From: Chamaesiphon sp.
GTDB lineage: Bacteria > Cyanobacteriota > Cyanobacteriia > Cyanobacteriales > Chamaesiphonaceae
Assembly (NCBI GenBank): GCA_965246715.1
Contig: CBDFFH010000020.1
Location: 197,726-261,725, forward strand
Direction of reading: 5' to 3'
Length of the DNA: 64,000 nucleotides
This document shows, in pieces, positions 1 to 64,000 of this stretch. Below the pieces are notes generated by a model. It ran no database searches and was not told where the DNA came from. It saw only the letters and a list, made by a program, of their open reading frames with translations. A program made the translations under genes and the position numbers. How positions within the stretch are numbered: the first letter of the stretch is position 1; every line of letters begins with the position of its first letter.

Positions 1-188
1 TTACCTGACCGTGATTTAGCTACGCCCCGTTCAAGATAAACCTCTGCTGAATTTTGAACTTGGGTGAGGTAAGATTGATTTGTCAGTTGTGGGTATTCTC
101 TCGATCGAGAAACGAGCGCGAGCGATTTAACTGGGAATATTCCCACAAAGAGCAGGATTGTAGAAACAATTGGAAATATAGTTTTCAT
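1..188 (-). CDS. Secreted TPR protein, N-terminal part (runs off the window edge)
   Basis: Own translation from ATG at 188: MKTIFPIVSTILLFVGIFPVKSLA (signal peptide) followed by SAEVYLERGVAKSRSG (start of a TPR); open to position 1. Confidence 0.7.
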   Translation of the reverse strand, partial: MKTIFPIVSTILLFVGIFPVKSLALVSRSREYPQLTNQSYLTQVQNSAEVYLERGVAKSRSG

Positions 189-273
189 GAGTATGAGTTA
201 ATATTTGTAATTATTAAATCGAGAAAACTAAGTTGATTTATATACAATGAAAAATCTTTTTTAGGAGCGTCTT

Positions 274-2703
274 TTAATTGCTCTGAAGCTGTTTGAGAAA
301 ACCCATTGCCTTTTGATATAAGTCCATCCGCCCTTGCTGGCGTAATAACTCAGCAGCCTTACTCATATCTGCAATTGCTCCCTGTTTATTTCCTAGCAAG
401 TACTTAGCACTACTTCGATTAATATAAGTTTCAGCGAGTTTAGGATTGAGAGTAATTGCTAGATTATAATCAATGATTGCATCCTGAGTCTTCCCTAGTT
501 GAGATTTAACCATGCCTCGATTACCGTAAGCATAAGTGTATTTAGGATTAATCAAAATAGCCATGTTATAATCTATAATTGACTCTTGATAATTCCCCAA
601 TGCAGATTTAGCGTTGCCCCGATTATAGTAAGGTTCCGCAAATTTAGGATTGAGAGAAATAGCCATATCGAAATCAGATATTGCTTCTTGCTTATTTCCT
701 AATGCAGATTTATCTACACCTCGATTATTATAAGCATAAGCATCTGGACGCTTGCGAATAATTGCATTGTAAATAGAGATCGCTTCTGCGTGATTTTTTT
801 TCTCTTTGAGTATCAATGCTTTATCATTCAACAAGATTATATCGTTCGGTTCTAATCTTATTGCTATGTTGATTGAATTTAGAGCTTCGTCGTATTTCCC
901 TGAACTCTTGAAAATTGCACTCTGATACTTCCATAAGTAATAATATTTAGCACGCTCTTTATCTGAAATACTAACGATGGATCGGGCGATTGCATTTTCA
1001 GCTAATTGATATTTATTAGTGCTCCACAGAGACAATGCCTTGCCATAATTACCCAGCAACTCTTGACCTTTGACGATCGCTCGATCGAAAGCTATTGCTG
1101 ATTTATTAAACTGACGAGTTCGATAGAGTTGATTTGCATAAGCTAACCAGCGTTCTCCACTATCTGTTATTTGAGGCTGGGAAATATTTTGCATCGTAGC
1201 AATTATATTATTGCTGTCCTCTAGATTCAATTTGGCAGAATTGGCTCGAACAACCTTCAATAATTTTAAGTTGATATTTAGCTTGTCTGATAAGCCTGTA
1301 AAAGTTTGGATCGATATCCCCAAACTATTTAAATTTGATGATTCTGCCCTGCCATGAATACCGATAACGTTCCCAACATCATCGAAAACAGGCCCACCAC
1401 TCATGCCGCCATAACTAATACTGCTATAAATTAGATCGTAACCGTCGGAAAATGATTGGTTACTTTGAGTCACGAACATACCTGTTTCCCGCTCGTTGAT
1501 GACTCCTGGATTAAGTTGCCATTGCCACAGGGGGCTATTAATTTTCTCTCGTCCTGGAAATCCACCGACAAACACCAAATTGCTATCATTTTGCCTGTAT
1601 GCTCCTAGTTGCGCCACAGGATAGTTATTATTACTGCTGAATTTCACCACCGCCAGATCTACCCCTTGGGCAACAACGCTACTAGTTACATTCCGCCGAT
1701 CTTGGTTGTAGGTGATAATTTGATGATTGATATATTTTTGGTTGTTTTCTGGGTTTTGAAGAACGTGTTTAGCAGTTAATACATAGTAAGTATTTCCCTC
1801 CCTAGCCACGATTACGCCCGAACCATTCCCGCCACTATTTTCGATTCTTACCGTCATCTGACGCGCTTTGATATTTAGTCTTGCCATGTATCCAGTCGGC
1901 GTAACTTGACGTTCCACCTTGGGGAGATTATCGTAGCCATAGAGGATATCTGGCTTAACACGGGTGAGGAAATTATAAACAGGTATTCCCCAGTTAGCTT
2001 GCTGATATTGGGCTTTGAGTTTGGGCAGTGGTTTACTCCCATCGTTATAGGTATAGTCGGGCAAAATTGGTGCCACCCCAACGGTATTAATTCCTAGAAA
2101 GACCCCCCGCGCATCAAAGATTGCGCCACCGCTCATCCCCTGGCGGATGCCTTTTTCACCTTTGTCAGTGACATAACCAATTTGCGTACCATCGTCGAAG
2201 GGAATATCCGACAGTTGCGATACTTGCCCTTTGGTAATGCGGATATCTTTAGAGTCAAATGGAAATCCCGCACTATAAATAGTCAGTGAAGGATCGATGG
2301 GGCTACCGCTAATCCCTGATAAATCTGGGAGGGTATATTTAGTCCGACTGGTAAATTGCAATAGGGCGAGATCGTATTTCGGATCGAATCCGCCATCGAG
2401 AGGTGTGGCTTGGTACTTCTGCCCGTCTGGAGCCTGAATTTCGATTTTAGTAGCGCGTCTAACGACGTGAGCATTAGTCAGGATCAGGTAGCGATTACCC
2501 TTCTGGGCGATAATTACCCCCGAACCGCTATTATTCTCGGAGGTAATCCGCACGGTAATATTTTTGGCAGTTTGTCGAACTTCTTGAGGGGTGAGAATGT
2601 CTTCTTGGGCGATACGAGTGTCAGATTGGGGGAGAGCAGCGAGTGGCTGGAGGGGAATTTGAGTTAAAAATAGGCTAGCAATCAACATGGTGGAGGTTTT
2701 CAT
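274..2703 (-). CDS. Secreted tandem trypsin-like serine protease with C-terminal TPRs
   Basis: Signal peptide; two sets of TNAHV/TAKHV, DLA and GMSGG triad motifs; C-terminal AYxNRG TPR repeats. Confidence 0.92.
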   Translation of the reverse strand: MKTSTMLIASLFLTQIPLQPLAALPQSDTRIAQEDILTPQEVRQTAKNITVRITSENNSGSGVIIAQKGNRYLILTNAHVVRRATKIEIQAPDGQKYQATPLDGGFDPKYDLALLQFTSRTKYTLPDLSGISGSPIDPSLTIYSAGFPFDSKDIRITKGQVSQLSDIPFDDGTQIGYVTDKGEKGIRQGMSGGAIFDARGVFLGINTVGVAPILPDYTYNDGSKPLPKLKAQYQQANWGIPVYNFLTRVKPDILYGYDNLPKVERQVTPTGYMARLNIKARQMTVRIENSGGNGSGVIVAREGNTYYVLTAKHVLQNPENNQKYINHQIITYNQDRRNVTSSVVAQGVDLAVVKFSSNNNYPVAQLGAYRQNDSNLVFVGGFPGREKINSPLWQWQLNPGVINERETGMFVTQSNQSFSDGYDLIYSSISYGGMSGGPVFDDVGNVIGIHGRAESSNLNSLGISIQTFTGLSDKLNINLKLLKVVRANSAKLNLEDSNNIIATMQNISQPQITDSGERWLAYANQLYRTRQFNKSAIAFDRAIVKGQELLGNYGKALSLWSTNKYQLAENAIARSIVSISDKERAKYYYLWKYQSAIFKSSGKYDEALNSINIAIRLEPNDIILLNDKALILKEKKNHAEAISIYNAIIRKRPDAYAYNNRGVDKSALGNKQEAISDFDMAISLNPKFAEPYYNRGNAKSALGNYQESIIDYNMAILINPKYTYAYGNRGMVKSQLGKTQDAIIDYNLAITLNPKLAETYINRSSAKYLLGNKQGAIADMSKAAELLRQQGRMDLYQKAMGFLKQLQSN

Positions 2704-2883
2704 AGTTAGGGTTAAAGGTGATATTTTCTATTTCGGGGAAGTTCCGATAATTGGCATTGTTTAATTAAGATATGAAAACCGAAATGATCTAACATCGATC
2801 GAATCCACAGAAGCAATCGATCCCACCAACACTAGATCGATAGTAAACTTCAGCTTCTTTATTTTGCAGTTGTTAAAGACGAT

Positions 2884-3492
2884 CTAAAATTCCTGCTCTG
2901 ATAGTGGATAAAGTTTTTTAGTTGGAATAATTGGCTTTAATTTTAAAATATATCTGGTGAACTTAGTCCCTTTGTCAAAATCATTGTACTCTTCTAAATT
3001 AAACGTGTTAGTACGTGCTAAGGCTCCACTATTGAGATCTCGAAATCTTACATCATAGGCACCAGCTTTTATCTTTTCGGCGGTGAATTTTTTACCAGCA
3101 CGAATAAATAATACGCGTACAGCCTGCGAAGGATTTGAGTCAAGAGCATACAATTTTACGAAAATATCTGAGCTATTTCTAGAGTTATCAACGGTCACAC
3201 TAGAGAGTCCATCAGTAAACTGAATTGGATAACCTTTGATATAGCCGGAGTTCTTGGGAAATGGACTGCCATTATCAGCAGTTTTCGAGCGGACATATTT
3301 GAATGATGCAATTAAGGTTTTTTTTGAATTATCGATTGCTTTAGGAGTGTAGGAATGAGAAGTTAATATAGATATTGGTGTTGGTACAGAGGTAGCTGTG
3401 GCTGGGAGCGATGGGGCAATTAAGACATAACCCAAAATTAAAGCTATACGATAAGAGACAATGCCATAGGGTAAAGACAGTTTTTTATTCAT
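2884..3492 (-). CDS. Secreted or membrane-anchored hypothetical protein
   Basis: 202-aa ORF with a hydrophobic N-terminal segment and a beta-rich C-terminal domain. Confidence 0.7.
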   Translation of the reverse strand: MNKKLSLPYGIVSYRIALILGYVLIAPSLPATATSVPTPISILTSHSYTPKAIDNSKKTLIASFKYVRSKTADNGSPFPKNSGYIKGYPIQFTDGLSSVTVDNSRNSSDIFVKLYALDSNPSQAVRVLFIRAGKKFTAEKIKAGAYDVRFRDLNSGALARTNTFNLEEYNDFDKGTKFTRYILKLKPIIPTKKLYPLSEQEF

Positions 3493-3753
3493 GATTTAGT
3501 AATTTTGTATGTTCGATCGATTGAGATAGGAAGAGAAAGGCTGTGCTGGGTAGTTGATGATAAGTGAAGCTTATACGCCTCTCGATAAGGGCTTCAGCGT
3601 TCACATGCAGCTATTTTTGTAGCTTGAGATACACTTTTTACCACAAACACAGGATATCCAAGAGAAAATTGATTTAGTTCGATCTTTGTTACTATAGGAT
3701 AAGGCATATTTAACTTATAGTAAAATAGGTTAGAGCATATAATAACGATAAAT

Positions 3754-4776
3754 ATGGAATTCCAACATCTGAGCCAATTTGAGCTGAGACAGATTTGCAA
3801 CTTTATGACTTTGGTGCAAGCTGATAATAACTTCAGCAATGCAGCAGAACATCTAGGCATCAAGCAACCTCCCTTGAGTCAAAGCATTCAAGCTCTCGAA
3901 AAACTACTTGGCGACGAGCGAGTAGGATTGATAGTCAAGCTGTTCGATCGCAAAAAACGTCCGGTGGAGTTAACAGAAGCGGGGCGAGTTTTTTCGATCG
4001 AAGTTCAGCAAGCGTTGTTTCATCTCGATCGAGCGGTTACACATGCTAGACAAGCCAGTCGTGGTGAAATTGGTCGTTTGATAGTTGGGATCAACAATTC
4101 GATCGCAAATACGATTTTGCCAGAGATGCTCAAAGTCTTCCGTAAACGGTTTCCTAATGTAAAGATCGAAATTCTCGAAGTCACAATCGAGCAAGAGGTT
4201 CCAATGCTCAAGAATCATCAAGTAGATGTCATATTTCAACGCGCTCCTAGTTTTGAACAGATGAATCCAGCCTTATTCAGTTTTCAAACAATTCTTGAAG
4301 AATATTTTGTGGTAGCGTTGCCTGTTACGCACCCACTTGCAGATCGAGCGACAATTCCGCTCGAAGCCTTAGCAGATGACTTCATCATTTTACCCTCCGT
4401 AGATTTATTTCCTTTTTATCAAAAAGTATTTACACTTTGTCATCAGGCTGGCTTTACACCGAAGATCGATAAATCTATTAATGTATCTGGAGTGATTGCG
4501 CTGCTCAGTTTAGTAGCAGCAGGCTTCGGGGTCTCAATCTTACCAAACCACGTTGAAACGCTAGAACGTCATGGCGTTAAATATCGCCCACTCGAAAGTA
4601 CGCCCCTAAATCGTCAAATCGCAGTTGTTTGGAGAGAAGATGATTCGTCCATTATTTTGGGTCAATTTATTGATGTAGTGAGAAATTTATCTTTGGAAAA
4701 TTCTCATCCTGTTGATTGGGGTGTCGGCTCGGCTGGAAGTCAAGGCTGTGGGCACGAAGAGGAGGGTCGAAAGTAG
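3754..4776 (+). CDS. LysR-family transcriptional regulator
   Basis: HTH motif NFSNAAEHLGIKQPPLSQSIQALE, VELTEAG, substrate-binding domain LVAAGFGVSILP. Confidence 0.93.
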   Translation: MEFQHLSQFELRQICNFMTLVQADNNFSNAAEHLGIKQPPLSQSIQALEKLLGDERVGLIVKLFDRKKRPVELTEAGRVFSIEVQQALFHLDRAVTHARQASRGEIGRLIVGINNSIANTILPEMLKVFRKRFPNVKIEILEVTIEQEVPMLKNHQVDVIFQRAPSFEQMNPALFSFQTILEEYFVVALPVTHPLADRATIPLEALADDFIILPSVDLFPFYQKVFTLCHQAGFTPKIDKSINVSGVIALLSLVAAGFGVSILPNHVETLERHGVKYRPLESTPLNRQIAVVWREDDSSIILGQFIDVVRNLSLENSHPVDWGVGSAGSQGCGHEEEGRK

Positions 4777-4794
4777 GATGGCGATCGATTTCAT
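4705..4794 (-). pseudogene. Signal-peptide remnant of a deleted secreted-protein gene
   Basis: ATG at 4794 gives MKSIAILLSTLLFVPTALTSSRADTPINR, then runs antisense into the LysR 3' end. Confidence 0.5.
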
Positions 4795-5158
4795 TGATGT
4801 GGAGGAAAATGTACTATTTGCTATTTTGGGCTGGTTGCGATGTATGATGCAGATCGATCTAATCCCGAACGATCTTCAAGTACTCGACTTTGGCCATTTC
4901 TGCAATTGGTACAGAAGGTTTGCGATCGATTCTTCATGCTGTATCTAAAAATCGGGGTTTTACCTGGATTATATTTACAAGAAATCGCTTGTGCGATCGC
5001 CGCTGTTATCGAGAATCGAACGATAAAACCTGACTCTAATATTCGATCGAATTACTCACCCCAGATTCGATCGAGGTAGTTGGATCAAAAAGAGCGATCG
5101 CATTCGATCGCCCATCATTCTAAGACCATACACTTATCAATTCTCAATTCTCCAATCC

Positions 5159-7870
5159 CTAACTTCCTTTTAACTGAGCAAGTATACTCATCGCCCTCTG
5201 ATAATTATCCATCTGCCCCTGCTGGCGAAACAGCTCAGCCCCCTTACTCAGATCGGCGATCGCCCCCTGTTTGTCTCCTAGCTCTGATTTATCTGTACCT
5301 CGGTTAAGGTAAGCAATAGCATAGCTGGGATTAATTTTAATCGCCAGATTGTAATCAGCGATCGCCCCCTGTTTGTCTCCTAGCTCTGATTTATCTGTAC
5401 CTCGGTTATGGTAAGCAATAGCATAGCTGGGATTAATTTTAATCGCCAGATTGTAATCGGCGATCGCCCCCTGTTTGTCTCCTAGGTCTGATTTAGTATT
5501 ACCTCGGTTATAGTAAGCAATAGCATAGTTGGGATTAATTTTAATCGCCAGATTGTAATCGGCGATCGCCCCCTGTTTGTCTCCTAGGTCTGATTTAAAT
5601 ACACCTCGGTTAGAGTAAGCATAAGCATAGTTGGGATTAATTTTAATCGCCAGATTGTAATCAGCGATCGCCCCCTGTTTGTCTCCTAGGTCTGATTTAG
5701 TATTACCTCGGTTATAGTAAGCAATAGCATAGTTGGGATTAATTTTAATCGCCAAATTGAAATCAGCGATCGCCCCCTGTTTGTCTCCTAGTGCTGATTT
5801 ATCTGTACCTCGGTTAAGGTAAGCATAGCTATCTTCTCGCTCGCGCAGCATATTGTCATAAATTTTAATCGCTGCTGTGTACTGTTCTTGTCGGGATAAA
5901 ATCAATGCTTTTTTATTTACTGAGGTTCGATCTTGCGGTGCTAGTTTAATCGCTATGTCGATCGACTCTAATGCCCGTGCGTACTGTTCTTGAGAGCTAA
6001 AAATTGCACTTTGATATTTCCAGAAATAGTAATAATCGGTACGCTCCTTGGCTGGTACTGCCGCGATCGCTCTGGCAATTGCCGCACTAGCTAGGTCGTG
6101 TTTTTGTAAATACCAAAGTGATAATGCCTTACCATAGTTGCCAGTTAGGATCTGTCCCTTGGCGATTGCTCTGTCGAAGGCAGCTACAGATTTCTCATAC
6201 TGTCTAGTCCGACACAGTTGATTGCCATAAGTCAGCCAGCGTTCGCCATTGTCTTCAGCCGTGGGTTGCGCTAGATTTGCCATTGCCGTCTCGATGTTTT
6301 GGCGATCGACGGTAGCTAGAGCAGGGGCGGGAGTTTTAGCAATTTTCAGTAGTTGAGGATTGAGTTGCAGCCGTGGTGCTAACCCGATGAGGGTTTGGAT
6401 CGATATACCTTGACTATTACCTAGCATCACATCTTTAGTCTGTTCGGCTCTGCCATGAATGCCAATAACTCTGCCAGCAGTATCGAAGACACCCCCACCA
6501 CTCATCCCGCCATAACTGATACTGCTATAAATAATGTCATAACCGTTCCCAAAAGATTGTTGGTTTTGGGTTGATAGTTTCCCTTGTTCGCGATCGAAAA
6601 CGTAGCCAGGATTGAGCTGCCATTGCCACAGGGGACTATTAATTTTATCTCGCCCTGGGAAGCCTCCTGCGAGGACAATTTCGCTGGTATTCGGGCTAAT
6701 TTCACTGAGTTGGGCGATGGGGTAGGTGTTAGTGCTGGTAAATTTGACAATGGCCAGATCGACACCTGTTGCTAGTACCGTGCTAGTGAGATTGTGGGTA
6801 TCTTGGTCGTAGGTGATGAGCTGATTATTGGTGAATTTTTGCTGAGTCTTATCGTTTTCTACTACGTGTTTGGCAGTGACGACATAATAACTATTTCCCT
6901 CTTTAGCGATGATGACCCCCGAACCATTACCGCCACTATTTTCGATCCGCACTGTCTGTTTGCGGGCGGCATCGTTGAGCTTTGCCATATAGCCAGTTGG
7001 GGTGACTTGGGGCTGAATTTGTCCGACTGTCAAGCCATTAAATTTATAACGGTAAAGGATGTCTGGTTTGACTTTGGTGAGGAAATTATAGACGGGTACG
7101 CCCCAATTCGCCTCGCGATATTTAGCCGCGAGTTTAGCTAGCGGTTTACTCCCATCGTTATAAGTATAATTAGGTAAAATCGGTGCGGCACCGATCGTAT
7201 TGATTCCCAAAAATACCCCACTCGCATCAAAAATTGGCCCCCCGCTCATGCCTTGACGCACGCCTTTTTCACCTTTGGCAATTTCATACCCGATTTGCGT
7301 ACCGTTATCGAAGGGAATATCTGAAAGTTGGGTAATTGCACCGGGGGAAATTCTCAGATCTTTAGAGTCAAACGGAAACCCCACGCTATAGATATTGCGA
7401 TCGTTTGGTTTGAGGATACCAGGGTTAGAGAGATTGGCTAATTGGTATTGCTTGGAGCTGGTAAATTCTAGTAATGCTAAATCGTACTTGCGATCGAATC
7501 CACCATCGATGGGTTTGGCAGTATACTTTTGCCCGTCGGGTGCTTGGATCTCAAATTGGGCTGTGCGCCTCGTGACATGGGCATTGGTGAGGATGAGGTA
7601 GGTATTGCCCTTTTTGGCAATTAGGACACCAGAACCGCCGTTATTGGCGGAGGTGATGCGGACGGTGATGTCTTTGGCGATGCGATTTACTTTGGTGCTG
7701 ACTTGCTGTTGGGCTTCGTTTAGTTGCTGGAGTTCGGGATCGATAGTTTGGGCGATTTGGGTTGCTGGGTTACTGTGCGATCGATGATTTGATAATGCGG
7801 TTGCTGGTAGAGTCGAGAATGCTGGCAATAAAAATAGGCTCGATATAATAATTGAAGTAATATTTTTCAT
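5159..7870 (-). CDS. Secreted tandem trypsin-like serine protease with TPRs (paralogue 2)
   Basis: Same architecture as 274-2703; six near-identical 34-aa TPR units. Confidence 0.92.
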   Translation of the reverse strand: MKNITSIIISSLFLLPAFSTLPATALSNHRSHSNPATQIAQTIDPELQQLNEAQQQVSTKVNRIAKDITVRITSANNGGSGVLIAKKGNTYLILTNAHVTRRTAQFEIQAPDGQKYTAKPIDGGFDRKYDLALLEFTSSKQYQLANLSNPGILKPNDRNIYSVGFPFDSKDLRISPGAITQLSDIPFDNGTQIGYEIAKGEKGVRQGMSGGPIFDASGVFLGINTIGAAPILPNYTYNDGSKPLAKLAAKYREANWGVPVYNFLTKVKPDILYRYKFNGLTVGQIQPQVTPTGYMAKLNDAARKQTVRIENSGGNGSGVIIAKEGNSYYVVTAKHVVENDKTQQKFTNNQLITYDQDTHNLTSTVLATGVDLAIVKFTSTNTYPIAQLSEISPNTSEIVLAGGFPGRDKINSPLWQWQLNPGYVFDREQGKLSTQNQQSFGNGYDIIYSSISYGGMSGGGVFDTAGRVIGIHGRAEQTKDVMLGNSQGISIQTLIGLAPRLQLNPQLLKIAKTPAPALATVDRQNIETAMANLAQPTAEDNGERWLTYGNQLCRTRQYEKSVAAFDRAIAKGQILTGNYGKALSLWYLQKHDLASAAIARAIAAVPAKERTDYYYFWKYQSAIFSSQEQYARALESIDIAIKLAPQDRTSVNKKALILSRQEQYTAAIKIYDNMLREREDSYAYLNRGTDKSALGDKQGAIADFNLAIKINPNYAIAYYNRGNTKSDLGDKQGAIADYNLAIKINPNYAYAYSNRGVFKSDLGDKQGAIADYNLAIKINPNYAIAYYNRGNTKSDLGDKQGAIADYNLAIKINPSYAIAYHNRGTDKSELGDKQGAIADYNLAIKINPSYAIAYLNRGTDKSELGDKQGAIADLSKGAELFRQQGQMDNYQRAMSILAQLKGS

Positions 7871-7895
7871 ATTTTGTTGATGTCTTAGTAGGTTA

Positions 7896-7928
7896 AGATC
7901 CCAGACTTCTTTGAGAAGTCTGGGATCT
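7896..7928. repeat. REP-like intergenic palindrome or terminator
   Basis: AGATCCCAGACTTCT-TTG-AGAAGTCTGGGATCT, perfect 15-bp stem. Confidence 0.75.
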
Positions 7929-8019
7929 AATTGTCTATTTGTTTTTTAGTCAATCGATAGAAATAAAGCGAGCGCGGACCAGCTCAATAAAAATAATTTG
8001 TGCATTGGCTAGCTGAAAA

Positions 8020-8544
8020 TTAATTAATAATATTAGCGATATCGACGATCCGATCTCCAGAATTTTGGACGATTGGATTGTTAACAATTCCACCTCTAAT
8101 ATCTTTCATGCGTTCGATTGTCTCACTCGCATCAGCACCATTTGCAAGGGTAAACAACATGTTCGTTCTCGTGCAGTCGCTCGCTCGCTCTTTAGACCCA
8201 CAAATCAATCCCAACCCCGATTTTGCATCGACTCCAGCGGTGATATAATTCAATCTTTTAGCCTCCCATGCCTGTTGAAACTTAGCAGAAACCATATTGC
8301 ACCGAACTTGGGGCGTATATTTACCGCTCAGTTTCGATTTCCATTGAATTAATGCTACAGGTTCGCGCTTAGAGGAGCTAGCAACTAGGGTTATCGGGAC
8401 GATCGCATTGCTACCAGGATCGAAAGTTTGACCGCAATAAAATCTCACTTTTGCAGGTGTTTGGGCGAGCGATTGGAGCGGTAATAGGGTAGAAATAAAG
8501 GTCGTTCCACTCAGGATGAAGCTAATAATTAAGCGAATCTTCAT
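8020..8544 (-). CDS. COP23-domain secreted protein
   Basis: Signal peptide; FYCG...LIQW...TPQVRCNMVS.KFQ...ICG...MLFTL pattern. Confidence 0.82.
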   Translation of the reverse strand: MKIRLIISFILSGTTFISTLLPLQSLAQTPAKVRFYCGQTFDPGSNAIVPITLVASSSKREPVALIQWKSKLSGKYTPQVRCNMVSAKFQQAWEAKRLNYITAGVDAKSGLGLICGSKERASDCTRTNMLFTLANGADASETIERMKDIRGGIVNNPIVQNSGDRIVDIANIIN

Positions 8545-8668
8545 AGTTATTAAAAGCGATAGTTTTCAAGATTTAGACAACAACGAACCAAAGTTTAGAC
8601 CTGTGAGTTAGTTAGCGATAGCTTACAACCCACAGCTCGACAATCGATTATCGATCGCCAGTTGTCAA

Positions 8669-9253
8669 CTACTTTTTGCTGAGTAGAGCAAAATCTCGAA
8701 GATCGATGACGCGATTGCCACTGCTTTGATATATGGGCGTGCTAGTCGTTCCAGCGAATATGCTAGCGAGTTCTGCGATCGTCGTCCCAGCATCTTGATA
8801 GGATTTCAGCGTAAATAACATACTCGTGCGATCGCAAGGTTGTTCGGCATTAGATATCGCACAAATTATCCCCAAACCACTTTTTTTATCGATTCCCGCA
8901 GTCAGATAATGTCTCCCTTGTTGGATTGCAGCTTGAAATTTAGGCGACACTATTTCGCACCGTTGTTGGGGCGTGGTTTTAAAAGCTTCGCTTTTCCAGA
9001 TAATCAATACGGGTTCTTCTGTTGCGCCGCTAACCTTAGCCAGAGTAGCTGGCAGCTTGCTTTTACTACTAGGGTCTGTGGCTTTACCACAATAAAACTG
9101 AATTGTCGGCACGTTCTGAGCGATTTGTTGAGGGTTAGCTGTGGCGGGGATGACAGTCAGCAGCGATCCGATGGTGATGGCAAAGGTAGATATCCAGCAT
9201 GTGCGGATGGTATGTGAGTTAGATGAGGACGGCGTTTGGCGATGTAATTGCAT
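8669..9253 (-). CDS. COP23-domain secreted protein
   Basis: FYCG...IIW...TPQQRCEIVSPKFQ...ICA...MLFTL. Confidence 0.82.
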   Translation of the reverse strand: MQLHRQTPSSSNSHTIRTCWISTFAITIGSLLTVIPATANPQQIAQNVPTIQFYCGKATDPSSKSKLPATLAKVSGATEEPVLIIWKSEAFKTTPQQRCEIVSPKFQAAIQQGRHYLTAGIDKKSGLGIICAISNAEQPCDRTSMLFTLKSYQDAGTTIAELASIFAGTTSTPIYQSSGNRVIDLRDFALLSKK

Positions 9254-9457
9254 GATAATTAGTGAAGTTAATGGCTTGTAAGCATGGGATGAGATCGATC
9301 GGTTTGCTATCTCTATTCATCTAGATCGGGCACACCCTGTGAAATATGCAGTACCACCGATCGCTCTTTACAAAAGTTATTTAGTAGCGATCGTCGGCAC
9401 GGGCAAACTGTTATCCTGACGTGCCTCGCTCGTCAATTGGCAGACTAAACCAATTCT

Positions 9458-9979
9458 CTAAGAACGAGGATTCGCCAATGAATCGATTAATTCCTTGATG
9501 TCGATCGATTCGCTAGAGCTAGATTGATAAACAGGATTTCCAGTCCGCCGAATACTGTCATACAATCTACGCACGACTTCCTGAGCATCCTGCTGATTGT
9601 TGAGTACAAATAACATCCGTTTAGCATCGCACTGATTTTCGCCAGATTTAACCGCACAAATTAAGCCCTGTCCGGTTTGACGATCGATACCAGGGATCAG
9701 AAAAGCGAGATCGGTTCGATCGACAAATGCCGCCTGAAATCGACGAGAAATTGTCTCACATCTTTGTTGTGGCGACATCTTCCCAAATTTATTCCTCCAC
9801 ACCACGATCGTGCGCGGCTCAGATCCTCTCACTGCTAGCATTGTCGCAGGGTAGATATCATTAGTGCGCCCACAATAAAATTCCACCTTCTTTGGTGACT
9901 GGGCGAGGGTAGGGGCTGTTTGCAAGCTGGCGAAAAGCAAAGCAATCGAAGTGGCGATAACTGAGGCTTGAGGATTCAT
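9458..9979 (-). CDS. COP23-domain secreted protein
   Basis: FYCG...VVW...SPQQRCETISRRFQ...ICA...MLFVL. Confidence 0.82.
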   Translation of the reverse strand: MNPQASVIATSIALLFASLQTAPTLAQSPKKVEFYCGRTNDIYPATMLAVRGSEPRTIVVWRNKFGKMSPQQRCETISRRFQAAFVDRTDLAFLIPGIDRQTGQGLICAVKSGENQCDAKRMLFVLNNQQDAQEVVRRLYDSIRRTGNPVYQSSSSESIDIKELIDSLANPRS

Positions 9980-10054
9980 TGTGCCGATTGAGATGGTAAT
10001 GAAAAGTTGCTAGATCGATCGTTATAGATTAAACATTGGGTGGATTTGCTTGAA

Positions 10055-12160
10055 TTATGCAATTTGCCGAGCGCGATTATTGCGGCTACCAGTGACGATC
10101 GATCGAATCGTTCCGCCGACTAATATCATCACCATCGGTGTAACAATTATCGGTAGTCCTTGCCCTAATAAGAGTAAGATACCGACAATTGCAATTTCAC
10201 CAACGATCGACATCAGAAATAATAACTTCCACTGGCGATGCCGCAGTAATATTCCGATTAAGAGCGACCAAGTAAATATCCATAACCACTGTTCGCCGAT
10301 CGATCTGGTAACAAAGAGTGGTAATGGATGCTGTTTATCATTAGCACGGATGATTTGGTCGAGCGAGATTGCTTGTCTCACTACTGAATTAATTTCTCGA
10401 TCGTTGAAATGACCGACGATGATAAATTTACGATCGAATAGTTTTTTAATTTCAACTTTAGATTTCGAGCTGCCTACAATTTCACTCAGATTTACTCGAT
10501 CGATCCGCTGACGGGAATCTGTGAGTAAATGAATATTTAATCTAAAATCTGGCAAAACTGACTCGTTCAAACCAAGTTTTGATACAGATCTAAGTAATTG
10601 CCGATCGCAGTTATCTAATTGAAGGCGATTGTTAGGACTTGAATTTGTTAGATTTTCATCGGTACAGCCTTGAATAATGTGTTTATCAAAAATAGTAGAG
10701 TCGTTACCGATCTCAAAATCAATTACCCAAACTATCGGTTTCGCTGTTAATTGGACTCGATCGATTAATCCCCTCAGTACTATGTCATTAGACACAAAAC
10801 CTCCAAAATCTAGGGCATCATAATTAACGATCGTTACTTGCGATGGTGATAAAGGTAGCTTTTCAACTTGAGCTAATTGAACTCGATCGACGATCGCGTT
10901 TTCCCAGGCAACTATTTGAGGCTGAGATTGGAGACCGATCGCTAGCAGAGATCCTACCAAGCTTATTACTACATTAGTTAAAATTCGGCGATTTGGCTGA
11001 CTGAGATAGGTACAAACTGCTGTAATTTGCGGTGGAACTGAGCTACTAAATACCGTTGCTGATAAGTCTTGCCAAGTCACATCATTACTGAGCGGATTAT
11101 GGAACAGAATCGGCAACCAATCGGCAAATTGAGCGAATCCAACTGATGATAATTGCAAACTCTGTCGGGCATATTTAAACGCTGCTGGGAAACTATCTCC
11201 TTGACTATATCGAGCGAGTAGCTGTTTCAAAAAGTCCTGAGCGCATTGATTGGGGACGATCTCCCGCATCACGATAATATAGGGGATATTAATATCGCTG
11301 AGTTGTTCTGCCAAGCCTAACCCATTACAGCAATTAAAAATAGCGATTTGCAAGCCGCGATCGACTGCTGTTTGGATTTCAAGTTTTAGTCTACTAATTT
11401 CTAAAGGTGTATCGTTATCTAAATAGATAACTCCATCTCGAAAAGATTGATATTGGAGCGTGTCGCCATGCCCATTGAAGATTAAAATATCCCAAGGATT
11501 ACTTTGATTTAATCGTTCGGCGATTTCATAAGCTGAAGTGGTTACTAATGGTTGGAAATGAGATTGTGGTAAGGTTTTTAAAAATGGTAAATCTAGGGTC
11601 AAATTGGGATCGCGACCGGATAAGGTTAGAATATTTACCTTGCCATTACGTTGCGGTTTGATGTGTCGGACATCGGTAGCTCTCGGCTTGGCAAATACTT
11701 CAGTAGCATGAGGATAAGCACTAAATAAATCCCAAAAATGCCACGGCAGTTGCCAGATCTGTAACCGTTCGCTGACGATGATGACTAGCAGCCGTTCGCT
11801 TGGATTTGAATCTGTCCTCAGTCGGCGATCGATCCTCCCAAAATCGCTAAAATTTAGCCAATTATTAATCGCAATCCTCAGATGATGATTTAGTTCGACT
11901 AGATCTTGAGTGGATACATTCGTTACCGTATCGGTATCGAAAACAACAGGTGATAACGTCATCCCAGGTGAGTACATCTGAATTGTCGCTGGATAGAGCA
12001 ATTGCCACCGATCTAATAACTGTTGTAATTCTGGATTGGGCGGTAAGCTACACCGATCTTCCCATCGAGTCACTTTTGCAGATTTTAACTCAACGGTGAC
12101 GTTATTAAAGCCATTTTGAATCGTGCCCGTACCCAATCTAATAATAATCTCTTTCATCAT
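10055..12160 (-). CDS. CHAT (caspase-like) domain membrane protein with a degenerate CHASE2-like sensor region
   Basis: QLPWHFW, IFNGHG (His) and IFNCCNG (Cys) motifs; a TM helix after CHAT and several TM helices at the C-terminus. Confidence 0.85.
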   Translation of the reverse strand: MMKEIIIRLGTGTIQNGFNNVTVELKSAKVTRWEDRCSLPPNPELQQLLDRWQLLYPATIQMYSPGMTLSPVVFDTDTVTNVSTQDLVELNHHLRIAINNWLNFSDFGRIDRRLRTDSNPSERLLVIIVSERLQIWQLPWHFWDLFSAYPHATEVFAKPRATDVRHIKPQRNGKVNILTLSGRDPNLTLDLPFLKTLPQSHFQPLVTTSAYEIAERLNQSNPWDILIFNGHGDTLQYQSFRDGVIYLDNDTPLEISRLKLEIQTAVDRGLQIAIFNCCNGLGLAEQLSDINIPYIIVMREIVPNQCAQDFLKQLLARYSQGDSFPAAFKYARQSLQLSSVGFAQFADWLPILFHNPLSNDVTWQDLSATVFSSSVPPQITAVCTYLSQPNRRILTNVVISLVGSLLAIGLQSQPQIVAWENAIVDRVQLAQVEKLPLSPSQVTIVNYDALDFGGFVSNDIVLRGLIDRVQLTAKPIVWVIDFEIGNDSTIFDKHIIQGCTDENLTNSSPNNRLQLDNCDRQLLRSVSKLGLNESVLPDFRLNIHLLTDSRQRIDRVNLSEIVGSSKSKVEIKKLFDRKFIIVGHFNDREINSVVRQAISLDQIIRANDKQHPLPLFVTRSIGEQWLWIFTWSLLIGILLRHRQWKLLFLMSIVGEIAIVGILLLLGQGLPIIVTPMVMILVGGTIRSIVTGSRNNRARQIA

Positions 12161-12196
12161 ATGCCCTTCCTGGTAGGGGCTGGGATGGGTGCTGAA

Positions 12197-13396
12197 TTAG
12201 ACAATAAACCGCTCGATCGATCTAGCATTCTGTAACTGTAATTGCAGATTAAATTCCGTTCCGATCGAACAAGTAAAGGCGGGTAACTGAATATAATCAT
12301 CATTAGTTCTCGCCGTTACCGTGCGGAGAATCGCGCCATCAGCATCGAGATAACTTAACTGTAATTGTGGGGGTAAGTAGCGAGAACCGATCGCCGGATG
12401 TACTCGGACGATCGCCCGCATTCTATCCCCTGATTCGGGAATTATCCCGACTAATAATACTACGGTTTCTCGGCTGAGATCGACTTGGAGATCGATTAGC
12501 TTCGATCTGGAGATCGTGTTGTTGTGACTCGGAGACATAACGGCGACAGCTTGATAACTTTCCCAACCACTAGTGATTGCATTAGTAAATTCTTGACGCA
12601 ACCAATCAACCAACCGGAAACTCGGCGCGGGAACTCGATCGATCGCCGCTCTTTGGATGCGGGTTTGATATAGTTGCGATCGCAATGTCGGATTATTTAA
12701 GATTGCGCCCCATTCGGCAAAATCAAGGGCAAGGCGCGGTGAATAAGGGGACGGTTGACTCAATCTTTGGATTAATTCTAAGGCGCGTTCTAAGTCTAAA
12801 TTTGGCAACTCTGAGATGATGTTTCGCGGAGCTAATGCTAATTCTTCGGCAATCCACAAGAGATCGAGATTACTAACTAATCGATCGCTATCTAAACTAT
12901 AAGTTCGATCGCGTATGGAATATCGCCCCCGATCTTTGAGTGCTTGATGGGAAGCGAAACCCCAAATATTCATCATGTTGGAGTCTAGATCGATTTGTAC
13001 CCCTAGATAATAATCTCCCGCCCAAGTAGGCAAGTCTAACCATTCTTGGGGTACTCGTAATTCAGATCGATCGAGGTTATCGCTAGGGATTAAAATCAGT
13101 TTCAGTTTACCAATTTCAATGGCACAACCTGTCACGACATCCCAGATTGTGGCTAATTCGGTGTCGTTTAAGCTGGGTTGATGAGCGATCTCTCGATCGG
13201 TCAACCAAGTTTGAAATTTAGTTAGGCATAATTGATTGATTTGGGCGTTATGCAAGCCAGTAGGGTTGGAGTAAATTTGGGGATTGGGTGTGGCTCGATC
13301 GATCTCTTCTGGGGCAATTTCTAGCCAGATTGAGGTTGGATCGATGGCTTTTACTTGTTCGAGGTTTAATAGCATTGGGATTTTATTAAGTGGCAA
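12197..13396 (-). CDS. DUF1822-family protein (start may be ATG 13375)
   Basis: WDVVTGCAI, LRVPQEWLDLPTWAGDYYLGVQ, YLPPQLQL and DDYIQL signature blocks. Confidence 0.85.
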   Translation of the reverse strand: MPLNKIPMLLNLEQVKAIDPTSIWLEIAPEEIDRATPNPQIYSNPTGLHNAQINQLCLTKFQTWLTDREIAHQPSLNDTELATIWDVVTGCAIEIGKLKLILIPSDNLDRSELRVPQEWLDLPTWAGDYYLGVQIDLDSNMMNIWGFASHQALKDRGRYSIRDRTYSLDSDRLVSNLDLLWIAEELALAPRNIISELPNLDLERALELIQRLSQPSPYSPRLALDFAEWGAILNNPTLRSQLYQTRIQRAAIDRVPAPSFRLVDWLRQEFTNAITSGWESYQAVAVMSPSHNNTISRSKLIDLQVDLSRETVVLLVGIIPESGDRMRAIVRVHPAIGSRYLPPQLQLSYLDADGAILRTVTARTNDDYIQLPAFTCSIGTEFNLQLQLQNARSIERFIV

Positions 13397-13467
13397 GTTC
13401 GGGTTTTATAGCGGTGGACTTAGTTTTGAGCTGGGTTTGCAGAGAAAATTAAAGGCTATTTCTAGAT

Positions 13468-16425
13468 CTACCTTTTCTCAATTTTCTCCAAAAACCCCAT
13501 TGCTTTTTGATATAAATCTATCTGTCCTTGCTGACGAAATAACTCAGCCGCTTTGCTCGTATCTGCAATTGCACCTTGTTTATTTCCTATAGCATATTTA
13601 GCAAGACCCCGATTACCGTAAGCGTAAGCAAATTTAAGATTGAGAGCGATCGCTCGATCGTAATCGGTAATAGCCTCATGAGTATTTCCTAGAGCAAATT
13701 TAGCATCACCCCGATTAAGGTAAGCCCCAGCAAATTTAGGATTGATATTTATGGCTCGATCGAAATCGAGAATTGCTCCCTGATTATTTCCAAGCTCGAA
13801 TTTAGCCTTACCCCGATTACTATAGGCTTCAGTATCTTTATAATTTATAGCTATAGCTCGGTCAAAGTCGATAATTGCTCCCTGTTTATCGTCGAGCTTA
13901 TATTTAGCATTACCCCGATTAAAGTAAGCATCAGCAAATTTAGGATTGATATTTATAGCTAGATCGAAATCGAGAATTGCTCCCTGATTATTTCCAAGCT
14001 CGAATTTAGCCTTACCCCGATTACTATAGGCTTCAGGGTATTTAGGATTGATATTTATAGCTAGATCGAAATCAATAATTGCTCCCTGATTATTTCCAAG
14101 CTCGGATTTAGCAGCCCCCCGATTACTATAGGCTTCAGTGTATTTAGGATTGAGATAAATCGCCCGATCGTAATCAATAATTGCTTCCTGTTTATCTCCG
14201 AGCTTATATTTAGCATTACCCCGCTTACAGTAAGCATCAGCAAACTTAGGATTAATATCTATAGCTCGGTCAAAATCAATAATTGCTTCCTGTTTATTTC
14301 CGAGATCGGATTTAGCATTACCCCGATTAAAGTAAGCTCCAGCAAATTTAGGATTGATATTTATGGCTCGGTCAAAATCAAGAATCGCTCCCTGATTATT
14401 TCCAAGATCTAATTTAGCAGCCCCCCGATTGTTGTAAGCGAAGGCTTCTGGCTGTTTATTAATAACTGCACTATAGATAGCGATTGCCTCTGAATGCTGC
14501 TTCTGAGTGCCTAAGAGCCGTGCTTTTTCATTGAGCAAACTCAGGTCATTAGAACCTACTCTAATCGCTACATCGATCGCTTTGAGAGCTTCATCATATT
14601 TCTCTAAAGCTATTAAAATCAGACTTCTGTATTTCCAAAAATAGTAATATTTGCTATTTTGCTCGGGTGGGATTGCTATAATAGCTTGAGATATCGCACT
14701 TTCTGCTAGTTGATATTTATTAATGTTTCGCAATGATAAAGCTTTTCCATAATTACCTTGTAATTTTTGATTTCTATCGATAGCTCTATCAAAAGCTGAT
14801 GCAGCTTTATCAAATTGACCAGTTCTATAAAGTTGACTTGCATAAGCTAGCCAGCGTTCCCCATTATCTTTTATTTGAGGTTGAAAAATATTTTGCATTT
14901 CCGCAATTACGTTGTCTCGATCTTTTGGACTCAATTCGACTGGATTAGTTTTAACAAATTTTAAAAATTTAGAATTGATTCGTAATTTATCCAATAATCC
15001 CGTAAAGGTTTGGATCGATATCCCCAGACTATTGAGATCTGTTGATTCTGCTCTACCATGAATACCGATGACATTTCCTGCCGTATCGAAGACAGGCCCC
15101 CCACTCATGCCGCCATAACTAATGCTGCTATAGATGAGATCGTATCCGTTAGAAAATGATTGGTTAGTTTGAGTTTGCAATTTACCTTGTTCTCGATCGC
15201 TAATAATTCCTGGATTGAGTTGCCATTGCCACAAAGGGCTATTAATTTTTTCTCGTCCCGGAAATCCACCGACAAATACAAAATCGAAATTATTCTGGCT
15301 ATACTCGCCCAATTGCGCCACTGGATATTTATTACCACTCTCAAACTTCACTACTGCCAGATCTACCCCTTCAGCAACGATGCTACTAGTCACACTGCGC
15401 CGATCTTGGTCGTAGGTGATAATCTGATGATTGGTATATTTTTGGTTAGTTTCGGGATTTTGCAGCACATGTTTGGCAGTTAGGACGTAGTAACTATTCC
15501 CCTCCTTTGCCACAATTACCCCCGAACCATTCCCGCCACTATTCTCAATCCGCACTGTCATCTGCCGCGCTTTGATATTTAGTCTTGCCAGATACCCCGT
15601 TGGCGTGACTTGTCGCTCCACCTTGGGCAGATTAGCGTAACCATAGAGGATATCTGCCTTCACATTCGTCAGGAAATTGTAGACAGGTATCCCCCAATTA
15701 GCACGGGCGTATTGAGCCTTGAGCTTGGCTAGCGGTTTACTCCCATCGTTGTAGGTATAATCGGGCAAAATTGGTGCCACCCCGACGGTATTAATCCCTA
15801 ATAAATTCCCCTGAGCATCAAAGATCGCCCCCCCACTCATCCCCTGACGGATGCCTTGTTTCCCTTTGTCAGTAACATAACCAATCTGCGTCCCATCATC
15901 GAAGGGAATATCCGACAGTTGGGATACTTGTCCACTGGTAATCCTAATCTCCTTGGAGTCAAACGGAAACCCCGCACTATAAATTGTCCGCTCTATCGTA
16001 AGCGGACTCCCACTAATATTAGATAAATTAGCGAGGGTGTATTTAGTTTTACTGGTAAATTGCAATAGGGCGAGATCGTATTTCGAGTCAAAGCCACCGT
16101 CGATGGGTGTGGCTTGATACTTTTGCCCATCGGGAGCCTGAATTTCGATTTTAGTAGCGCGTCTAACGACATGGGCATTAGTCAGAATTAGGTAATTATT
16201 CCCCTTCTGGGCAATAATTACTCCCGAACCGCCATTATTGGTAGTGCTGACGCGCACGGTAATATTTTTGGCAGTTTGTTGGACTTGTTGAGGCGTGAGG
16301 GTTGCGTCTGTCAGATCGGCTTGGGCGATGCGAGTGGTGGGTTGTGAGGTACTACTTACAGCAGAGATGTTTGCTGGGATGTAGATAGTGGTTAGCAACA
16401 GAGCGGTGAAGAGCGTTTTGTTCAT
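13468..16425 (-). CDS. Secreted tandem trypsin-like serine protease with TPRs (paralogue 3)
   Basis: ORF 13468-16491; the likely start is ATG 16425 (MNKTLFTALL signal peptide); two protease triads and about 9 regular TPRs. Confidence 0.92.
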   Translation of the reverse strand: MNKTLFTALLLTTIYIPANISAVSSTSQPTTRIAQADLTDATLTPQQVQQTAKNITVRVSTTNNGGSGVIIAQKGNNYLILTNAHVVRRATKIEIQAPDGQKYQATPIDGGFDSKYDLALLQFTSKTKYTLANLSNISGSPLTIERTIYSAGFPFDSKEIRITSGQVSQLSDIPFDDGTQIGYVTDKGKQGIRQGMSGGAIFDAQGNLLGINTVGVAPILPDYTYNDGSKPLAKLKAQYARANWGIPVYNFLTNVKADILYGYANLPKVERQVTPTGYLARLNIKARQMTVRIENSGGNGSGVIVAKEGNSYYVLTAKHVLQNPETNQKYTNHQIITYDQDRRSVTSSIVAEGVDLAVVKFESGNKYPVAQLGEYSQNNFDFVFVGGFPGREKINSPLWQWQLNPGIISDREQGKLQTQTNQSFSNGYDLIYSSISYGGMSGGPVFDTAGNVIGIHGRAESTDLNSLGISIQTFTGLLDKLRINSKFLKFVKTNPVELSPKDRDNVIAEMQNIFQPQIKDNGERWLAYASQLYRTGQFDKAASAFDRAIDRNQKLQGNYGKALSLRNINKYQLAESAISQAIIAIPPEQNSKYYYFWKYRSLILIALEKYDEALKAIDVAIRVGSNDLSLLNEKARLLGTQKQHSEAIAIYSAVINKQPEAFAYNNRGAAKLDLGNNQGAILDFDRAININPKFAGAYFNRGNAKSDLGNKQEAIIDFDRAIDINPKFADAYCKRGNAKYKLGDKQEAIIDYDRAIYLNPKYTEAYSNRGAAKSELGNNQGAIIDFDLAININPKYPEAYSNRGKAKFELGNNQGAILDFDLAININPKFADAYFNRGNAKYKLDDKQGAIIDFDRAIAINYKDTEAYSNRGKAKFELGNNQGAILDFDRAININPKFAGAYLNRGDAKFALGNTHEAITDYDRAIALNLKFAYAYGNRGLAKYAIGNKQGAIADTSKAAELFRQQGQIDLYQKAMGFLEKIEKR

Positions 16426-16581
16426 AGAGTTAGCTTCGGGGCGGTAAAATTTGCGTTGTGTGAGTAGTCGATCGAGTTTAGTTGCTGACAATTCTCGATC
16501 GGGTAACTCGATCGATAATATGCAGGTTTTAGAAAAGAAATTTTGGTGGGAATTCGAGCATCATCGATTCAAGGATCGTCC

Positions 16582-17991
16582 CTACCTCAATCGCGCTTGC
16601 ACAAAAGTATCAATCCTACTCAATCCCGCTCCCCCTGGTTTAAATCTAAATTGCCACTGAGTCTCCACTAGATCGATAAATCCCGCAACAACGCTCGATT
16701 TTGGCGTAGTTGCAATTACCGATGTCAACAGATCTATTGCTAGTTCGACATAATAAACCTCACACTGCGATTCGATATACTTGCCGTAGCCATCCAGCAT
16801 CTCGATCGAGATTTGAGTAGTTGCAGGCAACTTGTGGTAGCTAAGATAGAACTCCTGCGCTAACTTAGCAATCTGCCGATCGTGTCTGTGTCCGATCGTA
16901 GTTTGATGGCAGTCTAATTCCAGCCCCGCCTCATCCTGAGTCAATCTCAAGCCATAGAGCAAGAATAAGATCCAATCTGCCAATCTTGCCTTTGTTAACT
17001 TACGATCGGCTGGAGTTGCGGTTGTGCCTATAAGTGAATTTTTGCCAAGTAAATCCAGTGCTAGTTCTCGCGGTTCGCAATCTTCGAGCGACACACTCAC
17101 GCGCGCATCGGCAACAAGATCGCCTAAAGTCCCCAACTCATCATCATTACTCAAAGGTGCATCTAGCGATCGCGGGATTTGCTGTCGATCGTTCCGAATC
17201 ATATTGCCCAGATCTGCAAGTAACTCCTTCACTACCTCGCGTTGGCGTAGCCTCTCCCCTGGAGAATCGACAATTTCTAGATCCGTCACCTGCCTACACT
17301 CTTGATATCGAGCTAATAACGCCTCGTAATGAACTGCTTGAGGAGCGTTAGTCACAAATTGGTTGGCTACCACCACTTCCTGAAAACATTGGTGCAACAA
17401 TAGCAATCCTTCCAGCCGCTCTCCCCTTTCTCCCAACTGTTTGAGGCAAGTTTCGAGCTGCGAGGGGCTACAACGACTTAATAAGCCCAGATTAGTCCGT
17501 TTAAAATCATCTCCTGCTAGCTTTCGCAATTCATCAATCAGGGATTTGCGAAACTTGTTGTGACTATACCGACTCAAACTCCCATACCAATCTAGCTGCG
17601 GCTGAAAATTCCGTAAGAACTTCGATGGGTGGCTGATAATAACCAGACTAATCTGATAGACATCCCGCAATTCCGTCCCCTGAAAGTGACACTTTAAAAG
17701 TTCCACCATGCTAACGAGCCGTACCTTCCGCTCTGAGAATAGGATATGGGAGAGAAAAGCTGTCATCGAGCCACTTAGGTTCTGCTCTGGCAGAGTGTAA
17801 TACTGGCGAGCGAGATTCAAATTTTGAACTTCCTCAACCAAAATCCGTGCGGCTGCGAGTATTTGAATCGGTAGATATTCATCCGGTATCCGCTGGTAAA
17901 TATAGCGTCTGAGCCTGGGATCGATCTGCCACCTCAGATATGGATGATGCTCGATCGATTCAGGGATCTGGTAAAAGTGTTGGCGATCCAT
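16582..17991 (-). CDS. Sigma-70-like (HetZ-related) regulator
   Basis: RSLDAPL...TLGDLVAD (region 3-like) and LTQDEAGLELDCHQTTIGHR (region 4-like HTH); upstream of DUF1822 and CHAT genes. Confidence 0.7.
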   Translation of the reverse strand: MDRQHFYQIPESIEHHPYLRWQIDPRLRRYIYQRIPDEYLPIQILAAARILVEEVQNLNLARQYYTLPEQNLSGSMTAFLSHILFSERKVRLVSMVELLKCHFQGTELRDVYQISLVIISHPSKFLRNFQPQLDWYGSLSRYSHNKFRKSLIDELRKLAGDDFKRTNLGLLSRCSPSQLETCLKQLGERGERLEGLLLLHQCFQEVVVANQFVTNAPQAVHYEALLARYQECRQVTDLEIVDSPGERLRQREVVKELLADLGNMIRNDRQQIPRSLDAPLSNDDELGTLGDLVADARVSVSLEDCEPRELALDLLGKNSLIGTTATPADRKLTKARLADWILFLLYGLRLTQDEAGLELDCHQTTIGHRHDRQIAKLAQEFYLSYHKLPATTQISIEMLDGYGKYIESQCEVYYVELAIDLLTSVIATTPKSSVVAGFIDLVETQWQFRFKPGGAGLSRIDTFVQARLR

Positions 17992-18040
17992 TGGTTGAGA
18001 CGAGTATTTTTTGTAGCTAGATATTTATTCTAGCTACAAC

Positions 18041-19000
18041 TTACAATCGAGGACTAAAGATACTTAAATTAAATACTTGAGCCAATCGTTCGAGGATAAA
18101 TAAGCTGGCAATAGAGTTACCAGCTAGATTTAATGGTGGACTATAAACAGCGATTGCGCCTTCGCCTAGAACGATCGCCAATACGCAGCCGCTGACACTG
18201 GATTTCAATGGCAGCCCGATCGAGACGCTATAGATGCCAGATTCTTCATACATGCCGCAAGTTAACATCAGGGCATTTACTACTTGTAAATCGCTTGCGG
18301 GCAGATGATACTGGGGACTGGCAAGTAACAATCCCAGTTTTCCCAGATCTTCAATCGTTCCAGAAAGACAACAAACTCGTTCGTAAACATCTAAGGTTTT
18401 AGCGATTGCTGGTGCGGGTAGTGAACCGTGCGAATCTAAATATCCCCCGCGATGTAATAAATGAGCGATCGCTTGATTGATGGTATTGGGAGACGATCTG
18501 ACTGATGCGAGCATGTCTAGATCCAAGCTAATTTGGCTACCTGCAAGTTGGTTCAACCAGTCGCAGAAAGTTTGACAACAGTTCGATGCCGTATCCCCAG
18601 GTAACAGAGCCGCAAGCGCGATCGCCCCACTATTAATCATGGGATTGCGCGGTTTATATCGATCGATTTCTAACTGAGCTAGGCTATTGTAGGGGCGATC
18701 GCTCGGTGTTTTGCCCACACGCTCGAATACCAAATCGCGATCGGACTGCTGTAATAAATACAGTAATACGAAAGGTTTGATTAAACTCATTAATGGAAAG
18801 CGGAATGTCTCCGCTCCAGCAGATGAAAGAATTTCTCCATTAACTCGATGTACTTGAATTGCTAGCTCGAAACGACGCTTGGGATCGGCTAGTAGAGGAA
18901 TATATGTTGGTAATTCGCCTGCTGTTTCTACTATCGATCGAGATTCAGTTAGCAAGTCATTAAGTTGTGCTAGATCGAGTGCTGCTAATCTTTTAGACAT
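18041..19000 (-). CDS. glsA: Glutaminase
   Basis: YIPLLA, SxxK motif (LMSLIKPF), PRNPMINSGAI, CGMYEESG, GLPLKSSVSG, YSPPL. Confidence 0.92.
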   Translation of the reverse strand: MSKRLAALDLAQLNDLLTESRSIVETAGELPTYIPLLADPKRRFELAIQVHRVNGEILSSAGAETFRFPLMSLIKPFVLLYLLQQSDRDLVFERVGKTPSDRPYNSLAQLEIDRYKPRNPMINSGAIALAALLPGDTASNCCQTFCDWLNQLAGSQISLDLDMLASVRSSPNTINQAIAHLLHRGGYLDSHGSLPAPAIAKTLDVYERVCCLSGTIEDLGKLGLLLASPQYHLPASDLQVVNALMLTCGMYEESGIYSVSIGLPLKSSVSGCVLAIVLGEGAIAVYSPPLNLAGNSIASLFILERLAQVFNLSIFSPRL

Positions 19001-19036
19001 TGAGGCTATATAAGGGTTGAGATGAATGATGTTTAA

Positions 19037-19933
19037 TCATGCAGTTTCCAAGAGCGACTGTTGTTTTTTTGTGAATGTCATTGCAATCCCTTTCTCTATA
19101 TATGCTGCTTCATTTATAAAGATTGGGAAAACCGTCTCTTCACCTCGATAGAGAATCGAATCGCCAGTAAATGTCAAAAACATCGGATCGCCCGATCGCA
19201 ATGCTTGATAATCTTGAGACTGGAGTTGTGGATGAACCATCGCTTGGATCTCGCCTGATGAATTGCGGGGATAATCGATCGAGGAAATTGACTGATAATA
19301 TGTCAAATAGGGTGCTACAGGCAGCGATTTTCCAAGATTTTGCGCGTCGATATAATCCAAAATGGCATGAACTAGCATTTCGGTTTTTTGGAACAAATCC
19401 GCATTGAGAACTCCTTGAGGTACAGCCCCAACTTCGATCGTACAACCCAATGGGGAGAGCGATCGTAGCATTGGATCGTTTTGGCTGCACTCAATTCCAC
19501 AGACAACTCGTACATCGGGATGCAGCGTACTTAAATACGCACCCAATCTCATGTTAAAAGGGTGTCTGCTCGATGGCAGAATTGTTAAACCCATATTTGA
19601 GGTAGTGCTATGGAGATCGATAATTACGTCGCGATTAGATCGGGTTTTGGAGCCGAGCTGTATGGCGATTTCCTTAGCACGAACGTTCTCATAGCCAGTT
19701 AAATCTAAATTACTTAAATCCTCATTCCCAAAGCAGCGGTTTAAATCTCGATCGATATAACGTCTATTGACTGCGACTGCTTGGGGATTGGCAATTACTG
19801 TTTGGCATTCAAAGCTTTTTCGCCGCAGCAGTTCGGGGAACTGCTGGAATTTTTTCACCAGGTAAATACCAGTTAGCTCATTGCCGTGAGTTCCACCCAC
19901 AACAGCGACTTTTCCGATTGATTCTGACATCAT
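19037..19933 (-). CDS. Aspartoacylase (M14-like deacylase)
   Basis: GGTHGNE, RDLNRCF, DLHST, IEVG, FINEAAY. Confidence 0.93.
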   Translation of the reverse strand: MMSESIGKVAVVGGTHGNELTGIYLVKKFQQFPELLRRKSFECQTVIANPQAVAVNRRYIDRDLNRCFGNEDLSNLDLTGYENVRAKEIAIQLGSKTRSNRDVIIDLHSTTSNMGLTILPSSRHPFNMRLGAYLSTLHPDVRVVCGIECSQNDPMLRSLSPLGCTIEVGAVPQGVLNADLFQKTEMLVHAILDYIDAQNLGKSLPVAPYLTYYQSISSIDYPRNSSGEIQAMVHPQLQSQDYQALRSGDPMFLTFTGDSILYRGEETVFPIFINEAAYIEKGIAMTFTKKQQSLLETA

Positions 19934-20070
19934 GAACGTATCCTTTTAGGAATAGTGACTTCTAAATCTCAAATCTTTGAAACCATGTTTCTCACGATAC
20001 GTTGACTCACTCCATATGTCTAAGTCTTATTTAAGCATGTTACTGTATGTAAAAAATATATTACTCGCAG

Positions 20071-20967
20071 ATGGAACTCGAACTTCGCCACCTTCGCTAC
20101 TTTGTTGCAGTTGCTGAGGAATTAAGCTTCACCCGTGCAGCAGCGCATTTACATATGACTCAACCACCTCTAAGCCAGCAAATTCAAGCTTTAGAGGATA
20201 AATTGTTGGGTGTAAAGCTATTCGATCGCAAACCTCAACTCAAGCTAACTCAAGCGGGACTAGCATTTTTAGAAGATGCTCGATTGACATTGGCAACTGT
20301 CGATCGAGTGGTACACAAAACACAACGCATCCATCAAGGTGAATTAGGATATTTGGTAGTAGGTTTTACTAGTTCTATGGCTAATGGTGTTTTGCCCGAT
20401 ATTTTGCAAACTTTTCACCAAAAGTATCCAGAGGTAAAATTGACCTTACTTGAGATTAATAGTGCAGTTCAAATTGACAGCTTACGCAATCAGCTTGCGG
20501 ATATTGTTTTTGTCTATCGAGAGGGTCAAATTAGCCAAGATCGAGATCTAACTGCGCTTCAACTCGTCACAGAATCACTGGTTGTGGTTTTACCCGAACA
20601 TCATCGACTTACCGAGAAATCTGAGATCGAGATCTCCGATTTAGCAGGTGAAGAATTTATTATGCCACTTCCTCAGCTTGAAGCTGGCTTGTTTCCTCAA
20701 ATTCAGAAAATATTTTTACAAGCCGAAGTTATGCCTAATGTCGTTCAAAAAGCTTTGTTCACGGTGACGATTTTGGGTTTAGTTGCAGGTGGAATTGGAA
20801 TTAGTATTTTGCCGTTTAGCGTTCAAAACTTGCAACGCAAAGGTGTAGTTTATCGCCCGCTAGCTACACAAACTATCGCCCACCAATTAACCGCTGTTTG
20901 GCGATCCGATAATTATTCAGCGATCTTGTCAAAATTTGTTGAAGTTATTCAAGAAATAGGCTGTTGA
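20071..20967 (+). CDS. LysR-family regulator divergent from the aspartoacylase-glutaminase operon
   Basis: LRHLRYFVAVAEELSFTRAAAHLHMTQPPLSQQI; candidate ATA-N11-TAT box at 20014-20030. Confidence 0.95.
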   Translation: MELELRHLRYFVAVAEELSFTRAAAHLHMTQPPLSQQIQALEDKLLGVKLFDRKPQLKLTQAGLAFLEDARLTLATVDRVVHKTQRIHQGELGYLVVGFTSSMANGVLPDILQTFHQKYPEVKLTLLEINSAVQIDSLRNQLADIVFVYREGQISQDRDLTALQLVTESLVVVLPEHHRLTEKSEIEISDLAGEEFIMPLPQLEAGLFPQIQKIFLQAEVMPNVVQKALFTVTILGLVAGGIGISILPFSVQNLQRKGVVYRPLATQTIAHQLTAVWRSDNYSAILSKFVEVIQEIGC

Positions 20968-21200
20968 TTGACTTTATTAACTTTGAAAAATTGACTATAA
21001 ATGATATTTAGGGGATCTGGCGATGTTTTCGTGAGATACATCGCTGGAGAGTAATTATCCTCTACTGCCAGTGTATCGATTACATCGTCATCTCTGCATA
21101 TTCCTGTTCCTCCTCCTGTTCCATCTCCTGTTTTGGGGCTATTACAAATACCTCCATCTCTATCTCTGGGGCGTGGGTACTTGCTTCGTATATTCCCGCC

Positions 21201-21237
21201 GTTACAACCCTCATCAGCCTAAAATAACTGATGTCAC
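21201..21237 (-). CRISPR. Solitary degenerate CRISPR repeat just downstream of cas7
   Basis: Minus strand reads GTGACATCAGTTATTTTAGGCTGATGAGGGTTGTAAC, 37 nt, with the hairpin and 3' handle of the array repeat. Confidence 0.85.
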
Positions 21238-21253
21238 TATGATTTACTCTTAT

Positions 21254-22114
21254 TTAAGCTAACTTATTAATAATTGGTGGATATTGAGTTTGCAGTCCTG
21301 CGATCGCATCACTCAGTCGAGTTAAGATTACACCTTCGGGAGCAGTACTTAAATCGATGCTATGAGTCTGTGTGTGCTCATCAACATTAACACTGACTAA
21401 ATTAGAGATCTTATTCAATTGAGCATTACCGTAAGGAGTACTATGTGTCGCCACGACACATTCAATCAAATCCCATTCACCCCGCTGTAAACTGGCTGTT
21501 TGCATTGCATGGTGCCATAGACAAATTAGCCATTGCCCCATATATTCAGCATCGATAATATTATTACGTTGCTTGTTAATGCAAGCATTAAATGTTCCTG
21601 TACCCTTGGTAACTACCCAATCAATATAAGAAGCATTACCCATCGTGCGATTCCCTTTGGAGTTAGTTGTTGCACTGGTGACGGCTTGTTCGATCGGCGA
21701 AGGGATATTGATTGAAACAGATGGATAGAGTCGATAAATTCCGCGAAAGCCTGTATCAATTACTTCTTTTTTATCTTTGCCAAAACTGGCGAATAATCCA
21801 CCATTGCCACGCCTATCCCAATAATCTCCCATCAGATCGGCTGGAGTCTTTTTATCTTTGATATATTTCTGCTGGATATCATCTAAATTATTGCCACTAT
21901 GATATAAATTACTGACACCATATAATAGTTCCGCCGTTTGGTTAATGCGGTTACTCATACTCGTTGGGGTAGCATAAATATGGCTATTGGGAAGCTGACG
22001 TGGTGCATTTCCAGCATTGGGATCGCCATTTGGATTACAGATGCGTCCTTCCATAATCATCACGTAGTCATGGCGGACAGAGGGATTGGTAACAATCGTC
22101 GTTGGATTAGACAT
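21254..22114 (-). CDS. cas7: Cas7 (Csd2-like), type I-C
   Basis: N-terminal DYVMIMEGRICNPNGDPNAGNAPRQ matches the Cas7c NPNGDP motif; YWDRR.NG; HSTPYGNA. Confidence 0.88.
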   Translation of the reverse strand: MSNPTTIVTNPSVRHDYVMIMEGRICNPNGDPNAGNAPRQLPNSHIYATPTSMSNRINQTAELLYGVSNLYHSGNNLDDIQQKYIKDKKTPADLMGDYWDRRGNGGLFASFGKDKKEVIDTGFRGIYRLYPSVSINIPSPIEQAVTSATTNSKGNRTMGNASYIDWVVTKGTGTFNACINKQRNNIIDAEYMGQWLICLWHHAMQTASLQRGEWDLIECVVATHSTPYGNAQLNKISNLVSVNVDEHTQTHSIDLSTAPEGVILTRLSDAIAGLQTQYPPIINKLA

Positions 22115-22168
22115 AGTTGGTAATTATTGAGATAAAGATGATTAGGTATTTTTGTCTGTGGTTGGCAA

Positions 22169-23854
22169 TTATTCGGATGTTTTTCCGACAGTAGCAGTGC
22201 GCCTTGCTTCCTGAAATTGGCTGATTCCCAGAGCTAAGAAAAAGGCTTGTTCGTCAGTCCAGCGTTTAGGTGGAGAAGCATTGGGGCAATCTTCTCCAAG
22301 TTCAGAGAAAGTTTTGTCGTACCAAACAGCTTTATCCGGTCTTGCGGCTAAGTAGGGAATAACTTTGGTGATGATTTGGGCAAAGCCCTGTGCTGGAGAA
22401 CTGAAGAGAGTTTGACGATAAGAATCAAGGGGATCTTTCCACCCTTCTCCTGGTGCCGCACTACGGGCAGCATAATAATAAGACATGGTTTTGCAAGCAG
22501 CAAAAACTCGTCCGACATGCCATGCAAATAAATTATCTGGTGTTGTTTCTGGTTTCATCATTCGATCGCCTTCTATAAAATTAGGGGAAAGCCAAGCTAA
22601 ATAAGCAATTTGTGCCCATTCTCGGTTTGATTTTTTTGCGTTGGGGTTGGGAACACCCTCAATTTTGAGCCGATGAATAACACTGTTGGTAATTGCTTGG
22701 GGCGGCAAATGACCGTTAATCATGGCTTCAAAAATCTGTTCGTTAGCTTTGGTAACTGCTTGTTTGCTGCTACCTTCAGCCACTGTTAACGCACCAAACA
22801 CCCAATAAGGCTTGGAAATTGTCAGATAACGTCGCTGTTGCTGATGGTAAAAAAGCAGATTATTCAGGAGTTTTAGAATAGATAGATCGGTTATCTGTCC
22901 GATTGCAGCCCGTCCCTTACCACTACCACCAATCCCAATATAGCCACAAGCAATTTTTAGATCTTCTGGTATTTTTCCAATACTTTTGGCTCCAATATTG
23001 ACTAAATTGATAATGTCTTCCAATGCTTGAACGGGATCTAAATCGGCGGCTCCATCCGAACCAAAAAAAGCGGCAATCTCCTTACCTGCTTCACTAATTG
23101 CTGCCATCTCTGGCAATGCCCCCCAGACCCAATAAAGACCGCCTCCTAGCCAGATGTTATGACCTTTGGCTTCTAGTAACTCCGTATATCGCTGAGTTGC
23201 AATTACAGCTTTTTCCGCTGAGATGTTGAGCGCAATTTTTTCATGTTGTCCCCACGAACGAAACATATCATCGTTGCATCCTAGCAGCGGAGCCGCTAAT
23301 TTCTTCGAGTGGATTCTGGGTAAAGTTCCTAGCAAATTTCCATCACCATTACCGATCGCCCGTTCCAAAGTTTGAGCTGCATGAACAGATCGAATTGCGG
23401 GTAGATCGTGGATATAAGTCCCGTCTTCTAGTCGCCAGACAATACGCCCATTTTCGATCGCGGTAATATCTGCTTTCGGTTTTTCAGCGATTTGTCGCTC
23501 TAATTCTAGTGGACGATCTGACTGCATCCAATCGACGATCCATTGTAACTCTGGAACTTCTAGACAGCGTTGCTTCAAAGCTTCAACCATCGCCGCAAAA
23601 GCTTGGGGCTTGCGAGTCGGATGGTAATAATCTAATTTGTCCGACCCGACAATTGGTGCAATCCCCGAAGTGCGGGGCAGATCTGGCAACCAAAAGCGTT
23701 TACGGGTTTTGTTATCTGTTTCCAGTGGCATTAGATCTGCGGCGGAACCAATTTGTCCATTAGCTCCAAGTAGAATTTCAATGCCCACATCCATTGGCGT
23801 ATAGCCATAGGGACGATCGATTCCCGTCGGAGAGACAACTGAATTAATTTGCAT
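22169..23854 (-). CDS. cas8c: Cas8c (Csd1-like) large subunit
   Basis: Lies between cas5 and cas7; PRTSGIAP..DKLDY and C-terminal AWHVGRVFA...EQAFFLALG; probable start ATG 23854 with GGAG RBS, overlapping the cas5 stop. Confidence 0.8.
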   Translation of the reverse strand: MQINSVVSPTGIDRPYGYTPMDVGIEILLGANGQIGSAADLMPLETDNKTRKRFWLPDLPRTSGIAPIVGSDKLDYYHPTRKPQAFAAMVEALKQRCLEVPELQWIVDWMQSDRPLELERQIAEKPKADITAIENGRIVWRLEDGTYIHDLPAIRSVHAAQTLERAIGNGDGNLLGTLPRIHSKKLAAPLLGCNDDMFRSWGQHEKIALNISAEKAVIATQRYTELLEAKGHNIWLGGGLYWVWGALPEMAAISEAGKEIAAFFGSDGAADLDPVQALEDIINLVNIGAKSIGKIPEDLKIACGYIGIGGSGKGRAAIGQITDLSILKLLNNLLFYHQQQRRYLTISKPYWVFGALTVAEGSSKQAVTKANEQIFEAMINGHLPPQAITNSVIHRLKIEGVPNPNAKKSNREWAQIAYLAWLSPNFIEGDRMMKPETTPDNLFAWHVGRVFAACKTMSYYYAARSAAPGEGWKDPLDSYRQTLFSSPAQGFAQIITKVIPYLAARPDKAVWYDKTFSELGEDCPNASPPKRWTDEQAFFLALGISQFQEARRTATVGKTSE

Positions 23855-24521
23855 AGCCGCCTTCTCCACGTCGGGGATATGCCGGAACTGTGACCACTCC
23901 ATCAATTATCTTGGCTTCAAACATCACTGCTGCGCCCGTGACTCGTTCCATCGGTCGATCGGCGAGCATTGCTGTTGTTCGACGGGCAAATGTCTTCTTG
24001 ACAGGTTTAGAGGTGGGTTCCCAAGTCCAATAGTGAGGCATTCTCCCTAGACTCATTTGTTTTATATCGATCGGTGCTGGACTAACAGCATCCTTGGCTA
24101 GTAGCTCTACCGTGGCAGGGTAATCACTGATGCCCATGCTAGGTTGATAATAGTGTTGTCCGCTCAGGAGTCTTCGAGCTAGTTGACCGATTCGTTCCTT
24201 CGAGTCAACTTCGCTGTCACAGTCTAGCCAGAAATCCACTAAATATTTTGGTTCTACGAGTAGCTCATAAGTTCTTAGCCAGGGATCGCCCGTTTGGTGA
24301 TTGAGTTGGGTGACAGTCTCAGTTGTGTAGGAGATCGGATTTAATATAGAAATCGATTTGACCTGAACTGACTGACCTGGATGCCAATAAACTGCATTAA
24401 TTATTCCTTCCACTGCGGTGGGGGTAATAATCGGGTATGTACTCGGTTCGCCTGGATTACCAGGTCTTTGAAAGTGCCCAAGTGGAGCACTAATGATTAC
24501 TTTCAAACGACTCACTCCCAT
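23844..24521 (-). CDS. cas5: Cas5c (Cas5d), crRNA-processing Cascade subunit
   Basis: FQRP...STYPIITPTAVEGIINAVYWHP and YYQPSMG match type I-C Cas5 motifs. Confidence 0.9.
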   Translation of the reverse strand: MGVSRLKVIISAPLGHFQRPGNPGEPSTYPIITPTAVEGIINAVYWHPGQSVQVKSISILNPISYTTETVTQLNHQTGDPWLRTYELLVEPKYLVDFWLDCDSEVDSKERIGQLARRLLSGQHYYQPSMGISDYPATVELLAKDAVSPAPIDIKQMSLGRMPHYWTWEPTSKPVKKTFARRTTAMLADRPMERVTGAAVMFEAKIIDGVVTVPAYPRRGEGGYAN

Positions 24522-24543
24522 GCACTAATTTGACTTCTATCTA

Positions 24544-24572
24544 ATATTAGCGATATCATTTGAAAATAGCAA
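24544..24572 (-). promoter_or_regulatory. Putative sigma70 promoter of cas5-cas8c-cas7
   Basis: TTGCTA-N17-TAATAT on the minus strand, with the -10 ending about 22 nt before the cas5 ATG. Confidence 0.7.
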
Positions 24573-24573
24573 C

Positions 24574-24608
24574 AAAAAACATCACTCAGTTTAATGAATG
24601 ATGTTTTT
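24574..24608 (-). terminator. Intrinsic terminator closing the mini-array transcript
   Basis: AAAAACATCATTCA-TTAAAC-TGAGTGATGTTTTTT hairpin with U tract on the minus strand. Confidence 0.75.
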
Positions 24609-24717
24609 ATGCTCGCCAGTATTAGATATTTACAACCCTCATCAGCTTTTCAAGGCTGGTGTCATCTCTCAATTGTAGATCTTACAACCCTCATCAGCCC
24701 CGAAAAAATGGTGTCAC
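24609..24717 (-). ncRNA. crRNA-like mini-array (repeat, 15-nt spacer, repeat, 20-nt guide); CreR-like
   Basis: Degenerate 37-nt repeats at 24681-24717 and 24629-24665; the guide TATCTAATACTGGCGA matches 24538-24553 at 14/16 behind TTC; candidate promoter TTGAGA-N18-TAAGAT at 24735-24764. Confidence 0.85.
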
Positions 24718-24765
24718 TGTAGCTCGTCTATAACATCTTACCTACCATTCTCTTACGATCTCAAT

Positions 24766-26916
24766 ATGATTCTCACACCTCTAGCTCGTCCGAATCAACC
24801 ACTGTTGGCACACTTACTCGGAGTCGGTCATCATACTGGTCGATTATGCTCTTCCCAATCGGATTGGGCAAGGTTAATTGGATTGCTACACGATTATGGT
24901 AAATATCGCCCTGAATGGGTAGAGGGGATAAATGCAATTGCCAATGGGGAAAATCAGGACAAGCTTCCTGATCATGCTGTCGAAGGTGCGCTGTATCTAA
25001 TCGAGATGTTTCCAGATCGATCTCATTTTAAGGTGAGGGCGTTAGCATTATTAATTGCTGCTCACCACGGTGGTCTGGGGGATCTGAAGCCAAGCATGGA
25101 TTGGTTAGCAGGAAAGGATTCTGCTCGTCCGCTCCCAGATATGGATCGTTGTCAATGGAAGATTGATGATAAGTATTTAGTTGAAGTAAAAAAGACGATC
25201 GCTGTTGCTAAATATAGTGATTTAGATACTTGGATGCCTCCTAATGACTATCGTACCGCTCAACGACTGCGATTTTTGTATGGTGCGCTAATTGCTGCCG
25301 ATCGACAGGATGCAGCGATGAGTGATGGATGGAAACCTGCTACATATTGCTCGATGACAACACTGGCAGATAAATTGGCTACTTGGTATGAATCGAAATT
25401 TAGCCAGCCTGAAAATCCCTTGGATAGATTGCGGGGTGATTTTTATACTGAGTGCCGGAAGGCAGCAAAGCTTGAACCAGGCTGGTTATCAGTGCGTGGG
25501 CCATGTGGTATATCCAAGACTTGGAGCGTGATGCAAATGGCTCTCGATCGTGCAGCCCAATGGGATAAACAAAAGGTGATTTATTGTGTGCCTTGGACGG
25601 CAATTTTAGGGCAGTCTTACAACCAGTACCAGGAGGTATTAGGTGCTGATAATGTTCTCGGACACTGGAGTACGTTAGTCGATCCTAAAACTCAAGATCC
25701 TGAGCAACTTCGTAACTCTCGACAGTGGTGGGAAACTCCCGTTATCGCTACGACAATGGTGCAACTGTTTGATGTGTTACTAGGATCTAGAGCGCGGACG
25801 GCGCAACGGATGCCCAGTTTGCAAAATGCTGTGATTGTCTTGGATGAAGTGCAGGGATTACCGAATGAGCTACTCATTACTTGCATTAAAGTACTCGACC
25901 AGCTAGTTCAAGACCACGGAGTAACGATTATCCTGTCTACGGCAACTATGCCAGATTACGCACCTTTGGGCATTAACCCGATCGAAGCACTTCCTCAGAC
26001 TAAAGTTGATGAATATTTTGAGGGAACTAAACGGGTCGAATATCGATGGGCTGAGGAACCCCTAACATGGGAATCCATCGCCGCTGAAATCGTCCAATCT
26101 CAAAAAAGTAGCACCCTGATTGTGACAAATACTGTGGCTGCTTGTGATGATGTTTATACTGTTATGCAGTCTCTGCCAAATCATCGAGTCTATAAATATA
26201 CTGCAAGTATGTCTCCTGCCCATCGTGCTGTGGTCTTGGCAGAGATTAAGGCAGCGGTTAATGAAGCAAAAGAAGGCGGCAATCCTGTAATTATTTGTGC
26301 GACTAGCGCGATCGAAACGGGTGTAGATCTCGATTGTACTCAGGGCTATCGCGAACTATCAGGATTAGAATCGATCGTGCAGTTTGCCGGAAGAATCAAC
26401 CGGAATAAGAAGGATAGTGAGTGTCCTGTGACTATATTTAAAACTGTAAAACATTATCCAGTCCCACCTGGTAGCGATCGACGCACAACTCGCACTTTAC
26501 AGGCTATGGCAATGGGTACCGATCTACAGTCCCCCAATGTATTGGCATTTTACAGTCAGCTAATTTTCCAAGATGCGCTTTCATCACAGCAAAATCCCAA
26601 TGTTTATAATTACTTGGAGGGTCTTAAAAAGTTGGAATGGGAGACTGTCAGCCAAAAATGGCAAATGATTTCTCCGACAACTCCAGTATTAGTCGATCCT
26701 CGCTTATGGGATGCCTCTGTTAGTATTCTTGCTGAATATGATGAGGCCATGAGCGAGGCTAATTATCGCGTCTTACAGCGGCACTGTATTGGTATGTACA
26801 AGCGCAAGTACCAACAAGCTAAAGACGATCGATGTATTGTTGAGAGTCAAATCAAAGGTCTAGATGAATGGGTTGGTATTTATGACATGGGTGTAATCCT
26901 CAACGCGAACCCCTAG
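24766..26916 (+). CDS. cas3: Cas3 HD nuclease-helicase
   Basis: LLAHL, GLLHDYGK, AHHGGL, ADRQD; variant Walker A GPCGISKT, LDEVQ, SAT, ETGVDLD, QFAGRINR. Confidence 0.95.
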   Translation: MILTPLARPNQPLLAHLLGVGHHTGRLCSSQSDWARLIGLLHDYGKYRPEWVEGINAIANGENQDKLPDHAVEGALYLIEMFPDRSHFKVRALALLIAAHHGGLGDLKPSMDWLAGKDSARPLPDMDRCQWKIDDKYLVEVKKTIAVAKYSDLDTWMPPNDYRTAQRLRFLYGALIAADRQDAAMSDGWKPATYCSMTTLADKLATWYESKFSQPENPLDRLRGDFYTECRKAAKLEPGWLSVRGPCGISKTWSVMQMALDRAAQWDKQKVIYCVPWTAILGQSYNQYQEVLGADNVLGHWSTLVDPKTQDPEQLRNSRQWWETPVIATTMVQLFDVLLGSRARTAQRMPSLQNAVIVLDEVQGLPNELLITCIKVLDQLVQDHGVTIILSTATMPDYAPLGINPIEALPQTKVDEYFEGTKRVEYRWAEEPLTWESIAAEIVQSQKSSTLIVTNTVAACDDVYTVMQSLPNHRVYKYTASMSPAHRAVVLAEIKAAVNEAKEGGNPVIICATSAIETGVDLDCTQGYRELSGLESIVQFAGRINRNKKDSECPVTIFKTVKHYPVPPGSDRRTTRTLQAMAMGTDLQSPNVLAFYSQLIFQDALSSQQNPNVYNYLEGLKKLEWETVSQKWQMISPTTPVLVDPRLWDASVSILAEYDEAMSEANYRVLQRHCIGMYKRKYQQAKDDRCIVESQIKGLDEWVGIYDMGVILNANP

Positions 26917-27072
26917 TGATGGTCAAATTCCCAGGAGGTTCGCGATCGCATACACAGTAAAGACTATGAGCATTTAGGTGTTATTCTGAAGGGATGAATT
27001 TATCAGCCAAACTACAGGTTCGCGATCTACAGGGGTGTAATGCTTGCTGTATAGGCGTTGTGGATGGCTGCA
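26904..27072 (+). promoter_or_regulatory. CRISPR leader
   Basis: Precedes the conserved end of the array; inverted repeat CGCGAACC/GGTTCGCG (26904-26944) and direct repeat AGGTTCGCGATC (26936, 27016). Confidence 0.75.
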
Positions 27073-30000
27073 GTGACACCAGTCCTTCGGGGCTGGTGAG
27101 GGTTGTAAGCTAGCGAAATTGTCCCACTTACTTACACCACTTCGTGACACCAGTCCTTCGGGGCTGGTGAGGGTTGTAAGTTGCCGGGTAGTCTCGCCGA
27201 AAAGCAGCAAGCCTACGAGGTGACACCAGTCCTTCGGGGCTGGTGAGGGTTGTAAGACATAAACCGTATAGCTAGCGGTAGCTGTGGCTGGAGCAGGTGA
27301 CACCAGTCCTTCGGGGCTGGTGAGGGTTGTAAGTAAATACTGGCAAAGATGATCCAAATTTAAAAGGGGTGACACCAGTCCTTCGGGGCTGGTGAGGGTT
27401 GTAAGATCGAAATTGCCAGCAAAACGGTAGTTCTTACCCCGTGACACCAGTCCTTCGGGGCTGGTGAGGGTTGTAAGTCGATCGTTATCATCTCCGATGA
27501 GAGGCAGAATAACCGCGTGACACCAGTCCTTCGGGGCTGGTGAGGGTTGTAAGGAGTGGGGAGCGGCGATTCTCGCCCTTAAGGCGTGACACCAGTCCTT
27601 CGGGGCTGGTGAGGGTTGTAAGACTCGATCGGGCAACAACAAGGCACTCAGTACTATGTGACACCAGTCCTTCGGGGCTGGTGAGGGTTGTAAGGGGTTT
27701 GTCTGTTTGCTCCGTTGCAGAGGGATAGATGTGACACCAGTCCTTCGGGGCTGGTGAGGGTTGTAAGAAGTAGTATTACTGCAAAACAACAATCATTTGG
27801 AGTGACACCAGTCCTTCGGGGCTGGTGAGGGTTGTAAGAAAGTCGATAATTTCGTATGGCTTGGTGCTGGGTGACACCAGTCCTTCGGGGCTGGTGAGGG
27901 TTGTAAGTCAACGATCGATTGCCGATCTCGATCCACTCCCGCGTGACACCAGTCCTTCGGGGCTGGTGAGGGTTGTAAGTAGGATCGGTGTAGCACTTGG
28001 CAGAGTCGGGGATAGTGACACCAGTCCTTCGGGGCTGGTGAGGGTTGTAAGGCCGATTGTTCTGAAACCCATCTTGACAGACTTTAGTGACACCAGTCCT
28101 TCGGGGCTGGTGAGGGTTGTAAGCTCGATACCACCGATCGAGCGGTCCGTCTCGATGTGACACCAGTCCTTCGGGGCTGGTGAGGGTTGTAAGTGAGTTA
28201 GATCGGATGGGCCGATCGATTGTAGTGACACCAGTCCTTCGGGGCTGGTGAGGGTTGTAAGAGACATGATTCGATCGGCATGATGACATCATATTCATGT
28301 GACACCAGTCCTTCGGGGCTGGTGAGGGTTGTAAGAATTTAATTAATCACTTAATATCATAACTCTCTGTGACACCAGTCCTTCGGGGCTGGTGAGGGTT
28401 GTAAGCAAATCATTGCTTACTGGTGCTAGTTGTGGCTGGCAGTGACACCAGTCCTTCGGGGCTGGTGAGGGTTGTAAGGGATGGCTAATCACACAACTGT
28501 CTATCACCATAAACCCACGTGACACCAGTCCTTCGGGGCTGGTGAGGGTTGTAAGAACGCGATCGCTCAACCAGGCGATGCAAGCGCGGTGACACCAGTC
28601 CTTCGGGGCTGGTGAGGGTTGTAAGACCATTTTGATAGTAAATCCGATCTGTTTCTATGTGACACCAGTCCTTCGGGGCTGGTGAGGGTTGTAAGCAATA
28701 CTTAAATTCTCCGTGCACCGAGAAATACAATGTGACACCAGTCCTTCGGGGCTGGTGAGGGTTGTAAGGAGCCAATAGACAATTGGAGCTAAGAGTTGTA
28801 GTTGAGTGTGACACCAGTCCTTCGGGGCTGGTGAGGGTTGTAAGTGTTGATAATCGCACCAGCTGGCAGGATTAACGCAGTATCAGGTGACACCAGTCCT
28901 TCGGGGCTGGTGAGGGTTGTAAGCTTAAACTAAGCGGAATCACTAAAAACGAAATGCTGTGACACCAGTCCTTCGGGGCTGGTGAGGGTTGTAAGTTTGA
29001 GTATTATAGGGAGACTAGAGCGGGCAAGAATTTTGTGACACCAGTCCTTCGGGGCTGGTGAGGGTTGTAAGTTTGGGCAAGTCTTCTACCGACCATTCAG
29101 ATGCGTGACACCAGTCCTTCGGGGCTGGTGAGGGTTGTAAGATGAGAATTCGCCCAGTCATCGCAAACTCGAAGTGACACCAGTCCTTCGGGGCTGGTGA
29201 GGGTTGTAAGTCAGGGACTTGCTCTTTTGAAATCGAGGATGGGGAGGTGACACCAGTCCTTCGGGGCTGGTGAGGGTTGTAAGAATTTGATTGCCCGCAG
29301 GATGACGATACAAATAGGTGACACCAGTCCTTCGGGGCTGGTGAGGGTTGTAAGTGCCAGCATGAGTGTTAACACCATTAACAGCCGTGACACCAGTCCT
29401 TCGGGGCTGGTGAGGGTTGTAAGTAGAACATTGAAATTGTTGAATATTATCTGTGTGACACCAGTCCTTCGGGGCTGGTGAGGGTTGTAAGGCAAATGCC
29501 GTATCGCAGCGATCGAGATGCTCCGTGACACCAGTCCTTCGGGGCTGGTGAGGGTTGTAAGCGTCCATATCGAGTATAGTCACTGACTCAAATGTGACAC
29601 CAGTCCTTCGGGGCTGGTGAGGGTTGTAAGTGGAAGCTATGTAAAAATTCTCGATCGCTACCCAGGTGACACCAGTCCTTCGGGGCTGGTGAGGGTTGTA
29701 AGAAAACAATGACATTAGTAAACAAAATTGAATCGATTGTGACACCAGTCCTTCGGGGCTGGTGAGGGTTGTAAGAGCCCGAAACGGCTAGCCACAGCTC
29801 AAAACTCATTGTGACACCAGTCCTTCGGGGCTGGTGAGGGTTGTAAGACGACAGCAAGTCAAACACTGATTTTACCGACGGTGACACCAGTCCTTCGGGG
29901 CTGGTGAGGGTTGTAAGCAATTGTGTCCGTGTCCGGGGTCTGATACGCTGTGATGTGACACCAGTCCTTCGGGGCTGGTGAGGGTTTGTAAGGGGAATAA

Positions 30001-31005
30001 TAATCGTCGCGCCGCCCAAACCGCAGGTGACACCAGTCCTTCGGGGCTGGTGAGGGTTGTAAGTCCTGAACGGTCGTCCTACAACAGTAAAAACCTTATC
30101 GACGGTGACACCAGTCCTTCGGGGCTGGTGAGGGTTGTAAGCAAAAAGGCTCGGAAAATGCCAATGATAGCTCACGGTGACACCAGTCCTTCGGGGCTGG
30201 TGAGGGTTGTAAGATGGCGTGCCGATCGAGATGGACGATACCTATGTGTGACACCAGTCCTTCGGGGCTGGTGAGGGTTGTAAGAAAACTTACTGGAGCG
30301 GACTTACTCGCTCGCATGTGACACCAGTCCTTCGGGGCTGGTGAGGGTTGTAAGCTAGCGATACCTCAGTATTGCTGTTGACCTGAATTGCCATTATGTG
30401 ACACCAGTCCTTCGGGGCTGGTGAGGGTTGTAAGGATCGTTAAGGTATCGGTACCCCTGTCCCAGTAAATGTGACACCAGTCCTTCGGGGCTGGTGAGGG
30501 TTGTAAGCCTGGAAAGTTAACGATCGCCCCGCGCAAGACGTGACACCAGTCCTTCGGGGCTGGTGAGGGTTGTAAGTGTTGTTATACCCTAGATTTCGCA
30601 ATTCTTTAGGTGACACCAGTCCTTCGGGGCTGGTGAGGGTTGTAAGAGTCGATCGGGTGTCATCGCAAAACCATATTGATAATATGACATCAGCCTTTCA
30701 GGGCTGGTGAGGGTTGTAAGGAGTATGGTACGCCAATCGTCCTCAACATCTACACGGTGACATCAGCCTTTCGGGGCTGGTGAGGGTTGTAAGAAGTCGA
30801 TCCATTAAGGTGTGGCGAATTGTGCAGCTTTTTTTTGGGCTGCTGAGGATGGTAGTTCTGTGGGACAACGTTGTCCCACAGAACTACTGGGTGACATCAG
30901 CTTTTCTTTGGGGCTAGTGAGAGCTATGAGAACGGCAAACTAATTCTTACTCTGCGGGGCAATACCGATGACATCGGCTCCGAAAGGCTGATTAGTGCTG
31001 TAAAT
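27073..31005 (+). CRISPR. CRISPR array, about 55 repeats and 54 spacers
   Basis: 37-nt repeat GTGACACCAGTCCTTCGGGGCTGGTGAGGGTTGTAAG occurs 50 times (the copy at 29955 has an extra T), then 5 increasingly degenerate trailer repeats from 30684; spacers about 28-43 nt. Confidence 0.99.
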
Positions 31006-31040
31006 AAGTGGAGTAACGATCGAGAGTTAAGCGCATTTTT

Positions 31041-31077
31041 ATTACAAACATCACCAGTCTCAAAAGATTAGTGATGT
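31041..31077 (-). repeat. Inverted degenerate CRISPR repeat behind the array trailer
   Basis: ATTACAAACATCACCAGTCTCAAAAGATTAGTGATGT is about 25/37 identical to the reverse-complemented repeat and keeps a hairpin. Confidence 0.55.
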
Positions 31078-31183
31078 TTAAATCCCTGGCACTGCTATTA
31101 ATGTCACCGATAGGTAGTAGTTAGGCCAAATTGCACTGATAATTTGTAAAATCAGTTGTTAAAATTGGAGTAAATGAATAAGC

Positions 31184-31588
31184 GTGGTAACTATGAGTAA
31201 CGTTAACGATCGGAGGATTTTTGAACTTGACCTTGGTTGTCCGTTAGAACCAGATGATCTCTTAAGCTACTATGCAAATGGAATGCTTATTCCAACAGAT
31301 CGAGAGAAGTTTTTGAAAAACCATGTTGAAAATGGCTATAAGGAGCCTCTTAAAATACTTGCGAATCGTGAGAAAAGAGCTGCTGAAGAAATAACCGAAA
31401 TCCTAAAAATGGAGTCTGAGTACAAGTCTGAAACAGAAGAACAGAAGAAAGGCCGATGGATAAAAGAGAAAAAACAAGATGCCCATGACTATCACGACCT
31501 ACAAAAAGACTTACGGGCTTGGGATAATGATAGTGACGAGCCTAGACCGAGCACTAATTGGCGAGAATTGGAAATGTACGGACTGTAG
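31184..31588 (+). CDS. Hypothetical charged protein
   Basis: 134-aa ORF (ATG at 31193 is an alternative start); no recognisable motif. Confidence 0.6.
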   Translation: MVTMSNVNDRRIFELDLGCPLEPDDLLSYYANGMLIPTDREKFLKNHVENGYKEPLKILANREKRAAEEITEILKMESEYKSETEEQKKGRWIKEKKQDAHDYHDLQKDLRAWDNDSDEPRPSTNWRELEMYGL

Positions 31589-31620
31589 ATGAATTTTGCC
31601 CTGCTTCAATTGTAATTCAC

Positions 31621-31663
31621 AGAAAAAAGTAGAAGATAAAATTTATACATCTTCTGCTTTTTC
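31621..31663. terminator. Probable bidirectional terminator between convergent genes
   Basis: AGAAAAAAGTAGAAGAT...ATCTTCTGCTTTTCT inverted repeat. Confidence 0.55.
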
Positions 31664-31709
31664 TATTACATTATTGGAGCAAGACTGTTCAATATTTCCA
31701 GTGCATTAG

Positions 31710-34700
31710 TTATATTGCTATCTCTATTTCCCACTCCTGTTCATGATTCTCTGTTTGTATTGGGACAAATGCTGGGATAGATTGCTCTGTTTGCTCTTGA
31801 GCTGGACTTGCCTCGTATATACCCGCAGAGTTGAGGTACAAGTCATAGCCCGCTTCCACAAGATAATCTCTGGTCATTTTATCGATGCCCGTGTCAGCAC
31901 CGACTAAAAACTTCGCTTTAGCCTTTGTTGCAATATCGATCTGTGGTGCATACTGAGTACGAAAATGCTGTGCCAGTAACTCGTTGCTAGTATCCCTCCC
32001 CGTCCGATTCCCGCTGACCATTACTACATCTGTCGATTTGTAGGCGGTTACATTAGCATTAGTACCCCAGTTGTCGCGGTACATAGATGTGCGACTTCTA
32101 GCTTCGAGTGGAATCCCAATATATTTGTTAGCCGCAAATCCCATCATGATATCAGTCTGAGCGCGAGACTGTAGCTTAGTCCAGTCCTTGTTTGCGCTGT
32201 AAGAGTTGAGGATTGGGTTACTCCGCTTAATCCCATCCCGCACCAAAACGTGACTGACAGCACGATCGTTGAGATAAGTTTGTAATACGGCAGATTCCAC
32301 CACCGCAAAGTATCGGGTTGATTTGCCATCCTCGCTGGGTAGCTCGGCACCGATTGGTAAGCCCAGGTGATAAACTGCTGTGTCTCTTTGTCTCGAATTG
32401 ACAAATTCAAACACGACCGACGATCCAATCTCGACTCCTTTACCCTTGAATCTAGTTAAAACCTCTCCAGCGATCGGTTTTAGACTGTAAGAGACAGGTC
32501 TAGATCTGTTCAGATCTAACATTGGGGTATCTGTGGCTTGCGGGTATCGTTCGATCCATTTCTTGAGAATATTAAGTTCGATCGGACACCGATAGCGAGT
32601 AATGGGGATGCTGGCAAGTTTAGCTTGGTAATCTGCTTGAGTGACTGGCTTCCCTAGTTGTTTAGAAATCATGCTTTTAACCGAACTTTCCAACCCTGCT
32701 GGATCGAGCCGCAATACCGTATACGAACGACGAGATTCCTCATAGCTGGCGGGGATACCACGTTCCATTTTTGTATAATTGACATCCTTCTCTGTGAGCC
32801 TTTTTTCGACCGCAACAATCTTGTTTTCTGGTATGACTAACAGTAGCTGCTCAACTTCTTTCAATCCTGACTCATCAACAATGGGCACCATAACCTTAAC
32901 TGAAAAAGATTGCGGAAAGGAATTACGATCGGCTTGACGACGCAAGTTGCGACTTGTCTCTTCCAAAACAACCTTGACTCGATCGCGAAGCGCGCTACCA
33001 AGGCGGTCGCTCTTAAATTCGACTGATTTCAATTCCCTGACTGTCAATTTTGGGCTTTGTACCTCATCTTTTGTAGCGCGCTGATAAGTCCTGGCAGGTT
33101 CGACATCGGCCCAGATATTGCTGTTGTAAAGAGTATTCTCATCAATCGATATTTTATATCCAACTTGTTTGGGGATGACACTCTGCACTTTAATCGAGAT
33201 TTCATCGGTATCTGCAAGCTCGGTAATCCGATTGCCCCAAAATTTTTGCTCGGCAGTTTGCGTAATCTCCCCAATCCTTGTCTCACCGCTGTAGACCTCG
33301 ATCGTTGAATTTGGCTCAAGATCTCTGACTAAATCGACTGATATTGCTTCAAACCGTTCCGTGCGGACGGGTTCGGTAACAGTATCGCGATTTTTTTTCT
33401 CGTAAATGGGACTAGAATTTACTCCTGACAGATAGTAAGTTACACCAGCAATCGCTACGGTTGCAGAGAACTTGTTATCAAAAATCTTGAGTCGTTCGAG
33501 CGTCAGCTCCGCCGATTGCCCGTCACCCAAAACCGCTGTAATTTCTGGAGCGATGTCAATAACTTTAATATCGATCTGCTCTGATGGCACTACTAAACGA
33601 TAATTTGGTGTCTGGGTGCAGATGACTCGGATCTCCCTCACATCGCCACTGTCGATTAAATGCTTGCCCTCCCCAGTCAGTTTGCCCACCAACACCGATC
33701 GTTGGTTTCCCTCTAACATCGGCGATTTAAACGTGACGGTGTTGTAGTTAGGCTCGATCGTGCCCTGGAAGCTAGTCTTATCTAGCAGTTGAATGCCATA
33801 GCCAGTCAACTGACCAGCTTCGATCCACTGCTGTTTACCATCAACTTCTGCCTGTGCTTTAAGTTGTTTCGTACCATCGCTACCTGCCATCACAAAGTAC
33901 TTGGTGGGTTTGGTGAGGTAATCTGGATATTGGGTATCCATAATAATCTGCCCCGCTCCCCGATCGAAGATAAATTCATTCAGTGTCTGGGGTAAAGCAC
34001 TCAACAAGAAGTCTTGAGAGATTGCTTTCTCTCCTACCATTTGAGCGGTGGCAGCAAATACCTCACGCTTGTCCCAGCCTCGCTGCTCGATTTGGGCGCG
34101 GAAATCTGCCAAGACTTCGCGGGATTCGGCTTTGAGTTCGTCAATGCGGTTGTGGAGGACTTCAAATTCAAAATCGCTCACATGCTGTTTGCCCTCAGTA
34201 ATAGCCGAAGTTTTCGCACTCGATCCCAGCGTGTACTGATAGTCGATCCCCAATGAGGTTGACGAATTAGCGGGATAAAAAGTCACCAAGCCATTGCTAG
34301 ATTCGATCGCTCCCTTGCCTTCAAGTTGGCGAAAAGTATTAATCTCGCTGACATTACAGTCGCCGACGACAATTTTACTGCCATTAGTAGTGTAGATATT
34401 GAGGACGATCGGTTTGCCAAATTTCAAATCATCTAAGGCTTTTTTCTCAAGTGCGATCGTCGATTGAAGATTTTGGTAGTCGTCACGGAAATTGGCGACC
34501 ATCGCCTTCATTTCTGGCTCGACTGGAACAGATCGCAATTGACTGATTAGTGCGTTCAAGGTCATGCTACTGCTCGGTGGTAGCCGATTCTGGTGGTTCT
34601 CCTCAACGATGAATCGTTTGAGTAATTGGATCCCAGCATCGAGTTCGGGTAGCTTGTTGGTAACGGCATAGACTGTTCCCTCGCTGGGTTTCACCCCAGA

Positions 34701-37080
34701 TTTGACAAAATCTACCGCTCGTTGATTTTCTCTATCTACGACTTCAATACATTTGCGGAGTACGACGGTTTGGTAATCGCGTAAGTAAGTGTCGATCTGG
34801 GCGGGATCGTAGGGATAGTTGGGAGTAACATCGATCTTTTCGGTAAAAATCAGGGGTAGATTAGTGTCGGGATCGATCGTTGGTTGGTTACTCGTCAATG
34901 GTTGAGAGAGATCGATAATCTTACTTAACCGTTCGCGCACGCTCGCGTAGTTCTCAAGATAATTCACCAGTAAAGCTGGATCTGCCTTACCCTCACGGAT
35001 CGCCATCAGCTTCATGGACTTGACTTTCTCCATATCCTCAATCAGATCTGAAGGAAAAACAATCCCCTTCTTCGCATTGATGGGTTTAGCTGCAAGAGTC
35101 TCCGCGTGATACGCACCTAGTAACTGCGCGATTGGCTTTCTCACTAGATGAAGATAGTTAGCTTGAGTGTGGGGATTGTCCGTCTGCTCTTTGATGAAAT
35201 CGACGCTAAACAAAGGTGTGAACTGCTCGAACGTGGCTTGAAGTTCTGGCGGAACTTCAAGTTGTAAATTAACATCTGGCTCGACCACAGATTTTGCATC
35301 CGCTCGATACTTGTGAAAAGAGCTGTAAATTAGTTGCAGTGTCTCGGTTTTGAGCTTTTCGGCAGATCGGCGATCTGCTGCTGATAACTCTCCATCCGTG
35401 CTGGCGATGATAAAATCCAAACTTGCATAGAGTTTATTGATTTTACTCAGTTCGCTATTGATAATCCCTACATAATCTTTCAACCGTTCGACCACCATCC
35501 CAGGTAAATCTTCACTTTGAATTAGCTGCTTCTTGTCCTTCGAGACGAAGTGCATCAACTTTTCTGGGGTGAGGTTATCGACGACTTCCTGATAGAAATT
35601 GGGATAATCTCGTTCGGCAAATAGGGCGATCTGATCCCCATCGAAATCTGCCTTCATCGCCTCCAAATTTGTCCGCCAAGATGCTCGTGCTGCTGCGATC
35701 GAGCCAAACTCTTCAATAATCTGTTGATAGGTTTGGGGGTCATCCTGCTCGATTTCTGCCAGTGTCTGGCGACCGACATAGATCGCATCGGGGATGACTC
35801 CTTCTAGTTCGGGATTGAGAAATAGGGAGATGTTGTTATTGACTTCTACCGCTTGGACTTGTCCGCGATTGAGAACGGGAAACCGCAGCGCGACATGCTT
35901 GTCGCCAGTAGTTAAGCCCGCTCCAGCAATCTGATTGTGCTTGAGTTCGCCACAAACGACAATCGGGCGAAACTCACCTCGCATTGATGAGATCGCTCCT
36001 TCATTAATATTCTTAATTTGTCCGTCCACGTATTCCTGGAGGTTAGCGCGGACGCTAGGTAATTCGAGCAGTCCCCAATTCTTGGATTCTAAGATCGTAT
36101 CGATGAATGCGATATTTCCTGGTAGTTCGACTTCGGGTTTGCCCTTTTTTACTTCCTCCTGTTGGGATATTTTGAAGGTGCGGACGTAATCTTCCGCCAG
36201 ACTGATGAGATCCATCTGCTTTTGTTGGCAAATCTTGAATCGCTGTCTGAACGGGGATGCTCACATCTTTTGCCAATCCCAGAGCGTATAAGTCCTGCAC
36301 GGAACCGAGTTTGGCGGTAGTTTGACGGAATCGCTCGGTTCTGATGATAAATAGATCCGCAGGCTCGACTTGATGAATGCCAATTTTAGGGGGAAGCTTA
36401 CCACCACCTAAACCTTTGAGCATCGATGTGGTTAAGACTAAATCCACATCTACATCCACCCCATGAGTGGCAAAGTATTTCTGGAGATTGAGGGGAGTAA
36501 CTGTACCTTTGATATAGTAGGAGCCGATTTGGGGATCGAGGCTGTATCCGCGCACTTGGGATAAGCCGACATCCTCAATTAATTTCATCCGTTCGCCGAC
36601 GGATCGATCGATTATGCTCGCACCGTCGGCGGCAATATTGCGGATCGCTATTTCTGGGATACCGTAGTTATTCTGACCCGTTTCATGGTCTACTACCAAT
36701 ACCTTCAACTGACGATCTAGGGACTGGCTTTGTCCTTTTGCAAATAAACCCCTGGCGTAACCTGGAATCTGAGTTTCTAGGGGCATTAACGTCTTAATTG
36801 CCGCCTTGACTTCAGGAGTACCAAAATAGAGTTGAGCCGAGCTTGTAGCTAGTAAGACGGTGCCTTCAGGGGCATGGTTGGTGAGGTCATCAACGTTGAT
36901 ATATTTGGAGTAGGGAGCAACGTAAAATGTTGGCTGTTCGCCCTCTTTTAGTAATCCTTGCCGTCGCATTAATTGTTCTATGGTAGTACCTTCCCTAATC
37001 TCCGATCTAATCGCGCCAGAACTTACAGAGATTTGAGGTCTTCTATTGATGAGATCGTAATTGATTAATTTAATAGACAT
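31710..37080 (-). CDS. Two-barrel (YonO/RdRP-like) single-chain RNA polymerase with C-terminal SLOG-like domain; split by a 1-nt frameshift near 36227
   Basis: ORF 36055-37080 has DGASII, QVR, IKG and LTTSMLK; ORF 31710-36215 has RFPVL and ADFDGD (35634-35651); removing one base joins IQDL to QQKQMDL, giving about 1790 aa. Confidence 0.8.
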
Positions 37081-37145
37081 CTTTGTAAGTTAGTGTGCGG
37101 TTAAATTTACTAGTGGGGTGTAGGGGAAAGGGGAAAGGGGAAAAT

Positions 37146-37889
37146 TTAATATGGAATGTCTTCTTCGTTTTCTACTTGTCTAGAGATGATTTTGGGTGGT
37201 GGCGGTGGTTTAGTAGATTGAGTTGCTATGCCTAGAAAATTTTGATGGCTTTGAGTTAGAAATCGCTGAATTCTTATTCTGGTTAATACTGGAATCTCGA
37301 TATTTTCTGGGTGGGCTAAATGATGAAGGATTGCCCCACTTGCTTCGATGAATTCGATTTCTGTGGGGTTGGTAATTATTCCTGGCAGATCGCAGATGTT
37401 AAAAAGGTCTGTTTCGTCATCCGTCTTTTCCAGCTTTCCCCAAACCCGTGCGTATTGATTCCTCACCCAATTGAGTTGCCAATCGTAGTTACATAGCTCT
37501 TGAAAGTAGTTAATACTGTCTCGATGTCCGTTACTGACAAACCAGAAATTATGTCTGATATCGGCGGTGAGAATACCTGAGATATTTATCCATTCCAAAA
37601 ACTTTACTTGAGAGTGACTGGCTAACTTAATTACCAATCTTTTATGGGTATGTACTAATTTGAAGATTTCATCGGCATCTAAATTATTGCTAATGAAATA
37701 TTGACTGGGAGCATGAGATTCTAATAAAAAGGGATTGTAGATTTCACTTAATGGTGAATTGGGACTGGTATCGATTACGATGGGAACGACTTGGAAATCA
37801 TTGAAAAATAAACTTTCCGTCAATGCTCGAACTGTCCAAGATTTACCGACTTGTGGTAAATTACCGCCAACCCAATGAATTTGAGCCAT
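37146..37889 (-). CDS. MobD/ParA-like P-loop protein (degenerate)
   Basis: N-terminal IHWVGGNLPQVGKS, then VIDT; located in a plasmid transfer region. Confidence 0.55.
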   Translation of the reverse strand: MAQIHWVGGNLPQVGKSWTVRALTESLFFNDFQVVPIVIDTSPNSPLSEIYNPFLLESHAPSQYFISNNLDADEIFKLVHTHKRLVIKLASHSQVKFLEWINISGILTADIRHNFWFVSNGHRDSINYFQELCNYDWQLNWVRNQYARVWGKLEKTDDETDLFNICDLPGIITNPTEIEFIEASGAILHHLAHPENIEIPVLTRIRIQRFLTQSHQNFLGIATQSTKPPPPPKIISRQVENEEDIPY

Positions 37890-38344
37890 CAGTTCTGCCC
37901 CGCATAAGTTAGATCGATCTCTGTATCATTTTTAATACCTAATTTCTCAATAATCCCCGCTTTAACTTCTATCACCGCATCGTATTTTTGTTGAAGTGAA
38001 TAGTTGGTGCATCGGTCGGTGCAAGGGGTCACGTTGGCATATAGTCCCACTACTCGGTTCTTGTTGATGAAAATCAGATCTGTCGCAAATTCCATACCTT
38101 TACCACTAAATGTTAATGGTTGTTGGGTTGTGGTTTGATATAGCATTCCTCGATCTGATGGGATATCTGGGCGATGGGTCAATCCTGTTTGTTGTGCGAT
38201 CGCATTCTTGGCGACCTCTAATTTAATTGCCTTGTCGCCAATCGTCGCCTGTGCTGTAATTGGCAAGATTGTTGGCTTGTTATTGCTAACTTTAAATAAG
38301 CTGCTAACATCGACTCCATGTAGATAAATTGGAGCTAATAGCAT
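37889..38344 (-). CDS. DUF192-family protein
   Basis: LEVA...QQTGLTHR..IPSDRGMLY...VIEVKAG; the upstream ORF extension runs through heptamer repeats and is probably non-coding. Confidence 0.8.
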   Translation of the reverse strand: MLLAPIYLHGVDVSSLFKVSNNKPTILPITAQATIGDKAIKLEVAKNAIAQQTGLTHRPDIPSDRGMLYQTTTQQPLTFSGKGMEFATDLIFINKNRVVGLYANVTPCTDRCTNYSLQQKYDAVIEVKAGIIEKLGIKNDTEIDLTYAGQN

Positions 38345-38559
38345 TACTAAATATGGAAGCTGTCCTTTGGTTAAAAATACGTTTTTTTTGTTGAAATTAA
38401 ACACGTTTTTATAAGGGGGAGGGGAGTGGGGGCGTAAGGGGGCAGGGGGGTAGGGGCGTAAGGGAGTGGGGGAGTAACGGAGTAACAGAGTAACGGAGTC
38501 GGGGAGTAACGGATTAAGAACACCACCCAACACCCCAACACCCCCACTCCCCAACTCCC

Positions 38560-40083
38560 TCACCCCCTCCTCCCCACGTAAATATCTAATTCCGGTAAAT
38601 CCAGAGCTGTAGGCTGGTTGGAACTGGCTGCTTCTGTAAATGCTTTGGCTCGGTTTTCAATGGCGAGGACACCTTCAGGGTTCGCGACTGTAGAGACTCT
38701 TGACCCGATTTCGGGCTGTGAGCAACGAATCTGCATCGATTTGAATGTTTTGACCCTGACCTTTGTAGAACTGCATCTTGGCTGCAACAATCGCCATTTG
38801 TGCCAGTTCTGCACCTGTATATTTATTGGTGGCTTCAATAATCGTCAGCCACTCTTCAATGCTCAATGGCCCATGTTCTGACTGGGCATACCGTTTGATC
38901 GAAGCTAGCGCAGTGCAGTTGGAGAATCTGTTTGCGCTCGTCAGAGCTAGGGAAATCCACGTAGAACACCCTGTCGAATCTACCCGCACGTGAGTTCAAA
39001 AGCGGAGGTTTTCGAGACGGTTCAAGTTGCAAGTCACGAAAGTGGCGGAAGTCTTCTCGTTGAGCCAAGTGAGGAGAATACCGAGTAATTCTTTGCCATG
39101 TTCGTCGGCAAAGAACTTATCGAATTCATCGAAGTAGGCGATGCAGGGTTCGCAGGCATCGATCCGCTTGAGTAAGTTGCTTAAACTTGGCAACACCGCC
39201 GGATCTGACTACATCGATGCCGATATTTACTAAGGGAAGTCCCAGTTTTTGAGCGCAGATCTTCGCGAAATAAGTCTTCCCCGCCCCAGGTACACCGACT
39301 AAAATCCAGCCTCTAGGCAGCGGTAGTCCGCATTCTTTCGCGGCTGGGGTGAAGTCCATTTTCACTTCTTCTAGAGCCTGCTTGACTAGATCCATCCCAC
39401 CAATATCTTTGGTGGTGGTATCGCCGATGAATTCTAGTCCGAAGGATTTGAATAGAGTCGTATTTGTAGTTCAAAAGGCGATCGCCTAGAGTTTCGAGGT
39501 TGGTAAGAACATCGCGATTGGCTCTAATCCCAACGGTAATTTCCTCTACTGTCAGACCCGCTAAAATGTTGGCTAGTCGGGGCGATTGCAGTCAAGATCG
39601 ATCCCATGCTCTAATAGGAGAGTAGTTAGCTCAAAAGTTGTGGGTAAAGGAAATTTATATTCCCAAATAATTTGGCTAAAAAAGAAGGAATATTCCCTCG
39701 TCCCGATTCCATGAAGATGACCAGACATTCTCGATTTAATGATTGAGTCGGGCGAATAGTTGCGAGATTGCTTGATAACAACCTTCGCGTTCTATTGGCG
39801 ATACTGCATCGATGAGAGCAAACAGGTTCTCGAATACATACAAGCCATTGGTATTAGCTTGTAACGAGCTAATTGACTCGATCGCTGCGTTAGCTGGATC
39901 TCTATCCAGCGATCCGACCCATTGTGATAAGGGCTGAAAATCTGGCTGCAATAACGACCATAAATAAACGGGTTTATTTAACTCATCCCCCACTAATTGA
40001 ATCTTGTCTAGAGTGTGTTGACGATCGATTACTGTCGTCTCGACCTTAATTAATGGATAGTTCCTAATTAAGTTTTTCAACAT
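38560..40083 (-). pseudogene. Ycf46-like AAA+ ATPase with multiple frameshifts
   Basis: Consecutive fragments in different frames carry GVPGAGKT (Walker A), YFDEFDK (Walker B), RAGRFD and YTGAEL. Confidence 0.8.
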
Positions 40084-41457
40084 TACTGCTCGATCCCCTC
40101 TGCTCGATCCAGATCTGGGGCTTCTGTTTGGAGTACGGTAATCGGTCGTCCATTGGCTGGACTTTGAGCCTCAGTACTCGAAATTTCACCGTTTGGCTTT
40201 GAATTCAGTTCGTGGAGGTTGACCGGAATTTCTGGTTCCTCCTCGCCAAAGGTCGAGCCATAGGGCGGTGGTGGTGGGCGAATCGCGATGTGGCGGTAGG
40301 TTGAAGATTGGGGGTCTTCTGAGTTGTTGGGGATGTAGATTGAGATTTAACGGGGGTTTTCGGTGCGGGTTGCTGATTTTGGGCTTGTAACTGTCGTTCG
40401 AGGTTGCTACTTTGAGTCTCAGATCTGCTACTTCATCGAAGCGAAGCGCGCCGTCTTCTGCCAAGGCAGACGCTACGCGAACGGCGGTCGAAGTTTCTAC
40501 CACTGCTGCTGGTTGCCAAGTTTTAACCGCATCGACTGTCTGAGGCTTGCTCTGAAGCTGACTTCCAATCCGATCGATCCGCTGTTCCAGTCCGATTAAT
40601 TTGTTTGCCAAGTGCGAAACTTCAATCTGATGTAACGTCTGGGGATGCCGCTGCTGTTCGCGGGCGTTAGCATTTTGGGCGGTACGAATCAGATCGCCGA
40701 ATGACTCTAGCTTGTAGTTTTAACTCTGCGAGTCGATCGTTCGTCTGTTCTAAATCTTCGACATATACTGGGATTGCTCGGCGGCGGGGGCTGTTGCTAG
40801 TCGCTCTAGATCTACTGAATCGATCGATTGGATTGAATCTTCAAATGAGGCTAGATCTCGCTCTAGACTGCTCGTGCGTTCGCGCTCATCTGTGAGTAAG
40901 TTTAAATCGAGCGACAGCCGCTCGGATGCTAGATTGACGAACTTCATTAATTGCCGTTCGGCATCCGTTCCTTGTGTCGCTTGCACCGCGATGTTGCCAT
41001 CTCGATCTACGTCGAAATCGAGCAGAGTCCGCTCGGATTTGGAATCTCTAACCGTATAATTAATCGCACCGTTGGGAGCGACAGATTTATAAAAGATATA
41101 GTCCCGTTCGAGTTGCCGTCCGCGATCGAGGGAGCCAGTCAACTGTTCGAGTCGATCGATAAAAATTGCGGCGTGTCGATAATTGGTATCGCTTAATTTC
41201 TCTCCTTGAGCTAACCGATCGAGATCGGGCATTGATATTTTATCTAATCGAGCGCGTTCGCTAATTGCTGCGGTTTTTCTTTGGATCGCTTCATTCTGGC
41301 TATGCTTGAGAATTGACAACGCACCCAGCATCAATCCGGCTGTCGCTCCCACCAAATTAGCTCCAATCCAGAAACCTAAGTTGTAGCCGAGTTTATGCGC
41401 CCAATCATCGATCTGTTGAATCTCTCTGGTTTTGTCGTCTTTATTAGTTTCGAGCAC
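40084..41457 (-). pseudogene. Frameshifted hypothetical plasmid protein
   Basis: ORF pieces 40750-41529 and 40186-40611 plus linking frames end in TAA adjoining the next ATG at 40083. Confidence 0.5.
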
Positions 41458-41535
41458 GATTTTAATAGGGAAAAGGGGAAGGGGAAAAGGGAAAAGGGAT
41501 CGATTGAAAAGTATTTTGATATTGCCCAATGCGAT

Positions 41536-41901
41536 TTATCCCAAAATATTAGGAGGGATGGTTTCTTTACTCAATTTGACGAGTTCTTCTAGAGAAATTG
41601 GATCGTAATTGCTGGAAAATGTCGCTAATTCCTCTCTGTTTATCGCTTTTTCCAATCGAGCTGTTAAGTGAGAAAAGATGGTAACTCCATTCCGTTCGAC
41701 GATCGCCAATCGGCCATCGAAATACAGCAAGTGATACTTATATTGACGATCTTCTACCCAGTGAATGTAACTGCGGCCATTGTCATCCCGCCACAATTTC
41801 TCGTGCTCGTTCCAGCACTCGGTAATAGCTGGATGCCGATCGAATTTGGGCAACTGTTGCGATGCGACAATTTCGGATTGAATTTGATGATGAGTTTTCA
41901 T
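41536..41901 (-). CDS. Hypothetical protein
   Basis: 121-aa ORF with GGAGG-containing upstream region, in the minus-strand operon. Confidence 0.6.
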   Translation of the reverse strand: MKTHHQIQSEIVASQQLPKFDRHPAITECWNEHEKLWRDDNGRSYIHWVEDRQYKYHLLYFDGRLAIVERNGVTIFSHLTARLEKAINREELATFSSNYDPISLEELVKLSKETIPPNILG

Positions 41902-42060
41902 GGTGGAGGCTAGTAGTTTTAAGTGTGAGGAGTGTGAGGGGGAAGGAAGGGGTAAAGGGTAAAGGGTAAAGGGTAAAAGGTAAAAGGGTGTTTATTTCTC
42001 TGTAACTCCGTTACTCCCCCACTCCCCTACTCCCCCACTCCCCCACTCCCTTTCCCTTTT

Positions 42061-43731
42061 CTAAAGACTGAAGGGCTGCGCGATAATGAGATTGACATCC
42101 GTACCCGTGGGCAAGAAATAGATTTTGGAAGCACTATTAATCTGGGTAGTTGTCTGTTTATTCCGTTCCATCCACTGAGTCACTAATGGACTAAAACCAC
42201 CGTCTAGCACCGCCCCTAATATATTTTGTTGTGAATTGCTAGTTTGGATGATGCCGCCAGTGGTTGCAACGGTTTGAGTTTGGCTTTGGGTGAGGTTTTT
42301 ACCGATCGCCGAGAAAGCTCCACCTGCAAAACTCATCAGATCGCGATTGAAGACCTCGCCCTGCCCGAATGATTTAACTTGGGCGACTAATGGCTGTTTG
42401 CTGGCATCTTGGAGGATAATTGCCTGCTTGGGTAGGTCGATTAGTTGCCCGTCAATCGAGGCTTTGGCACTGGATACCTGAAGCATCCCATTATCGAGGG
42501 CGGCAACTTCACACATAATCTGAGTGCCAGCAGGTAGTAAGGTTTTGCCTTGAGTATCGAGTACGGCTGTGGATAAGGCGATGAAAATTGGCTGTGAGGG
42601 TGCGGTCGTCACTGCTTGATAGGGAATCACCAGTTTGGATTTAATTTGTTGCCCCACCGCCGCCGAGCCAGTGTTGCGAGCCGACCGATAGTTGCTAGCA
42701 GGTGGATTATTTGTGGGTGAAGTCGCGATCGTGGCAACCGCAGGCGATCCGTTTGCAGTCGCACCTGTTTTACCCCATACTCCCACCGCATTGTTATTGG
42801 CGACTTCCCAGGTAACGGGGGTAGCCCTGGGGGTATTTGTAGCTCTAACGCTTGGTTGTGGACGATTCTCCGCAGGAGATGCTCTGCCAACGACTGCTGC
42901 AATTCTTGTCGGCTTCTCTTTCACCTGAACGACCTTACGAACTGGTGTCGGTATGGACGCGGGTGTTGGTTTAACTGCCACGGGTGCAGCAGCTACTGGG
43001 GTCGGTGTGGTGACTGGCGGGGGAGCTTGGTAAACCGGATCGGCTTGTGGCGAATTATTTTTGATGATTTGAGGATTGCTATCGGTTGGTGGTGGATTAG
43101 TGGCGATCGACGAGCTAGGCGATGGTGAAGTTGCGGGTGTAGCAGTAACATTAACTGGAGGCGCAGCAGTTTTATCTACCGCAGTTTTGTCAGCAGAAGC
43201 TTTCTGTTGTGCGACTGCTGCCTCGATAACTTGTCTTTGGGAGTCTCCCATTGCTAGTTTGGAGTTAACAACTCCAAATCGAGGATCTGGTCTAAAATCC
43301 TCTGTAGGCTTTGCCGATGGGCTGGGGCTAGGTGTCGGCGCGGCGGCGACTTCTGGTTTCGTATCTGGCCAAACGATCGATCTTAGTACCAACCCAGCGA
43401 TTAACAATCCTCCTCCGACCAAGATCGTTTTGAAAAATGACTGCTTATAAATCGGTAGCTTAGTTTTAGATTCAGCAATATTTTCCGCTTGTTCTGTGGC
43501 GGTAATCGCCATCGAGTTGGCTGGATCTGTTGAATCGGTGGGTGACAATCCAGCTAAACTCGCCATATCCAGTGGGTTGAATGGGGCTGTTTTTGGTGCG
43601 GATGTGGGTTCTGGTTGTTGTTCTGGCTGTGTCTGAGGCTGTACCGAAGCTGGCTGTTTAATTGCGGACAAGATTTCCCCTTGCGCGAATCCTTCGCTGT
43701 GGTCTTCGTTGGGATTTGAATTGTTAATCAT
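42061..43731 (-). CDS. TrbI/VirB10-like type IV secretion protein
   Basis: Single TM helix, long Pro/Ala/Thr linker, C-terminal LLPAGTQI...YFLPTGTDV beta domain; true start likely ATG 43731. Confidence 0.75.
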   Translation of the reverse strand: MINNSNPNEDHSEGFAQGEILSAIKQPASVQPQTQPEQQPEPTSAPKTAPFNPLDMASLAGLSPTDSTDPANSMAITATEQAENIAESKTKLPIYKQSFFKTILVGGGLLIAGLVLRSIVWPDTKPEVAAAPTPSPSPSAKPTEDFRPDPRFGVVNSKLAMGDSQRQVIEAAVAQQKASADKTAVDKTAAPPVNVTATPATSPSPSSSIATNPPPTDSNPQIIKNNSPQADPVYQAPPPVTTPTPVAAAPVAVKPTPASIPTPVRKVVQVKEKPTRIAAVVGRASPAENRPQPSVRATNTPRATPVTWEVANNNAVGVWGKTGATANGSPAVATIATSPTNNPPASNYRSARNTGSAAVGQQIKSKLVIPYQAVTTAPSQPIFIALSTAVLDTQGKTLLPAGTQIMCEVAALDNGMLQVSSAKASIDGQLIDLPKQAIILQDASKQPLVAQVKSFGQGEVFNRDLMSFAGGAFSAIGKNLTQSQTQTVATTGGIIQTSNSQQNILGAVLDGGFSPLVTQWMERNKQTTTQINSASKIYFLPTGTDVNLIIAQPFSL

Positions 43732-43876
43732 AGGGTGGGGGAGTGGGGGAGTGACGGGGTAGGGGAGTGATGGGGTGGGAGCAAGGGAGTGGAAGATTAA
43801 GGGGGTGTAGGGGCGTAAGGGAGTGAGGGAGTAATAAACACACCCCAACACCCCAACACCCCAACTCCCCACTCCC

Positions 43877-44707
43877 CTACTTCACCAAGTCCTCTTTGCT
43901 AAAATCTTCCATCCCATAAATTTCGAGTCCAGCCGATCTCGCGATCGCGGTTACTGCTTGGAGATCTGTTTTGGAATCGAGCTTACTGACATCGGGCATG
44001 ATGGGTGGGATAACTGCTCGAATGTAGACATCTTTGTTAAATGGCACCAAGGTTTCGGGCACGTTTGCCGCAGTTCTTACGGCAAGATTGGCGACAATCT
44101 TCACTTTCCAAAGTTTTTCATCTGGCTTATTGGTTTTAATTTCAATCGGATCTTGAATCGATACGGGCACGAAGGCGACTTCTGACGAGCCTTGGAGCAC
44201 CTTGAGGGTCGTAATTAAGGGGGCGAGCTGTTGTCCCAAAAAGTCTTTGCGAAAATCATCGGAAATTGCGAATGAAGCCGCCCAGACTGGGGAGGGTAGC
44301 TTTAAATTTGCCGTGCCATCAGATTCGATCGCCACCCCAGGATCGGCTTTGGGCGATCGCATTTCATCTTGATTGGTGGGAATTAGATAAACGCGCCAAG
44401 TGAAGAGGTTGGTGAGAGTTTTGACGGTAAAATCTTGAATCGCTCGATCGGATCGCACTTTGCCATCAAATGCTTTAATCTCCATCGTCTTACCATTTAC
44501 CGTCTGAACGAGAGTGGGCATGGGTTTGTTGGCGATCGTATTAGCAGCATTCAACGCCAAGACTGAAACGAGTAACCCACATGTCGATATTCCCAACGTC
44601 CCTAGCGAACAAAGTGCGACAAAGTTTTTTTCTCGCTCTTGGATCGATCCAGTTTTACCGGATCTTTTTTTAAGATTGAGGACTGATAAATGATTTGAAT
44701 CTGCCAT
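43877..44707 (-). CDS. VirB8-like bitopic conjugation protein
   Basis: TM helix followed by PTLVQTVNG...FTW...WKVKIVA; ATG at 44707 (the ORF-track extension lies inside the ISL3 end). Confidence 0.6.
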   Translation of the reverse strand: MADSNHLSVLNLKKRSGKTGSIQEREKNFVALCSLGTLGISTCGLLVSVLALNAANTIANKPMPTLVQTVNGKTMEIKAFDGKVRSDRAIQDFTVKTLTNLFTWRVYLIPTNQDEMRSPKADPGVAIESDGTANLKLPSPVWAASFAISDDFRKDFLGQQLAPLITTLKVLQGSSEVAFVPVSIQDPIEIKTNKPDEKLWKVKIVANLAVRTAANVPETLVPFNKDVYIRAVIPPIMPDVSKLDSKTDLQAVTAIARSAGLEIYGMEDFSKEDLVK

Positions 44708-44726
44708 TATTAAAGCTAAAAAATAT

Positions 44727-46141
44727 GGCTCTACCGAACTTGCTATGCTAAGTAGTGGATAAGAATCAAGTTTAATTGACAAAATTGATAATTTTGAGTT
44801 ATGGAAGCTTGGTGCAGCATAAATGACAGATTTTATTATAGAATAGTAAGATCTTGATTTCTGGCAACAAATAAGCTTGAATTGCATTATGTCATCCAAA
44901 TCGCAACTAAAAACCATTAATGAAATTCTTAATATCGACGGAATGACCGTCACTGCTTATAAGATCTTAGATGAAATCGGTTATTTTATTTATCTAGAAA
45001 ATCAGCAATTAAAAGCAGTGTGTCCTCATTGTGGAACTGAAAGTAATAAACTTCATGAGAATCACCAATTAACAGTGAGAGATCTACCATTCGGTGAACA
45101 TGATGTTTACCTTAAAATTAATCGTCGTCAATTCAAGTGTATGAGTTGTGGTCGAAAATTCAGTGAGGAATTAAATTTCATCAAAAAGAGAAGTCATTTC
45201 ACCGAGCGAATGAAGCAGAAGATTGTCGAAGAGAGTCTAGCTAGTGATATTAAAAGTGTTGCCAAAAGAAATGGATTAAGTGAGCAAGAAGTGGAGACAA
45301 TAATCAAAAAAGCTGGGGTAAATCTAGTGCAAAAAAAGCCAGAGAATTTAACCAGACTAGGAATTGATGAAATTGCCTTTGTTAAAGGGCAAAAAAACTA
45401 TTGTGCGGTGTTAGTAGATCTAGAAAAAAGAGAGTTAATAGCCATCTTACCAAAAAGGACTCAAGAATGTATTGGTGAGTGCTTGAAGTCTTGGGGTTCG
45501 GAGGTTTTGAACCAAATTACAGAAGTAAGTATCGATCTATTTTCATCATACAAAAGTCTGGTAAATGAATTGATACCAAATGCTGAAGTGGTTGGAGACA
45601 GATTTCATGTAATGAAACAGATAAATGAAGAGTTAGATCGAGAGAGAATTAAAATCAAAAGAGAGGCTGAGAGGGTGAAGAACAAAGATGAAAAGAACAA
45701 GAAATTAGCAGCATTAACTCACAGTAAATATGCAATACTCAAAAACGAAGCGGATTTGAATGAATTGCAAAAAGAGAAGTTGAAAGAGATTGGAGACGTT
45801 TTTCCAGAATTAGCAGCAATGCACAAAACAAAAGAGTTATTTAGAGATATATTTGAATCAAAAACAGATTGGGGAAATGGGCTAATAAGCTTGTGTGACT
45901 GGCTCAAGAATGCTTGTGGGAAATTCCCCAAGAGTTGTGGAACTATTAAAAGATGGATTGGTGAAATAATTGCCTATTTTGATAATAGAACAACTCAAGG
46001 AGTCGTCGAAGGAATTAACAATAAACTCAAGCTAATAAAAAGAATGGGATATGGGTTTAGAAATTTTGAGAATTTTCAGATCAGAAGTTTGCTAGCATGG
46101 CATTTCAATCCTTGATTTAGCATAGTAAGTTCGGTAGAACC
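44727..46141 (+). mobile_element. ISL3-family insertion sequence
   Basis: Terminal IRs GGCTCTACCGAACTTGCTATGCTAA / GGTTCTACCGAACTTACTATGCTAA; 8-bp TSD AAAAATAT. Confidence 0.95.
44889..46115 (+). CDS. ISL3 transposase
   Basis: CPHCG zinc finger, LGIDE, DRFHV, EGINNKLKLIKRMGYGFRNF. Confidence 0.95.
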   Translation: MSSKSQLKTINEILNIDGMTVTAYKILDEIGYFIYLENQQLKAVCPHCGTESNKLHENHQLTVRDLPFGEHDVYLKINRRQFKCMSCGRKFSEELNFIKKRSHFTERMKQKIVEESLASDIKSVAKRNGLSEQEVETIIKKAGVNLVQKKPENLTRLGIDEIAFVKGQKNYCAVLVDLEKRELIAILPKRTQECIGECLKSWGSEVLNQITEVSIDLFSSYKSLVNELIPNAEVVGDRFHVMKQINEELDRERIKIKREAERVKNKDEKNKKLAALTHSKYAILKNEADLNELQKEKLKEIGDVFPELAAMHKTKELFRDIFESKTDWGNGLISLCDWLKNACGKFPKSCGTIKRWIGEIIAYFDNRTTQGVVEGINNKLKLIKRMGYGFRNFENFQIRSLLAWHFNP

Positions 46142-46669
46142 AAAAATATAGCAAGTCGCATCATATTTCTAACAGATAAATCGATCGATGATATGGGCTA
46201 AATTACTCGATCTCAAGTCCAGCTATCTAGCGGATAGCCTTCGATCGATGTAGTCGCTATAACAAGTTAATGGTATCGATAGTTCGGGTAATACGATCTT
46301 CTCAAGTAACATGAATCTTTCTAAAATTTGCCTGACTTCGATCGCTTTGATGTGTTGGTTTGTCAATCGCTGTAGTCCAGCATCGGCCTTGCCACCATCA
46401 GATATCGTCCAGTATCAATCGCCACAGCAAGAAGTTTTAACTATTAATTTACATTCTGGTTTGGGTACGAATATTAGTTTCAATGCTGTGAATGAGACAG
46501 TAGAAACGATGTTTTTGGATAACCAATCATATATATCTCTAACGACTGATGGTTGTCTTTCTAAATCTGAAACCCAACCTTGTGCCTCTGGTTCTGCACC
46601 TACACTCGTCCATCTCTCGTTAATCGACGATATCGAATTGCCAGGAGTAATCCGTGTCAATAAACGAGC

Positions 46670-48157
46670 CAGGGTGAACGCATCAAAACAGGATTTATTT
46701 CGATCGAGAGCCACTAAAATAGGCGATTAATGATATTCGATTGCTTAACTACAATTACGACAATATCAATAAAATCGAAACCAAAGACGAGGTTAAATTA
46801 ACTCAATTTAGTCCGGCAAAAGTGCGGCTAAAGATATTTAGCCAAATTCATACTCTGGGGTTAGTTAAATTTAGGCTAAAATAGCCTCTAGAAGTTCGCG
46901 CGAATATTCTTCATCAAGGCTCGCAAGAAATCGCTTCTTCCTAACACTTAGTTTTCGACTCTTGTTCTGACTCATTATATTAACTGCTATATGTCTTAAA
47001 ACAGCAAAATTAGCTGGAGCATTATCTTTTCTAATTCGACTAATGTCTTCTTTGAAAATAACATCAAGTACCCAATGGAGTGAATTTTCTATCGACCAAT
47101 GACCTCTGATTGCTTCTGCTAGTTTTTCAACATTATCTTCTAAGCTACTGATGAAATAACGAGCTTCTACGCTGGTTTTTTCATTGACAACTCGAACTGA
47201 TTCTACCATGCAAATACTAGTCAGATTTTGCCATTTTAGCAATGGATCTATTGATGTTGCAATGTCTGATATCATTAGGTAATTACGAGTTTCCTCTCTA
47301 CCTCTATTCATCTCTCTACTGCTGAAGCTATGCGTTTTCAGACTTTCACCACGAGTTTTAATCGCCTGTTTGAATAGCTGTTCTACCCTTTCATATAAAC
47401 TTGGTTGATTCTTTTTGACAGCAATTACATAATCTGCTTCTTTTTTGACAATTTTCTTGACTATTTCTCGCTGACATCCCATTGCATCAATTGTCACTAT
47501 ACATCCAGCTAGATCTAAGGCATTAATCAACTCAGGCAATGCAGTAATTTCATTTGATTTACTCTCGACTTTTGTTTGTCCTAATACTAATCTATTACTT
47601 GCTGCCCAAGCACTGACCGTATTAATTACTCCTTTACCATTTTTTTCGTCTCTTGAATTTCGAGATTGTTTTCCATCAAATGCGATTATCTCTCCTGCTG
47701 TTATTTTACTTATTCCTTTAATCCAATGCAGGAAAGATTTATTGAATTCTTCAGGATTAATTTGTGAAAATACCCGTGCAAATGTATCGTGAGATGGTAT
47801 CCCATTCGGTAATTCTAGAAATTCCTCCAGCCATTTTTTTCTGGTGATGCCATACAGCTCTATGTCTTCCCATCCATCTGCTCCACATACTACTGCACAA
47901 ATCGAGATCGTGATAATATCGATTAGTTTGTGTTTTTTCCCCCGTTCAATTCTAATGTCTTTTATGTCACCAAAGTGTTCTGCGATACTATGCCTTGGCT
48001 TTAGCTTCATTTGACGCGATCTGAATTTCCAATAAATATAACATAATTAACTGGCTATACTTGTTTACCATTAAAGCTTTCATACTTTTCGTAATTCAAA
48101 TCTGCAACTGATTTGCGAGGATTTTAAATAGTAGGAAATTTAAGTGCGTTCACCCTG
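46670..48157 (-). mobile_element. ISAs1-family insertion sequence
   Basis: IRs CAGGGTGAACGCA / TGCGTTCACCCTG; 10-bp TSD ATAAACGAGC. Confidence 0.95.
46871..48010 (-). CDS. ISAs1 transposase
   Basis: PSHDTF, FDGK, KSNEI, TIDAMGCQ, HWSIENSLHWVLDV. Confidence 0.96.
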   Translation of the reverse strand: MKLKPRHSIAEHFGDIKDIRIERGKKHKLIDIITISICAVVCGADGWEDIELYGITRKKWLEEFLELPNGIPSHDTFARVFSQINPEEFNKSFLHWIKGISKITAGEIIAFDGKQSRNSRDEKNGKGVINTVSAWAASNRLVLGQTKVESKSNEITALPELINALDLAGCIVTIDAMGCQREIVKKIVKKEADYVIAVKKNQPSLYERVEQLFKQAIKTRGESLKTHSFSSREMNRGREETRNYLMISDIATSIDPLLKWQNLTSICMVESVRVVNEKTSVEARYFISSLEDNVEKLAEAIRGHWSIENSLHWVLDVIFKEDISRIRKDNAPANFAVLRHIAVNIMSQNKSRKLSVRKKRFLASLDEEYSRELLEAILA

Positions 48158-48671
48158 ATAAACGAGCGGGACACAAATCTTTGCTGACTGTCGTTACCAA
48201 TGATGCTCGCAGACAGAAAAAAACGTATGTATTTACGCTCAAACTATTCGGTAAAAACGATAGTCAGCGTCATGTGGCATTAATTCAAATCGTACCGACA
48301 GCACCTAAACCGTTGGCAAAGCCTGCGCCCATCGCAATTGTTAAAGTTGCACCTGTCGTTACGCCTAAATCGAAAACTAGGCAACAATCTACTCCGATAT
48401 CTGCGCCATATATCCCGATCGCTACAGCAACAAATACACAATTCATTCCTGTAAATCTGCGCGTCACTAACCGTCAGAGTATCGATTATTTAGCGACTGG
48501 ATTTAGATTGGCGATTATGAGAGGTGACTATAAATTTAACAATCCACAATACGAAAGAATTAATAAATTTATCTTGGCATTAAATAATGGAGCTAAATTA
48601 GATTCGGCTTCTTCCTATGGTTTAAATCTAAATTTAGTAGCTAATTTAGTCAGCTTAGGAACGCCAGTACA

Positions 48672-49886
48672 GTGAGAAAGGCAAAATTAAATTCGTTGGC
48701 GCAGCCTCTCCAGAGGAGAATCGCTAATACAGTGAATACAGCCAAATTTAAGGCGATCGCTAAATTCACCTATTTTTCGATTACCACACTAGCTGTCATT
48801 TTTTACTTGGCAGGAGTGGCAAAAGCCGAGACCCCAGCGAATAATAATCCGCTCCGCTCGACCTTTTCACAGCTTACTGTTAACTCGATGGCAGCCTCAC
48901 CAACGGGGATGAGTGCCGCGATTCCACCTCAAGCCCAAGCGATGTTTGGTGGCTTAACTAAAGTTACCTGTCGAGCTGGGCAAGCACCATCAACCTGTCT
49001 GCCGCTGGGATTTCTCAATACTGCCTTTGGCATCGGTCAATTTACCCCGCAAACCGCCGCATCCGCCGCTGGAAAACCCGCTTTAACTGGCTCGGAAACC
49101 CTGGCGACTGCGACCCCGTGGCTGGGCAAGATCGCTGTGAAAGATGCGTTAGCTGGCAATCCCAGTTTAGTTGCGGTATTGCCGCAATCTGCCTTTGTTT
49201 CTGGGGGGAGTGGCGGTGGTACGATCGTCAATCCCAATCTCCAAAGTACTCCATTTGGTAGCGTCGTCGATCTCAAGTCGATTCAACTCAAGCAAGTGCC
49301 GAGTCTGGCGAATACGCCGTTAAATAACTTTGCGGGTATTCAAAAACTTACTACTTCCCAGATTCCAAATATTGGCAACATTGCCTTTGCGAATATGCCT
49401 AGCATCACCATCCCTGCGGGTGCGGCTGCGATGAAGATGGATGTGGTTCGCACCCAGGAACGCAATGTTCGACACATGGTAATGAGCGGCTCTGAGCAAC
49501 AGCCGAATGCAGCCTGCCAAACTAATTGTGACTATATTGAAACCCATCCTGTTATCGGGATGCCCTATCTCAAAGGCGCGCGGATAATTTCTGGCGATAG
49601 CCTCCAAGTGCGCGGTGGTAAAGGGTTACTCGCATGGGTAAATGGTGGCAAAGAACCGACTGGCATCCATTTTGCGGGGATGAAGTTCGTCGTTCGTAAT
49701 GTCAACGCCAAACAAGGGACGGCGACGGTAAACCTCAATTTTCGGAGCTGCTTCTATGCTTTTGGCGAACACTGTACGCCCTTCTTTATCGGCTTTCCAC
49801 TGTGGCAATTAAGCGAACGCCGCAATAGTTTTCCGCTGATTACTACTGATGCGAGTGTGGTTCGGTTGATTCGGTTACAGAAGTAG
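48672..49886 (+). CDS. Secreted Cys-containing protein of the conjugation region
   Basis: Hydrophobic leader; C-terminal CQTNCDYIE...GKEPTG...CTPFFIG block; overlaps the upstream stop. Confidence 0.65.
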   Translation: MRKAKLNSLAQPLQRRIANTVNTAKFKAIAKFTYFSITTLAVIFYLAGVAKAETPANNNPLRSTFSQLTVNSMAASPTGMSAAIPPQAQAMFGGLTKVTCRAGQAPSTCLPLGFLNTAFGIGQFTPQTAASAAGKPALTGSETLATATPWLGKIAVKDALAGNPSLVAVLPQSAFVSGGSGGGTIVNPNLQSTPFGSVVDLKSIQLKQVPSLANTPLNNFAGIQKLTTSQIPNIGNIAFANMPSITIPAGAAAMKMDVVRTQERNVRHMVMSGSEQQPNAACQTNCDYIETHPVIGMPYLKGARIISGDSLQVRGGKGLLAWVNGGKEPTGIHFAGMKFVVRNVNAKQGTATVNLNFRSCFYAFGEHCTPFFIGFPLWQLSERRNSFPLITTDASVVRLIRLQK

Positions 49887-49959
49887 GGGAGTGGGGGTGT
49901 TGGGGCATAGGGGGAGTGGCTATCTAGCCGATCGATCTCCCTCGCTTATGGCGGTATTA

Positions 49960-50181
49960 TCATACAGCGACTTTCTTGTGACGTTCGATCGCTTCTGCTC
50001 TTCTTTTTCCTTGCTCTTCAGGAGAAATCCACTCAAAAACAAGATCGTTGTCCTGGAACTTCATCCGCTCTGTATGTTCTTTTTCACCCGAAAGAAACAT
50101 CATCGGAATACCGTCAGGAAAGGCTGTGCAATTGCCGTCGAACTGGTAGTATTTGCAGATTGGGCATCCAATTTTACTCAT
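49960..50181 (-). CDS. Small Cys-rich protein, candidate immunity protein or antitoxin
   Basis: CPICKY...CTAFPDGIP...H; 4-nt ATGA overlap with the upstream ART-like gene. Confidence 0.6.
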   Translation of the reverse strand: MSKIGCPICKYYQFDGNCTAFPDGIPMMFLSGEKEHTERMKFQDNDLVFEWISPEEQGKRRAEAIERHKKVAV

Positions 50182-50693
50182 AATTCTGTCACCTCGTATA
50201 TTGCAATTTGCCTGCGATCGAAGATAATCACCAGTATTCGATCGCCCCCGATTTCTACTGCATCAAACCCCTGAGAAATCAACAATTTTGTTACTGTTTT
50301 TGATTGAAGGTCGTCTGCTGGAATATCGTTCTCTTGCAAGAACCTTTCAAAATCAATGCTATCGGTAAATTTCTTCGGCTTACGCACCCTAACTTTAGCC
50401 AAGACAAGAGCAGGTCGATCTGCTTGATTGGCGTAATCGATTCCTGTTTGTTTGGAGAAAGCAAGATAGAAACCGTCCCCATAGCTGTTGACTGATTCAG
50501 ACTCCAGCCTAGCCCCTCTTGATGTCAATCCGGCAAGATTCTCCGCATCCGTGCCGTGATAGAAGTCCCGATCCTCATAGTAACTATCTCTAGTATATTC
50601 CGCTGCTTCAGCCTCTGACATCATTGGCTTCCAATTCATCCCAATCGCTGCCTCCACCACCTTTATAAAACGAAGTGAAGATAGGTCACTCAC
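50178..50693 (-). CDS. ADP-ribosyltransferase-like protein
   Basis: FYHGT, YGDGFYLA....YA and GFDAV...IIFD resemble H-Y-type ART folds. Confidence 0.6.
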   Translation of the reverse strand: MSDLSSLRFIKVVEAAIGMNWKPMMSEAEAAEYTRDSYYEDRDFYHGTDAENLAGLTSRGARLESESVNSYGDGFYLAFSKQTGIDYANQADRPALVLAKVRVRKPKKFTDSIDFERFLQENDIPADDLQSKTVTKLLISQGFDAVEIGGDRILVIIFDRRQIAIYEVTEL

Positions 50694-50850
50694 TGCGTCA
50701 CCTATTTTACCCCTTTACCCTTTCCCCCACACCCCCTTACGTCTCAACTCCCCAATACCCGACACCCAACACCCCTCTTTTCAACCTCCCCACATCCCCT
50801 CTTCCCGACACCCGACACCCGACACCCGATACCCGATACCCCCTTTCCCC

Positions 50851-53007
50851 GTGTCCAAATCCCAGCACTCGAATCAAGCTCAAATCCAACAACCCAATGC
50901 CCAAAAGTCTCATCTACCCTTCGATTCCAATCTGACAATGTTGTTGGGTGCGGTGGGGTTGTTAATCATCTTGTCGATGTTGGGGAAGCGCGAGGATAAC
51001 AAACAGGGTAAATCCTATTGGGGGGGATCTGTCCAGCTTAGATCTGCCAGAAAGATTGCGCGATCGCAAATTCCCGCCTATTCGGGTAAAAAAGGCTACA
51101 CCAGACCCGATGCCTGTTCGTTATATCTAGGCACTCCGGCGCAGATTTACAACGCTCACCAGCAGGATTTTTATCACCGACTCAAACCCGAACTCGATCG
51201 GATCGAGCGTGAATTTGGAGCCAAGGCAGCACAGCAACTTGAAGCTAAATATCGTCCCCGCAAAGCGAAATTTGGGGATAAAACTCTATATATCCCCAAC
51301 GCTCAACAGAGTATCGCGGTGTTTGGCGCGGCGGGATTGGGTAAATCTAAAAGTATCCTCAATCCGTTGATCCGTTCGGCACTAGATCAACGGATTACTA
51401 CAACTGTCTTTGACTTTAAATATCCCGAACAAACCAAAGAAATTGCTGGCTACGCTGCCCAGCGCGGCTATAAAGTCCAAATTATCGCTCCCTCTTACGT
51501 CGAATCCGGTATTTTCAATATCTTGGATTTTATTAAGGATTCGGGGGATTCGCTGGGATCTGGGCAAATTTCCGAAGTCCTGACGGAGAATACTTCTAAA
51601 GCCAAAGATAGTGGCGGCGGTAGCAATGAATTCTTCGAGAGTGGGGGTGGGGGAGTGCTCCAAGGCGGGATGTTGAGTGCTAAGTGGCTGGAAGAGGACT
51701 CCGAGGCGATTGCCGTTGCCAGAAGACTGTGGGAAGTTAAAGCTGGCGATCCCCACCCTGCGGTTGCCGATATTATGACCGTTGCCGCGCTAATTAATCT
51801 ACCCCGCTTTGGCGATCGAATGCGATTTGCTGCCAAACGGATTAATCCGTGGATTTCCCAAGCTCTAGCTCAATTTCTCAGTACTGGCGGCGAACGCGGC
51901 AAACCTAACGTCACTGAGGGGGGTATTCTCGCCAATGCTCAGAAAACCGTCAATCAACTAGTGAAGCGTGATTTTATTCCTTCTTTATGTGGGAAATCCA
52001 CGATCGAAATCGACCTGAGTGGGAAAAATGCTCAAACTCTGACGATTGTGGGGATGAATCAGGATTATCGACATGTGCTTTCACCACTGCTGGCGACGAT
52101 CCTCGATCTGTTGATTTCCCGAAATATCGCCCACTCCAGACAGCGGACGGAACCCTTCTTTGTCAGCTTGGATGAGTTACCGAGTATGAAGCTGCGGAAG
52201 ATCTCACAGTGGCTGGCAGAAGGTCGTTCGGCGGGTTTTTGTGGAGTCATCTCGCTCCAAAATAAATCGCAATTGCAAGAGACTTATGGCGACGATCGCA
52301 CTCAGACTATCATGTCTAACTGTGCGACAAAGTTTTTCATGAATCCTCAAGATCCAGCGTCGGCAAAATTCTACAGTGAGTATTTGGGCGAAAAGGAAAT
52401 TCGCTATTACACTAAATCGACTACCACTCAAAAGGGCGGCGGCAGCAGATCGCGGAATGAGCATGTTGCTAAAGTCCCATTGATGGAAGCAGCAGAATTC
52501 TCGAAAATGCCGCCGGGACGCGCCGTAATTATTTCGCCTGGATATATCAATAAAGGTAAAAAAGAAGCTTATTTACCGATCTTGCAACAGATTGAAATTC
52601 CCCACCGCGATGTACTTGAATCTGAGAAGTCTCAAGAGGTGTGGAAGACGATGCTGGCAAGTTTCCAAGCTCGAAACATCGATGAAGCTGAGATTTCGCG
52701 GATGTTTGAATTGCGCTGTCAATTAGTTGAAGAACTATTTCCGCTGCCACCACCTGCTAATTTAGCAGTGCCACTGGGAGTTTTAGTCAGACACCTCAAG
52801 TTTAAAGGTTATAGTGATGACTTTGATGGCAATCGTTCGATCGATCTAGGGATGCAAGTTAATATCCCCAAACAATGGCAAGATCCTAATTCTACTGACG
52901 ACGCTCCTATCACAAAAATTCCCACAGATCCCAAAACCTTATCTGCTGTGGTTGCTCTAGTTGGTAGTACTGGGTATAAAGTTGTCCGAAAAGATTGTTT
53001 GCCATGA
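50851..53007 (+). CDS. virD4: Type IV coupling protein (VirD4/TraG/TraD-like)
   Basis: N-terminal TM, GAAGLGKS, FDFKYP, SLDELP, GRSAG...LQNKSQL..YG. Confidence 0.88.
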   Translation: MSKSQHSNQAQIQQPNAQKSHLPFDSNLTMLLGAVGLLIILSMLGKREDNKQGKSYWGGSVQLRSARKIARSQIPAYSGKKGYTRPDACSLYLGTPAQIYNAHQQDFYHRLKPELDRIEREFGAKAAQQLEAKYRPRKAKFGDKTLYIPNAQQSIAVFGAAGLGKSKSILNPLIRSALDQRITTTVFDFKYPEQTKEIAGYAAQRGYKVQIIAPSYVESGIFNILDFIKDSGDSLGSGQISEVLTENTSKAKDSGGGSNEFFESGGGGVLQGGMLSAKWLEEDSEAIAVARRLWEVKAGDPHPAVADIMTVAALINLPRFGDRMRFAAKRINPWISQALAQFLSTGGERGKPNVTEGGILANAQKTVNQLVKRDFIPSLCGKSTIEIDLSGKNAQTLTIVGMNQDYRHVLSPLLATILDLLISRNIAHSRQRTEPFFVSLDELPSMKLRKISQWLAEGRSAGFCGVISLQNKSQLQETYGDDRTQTIMSNCATKFFMNPQDPASAKFYSEYLGEKEIRYYTKSTTTQKGGGSRSRNEHVAKVPLMEAAEFSKMPPGRAVIISPGYINKGKKEAYLPILQQIEIPHRDVLESEKSQEVWKTMLASFQARNIDEAEISRMFELRCQLVEELFPLPPPANLAVPLGVLVRHLKFKGYSDDFDGNRSIDLGMQVNIPKQWQDPNSTDDAPITKIPTDPKTLSAVVALVGSTGYKVVRKDCLP

Positions 53008-53095
53008 AAATAGCCAAGGCTGAGATACCGTCTGAATTATCTCCGGTGACTTCTCATGCCTCCGACTGATGCTGTCCCAATTTATAATTCTAAAG

Positions 53096-54170
53096 TTACA
53101 CAGAAATTTCTTTGATGACGGCTTCAAGATGTTCTTGCAGCACGAGTTCTTCTCGATCGAGAATCGCCCGTTTTGCAGCATCTTGAGCGACGCGCACAGC
53201 TTGAGCGGCGGAAAAGCCTTTCATCTTGTTGACGACGGTTTTCCAATCGATCGAGCCTTTTTCCATCGCAATTAATGTTTGTTTGAGTAGTGCGGCTAGT
53301 TCCGTTTCGGTGGGCATGGGAACTTCGATCGCATCATCAAATCTACGCCATAGAGCCATGTCTAATGATTTATTGAGATTAGTAGCGGCAACTAGCAAGC
53401 CGGAGGAGGCACTATATTCATCTAAGATTTGGAGAAAGGTGTTAACCACCCGTTTCATCTCGCCGACTTCGTTGTTATCCTCGCGGGATTTGGCGAGGGA
53501 GTCGCATTCATCTAAGAATAATAGACAAGGGGTTTTCGCAGCTACCTCGAATATTTCACGGAGATTGCTGGCAGTTTCGCCGAGATAGGAAGATACCATC
53601 GCGTCAAAGCGGACTTTGAGTAGGGGTAAGCCTGTATTCCATGCCAATCGTTCGGCACTCATGGTTTTCCCGCAGCCAGGGAGTCCGTACAGCAAGATTT
53701 TTTGTTTGTAGCTGAATCCGTGATGCGCTAATCTATCGCGGGCGGCATATTCCCGCTCGATGCGTTGGAAGCGTTGTTCGACGGCTTCGGGCAAGATGGT
53801 ATGATGTCGGAGCTTTTCGCGAGGAATGGCTGTGACGAGGGGGACTTGCGATCGCCTACTGGTGGGAAGTTCGGTGAGAGATTGTTGTTTTGTGAGTGTG
53901 GCAGTGTCTGATTGTCGTTGCGGATCGATCGAGTTGGCGCGACTGGGATTGCGTTCCAATCGTTGTGCGGAGGTAGACTGAGGCGAACTGCTGGTTTTGG
54001 ACTTGGTAATATTTTCTAGCTGATCTGCAAGGAGGAGATGCCCTTTTTTGCGCTCGTCTTGGACGATTGTATCCAATAGCTTTCCGACCGCTACTTCATC
54101 ATCAGTAGCGTTGGCGTAGCCTACCGGAGGTAATCGCTTTGAACATACGTTTGAGCAGATCGGCTTTCAC
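53096..54170 (-). pseudogene. AAA+ ATPase (IetA-like) with N-terminus frameshifted by a 22-nt insertion
   Basis: GLPGCGKT, FLDECD, AATN, WRRFD; GTG 54170 (MKADLLKRMFKAI) is in frame only if 54111-54132 is removed. Confidence 0.8.
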
Positions 54171-54300
54171 GGGACGTAAATTAACTTAACATTCCTTTGT
54201 ACTATTCTATAGTACTGGTGCCCATAAGTGGGCAGATAGCAACAAAAAGCTATGTCTGACTGTGGTTTGGCGGGTAGTACGGGCGATTCAAGATTTGAAT

Positions 54301-54495
54301 CAAGGACATCAGTAGCTTCTCGATCGAATGTCCTCCCATCAACAGGATCGATGTGCGATTGGGATCGTTACTGCTGAAGAACAATTCGCGGTCGGTTGAG
54401 TACTATTGGCAAAGCGTCTAATCTAGGCACTAAGCTATCCCTACCGTTAGCTTATGAGAATTTGCGGATGACGATCGAGAGTCTACAGAGTTCGA
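54301..54495 (+). pseudogene. VapC/PIN toxin remnant
   Basis: QGHQ*LLDRM...AIGIVTAEEQ, frameshift, RGRLSTIGKAS...LAYENL resembles cyanobacterial PIN toxins; contains a stop and a frameshift. Confidence 0.6.
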
Positions 54496-54656
54496 GAAAA
54501 TCGAAATCTATTTTTAGTCGGTGTTATTTTATCATCAGCTTCACGAACATAAAGTTATAATCGGGATACAAAATTTAAGAATTGTCTCGATTTTTTAACT
54601 AATTAAGCTATGATATAAACCCGCAATAATCGAGATTTTTTGTAAGCTGTTTTTTG

Positions 54657-55793
54657 CTATGAAGGATTAATTACAATAACGGGGCTGAGTTTTAAATCCA
54701 TACTTCCATCGTAATTAGATGGGATTATTAATTGATCTATTTGCTTGTAACCGTTCTTGCTAACAGTAACCCTAATTTCTTTTGTTGATTTCTTTAAGTT
54801 AAATATACCGATGCCATTGTCATCGGTATTTTTACTACAGTGATCGTTATCTATTATTAAAATTTTTGCTCCTTTAATTGCTATATGAGTGAGTTCATCT
54901 TGTATTAAAAAAGTGAATTTTTCATAGGTAATTCTAAAATATGTGAAATATATGCCTGCTAAGCTAGCAATAGAAGCTAGGCATCCAAGCACTATTTGAA
55001 GTAGTGGTAAGTTGTCTTTAAAGTCAGTTTCGTGTGGAAATGTTTTTGCTACTACTTTTGTTAATTCATCTTTGTTTTTTGGAGTTTTATAATCGACAAT
55101 CTTTGGTAATTCATTAGCACAATCTCTAAACTGTCTATCTTTGTTAGCCTTGTAACCAATAATATGTAGCTTGAAATCAATCTTGTCTTCACTTTGATAT
55201 GAAGATCTTATTGTTTGACATAAGCTTTTAAGATAGTTCTCACTATCATCGCCACAATTAGGTTCACCATCAGAAAAAAGAACAATTCGACTTGGCTTTA
55301 AATTGTTATTCTGCAAGCTTTGGATAGCACGATTAACAGCATAGTTAATTGGACTAGTTCCATTGTCATTAGGCTTAATTTCATCTAAAGAACTATTAAT
55401 ATCAGATTGACTATGATTACCAATTGGAAGTACATCTCTTGTTGATTTACACCAATTCTTTTCAGGAAAGTACTTAACGTTGCCGAACTCTGTTATTCCA
55501 ATTCTATCTGAACTTATATTTTTCTGTTTCAATTGAATGCGAATAGCTTCTTTGACTTCATCTATTTTATAGGGCTTTATATCAGTGCATATAGTCTCAG
55601 AATCTTTTTTTGAACATTTACCCATGCTTCCAGAATTATCGATTAAGATAATAGTTGGAATATTTAAATTATTGTTTTTACGATTGTTGCTACTACTTTC
55701 TTGTGCAGAAGCTAATTTAGGATAGATTGTAATATTAGACAGCAATAATACTAGCGATAAATTTGAAAATCTAATGATATTTTTATTTTTCAT
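54657..55793 (-). CDS. vWA-domain membrane protein, AT-rich
   Basis: Signal peptide, MIDAS motifs LIDNSGSM / GTSP / LFSDG, TM helix, C-terminal beta domain. Confidence 0.85.
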   Translation of the reverse strand: MKNKNIIRFSNLSLVLLLSNITIYPKLASAQESSSNNRKNNNLNIPTIILIDNSGSMGKCSKKDSETICTDIKPYKIDEVKEAIRIQLKQKNISSDRIGITEFGNVKYFPEKNWCKSTRDVLPIGNHSQSDINSSLDEIKPNDNGTSPINYAVNRAIQSLQNNNLKPSRIVLFSDGEPNCGDDSENYLKSLCQTIRSSYQSEDKIDFKLHIIGYKANKDRQFRDCANELPKIVDYKTPKNKDELTKVVAKTFPHETDFKDNLPLLQIVLGCLASIASLAGIYFTYFRITYEKFTFLIQDELTHIAIKGAKILIIDNDHCSKNTDDNGIGIFNLKKSTKEIRVTVSKNGYKQIDQLIIPSNYDGSMDLKLSPVIVINPS

Positions 55794-56043
55794 TCTTTAT
55801 TACGTCTGTAAGGATTATTTCCTCTATAATCTTAGAATGGGAAGGGAGTATTGCAAAATTGTATTTTCTACTTAACTTAAAGTACCCATAACAAGTCGTA
55901 CATTATCAGATAACAAGGTTAGTACCCGAACCATGTTGATTTTGTCCTTGGCATCGTCGAAAAAATCATCCTCTCCGGCACCGCCGTTGTCATGATTTCC
56001 TACCTACCAGTAAGATCCACCTTCTGGATGTCCGAACTAACCA

Positions 56044-56139
56044 CGATCGATCATTCTTCCTACCCATTGCCGCAATTTTCCGTCCCTGCGATCTGCTCAT
56101 CCCATCCCCACTCCACGCATCAAGCCACTTCCCACTCTA
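56044..56139. repeat. Diverged duplicate of the virB6-like 3' end (other copy 57526-57632)
   Basis: Both copies read CGATCGA...TTCTTCCTACCCATTGC.GCAATTTTCCG.CCCTG...CCCATCCCCA.TCCACGCA...CTTCCCACT. Confidence 0.8.
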
Positions 56140-56254
56140 CTATTTGTATTTGACGATCGATAATAGCTAGCATCTTGAATCTGTGAGTAGTGATTGAGGA
56201 TTCGATCGGTCACATAATTGTTACTCACAGCCTCACCTTACTAGCCAAGGCGGA

Positions 56255-57424
56255 TCAACCCAAGAACAATCTCGGAAAATATCGCTCTAGTAAAGTAGAT
56301 GGAAAGCCGACCCTCACCGCACCTTTAGGCGTATCGGAAACCAACAAGCCAGCCGCCAACAACCGCTGCAACACCTTACGCCCTTGCCGCTCCTGGTAGC
56401 CACTCGCCGCTGCCGCTCGACCTCGCTCCAATTCCCCCGATCGAAACACCTCTGCAACTACCCGATCCGAGCCAGGGAGCAAATGTTTTGCAGCAACTTC
56501 TTCCCCTAAATACATCTCAATTCTGGCGAGTAACTGTTGCGGATCGAGACACGATCGCATGAACTGTACTTGATCGATGCAAGTATTCAAAAAGAACTCA
56601 CAAAAGGCTTGCAAACCTTTGGCTGTGAGATTTCCCCTGCCGTCGAGATCGTTCCATCTGGGTAAATCAGCATTAGCCAAAACAGCACGATATTGGTCTT
56701 TAGATCGTGCTAATCCCCGTGAAATCGACCATAAACTCGTACCGATGCCGATTTCCCGAAACATCGCATGAGAAAATAATCGCGCCACCCGCCCATTCCC
56801 ATCGTAGAAGGGATGAATCCATACCAATCGATGATGAGCCGCAGCCACGGCAATTACTCGATCGATCTGCGATAGTCGTTCCAGTCGATAACCAGTAGCA
56901 AAGCGGGTAATAAAGCTGTCAATGGCTGGTGCAGAAATGGGAATGTGTCGTCCGACAATTACATCCCCTGTGCGCCACTCCCCAGGGACGATTTGAATTT
57001 GCTTGCTACCTTCGGCATTACTCAGAACTAACATCTCAGAGGGGAGTCGAGTGCAAAATTCGTGGTGAATCCATTTTAGGTATTCTCCGCTCATAACTTC
57101 ACTCGGAGCGTTGCCCCGATCGATGGCTCTTTGCACTTCTATATGTGCCTTAGCTTCTAACTGTAATTCTCGTTGTTGGGGATCGATGGAAAAGTCCTGA
57201 GCGAGGGCGCGTTCGATATCGATTGGGTGGGTGCGATGTCCTTCAATCAAGTTGCTATAGTAGCAATTCATCGTGCGGACTAAATCGCCAATCCCTAGAA
57301 TCGTCGCCACCTGTAAATTACTATTAAGCGCACTACTCTCCGCCCACAGTTGCGTAGCCAGATCGGTCAATACTCGATTCCTCAACCCAGGTAGCAATGG
57401 TTCGATGAGGGCGAGAGATTCCAT
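56255..57424 (-). CDS. Fic-family protein
   Basis: Canonical HPFYDGNGRVAR; YYSNLIEG; C-terminal HTH; TGCCGATC repeats upstream (57430-57517). Confidence 0.93.
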   Translation of the reverse strand: MESLALIEPLLPGLRNRVLTDLATQLWAESSALNSNLQVATILGIGDLVRTMNCYYSNLIEGHRTHPIDIERALAQDFSIDPQQRELQLEAKAHIEVQRAIDRGNAPSEVMSGEYLKWIHHEFCTRLPSEMLVLSNAEGSKQIQIVPGEWRTGDVIVGRHIPISAPAIDSFITRFATGYRLERLSQIDRVIAVAAAHHRLVWIHPFYDGNGRVARLFSHAMFREIGIGTSLWSISRGLARSKDQYRAVLANADLPRWNDLDGRGNLTAKGLQAFCEFFLNTCIDQVQFMRSCLDPQQLLARIEMYLGEEVAAKHLLPGSDRVVAEVFRSGELERGRAAAASGYQERQGRKVLQRLLAAGLLVSDTPKGAVRVGFPSTLLERYFPRLFLG

Positions 57425-57532
57425 GATAGTGCCGATCTTTTTAGATGCTAAAGCTGCTGATATATAACAATTATAGTCTTTTTAATAGCTAAAAAGTGCC
57501 GATCCTTATGCCGATCTTCAGACATCGATCGA

Positions 57533-58816
57533 CTATTTCTTCCTACCCATTGCTGCAATTTTCCGACCCTGTGCTCTGCCCATCTTGCCCATCCCCATCC
57601 CCAATCCACGCAGCAAACTACTTCCCACTTTACCAGCAGCTCTACCCCCTACCCTACCAGCTCCTCTTGCCGCTCCCCGCGCTGGTGCGCTGGTAAGTGA
57701 ATTCATCGCCCCAGCTAGAGCCAAAGCCGAACCTTGACAATAGTAGAAGGTGAGGAAAGGAGCGTAAATTGCCATTAAAATACCGATCGTAAAAATCCCC
57801 AAACTTGCCAGTCCCGTCTGGCTCTGCGCCCAGAGATTCAAGTAGACAATAATACCGACGATAATTGCAAAACACAGCTTGGCATTGACTAACAACCAAA
57901 AATTACCAAACCAATTTTTAATCGGTGCGGGGTCGAATAGCGATAGGGCGATATTGATTGGAAAGGTGAAGCCAAATACTAATAATGTCAGTTCTAAGGC
58001 GATATAAAAGGCGATCGCCAAGCAGGTAAATACGAGCTGAATTAAATTTTCAAACGCATTAGAAATCGCACTACCCATCGACTTAATCGAGTCCCCGACC
58101 TTGCCGATAATATCCCATTTAGCCTTCTCATCGATCGTCCCATCTGACGTACCAGCCGCTGGTGTTGTGGGATTCGACCCCGAAGTGGCTGAATTACTAG
58201 TTGGTTGTACCCCCGCAGCCCGATTGAGATCTGTTTGAATCTCGGCTATTTTGGCATTAACTACCGGATCTTGTTCGGGATTGGCAGCTACACTTTGTTT
58301 TAAATTATCTAGTGCTTGTTGAAAACAGGCCGTTTGGGCTGCGGGAGCACATTTTTTCAACTCATCTTCAAATTTAACGAAATAAGATTGGGCGAGATTC
58401 GTGCCATTGAGACTTCTAGTTGCTTGTAATTTCTCAAAATCGAAGGAAATCCCCTGCATGATCGTATCGGAGATCGAATTAGTAAAATTCCGCATTCCCA
58501 GTACCGTATACATAGCTAACTGTCCGCTATTCCATAGCATCAGTAATATCAGAATCAATACCATCAGAAAACCGACGACTTTTTCGGCATCTAAAGTTTT
58601 AGCTTTAATTTCTAATAGAAAATAGTAACCACGATAAATTACGCCGATACCCGCGATCGTTAATGATACCTGTGCGACCCGTCCGAATATGCCCATTTGA
58701 AAAACATTCGACCAAAACTCTTTGGCGAAGTTGGTGGCAAGTGCCGAACCAGTGGCAGCCGCTTGGCTGAAGTTGGCAGCGGCTAGTAGGTGTGTGTCAA
58801 GTAAGATGTCGGGCAT
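57533..58816 (-). CDS. VirB6/TrbL-like polytopic conjugation protein
   Basis: Multiple TM helices around a periplasmic loop and a Gly/Ala-rich tail; start ATG 58816. Confidence 0.7.
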   Translation of the reverse strand: MPDILLDTHLLAAANFSQAAATGSALATNFAKEFWSNVFQMGIFGRVAQVSLTIAGIGVIYRGYYFLLEIKAKTLDAEKVVGFLMVLILILLMLWNSGQLAMYTVLGMRNFTNSISDTIMQGISFDFEKLQATRSLNGTNLAQSYFVKFEDELKKCAPAAQTACFQQALDNLKQSVAANPEQDPVVNAKIAEIQTDLNRAAGVQPTSNSATSGSNPTTPAAGTSDGTIDEKAKWDIIGKVGDSIKSMGSAISNAFENLIQLVFTCLAIAFYIALELTLLVFGFTFPINIALSLFDPAPIKNWFGNFWLLVNAKLCFAIIVGIIVYLNLWAQSQTGLASLGIFTIGILMAIYAPFLTFYYCQGSALALAGAMNSLTSAPARGAARGAGRVGGRAAGKVGSSLLRGLGMGMGKMGRAQGRKIAAMGRKK

Positions 58817-59639
58817 GGGTGTTAGGGAAGGGGAAAGGGGAAGGGGTAAAGGGTAAAGGGGAAGGGGTAAAGGGGAAGGGGTAAATTGCGACACGAAGTC
58901 GCAGATGTTTAGTGAAGCTCATAGCTTCTGCCTTAGTATCAAAGGTATGGACGCTCCAAAGGAGCATCAACAGCAATGGGGATGTTTCACAGCTAGAGGA
59001 GAAAGCCTAATCGCACTGGTAGCCTAAACTGGTATGAGGGCAAGTCCAAGTCTGGTATGGTTAGCCAACGCGAATCTTGATAAAGTCCGTCATTTCCCAA
59101 TGAGCCAAATCAGGCTGATTAAGGCTCAGACCAAAAGGTAAGTGGCACATAAGAAAACTGGATTTTTACCGCCAGTATGACGATACCTTCGCCACCGGAT
59201 GACAGAGAAACCTAACCCAGACGCATCTAAACACTGCGGAACGTGTAAACCTCTATCAGGTCAGTTTAACTGTAGGGAAGTCGTGAGACGTACCAATTCC
59301 TGGGAGAGATAGGACTCTTCTAAAAAGCTAATGCCTGTAGGACGAAAGTTCAGAGGAATTCATAACTCGCAGGATAATGGTTATCCCGTACCCGAAAGGG
59401 GAGCAGACGTAGAAGAGGCTGAAACGTTGTTGAAACCTTCAGCGAGAAAATCTTTACCCCTCCACAAGTTAGAGGCGAAGGGCATTCGCCAACGGCGGAG
59501 GACAGGGATTTTAAGGATTGAAGCCCAATCAATAAAATCCTGAAAACCTGTTTTGGACATAGTGATTCGACCCATTATGTAAGAGAAGTATAACTTGAAG
59601 GGAGTAAATGATACAGCAGGAGCCGAGTGCTTGGAAACT

Positions 59640-62067
59640 GTGCGCCGTGGTACGCACTGATTGAATTGCCAACTCAGTTGGCTGGAGTTCAGGGTAACTG
59701 ACTCCAAGGCGAACAACTTACCTAAACCCGAAAGGGCAAGGGGACAAGAGCATGTTCGTAAAGCGGAGAATAACAGAAAACGTGTATGTTATGGCTCTGC
59801 AACGCCTGAACGATATGGTTAAAGCTAAACTGCCTGAACCCCAATATCCAGAGGTGGAACTGCACATCCTTCGGTATCACGTTTGTACACCGATGTCACT
59901 GGTAGCCATTAATTCAACTTTCGTTAATGGTACACCCTGACCAGTGAGCAATAAGTAATGAACTTATTCAAGGATATGAGTAGGAACCTAAGTCGTTCTT
60001 TATACGTTCATCAGTGACGGAACATGGGATTGCCTAAGGGACGCGAGTCCTATGGTGACGGAGTTCTAATAGTAGTCGTGGGAGTAACGCCCCACCAGGG
60101 CAAACGGGAGAGCCGTTTACATGGCGAAGTAGAACAGGTAATAAAGATGAAACAGAAATCGAGAGGTACGCGAGATGCGAACAGCCGAAACGATACTGAA
60201 CATCATACGTGAACGCGGACAACGTGGGTTGCCAGTAGAAGATTTGTATCGACTGCTATATCACCCAGATTTGTACTTACGCGCCTACGCCAAGCTGAAC
60301 AGCAACACAGGTGCAATGACACCCGGTGCTACAAAGGAAACGGTAGATGGAATGTCCCTGGAGAAAATTAATACCATCATTGAGGCTCTGAGATCTGAGC
60401 GTTATAGATGGACACCAGCGCGACGTACCTATATCCCGAAGAAAAACGGTAAATTACGACCCCTTGGTATGCCCTCTTGGTCTGATAAATTACTTCAAGA
60501 AGTAATTCGTTCGATACTAGAAGCTTACTATGAACCGCAATTTAGCGAACATTCTCACGGTTTCCGACCAAAGCGTGGATGTCACACAGCCTTGAAAGAA
60601 ATTACCCAAAAAGGTCGAGCTACAAAGTGGTTTATCGAAGGAGATATTAGTGCGTGTTTTGACAGAATAGACCATACTATTCTGGTGGAAATACTACAAG
60701 ATAAAATCCACGACAATCGCTTTATCCGACTAATTAAGGGTTTGCTTGATGCAGGCTACTTGGAAAACTGGAAATACAACTCCACATATAGCGGAGTTCC
60801 GCAGGGTGCAGTGGTAAGCCCAATACTTTCCAATTTGGTACTAGACAAACTGGACAAATACGTCGAATGCGAACTAATACCAGCATACACACGAGGTCTT
60901 AGAAGGATTGTTTACCCTCCGTACAGAGACTTAACTAAGGCTGCATCAATTGCCCGAAAAGCTGGAAAACTGGAAGCAGCACGGAAGCTGAACCAACAGG
61001 CACAGTCAATTCCGTCCCGTGACCCCAATGACCCAAACTTTCGTCGCCTTTGGTACACAAGGTATGCCGATGATTTCTTGTTAGGAGTAGTTGGTTCAAA
61101 ATCTGAAGCTGTGGAAATCAAACAGAAAATCGCCACGTTTTTACGTGATGAGTTAAAACTGGAACTCAGTGATGAAAAGACCCTCATCAGCCATGCAAGG
61201 GATGAGGCTGCTAAATTCCTGGGGTACGAAATTCACATCCTACATGCCGATGATAAACATGACCATCGTGGTCAAAGATGTATCAACGGTAGCGTGGGGC
61301 TAAGGGTGCCCAAAAGCGTTATTAAAGACCATTGTCTTAAATACATGCGCTCTGGAAAACCAATACACCTGACACAAAGGGTCAACGATGATGCCTACAG
61401 CATAGTTAGCCAATATCAAGCGGAGTATCGAGGAGTAGTCCAATACTACCGTATGGCTTATAACCTCCACACGCTATCCTTACTTAAACGAGTTACAGAG
61501 CTTTCCCTCGTAAAAACTTTGGCAAAGAAGTTTAAAACCACTTGCCAGAAAATTTACAAGCGATATCGTGCAACCATTGATACAAAGGATGGCACTTATC
61601 GGGTGCTACAAGTAACAGTGGAACGTGATGGAAAATTACCTCTGAAAACTTATTTTGGTGGAGTTTCTTTGCAGTGGAACAAGTGGGTCGAAATTGATGA
61701 TAATCAGGCAAATCATATCTGGAACGGACGTAGTGAAGTCGTTCAACGCCTTTTAGCCCAAGAATGTGAAATTTGTGGAGCAACGGACAATATTGAAGTC
61801 CATCATATTCGCAAATTAGCAGATATTAAGCAACAAGGATGCAAAGAACGTCCAGAATGGATGAAGAAAATGTCGGCACGTAGACGTAAAACTTTAGTAG
61901 TTTGCCGTCAATGCCACGAGAAAATTCAATATGGTCGCTACGATGGTGAAGCCTTCAAACGTAAAAATTACCGGAAAGCTACGTGATACGGAAACGGTCA
62001 TGCGTAGTTTGGAGGGGGGTGGTTGGAAAAGTACCAGTAATGGTAACTCGCTGGCTACCTACCCTAC
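59640..62067 (+). mobile_element. Inner group II intron with IEP, inserted in domain V of the outer intron
   Basis: Starts GTGCG; own DV AAGCTACGTGATACGGAAACGGTCATGCGTAGTTT; ends CCTACCCTAC. Confidence 0.92.
60175..61986 (+). CDS. ltrA: Group II intron reverse transcriptase/maturase with HNH endonuclease
   Basis: RPLGMP, GFRP, EGDI, GVPQG, YADD; C-terminal CEICG...EVHH...CRQCH. Confidence 0.96.
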   Translation: MRTAETILNIIRERGQRGLPVEDLYRLLYHPDLYLRAYAKLNSNTGAMTPGATKETVDGMSLEKINTIIEALRSERYRWTPARRTYIPKKNGKLRPLGMPSWSDKLLQEVIRSILEAYYEPQFSEHSHGFRPKRGCHTALKEITQKGRATKWFIEGDISACFDRIDHTILVEILQDKIHDNRFIRLIKGLLDAGYLENWKYNSTYSGVPQGAVVSPILSNLVLDKLDKYVECELIPAYTRGLRRIVYPPYRDLTKAASIARKAGKLEAARKLNQQAQSIPSRDPNDPNFRRLWYTRYADDFLLGVVGSKSEAVEIKQKIATFLRDELKLELSDEKTLISHARDEAAKFLGYEIHILHADDKHDHRGQRCINGSVGLRVPKSVIKDHCLKYMRSGKPIHLTQRVNDDAYSIVSQYQAEYRGVVQYYRMAYNLHTLSLLKRVTELSLVKTLAKKFKTTCQKIYKRYRATIDTKDGTYRVLQVTVERDGKLPLKTYFGGVSLQWNKWVEIDDNQANHIWNGRSEVVQRLLAQECEICGATDNIEVHHIRKLADIKQQGCKERPEWMKKMSARRRKTLVVCRQCHEKIQYGRYDGEAFKRKNYRKAT

Positions 62068-62174
62068 TGCAAGCTCGGTACTGTGGAGGGGAAAACCCGT
62101 AAGGGTTTACCTATTCCGGCGGGTATAAGGGGTTGGCGTATTTCTTCCTCCCCCACTCCCCCACTCCCCGATTC

Positions 62175-63422
62175 CTAACTCTTCGGCTTAACCACACCCA
62201 CCATCCCCTGGATGATGGAGTTAGTATTCTGCACTTCATCGGTCAATCGCTGACTCGCCCGATCTTCGGTTTCTTGGTGGCGAATTCGCGCTGCTGCATC
62301 GGTTGATGCTTGCGAAAGTTGGGCGGCAGTCAAGGTTCTTTGCTCGGCGGCAATGCGGACGCTTTCGGCACTAATCGCACCGTGTTGTCCGAGCTGTTGG
62401 CTGATGGCATTCAATTGGTCGAGCGAGTTATCGTAGGTTTGCGCTGCCTGATATTGCATTCCTGCTGCATTTAACCCAGATCCCAAGACTCGGCTTCTGA
62501 GGGCTGCTTGACCGGAGACACCGTTAGCACTCTCGGCAATTACCTTGCTCGATGTGGCAGAGATCGCATCTAATTGAGTCAGCGATCCGTTGGCGGGATT
62601 GGTGTTGACGGCAATTTTTGCTACATCCTGCTGGGCCTGGGTATTCGTGACAGTACTAGAAATATCGCTAGCTGGTGTGGTGCTGGCGAGTGTGGTATTA
62701 ATGCTGCCGATATTGGGGTTGGCTTGCTTTGATAAAATGGTTGCCGCCTGGGTCGCACCTTTGCCGTAACTATCGGTTGTAGCCTCGATCGCGGTAGTTT
62801 GAGCCGCAGTTTGAGAGTTGGCATTGTTGGGATTACCACTATCCCCACCGCCGAAGAAACCCGCGATCGTTTTCCCAATCCCGCCTAATGGGTTTTTCGG
62901 ATCGTTCATCATCTCGGTAAATTTAGTCGTGGCGATTTTACTTAAATCGCCAATCCCCGCCGCGATTTTTTGTTGCATCAGTCCGTTTGCCATCCCACCG
63001 ACAAAGGGGATCTTGTTTAATGTGGCACTAATTCCGGCTGTCTGTTGGTTTGCTGCGGTGGTGAGCGTTCGATCGCCAGATTGAATCGCGCCAGTTCCGG
63101 CATTGGTGACAGTCGTAGTCACGATCCCTTGAGCCGCCGTTCCTACTGTCGTTCCCACCTCTGGAGGGATGATGCCGCCGTTAGTTGATGGTTTTGTGGT
63201 TGCTGTTGGTGCAGTTACTGTGGGTGTGACTGTGGTTGAATTTGGTACGGTCGTCCCATTTACAACGGTTGTCGTGTTTTGGGTTGGGATAGGAACTTTA
63301 ATGCCATCGATCTCAACGGTTTGAGTAGTGGTAGTTGTGACGCTACCCGTCGCCGCTGCCGATCGAATGGTGCCCAGCAGGGTTAGCGCGGACATAACGA
63401 TCGAAAGTAGTCGTTTGTTCAT
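62175..63422 (-). CDS. Secreted Thr/Ala-rich conjugation protein (VirB5/TrbJ-like position)
   Basis: Signal peptide, low-complexity N-terminal half, helical C-terminus; lies between virB4-like and virB6-like genes. Confidence 0.55.
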   Translation of the reverse strand: MNKRLLSIVMSALTLLGTIRSAAATGSVTTTTTQTVEIDGIKVPIPTQNTTTVVNGTTVPNSTTVTPTVTAPTATTKPSTNGGIIPPEVGTTVGTAAQGIVTTTVTNAGTGAIQSGDRTLTTAANQQTAGISATLNKIPFVGGMANGLMQQKIAAGIGDLSKIATTKFTEMMNDPKNPLGGIGKTIAGFFGGGDSGNPNNANSQTAAQTTAIEATTDSYGKGATQAATILSKQANPNIGSINTTLASTTPASDISSTVTNTQAQQDVAKIAVNTNPANGSLTQLDAISATSSKVIAESANGVSGQAALRSRVLGSGLNAAGMQYQAAQTYDNSLDQLNAISQQLGQHGAISAESVRIAAEQRTLTAAQLSQASTDAAARIRHQETEDRASQRLTDEVQNTNSIIQGMVGVVKPKS

Positions 63423-63436
63423 TGATGTTGTGCGAT

Positions 63437-64000
63437 TTATGCAGGTAGTAATTCCGAAGCGTACCGAGCCAACCCGATAATTGGATGCTCGGCTTGCTCC
63501 AGCAGGGCTTGACGGCGTTCGACTTCATGGACGTTATTGACAACAGCCGCCAAGGTGCCAGAGCTAGCATAGATTCTCGCCCAGGTAAAACTCCGTCCAT
63601 CTAACATCAACCAGTTAGAGTAGCCCCAACCAGTATTTGGAACGTAGGCTGCGGTGAGATTGGGAGCGAGTAACTCCAAGGGAATCTTCATCACTTCGGA
63701 AATCGTATCTACCGCTTCTGGCTGAACCCGCCCGACTAACTTGATATCGCAGTTAGCGAGGATCTGTTCCCCACCAGCGCAGGTCTTAATTGAGTGAACT
63801 TCCTGTGCGGCGAGCATTACTCTGATCCCTGCTTTGGCGGCAATTGCCAACAGCCTGCCAATCATTAACGCTAGGGCAGGGAATTTGAGTAGGGCCGCTG
63901 CTTCATCTAAAAATAGTACCGATTTAGGATTGCTGTAAGCTCGCCGGATCGCCGTAGCATAAGCCACCGTCGCTAAGATCGCCATGTCCTCGGCGTTGGC
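63437..64000 (-). CDS. VirB4-like conjugative ATPase, C-terminal part (partial)
   Basis: LFLDEAA Walker B, AAKAGIRVMLAAQ, ILANC; probably continues beyond the window. Confidence 0.75.
   Translation of the reverse strand, partial: ANAEDMAILATVAYATAIRRAYSNPKSVLFLDEAAALLKFPALALMIGRLLAIAAKAGIRVMLAAQEVHSIKTCAGGEQILANCDIKLVGRVQPEAVDTISEVMKIPLELLAPNLTAAYVPNTGWGYSNWLMLDGRSFTWARIYASSGTLAAVVNNVHEVERRQALLEQAEHPIIGLARYASELLPA

Follow-up and report, generated by a model that had tools for sequence, protein, structure and literature searches.

The DNA analysed here (the window) is a 64,000-nt stretch of a Chamaesiphon sp. contig, numbered from its first letter. It carries a type I-C CRISPR-Cas locus in which the Cascade genes cas5c, cas8c and cas7 run leftward on the minus strand and cas3 diverges from them on the plus strand (Table 1). 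The best matches of the three Cascade genes are I-C models, with scores above the Pfam and under the NCBIfam cut-offs; the system is therefore a divergent I-C one. Of the 11 solved-structure matches of Cas5, ten are either named as Cas5 or crRNA-processing proteins or are uncharacterised entries similar in length, and the named structures closest to the Cas5 alignment are Cas5c-type (Cas5/DVULG-type). For Cas8c, the solved-structure search gave no meaningful match. The cas5c gene likely starts not at the ATG at 24521 but at the TTG at 24506, the position at which 18 of 21 aligned homologues begin. No match to Cas6 was found in the ORFs scanned on both sides of the cas genes, and the sole cas1 match of the genome is located on a different contig. 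In cas8c, an in-frame ATG pair (codons 449-450) lies 3' of a purine-rich stretch and is a candidate internal start of a Cas11c of 129-130 aa. Cas3 has its HD and DEVQ motifs. Its Walker A region (residues about 244-251) ends in GISKT, with Ser just before the Lys, as it also does in the related locus L032; the usual form has Gly at this place.

The main array holds 47 spacers of 31-43 nt between exact repeat copies and is oriented along the plus strand, since the degenerate copies lie at its right end. Its repeat has the I-C pattern, a 9-bp hairpin with 11 unpaired bases behind it, and would leave an 11-nt 5' handle, the place of the cut being taken from work on Neisseria I-C. The tail of the array (30800-31080, plus strand) contains several very degenerate repeats and, near 30855-30890, an inverted repeat that looks perfect. 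The window and G278, the three-contig genome that carries L032, have the oldest spacers in common.

Table 1. Coordinates of the features of the locus within the window.
Feature	Position	Strand	Remarks
Solitary repeat psiR3	21201..21237	-	8 mismatches to array repeat; hairpin -9.0 kcal/mol, handle kept
cas7 (type I-C, divergent)	21254..22114	-	PF05107 E 1.4e-20; TIGR02589 under cut-off
cas8c	22169..23905	-	PF09709 E 6.7e-24; TIGR01863 under cut-off
cas5c	23844..24506	-	PF09704
Predicted cas3-directed sigma-70 promoter	24530..24559	+	-35 24530-24535, 18-nt spacer, -10 24554-24559
TTC PAM	24535..24537	+	directly 5' of target
Guide target (protospacer)	24538..24553	+	14/16 matched; mismatches at 10 and 12
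Predicted cas5-cas8-cas7 promoter	24544..24572	-	-35 24572-24567, 17-nt spacer, -10 24549-24544
Intrinsic-terminator-like hairpin	24575..24608	-	14 pairs; z = -4.86
20-nt guide (spacer-like)	24609..24628	-	begins at first base after psiR2
Degenerate repeat psiR2	24629..24665	-	10 mismatches to 37-nt array repeat; weakened hairpin
psiR2 11-nt 5' handle	24639-24629	-	no mismatch in first 10 bases
15-nt piece between psiR1 and psiR2	24666..24680	-	holds TACAAT (24677-24672)
Degenerate repeat psiR1	24681..24717	-	4 mismatches to 37-nt array repeat; handle intact, hairpin lost
cas3 (HD nuclease + helicase)	24766..26916	+	TIGR01596 above cut-off; TIGR01587 just under
Main CRISPR array	27073..30793	+	37-nt repeat, 49 exact copies; right-end copies degenerate

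Related loci were collected with an alignment of 22 Cas5 sequences, which gave three loci in metagenomes and five in species genomes (two of the five too distant); the locus of G278 was added and duplicate loci were counted once. The titled close relatives are Chamaesiphon and Alkalinema MAGs, and this speaks for a cyanobacterial host. The whole region 5' of cas5 is available for six close loci (L032, L034, L035, L037, L038 and L039), and a further one, L036, ends inside the terminator. Wider searches recovered little else: viral contigs held neither a relative of Cas5 nor an exact match to the repeat motif, all 27 Cas5 matches in a plasmid collection were under 60% and none was close, the handle motif occurred at control level in 401 genomes of the phylum outside the own genome, and a sequence-only model of the unit run on 23 sources recovered only the training loci, L036 and array repeats. 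An Rfam search gave no match.

The 260-nt intergenic region between cas5c and cas3 contains a guide unit and its target. An earlier note on this DNA had described, on the minus strand, a repeat, 15 nt, a second repeat, a 20-nt guide and an intrinsic terminator, and each of these elements is in its place. The note had taken them for a mini-array with a 15-nt spacer; the parts are present, but the two-spacer reading does not stand. As a two-repeat mini-array the unit was rejected: the guide is followed by a terminator and not by a repeat, psiR1 has lost its hairpin (-0.9 kcal/mol), and a search of five relatives for the whole psiR1 found it in none. As a second guide the 15-nt piece was rejected as well, its best TTC-flanked matches in the genome lying in unrelated places with 2-3 mismatches besides positions 6 and 12. 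Instead, this piece probably holds the -10 box (TACAAT) of the promoter of the guide RNA: a -10-like hexamer with 5/6 matches stands 4-6 nt 5' of the guide's repeat in five of the six loci with a guide (the window and five relatives), L037 being the one without. Since the 15-nt piece holds this conserved box, the unit is read as a solitary-repeat unit and not as a two-spacer array; as judged from its sequence, the working unit is probably one repeat, guide and terminator, with the RNA starting at psiR2. Scans of L032, L035 and L037 gave nothing equivalent to the candidate promoter that the earlier note had placed 5' of psiR1 (24764-24735, 9/12). By eye, remnants of the first bases of psiR1 are seen near cas3 in L032 and L037. 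A 6,148-nt contig of run X1, possibly the source sample, contains psiR1 unchanged. The search for sequencing runs that contain this DNA gave none recorded as RNA.

The first 10 of the 11 handle bases are identical in all six loci. The psiR2 hairpin keeps seven of nine canonical pairs (-5.1 kcal/mol). A different fold, better by 2.6 kcal/mol, would bury part of the handle; it is the main doubt on processing of the RNA in the Chamaesiphon sp. strain. Among the relatives, L034 and L035 have the full repeat hairpin (9/9) with altered base pairs, L038 has it in a shifted register, and L037 lacks it (3/9 pairs). In 5/5 loci the terminator core folds less stably on the strand opposite to the guide; in the window, five T still follow the core on the opposite strand.

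The guide starts exactly at the end of the repeat and matches a site directly behind TTC, with the mismatches at positions 10 and 12, all as the earlier note had claimed. This target is 75 bp away from the guide and lies 32 nt 5' of the likely cas5 start codon. In the 6.1-Mb genome, six sites besides the guide itself match within two mismatches, and the one at 24538-24553 is the only one preceded by TTC. When the 127 nt between guide and cas5 were dinucleotide-shuffled, none of 3000 shuffles gave an equal TTC-flanked match, and the match is thus beyond chance. A blind search for pairs (TTC-flanked, at least 13/16 matched, first five bases identical) in 310 nt of the window returned exactly one guide-target pair, which starts right after the handle. 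TTC is the I-C PAM of D. vulgaris, and Cas5c is the enzyme that processes I-C crRNA, according to the available part of one report (10.1101/2022.06.15.496202). In the present clade TTC is the putative PAM: it precedes 6/6 regulatory targets, of two independent origins, and the array spacers gave no protospacer. The 47 spacers of the window had no match elsewhere in their own genome, nothing was found for the array in plasmid and phage records, and comparison with 39 genomes of the family gave, beyond other arrays, only short chance-level matches. Likewise, 79 spacers from five arrays yielded no protospacer in the own genome and the related loci.

A repeat, a guide, a hairpin and a TTC-flanked target are found together in five of the six close loci (L032, L034, L035, L037 and L038). 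The sixth, L039 (2203-2359), is a Chamaesiphon locus with divergent cas3 and cas5 and a Cas3 74% identical to that of the window; neither the repeat nor a guide-target pair was found in its 155-nt gap, which makes it a natural guide-less comparator. Three loci of the more distant sister clade (L033, L086 and L088; Cas5 about 36% identical where measured) have no repeat in the 620-640 nt 5' of cas5, and the blind search returned no qualifying pair in these three loci or in L039. All six pairs, counting that of the window, have TTC and are matched at 13 of 14 pairing positions, when positions 6 and 12 are set aside. Shuffles that reached the observed score numbered 0, 1, 0, 0, 0 and 0 in 3000 for each of the six pairs. 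The mismatches fall at position 12 in 6/6 pairs, at position 6 in 3/6, and at positions 19 and 20 in 6/6. Positions 6 and 12, where mismatches concentrate, are unpaired in Cascade, as the earlier note had said of position 12.

Guide and target also change together, at position 2 (A/A versus G/G) and at position 4 (C/C versus T/T). The five Chamaesiphon-type pairs are not independent tests, as they share ancestry and the guides of L034 and L035 are identical. The guide of L038 (Alkalinema, Cas5 62% identical) is unrelated to those of the other loci, cross-matches reaching only 5-9/16. Its target has TTC, lies 40 nt 5' of cas5 on the same strand as the guide and is mismatched at positions 6, 12 and 16; here too the blind search returned exactly one pair, right after the 11-nt handle. 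Covariation of guide and promoter in homologous loci, which the earlier note had named as a check, was thus found as one independent pair and no more than two matched changes, and the pairs have only two independent origins.

These pairs bear on the null of the earlier note, in which the match would be a mere inverted repeat around the terminator. Under this explanation guide and target would be the outer arms of a long inverted repeat that forms RNA structure in read-through transcripts, and reverse complements do flank the hairpin in the window and four relatives. The L038 pair, however, is a direct repeat and unable to form such a hairpin, and an RNA stem would need neither TTC, nor alignment of the guide with the end of the repeat, nor tolerance of mismatches at positions 6 and 12. 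We consider a structural role of this kind very improbable, and the unrelated guide of L038, whose TTC site is on the other strand, rules out a mere inverted repeat. Conservation of the target alone could reflect constraint on a promoter and as such counts against autorepression.

The unit might also be a relic or at most a Cascade sponge, with a guide RNA that is unprocessed or unloaded and has no regulatory effect in this strain. The weak psiR2 hairpin with its preferred alternative fold, the resemblance of psiR1 and psiR3 to decaying repeats and the lack of the unit in L039 would fit this view. Against it, the handle, the PAM and 13/14 pairing positions are intact while positions 17-20 drifted, and the -10-like box and the terminator are kept. 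A relic is therefore an improbable reading.

Two predicted promoters overlap at the target. The cas5-directed one matches the consensus at 8/12 positions, which is under the threshold of the scan, and it is absent from the six sites that the scan listed. Its -10 box (24549-24544) falls inside the target, at positions 7-12, and its 17-nt spacing is kept in 5/5 tabulated loci, and by eye also in L036, with a varying spacer sequence. The claim that the target covers the -10 box of the cas5 promoter is thus backed by the place of the box and by the conserved spacing, but concerns a promoter that is predicted at only 8/12. The promoter picture of the earlier note was right in placing the predicted cas5-side -10 in the target but left unmentioned a better-scoring promoter directed at cas3. 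This cas3-directed site is the best of the region (10/12) and was also found by the scan in L032 and L035 (10/12), and not in L037. Its spacer is exactly filled by the PAM and the 16 matched bases. TA...T is present as its -10 at the same spacing in 6/6 close loci, with varying middle bases, and the -35 in 5/6. The transcript would run antisense through the guide unit to cas3, 200 nt away.

As the target fills the spacer of the overlapping cas3-directed promoter, cas3 is probably also repressed, and one Cascade may repress both directions; repression of cas3 is less certain than that of the cas5 operon. In L037 the cas3-directed -35 has decayed (3/6), and a strong hairpin separates the promoter from cas3, which counts against a role in cas3 expression. 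This palindromic hairpin (L037 7775-7812, between cas3 and the guide unit) is taken for a dispersed repeat because eight similar copies occur in its own genome, and it may insulate cas3. A nearer promoter of cas3 could sit in the AT-rich DNA adjoining the gene.

L032 differs from the window by an ORF between guide and cas3 (8497-10767, minus strand; called with 756 aa, of which about 706 follow the likely start), which has the direction of cas3 and lies downstream of the targeted cas3-directed promoter. It has no Pfam match and two weak PADLOC matches, and NERD is a minority annotation in look-alike clusters; the ORF is a candidate for CRISPR-supervised defence cargo. In the window, no ORF of at least 90 aa was found as cargo between cas5 and cas3, and the CreTA/CRISIS class, with a toxin or defence cargo under the targeted promoter, was rejected for it on this ground. 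No CreT-like gene was seen in the 200 nt 5' of cas3; an RNA toxin between cas5 and cas3 is possible in the window.

Conceivably the main object of the guide is the promoter that points to cas3, with whatever cargo follows it, after the manner of CRISPR-supervised defence systems, and the cas5 operon is hardly affected. The better consensus of this site (10/12 in the window, L032 and L035), the spacer that the protospacer exactly fills and the called 756-aa ORF of L032, with its weak NERD-like signal and its cas3-ward direction, would agree with such a role. In L038, however, cas3 does not adjoin cas5 and the target still lies 40 nt 5' of the cas5 start, and L037 kept guide and target despite its decayed -35 (3/6) and the intervening hairpin. 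We therefore judge a mainly cas3-directed role unlikely. More tentatively than autorepression of the cas5 operon, we put forward that Cascade on two fully overlapping back-to-back promoters might repress cas5-cas8-cas7 together with cas3, that the antisense loop might form a switch, and that the G278 cargo might be co-governed; as a whole this combination is rather doubtful. If it were true, the cas3-directed transcript would run antisense through the guide gene, so that a loss of Cascade would also cut guide synthesis and turn a rheostat into a switch, and in G278 the same promoter would govern a NERD-like nuclease gene, that is, a cyanobacterial CRISPR-supervised defence cargo. A real overlapping cas3-directed promoter would place nuclease and surveillance complex under the joint control of a single 16-bp site, and this promoter is the part most worth an experiment.

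Taken together, the data make it likely that a short crRNA-like RNA parks the type I-C Cascade on the predicted cas5c promoter and represses its own operon without cutting DNA. CreR-like RNA-guided autorepression, which the earlier note had proposed, remains the best reading in view of the conserved TTC, the clustering of mismatches at positions 6 and 12, the covariation and the independent Alkalinema pair. The guide RNA would start a few bases after TACAAT, at the first base of psiR2, and Cas5c would cut it at the base of the repeat hairpin to give the 11-nt handle. The mature RNA would measure 46-51 nt if it ended in the terminator loop and about 66 nt if the hairpin were kept. Loaded with it, Cascade would cover the -10 box with an R-loop of 16 bp, the PAM falling on the predicted cas5 start site. 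Pairing would end at 16, against the 31-43 nt of true spacers, and would presumably be too short to license Cas3. That 16 bp do not license Cas3 accords with general knowledge of type I systems and with a statement on limited pairing for the Neisseria I-C crlRNAs; our literature search found no study of the R-loop length that Cas3 activation needs in I-C. The unit would form a negative feedback loop, since Cascade would be titrated away by an anti-CRISPR or by the crRNAs of the long array, which would relieve the block. The two unrelated pairs, on opposite strands and with the same 13/14 pairing, amount to a natural experiment, and their convergence suggests selection for a tuned affinity, that is, for binding without cutting.

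The anatomy of the guide unit matches that of the tested Neisseria type I-C crlRNAs and of the CreR class. In the part of the Neisseria report available to us, single-repeat I-C crlRNAs have an 11-nt handle, measure 48-50 nt, end in a 3' hairpin loop, use TTC with pairing of about 16 bp and mismatches at 6/12, and repress promoters 4.8- to 60-fold (10.1101/2024.12.27.630466). As in the I-C crlRNAs that the accessible text of Shu et al. describes for Nezha, Gabija and CRISIS loci, a single degenerate repeat stands directly 5' of cas5c, with the 11-nt handle, short guide, 3' hairpin, TTC and pairing of about 16 bp; their 48-50 nt compare with the 46-51 nt predicted here by the same rule. In the same portion of that work, which deals mainly with Neisseria, the target precedes inserted defence genes, 37-46 bp 5' of the start site. 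In contrast, the window has no cargo, its cas3 is divergent, and its target lies over the predicted cas5 -10 and start site; the host is a cyanobacterium, and Cas5, Cas7 and Cas8 fall under the NCBIfam I-C cut-offs.

Toxin-free creR was named by Liu et al., who, in the portion consulted, tested it for I-B, I-E and V-A, predicted it for I-C, and reported relief of the block by crRNA load or an anti-CRISPR for other subtypes (10.1101/2023.03.10.532045). The present unit resembles CreR, as described there, in its degenerate repeat-derived guide, its limited pairing, its PAM-flanked site at a predicted effector promoter and the lack of a toxin beside it. Of the traits that mark CreR and the I-C crlRNAs, a degenerate repeat outside the array with the handle bases kept is found in psiR2, and PAM-proximal pairing of about 9-16 nt from the repeat end in 6/6 pairs. 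In the S. enterica CreR, by the description at hand, the guide stands between two repeats and is directed at a site about 140 bp 5' of casA, whereas the window has a terminator in place of the second repeat and a target about 30 nt before the start codon. For the predicted overlapping promoter pair the closest precedent, by analogy, would be CreA of Haloarcula hispanica, which in the accessible text of Liu et al. represses two divergent promoters from one target between them (10.1101/2023.03.10.532045); that system is type I-B, with archaeal promoters, and its second promoter drives the RNA toxin CreT, as opposed to cas3 in the window.

Regulatory mini-arrays and single repeat units were reported by Shmakov et al. 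with targets in I-E, I-F1, I-D and I-B; 'I-C' does not occur in the main text, and the supplements may list I-C loci (10.1101/2023.03.03.530964). A preprint on phage crlRNAs, in the part available, uses the Neisseria I-C CreA/R as known queries (10.1101/2024.10.29.618823). Our literature search, which left most subscription papers outside, found no cyanobacterial I-C case and no joint repression of cas3 and Cascade; supplements of the preprints may list this clade. Judged by sequence, this small cyanobacterial I-C clade has a conserved guide of the CreR type, which belongs to a class already known. Guide-directed autoregulation of Cascade is thereby extended to a clade that is small, cyanobacterial and divergent within I-C, and whose replicon is probably conjugative; with the mechanism class already published and tested, specialists will find it confirming and not surprising.

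The earlier note had called the system plasmid-borne. VirD4- and VirB4-like genes lie within the window. Rightward of the array, 20 kb align to the second contig (446 kb) of G278 at 88-92%, and to the left of the window a part of the contig likewise aligns beside the G278 locus. The 262-kb contig has no tRNA, but tRNAs are also absent from 29 of the 55 contigs of the genome. A conjugative megaplasmid is thus likely as far as gene content and contig matches indicate, but the genome is a draft, and the glutaminase region left of cas7 matches the largest contig of G278 (91%), which counts against a plasmid. An integrated element is possible instead.

Further features were noted in this neighbourhood. 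An IetA-like AAA ATPase, a VWA protein and a SoFic-like Fic protein (53096-57424, minus strand) adjoin the conjugation genes as a possible defence cluster, and a group II intron reverse transcriptase/maturase (60175-61986, plus strand) adjoins a VirB4-like gene. A 1501-aa ORF (31710-36215, minus strand) gave no family in NCBIfam, Pfam or PADLOC and has about 92% DNA identity in G278. Three similar long ORFs with 102-nt repeat units lie on the minus strand (274-2703, 5159-7870 and 13468-16491), and the one that was scanned is a protease and TPR-repeat protein.

The solitary repeat psiR3 lies 16 nt 3' of the cas7 stop, and no good TTC-flanked target was found for the sequence after it. Since L032 has a repeat and L038 an array at the same place, psiR3 is probably, from its position, a relic of an array formerly at the cas7 end. 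It may let Cas5c trim the 3' end of the cas operon mRNA.

Follow-up and report, generated by a model that had tools for sequence, protein, structure and literature searches.

Spacer 51 of a divergent type I-C array on a Chamaesiphon plasmid matches a sister-clade polymerase-like gene better than the copy on its own carrier

Results

A divergent type I-C locus without linked adaptation genes

The window, by which we mean the whole 64,000-nt stretch analysed, is part of contig C20 of a Chamaesiphon genome (G000) and contains a CRISPR-Cas locus next to a large polymerase-like gene. cas3 (24766..26916, plus strand) carries HD, Walker A-like, DEVQ and motif VI sequences, which are present and identical in G000, in a second species (G001) and in G013. 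On the minus strand lie cas5 (Cas5d/Cas5c; 23844..24521), cas8c (Csd1; 22169..23905) and cas7 (Csd2-like; 21254..22114), all three assigned by profile matches. The Pfam models Cas5d, Csd1, Cas7 and Cas3-like_C_2 score above cut-off, the cas5c/cas8c/cas7c/cas3 set comes without a linked cas6, and the best NCBIfam matches are I-C models, all below cut-off. A linked cas4-cas1-cas2 is absent; the sole cas1 recovered by a genome-wide search of G000 for this gene is on contig C34, beside a type I-MYXAN locus. On its gene content we classify the system as a divergent, cas1-less type I-C. Close to the 3' end of cas8c (window ~22560), a Met-Met pair that follows a run of purines may be an internal start for Cas11c, an I-C feature.

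The array (27073..30793, plus strand) comprises 52 repeats and 51 spacers, with the leader on the left and a degenerate trailer running to ~31080. A short TGTGGCT-type motif is common to the leader end (27040-27072) and spacers 3, 19 and 38 (27257-27296, 28406-28441 and 29776-29810; reverse strand). Spacer 51 (30721..30756, plus strand) is the last intact spacer and sits at the array end between two variant repeats (30684..30720 on its 5' side and 30757..30793 on its 3' side, both plus strand), as a sequence-only reading of this DNA had noted. The canonical repeat and both variants form a hairpin with an 11-nt 3' tail, a type I-C trait. Decay of the variants is improbable, as they keep the 9-bp hairpin and the newest repeat type of G001 has almost the same form. 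The five newest G001 repeats (L001 12310-12935) resemble the trailer variant, ending in T and not G, the repeat type having switched within the array.

Among the 39 family genomes, three have a close cas8. The G013 cassette is carried by a chromosome-like contig (L029, G013:C156), beside a dnaK-like gene and without the polymerase; its array has 13 spacers, spacers 50 and 51 not among them. Spacer 6 of that array matches a phage-like gene in G019:C13 (35/38 behind ATC). In the I-MYXAN array of G000:C34, two spacers (L064 3184 and L079 10654) match each other on opposite strands at ~30/35, which suggests repeated capture from variants of one element.

The carrier is probably a nearly complete plasmid

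C20 is collinear with the 446-kb contig C2 of G001, on which its two ends map ~2.5 kb apart, so C20 is probably a nearly complete plasmid of ~262 kb. It has no tRNA, none of the 122 ORFs scanned matched a ribosomal protein, and it carries relaxase-like, ParB-like, DnaB and VirD4-like genes as well as recombinases. A conjugative backbone common to kin plasmids (37146..53007) includes DUF192, AAA, putative T4SS genes and a VirD4-like coupling protein; the AAA gene (38560-40083) is in pieces here and whole in L001 and L024, and may reflect an assembly error like that of the polymerase gene described below. A small backbone ORF (31184..31588, plus strand) is convergent with the polymerase gene and has homologues at the same position in L004, L007, L008, L010, L023 and L024. 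Cassette, trailer and polymerase gene are linked alike in G000 and G001. Plasmid cargo at the left of the window (274-17991) includes trypsin-TPR genes in three paralogous copies, together with COP23 genes, with homologues on G013 contigs. The genome has a second conjugative contig, C27.

The polymerase-like gene

The resident gene (31710..37080, minus strand) encodes a protein of ~1790 aa, most homologues being ~1770-1795 aa long. Its reading frame is split at ~36227 by one extra base. This base is missing from an otherwise identical contig of read run X1, which may be the window's own source, and also from runs X2 and X4, so the split is likely an assembly error; we accordingly rejected the gene's being a pseudogene. 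Residues D478, D480, G481 and D482 (DFDGD, the DxDGD loop) are conserved in at least 90% of 41 sequences, alongside conserved R-x-P, KG and Asp columns; the DxDGD motif is described as a metal-binding loop in PMC2919709. The protein has no Pfam or NCBIfam match, the Pfam RdRP model matched 0/25 homologues, and sequence searches of the PDB and of PLSDB (where near records were possibly omitted) gave no match. An Atlas comparison gave a feature score of 0.96 to a cluster with 73% PF05183, a weak match (recognition 1960). The label 'polymerase' given by the sequence-only reading thus draws on the DFDGD motif and a weak Atlas match, and the protein is probably a cyanobacterial YonO/RdRP-like polymerase, likely of the two-barrel kind. 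A distant lineage of the polymerase (26-28%) occurs in several relatives (G002:C579, G004:C95, G005:C149 and G021:C64).

Spacer 51 partially matches the resident gene

Recomputing the alignment reproduced the gapless 27/36 match between spacer 51 and the reverse complement of 34389..34424 (resident site on the minus strand), together with the peptides read from it. Mismatches fall at positions 1, 3, 5, 9, 11, 12, 15, 27 and 36, six of them at third codon positions; three lie in the seed (1, 3 and 5), and the 5' flank at 34425-34427 is TTG, all as previously described. Within the window the match is beyond chance: the best of 3000 dinucleotide shuffles scored 25, and 67% identity is the highest value among the other 50 spacers. 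As a second control, random genomic 36-mers scored at least 27 in 59/3000 cases, 46 of which were perfect matches and probably represent shared IS copies. On the scale of the whole genome (~6 Mb), other spacers reach 74-77% (spacer 16, 24/31; spacers 8 and 12, 26/35), and the 27/36 score alone is therefore unremarkable genome-wide: the case rests on the homologues. Aligned 36-mers between the resident and target clades reach 27/36 in 42% of cases, so the self-match is the background level expected of two genes with ~70% identity. We found no self-spacers hinting at priming on the resident gene, either in G000 or in ~445 of the 447 kb of G001:C2.

A sister plasmid clade carries the closest targets

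A pattern search across 39 genomes recovered spacer 51 in one other genome, G001, with two differences (positions 4 and 11). There the spacer lies in the matching trailer of an 8-spacer array adjoining an intact polymerase gene, a sharing between two species that bears out its description as one of the oldest spacers. The G001 form encodes EHGKPIVLNIYT, a peptide identical to that of 10/35 homologues, while the Thr encoded by the window form occurs in 0/35, so the G001 form is likely ancestral; the window spacer has likely drifted at positions 4 and 11 and become the weaker guide of the two. Divergence near spacer 51 is 3-6%, and two changes per 36 nt are consistent with neutral drift. Trailer position alone may explain why the spacer has been retained.

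The homologues support the earlier proposal that the spacer came from a related element with the same polymerase family: its apparent source is the polymerase-like gene carried by a sister clade of plasmids. The best target is L024, with 35/36 to the G001 form and 33/36 to the window form; its locus has the same backbone gene order as the window's plasmid. L023 follows with 34/36 and 32/36, and the G005 and G022 targets each with 33/36 and 31/36. All four are preceded by TTC, and position 4 of the window form, in the seed, mismatches every one of them. Sister-clade genes thus score 33-35/36 against the G001 form, compared with 27/36 to both spacer forms for the resident copies of G000 and G001 and 29/36 to both forms for G002, a member of the resident clade. 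In the tree, the targets fall in a 15-row clade (some rows being near-duplicates) that has 100/100 support and is distinct from the resident clade. As the target contigs span just 13-28 kb, their plasmid nature is read from gene content. A perfect 36/36 target was not found among the homologues searched.

Read run X3, a single low-depth sample, yielded window-identical pieces together with a 300-bp contig (depth ~3.5) that differs from L024 by three bases (99%) and covers both protospacer and PAM. No reciprocal spacer was found among the 62 from other arrays (54 I-MYXAN and 8 from G028), and none of the other spacers matched the target-clade DNA, ~56 kb in all. Scans of metagenome and viral contigs seeded with proteins gave no confirmed relative, and degenerate patterns for the spacer 51 and spacer 50 targets found nothing in viral contigs, where coverage is thin, and hence no sign of a phage donor. 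Four further genome-collection matches overlapped known loci and were not double-counted.

Seed mismatches most likely spare the resident gene

TTC precedes 1.6% of positions, and it is found at the spacer 51 targets, at the spacer 50 target and at the promoter-guide target in all three loci that have that guide (see below); one G013 spacer target has ATC instead. The TTG flank is confined to the window's resident gene, and all 34 other homologues encode Phe there. This Phe-to-Leu change at the PAM codon is one of three changes at 263 otherwise invariant columns, and TTG is present in run X1 too. The intact resident gene of G001, however, retains TTC with the same 27/36 match. The sequence-only reading had credited both the seed mismatches and TTG with preventing self-cleavage: the former stand as the most likely safeguard, and TTG as a general rule of self-protection had to be given up. 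In line with this, TTG gave 95-99.5% protection in the Legionella I-C system as reported in PMC5602111, and single seed changes permit escape in the Pseudomonas I-C system described in bioRxiv 10.1101/2020.06.15.151498. Since TTC is tolerated in G001, TTG is active in Legionella and seed changes allow escape in Pseudomonas, seed mismatches most likely spare the resident gene, with the Phe-to-Leu change hinting at a secondary, late PAM escape in the window's lineage. Only 2/51 sense-strand TTC sites would be self-dangerous, so that ordinary divergence of ~30% would be enough for targeting a gene that the carrier shares.

A CreR-like mini-array between cas5 and cas3

Between cas5 and cas3 lies a predicted CreR-like unit (24575..24764, minus strand) made up of a promoter-like site, two repeat-like copies (24681-24717 and 24629-24665), a guide starting at 24628 and a terminator-like hairpin (24608-24575). 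A TTC followed by the guide's target (24535..24553, plus strand) is located inside the cas3/cas5 divergent promoter region; this guide-matching site is single in G000. In each of G000, G001 and G013, 13/14 scored positions agree between guide and promoter, and in G013 position 4 has changed in both together. The mini-array guide thus has the conserved, seed-proximal promoter match behind a PAM by which CreR/crlRNA guides are recognized, and the unit is predicted to repress the cas3/cas5 divergent promoters. Spacer 51, mismatched at positions 1, 3 and 5 and matching in mid-gene, lacks this pattern. A repeat of this kind upstream of cas5 was not found in G028 or G007, and no convincing target emerged for the 15-nt spacer that separates the two mini-array repeats. 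In G001 (L001 15330-17690), the first mini-array repeat, upstream of cas3, carries an insert of ~2.4 kb whose 756-aa ORF belongs to no known family; a relationship of its product to a 720-aa replication-like protein was considered and rejected, the two being unrelated.

Spacer 50 and the remaining spacers

Spacer 50 (30647..30683, plus strand) is identical in G001 and matches the cas7 (Cst2/DevR) of a type I-MYXAN locus, G011:C332 (L032 1864-1900), at 34/37 behind TTC. Seventeen other cas7 homologue loci score 20-26, and the host's own scores 24. The closest PLSDB relative of this target (72%) is on a 307-kb Nostoc plasmid. Across 123 loci, the 51 spacers yield one kin-plasmid target, one I-MYXAN cas7 target and 49 without a target; searched with the array, PLSDB returned only E=4 matches and phages none. 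Weak matches of spacers 10, 12 and 48 (25/34, 26/35 and 26/32) lack TTC and were rejected as chance.

Target-clade DNA elsewhere on the carrier

Just after cas7 lies a solo repeat (21201..21237, minus strand) that keeps the hairpin. At the first base after it starts the 3' tip, 177 bp long, of a polymerase gene from the target clade (21024..21200, minus strand; 92.7% to L023), and the donor flank is CTC. The first 35 nt of this tip match L023 at 34/35 behind CTC and, going by this match, could serve as a second guide. The tip is absent from G001. About 29 kb to the left of it, a ~4.4-kb arm (C20:185471-189861) shares 88% identity and collinearity with L023. Among the products of this arm is a primase-like protein (PHROG E=1e-4), which joins the target-clade copies in the tree (91.5% to L023, 81.6% to G001; SH-aLRT 97), whereas the window and G001 polymerases are 94-97% identical. 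The region as a whole (L077 5471-10992, C20:185471-190992) contains this target-clade arm with the primase-like replication candidate, a small ORF interrupted by IS5 and an older polymerase stub. A second polymerase was not found in the G000 assembly.

C20 thus holds target-clade DNA without the protospacer. With the tip and the 4.4-kb arm coming from the target clade and the polymerase being G001-like, the plasmid looks like a recombinant that has kept rival DNA from the PAM-distal side, a picture complicated by the older second stub and by inserted cargo. Ordinary recombination at a hotspot would account for the mosaic too, and the junction is taken from the assembly.

Discussion

We regard as established the ancestry of the spacer, its target clade, the TTC register, the intact-looking cas5, cas8, cas7 and cas3, the lack of cas1 on the contig and the retention of the spacer in two species. 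The sister-clade polymerase-like gene is a far better match to spacer 51 than the carrier's own copy, and the spacer probably directs I-C Cascade-Cas3 against such relatives on entry into the cell, leading to their destruction. In the proposed mechanism, Cas1 supplied in trans would have acquired the spacer, Cas5c would process its crRNA, and Cascade would bind TTC-flanked rival DNA and then recruit Cas3, with the resident gene spared by three or four seed mismatches.

Several features would also suit a spacer acquired in the course of ordinary host defence, at a time when the mobile cassette resided elsewhere, for example on a chromosome, and surviving today as a trailer relic with no part in competition between kin. 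The G013 cassette is on a chromosome-like contig without the polymerase, the spacer drifts at the neutral rate, the window form is mismatched in the seed at position 4 against all four best targets, and just 1/51 spacers matches kin plasmids. However, the 13 spacers of G013 include neither spacer 50 nor spacer 51, G000 and G001 share the linkage of cassette, trailer and polymerase, and the conserved promoter guide suggests a working Cascade, so that we hold this account to be rather unlikely. It is very improbable that Cascade uses spacer 51 to bind, without cutting, the carrier's own polymerase gene as a regulatory target: a partial match only 3.6 kb away, the variant repeats around the spacer and the use of a partially matching guide in the mini-array of the same locus all fit such a role, but the actual regulatory guide matches from position 1 and at a promoter, while spacer 51 is mismatched at 1, 3 and 5, points to mid-gene and is 35/36 to another clade. 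Descent from the resident gene itself, followed by mutational escape that included TTC to TTG, would explain why the PAM codon is among only three changes at 263 invariant columns, with TTG also in X1; yet the residents form a different clade, whose G002 member reaches only 29/36 where the sister clade reaches 33-35/36, and TTC is kept in G001, which makes this origin more improbable still. As for chance, other spacers find 74-77% matches somewhere in the 6-Mb genome, but a 35/36 match in frame behind TTC in a homologous gene, and 0/3000 shuffles in the window, leave it a negligible probability.

The preferred reading, targeting of kin plasmids that carry the sister-clade gene, might be extended to the mosaic region, albeit as a speculative scenario that we consider distinctly unlikely. 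The CRISPR system would have cut an invading kin plasmid at the spacer 51 site, and the broken end would have been joined to the solo repeat by Cas1-type chemistry behind a CTC PAM. The rival's replication arm would thereby have been swapped in, the protospacer lost and a second anti-rival guide, transcribed off cas7, gained, with spacer 50 disarming rivals through cuts in their cas7. If CRISPR machinery did join rival DNA at a repeat, repeats would be recombination joints that build mosaic plasmids. We found no paper on the present locus or on repeat-joined capture of rival DNA in a literature search of incomplete coverage, in which the tables of the plasmid survey might list a relative.

Conflict between plasmids through CRISPR is already known, and the present case is a traced example of it with a likely past encounter. 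Starting from a weak self-match, it provides a traceable instance of kin-plasmid targeting among cyanobacteria, whose plasmid arrays are reported to be enriched for virus targets (bioRxiv 10.1101/2021.06.04.447074), with the guide's ancestor, the target clade, the PAM and a one-sample co-occurrence in hand together. It also illustrates a route by which a plasmid could target a gene that it carries, and spacer 51 draws attention to an uncharacterised polymerase-like gene of the backbone.

Comparison with known systems

Plasmid CRISPR systems without adaptation genes, directed at conjugative plasmids from closely related taxa, are an established phenomenon (bioRxiv 10.1101/2021.06.04.447074; PMC11656645), an adaptation module being reported for 36% of plasmid-encoded systems in the first of these surveys. 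The type IV-A and V-M systems of plasmid-plasmid competition, as these two sources describe them, resemble the present locus in their large conjugative carrier, the missing adaptation module and a conjugative target of the same genus. Unlike them, the locus studied here is a nuclease-bearing, divergent I-C whose target is a DFDGD polymerase-like gene that the carrier has as well. The I-C systems on pKLC102 conjugative elements of Pseudomonas aeruginosa (bioRxiv 10.1101/2020.06.15.151498) share the location of an I-C on such elements, the TTC PAM and seed escape by point changes. They differ, by that account, in having mostly phage targets (139/162 matched spacers) and, by implication, a cas1 of their own, whereas here cas3 is divergent from cas5-8-7, the contig is without cas1 and NCBIfam I-C scores stay below cut-offs.

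The CreR/crlRNA guides of cas autoregulation (bioRxiv 10.1101/2023.03.10.532045; 10.1101/2023.03.03.530964) are like the mini-array in their partial match to a cas promoter behind a PAM, and unlike spacer 51 with its mismatched seed and mid-gene target. Spacer 50 recalls the cas-targeting spacers of E. coli CRISPR3 (PMC2886076), which are conserved old spacers against the cas genes of another system; those, however, are described from orphan arrays that hit their own cognate subtype, while here an armed I-C array faces the cas7 of a different subtype. Finally, the cyanobacterial single-chain two-barrel polymerases of the YonO-like and RdRP-like families (PMC2919709, PMC3417536, PMC5467207) have the same DFDGD, R-x-P, KG and Asp columns and include the setting of a cyanobacterial mobile element. 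The resident protein, known from sequence only, departs from them in its length of ~1790 aa and in a long C-terminal part of no known family.

Follow-up and report, generated by a model that had tools for sequence, protein, structure and literature searches.

Background

Polymerases built on two double-psi barrels (DPBB) share eight invariant residues, namely four aspartates, an arginine, a proline and two basic residues (PMC2919709). A cyanobacterial group of YonO-like proteins was listed by Ruprich-Robert and Thuriaux in 2010 (PMC2919709), and Aravind et al. in 2012 noted RNase H fusions and proposed a primase role (PMC3417536), so an earlier note on this DNA was right to suspect that similar proteins had been noticed computationally. 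Among bacterial proteins, this family stands structurally close to the eukaryotic RNAi polymerases, whose source it has been proposed to be; literature searches, with subscription papers and supplements outside their coverage, returned no functional study of it. Among systems relevant to export and conflict, the described T4SS tail signals are positively charged (PMC5675462), polyvalent proteins are reported to be scarce in cyanobacteria (PMC5512222), and SLOG, NADAR and DUF4326 domains are tied to ADP-ribose conflict systems (PMC9503650). Here we describe a gene of Chamaesiphon sp. that is predicted to encode a single-chain two-barrel polymerase carried on a plasmid, and which is a real, probably intact member of this family known only on paper.

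Structure and integrity of the polymerase gene

The window is a stretch of 64,000 nucleotides at the end of contig C20 (261,725 bp) of genome G000. The polymerase occupies two minus-strand open reading frames, 36055-37080 (341 aa) and 31710-36215 (1501 aa), which are out of register by one surplus base near 36227-36229. The 5′ part (36220-37080, residues 1-287) is 97% identical to the intact copy of genome G401 and carries the first-barrel motifs D152, Q175-x-R177, K191-G and S219-x-x-K222, and the rest of the core (34560-36215, about residues 289-840) carries R399-x-P401, D478-x-D480-G-D482 and Q787-x-x-V-D-x-x-K794. Both pieces lie in one chain in 31 of 33 homologues, the remaining two being N-terminally cut, and the complete one-chain homologues are at least about 1,780 aa long. 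Relative to the G401 copy (1,789 aa), the window copy differs by 303 substitutions and a single gap, the extra base, and the core substitutions fall on codon positions 3:1:2 in the proportion 99:18:9 and look purifying.

The likeliest cause of the frameshift is an assembly error, as judged from sequence comparison. The extra base is missing from a 717-nt contig (X1) and a 160-nt contig (X2) assembled from public runs, each with 0 substitutions; both runs belong to the same study, X1 is possibly the source sample, and its contig has a depth of about 4, in the error-prone range. A background of such indels is suggested by a comparison with 97 other orthologues from genome G290, in which 3 frameshifts and 2 in-frame stops were found that may lie in either genome. 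That the window copy is instead a true pseudogene within a decaying transfer region, whatever the family's function, would agree with the frameshift in the assembly, the low depth of X1, a neighbouring AAA gene with at least three breaks and an IS element that interrupts a tra gene, but the two contigs without the base and the purifying pattern throughout the core make this improbable, and the gene is probably intact.

The catalytic core

The earlier note had described an ordered series of motifs, DGxxxI, QxR, KG, SMxK, RxP and ADFDGD, and all six are where it placed them: DGASII (36627-36610), QVRG (36558-36547), IKGT (36513-36502) and SMLKG (36426-36412), followed in order by LRFP from 35888 and ADFDGD (35651-35634). 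Of 103 family representatives at least 900 aa long, 80 show the ordered pattern, whereas it is absent from all 2000 shuffled versions of an intact copy and from all 749 long frames of the same genome, the split gene itself not counted. D152, R177, K191, K222, R399, P401, D478, D480 and D482 are all retained in 96 of 100 alignment rows, and the window protein possesses the eight invariant residues of the two-barrel polymerases; correspondence to QDE-1 residue numbers is set by motif order rather than by residue-level superposition. The predicted structure contains two double-psi barrels within one catalytic fold, and the proposed two-barrel polymerase core is supported by fold and residue conservation alike; neither of the outcomes that the note had named as fatal, a model lacking the two barrels or aspartates variable among homologues, occurred.

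In the structure search, the nearest solved folds are QDE-1 and RDR2 together with the single-chain RNA polymerases of phages P32 and P74, of which P32 gp64 and P74 gp62 equal QDE-1 in Z; the core is predicted to resemble in fold the polymerases of RNA silencing in fungi and plants. The Pfam RdRP family (PF05183) gave no match at E up to 1 among 18 family proteins, and a Nostocales core gave no tblastn match in 50,697 phage records. Among ten proteins compared with phage families, six match PHROG 34895 and three match PHROG 4291, the Chamaesiphon core matching neither, and three give weak matches to a PHROG labelled RdRP. Judged by the published description, the protein and its relatives show the marks of the cyanobacterial RdRP/YonO-like group, that is, a mobile-element location, bipartite motifs and, in some cases, a fused RNase H.

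The C-terminal region

The note had counted about 1100 aa of unassigned sequence behind the core, which proved too long: the polymerase fold reaches about residue 840 and leaves about 790 aa (32178-34559, minus strand). This middle region is made up of several domains, beta-rich or alpha/beta and for the most part specific to the clade, and a fold search gave no significant structural match for it. Behind it the note had seen a Rossmann-like end resembling SLOG/DprA-type domains; the SLOG superfamily is marked by a Rossmann-like order of strand-G-x-R, helix, strand-G-x-x-x-G-x-D and helix. The motifs VVMVSGNR (32027-32004) and FLVGADTGIDK (31910-31878) are present as described, and a putative SLOG-like domain (31806-32177, minus strand; YAcAr-like, possibly circularly permuted) is indicated by HHalign comparison with two YAcAr stretches (70%, E 4e-5) and by Atlas leads of 0.82-0.86, which lie below 0.9; Pfam gave no match, and fold searches with the whole region listed no SLOG. 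A profile of the domain matches 36 of 188 family proteins, and its assignment has moderate support. In a scan of the 47 long proteins among the 150 representatives listed, Pfam accessory domains were found in 12 of 19 and 2 of 28 of the long representatives scanned, those of relatives comprising cpYpsA or YAcAr SLOG, NADAR, DUF4326, RNase H and a RecD-like helicase.

The acidic tail noted at the protein end is present (31710-31805, minus strand), is modelled with low confidence (pLDDT below 50 in a homologue) and is a candidate export signal on comparison of tails. Arginine is the final residue in 33 of 95 long family members as against 6.7% of 2,109 genome ORFs, and a simple tail motif, composed after the family tails had been viewed, occurs in 22 of the 95 and in 53 of the 2,109. 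Q/E-rich ends occur in several of the neighbouring relaxases, and the putative relaxase of C20 has an acidic end like that of the polymerase. These statistics are suggestive of export; the window's own tail does not fit the simple motif and lacks the positive charge of T4SS substrate signals, which counts against a classic export signal.

Neighbouring genes and plasmid setting

The genes around the polymerase only partly support the labels they had been given. The AAA ATPase gene (38560-40083, minus strand) is confirmed, with at least three frameshifts here and an intact product of 505-506 aa in relatives. The VirB10/TrbI-like gene (42061-43872, minus strand) owes its name to a sub-cut-off TrbI match (E 3e-5) in its homologue at locus L028, and neither the VirB8-like gene nor the P-loop-like gene that had been called MobD-like (37146-37889, minus strand) has a Pfam or NCBIfam match. 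A DUF192 gene lies at 37889-38404 on the minus strand, and a VirD4 coupling protein is identified by domain match at 50851-53007 on the plus strand. In Chamaesiphon loci the polymerase is usually accompanied by the AAA, DUF192 and P-loop-like genes, the last upstream or downstream of it, in variable order, and the position of the polymerase gene itself differs between elements. A small convergent gene (31184-31588, plus strand) without Pfam or NCBIfam match has homologues in 11 other distinct loci and is a possible partner. IS insertions occur in the transfer region, the one splitting a tra gene being real, and together with the broken AAA gene they suggest that the element, in this copy, may have lost the ability to transfer and that the region may be decaying in this strain.

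We read C20 as a large plasmid. No tRNA was found on it, and some of its ORFs have relaxase-, ParA/B- and integrase-like starts (labelled by eye). The block of transfer genes, polymerase and CRISPR is collinear with contig G401:C2 (446,651 bp, from a genome of 3 contigs) at about 85-95%. The named close homologues of the polymerase are from Chamaesiphon; a single-protein query found it in 11 of 401 genomes of the phylum and a profile in 16 of 39 genomes of the family. The function is directly testable, since plasmids of laboratory strains, Nostoc PCC 7120 (alpha-plasmid gene WP_010999746.1) among them, also carry homologues. A Nostocales core query retrieved 95 plasmid records, 43 conjugative, 16 mobilizable and 36 non-mobilizable. 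A relaxase lies near the full polymerase gene in 6 of 10 distant loci (hand-picked neighbouring ORFs) and in both annotated plasmids viewed, and the relaxases of some relatives carry DUF3854 or DUF3991, which we take to be primase-associated.

CRISPR targeting of sibling plasmids

Type I-C cas7, cas8c and cas5 (minus strand) and cas3 (plus strand) at 21254-26916 and an array of 52 repeats and 51 spacers (27073-30793, plus strand) adjoin the polymerase region. The set of cas5c, cas8c, cas7, cas3 and array is that of a type I-C interference module, the best matches being to I-C models and most of them below curated cut-offs; cas1 was not found on C20 and is located on another contig. The claim that the array targets a homologue of the polymerase holds: the trailer-end spacer, spacer 51 (30721-30756, plus strand), matches sibling polymerase genes at 33 (L028), 32, 31 and 31 of 36 positions, each preceded by TTC, and its own polymerase gene at 27 of 36, after TTG and with mismatches at the 5′ end, and the G401 version of the spacer matches L028 at 35 of 35. 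At least 22 identities were reached by 1 of 51 spacers (at 30) and by 1 of 1,020 shuffles (at 23). TTC is the PAM of type I-C; being a conserved Phe codon, it also flanks three weaker spacer matches. A second polymerase gene, of sibling type, is represented by a 178-bp piece of its 3′ end (21024-21201, minus strand; 92.7% to locus L029), a remnant that abuts a degenerate CRISPR repeat past cas7. Backbone genes of sibling type occur some 29 kb farther on in C20, and we infer that two related plasmids recombined. The single spacer shows plasmid competition and not that the polymerase was singled out.

Kinase fusions in close relatives

Counting the window and leaving out one duplicate, 10 distinct close-clade loci have a complete 5′ end, and five of them encode an N-terminal extension of 280-380 aa, in which a HipA-like kinase with a D-R-x-x-x-N-W motif is followed by a Pro-rich linker and the usual start of the polymerase. 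Pfam HipA_C matches reach E 7e-7, all below the Pfam cut-off. Directly upstream of every kinase-extended gene is a gene of roughly 240 aa, the one tested resembling HIRAN/HipS clusters (score 0.90). Loci L029 and L030 share 32% identity in the kinase and 97% in the core, whereas L030 and L033 share 98% and 88%; on the core tree, presence of the kinase has to change 3 times and clusters no more than it does in shuffles (229 of 500). By these comparisons, the kinases exchange independently of the polymerase core, and this kinase-swapping variant of the clade is unreported so far. The window's copy has no kinase. As the original ATG is retained behind the linker, the fusion could be produced as two products.

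Possible function

The reading we favour, at a little under an even chance, is that of a plasmid-borne, likely DNA-templated polymerase, likely exported via the conjugation channel, that makes RNA on the incoming strand in the recipient. Catalytic activity is very probable and DNA is in all likelihood the template; a role in transfer or establishment is somewhat probable, and physical translocation is tentative, falling just short of even. The polymerase would leave the donor through the plasmid's own conjugation channel and in the recipient would synthesise primers, first transcripts or both on the single strand that enters, an idea modelled on Sog primase and on priming at Frpo (PMC8406263). 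It would carry its long tail and accessory domains as cargo that protects or helps establishment, namely a SLOG domain in the window copy and, among relatives, NADAR, DUF4326, RNase H, a helicase or a HipA-like kinase. The main new argument for export is by analogy: the kinase fusions resemble VbhT's toxin on a conjugative substrate, and with the tails they lend indirect support to the proposed T-strand-linked transfer. In a bolder and rather doubtful form of this reading, an injected QDE-1-like polymerase would prime and transcribe the strand and double as carrier of exchangeable payloads, including HipA-type toxin kinases with cognate antitoxins and SLOG/NADAR counter-defence domains, as a cyanobacterial counterpart of polyvalent proteins, and the CRISPR systems of rival plasmids would be aimed at its gene. 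Delivery during mating would constitute a new route of plasmid establishment without host primase or RNA polymerase and, through the kinase fusions, a new route of contact-dependent toxin delivery in cyanobacteria.

Several observations count against the favoured reading: 36 of the 95 plasmids are non-mobilizable, the gene position is variable, the acidic tail misses the simple motif, the kinase matches are sub-cut-off and the window copy is kinase-less, the fusions possibly yield two products, and IS elements have inserted into this strain's transfer region. Priming is called into question, by analogy, by YonO, which transcribes late genes in the host cell, and a pure primase role is weakened by the DUF3854/DUF3991 relaxases of some relatives. 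The main rival, which we consider unlikely, is a donor-side dedicated transcriptase of transfer operons acting on double-stranded plasmid DNA, with the small convergent gene perhaps as regulator. YonO transcribes one late operon of SPbeta (PMC5467207), the two phage enzymes are level with QDE-1 in Z, the clade-specific domains of about 790 aa could recognise promoters, and linkage to tra genes fits such an enzyme equally well, but it leaves unexplained the relaxase-like tails and why one chain should also bear swappable toxin-like kinases or accessory domains of ADP-ribose type. A primase role in vegetative plasmid replication, as suggested for the family (PMC3417536), would account for the RNase H and helicase fusions among relatives. 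It also fits the lack of DUF3854, Toprim_2 and Prim-Pol matches on C20 and G401:C2 and the presence, downstream of the polymerase in relatives, of integrase-like genes and a 720-aa gene that matches nothing in Pfam; it is nonetheless quite improbable, since the genes nearby are mostly transfer genes and relaxases, large plasmids can rely on host DnaG, and the kinase fusions find no account in it. Least probable, and very unlikely, is an RNA-dependent enzyme of a defence or small-RNA pathway partnered with the adjacent CRISPR system. Eukaryotic RdRPs top the fold matches, the RdRP-labelled PHROG is weakly matched and a Piwi-domain gene lies about 15 kb from the polymerase on G401:C2, but Pfam RdRP is unmatched, a cas8c homologue occurs in 5 of 39 family genomes as against 16 of 39 for the polymerase, and type I-C targets DNA, with the polymerase gene as its target here.

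Comparison with known systems

The window protein shares with the cyanobacterial YonO-/RdRP-like proteins described in silico the two-barrel motifs, residence on selfish elements, fusion of some members to RNase H and the primase guess (PMC2919709, PMC3417536); the available text of these papers holds no conjugation link, kinase fusions, CRISPR targeting or experiment. From QDE-1 of Neurospora and Thielavia and plant RDR2 it differs in identity (11-14%, without a Pfam RdRP match), in its bacterial plasmid context and in about 950 extra C-terminal residues. Unlike YonO of SPbeta, P32 gp64, P74 gp62, P23-45 gp96 and the crAss phi14:2 enzyme, it is plasmid-borne and has no phage sequence match, and it is about twice as large as YonO, which is absent from the structural matches. 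The hipIN modules (Gerdes et al. 2021, PMC8262856) resemble the pairing in relatives of a HipA-like kinase with a HipS-HIRAN-like gene, one case tested, the partner being likened to HipN; in the relatives the partner is encoded upstream, the kinase forms an in-frame fusion with the polymerase, and the word "fused" is absent from the main text of that paper. Sog primase, VbhT and the polyvalent proteins are likewise large plasmid proteins encoded beside transfer genes (PMC8406263, PMC5675462, PMC5512222). Polyvalent proteins similarly combine mixed conflict domains on one chain, the terms "RdRP" and "SLOG" being absent from the main text of PMC5512222, and VbhT shares with the kinase-fused relatives the joining of a toxin-antitoxin toxin to a presumed export carrier (PMC5675462). 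What sets the present protein apart from these translocated conjugation proteins is that the enzyme is a two-barrel polymerase, without a BID domain and with an acidic tail.

In the close-clade polymerase loci L029, L030, L033, L036 and L038, a swappable HipA-like kinase, whose N-terminus looks cut in L030, is fused to the 5′ end of the polymerase gene. These kinase-polymerase fusions are preceded by an upstream gene of approximately 240 aa, which is HipS-HIRAN-like in L030. A second Chamaesiphon polymerase clade (L041, L043, L044 and L046) is about 24% identical and about 1,850 aa long; it has the SLOG-like tail as well, and here the P-loop-like gene lies downstream. The chromosome of the relative genome G401 (G401:C1) contains two weak matches to the polymerase family at 1785896 and 2125573, with open frames of 1,228-1,481 aa, which are possibly integrated elements.

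The type I-C module of the window is also found next to a dnaK-like gene at locus L078 (G413:C156), and as a profile search of that genome returned no match to the polymerase, the module moves independently. Degenerate CRISPR repeats are present on the cas strand both as a pair with a 15-nt spacer located 5′ of cas5 (24630-24717) and as a single copy located 3′ of cas7 (21202-21240), and could constitute a regulatory mini-array. What remains of the 3′ end of a sibling polymerase gene (21024-21201) is fused to a degenerate repeat precisely where that repeat ends; beyond the equivalent point, G401 has a second small-gene-like ORF and the backbone genes.

The transfer region of the window contains an ISL3 element, a second DDE transposase and a group II intron RT (44877-48010 and 60175-61986), the second of these splitting a conserved tra gene. 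An AAA ATPase similar to the anti-phage protein IteA (match under the cut-off) adjoins a VWA protein (53096-55793). Within the transfer region of the collinear contig G401:C2 there are a PD-(D/E)XK nuclease and a Piwi-domain gene (L075:3446-6485), whose position is taken in the window by AAA and VWA genes. Elsewhere in the window, trypsin-trypsin-TPR proteins are encoded by three paralogues, which are accompanied by three COP23 genes (274-16491); the set is similar to a chromosomal cluster of genome G425.

At its C-terminus, the P-loop-like protein carries an acidic D-I-P-x tail (37146-37200), and the same ending is present in an ORF of the window's contig (C20, 38396-39466). The tail of the P-loop-like protein resembles the C-terminus of SSB.
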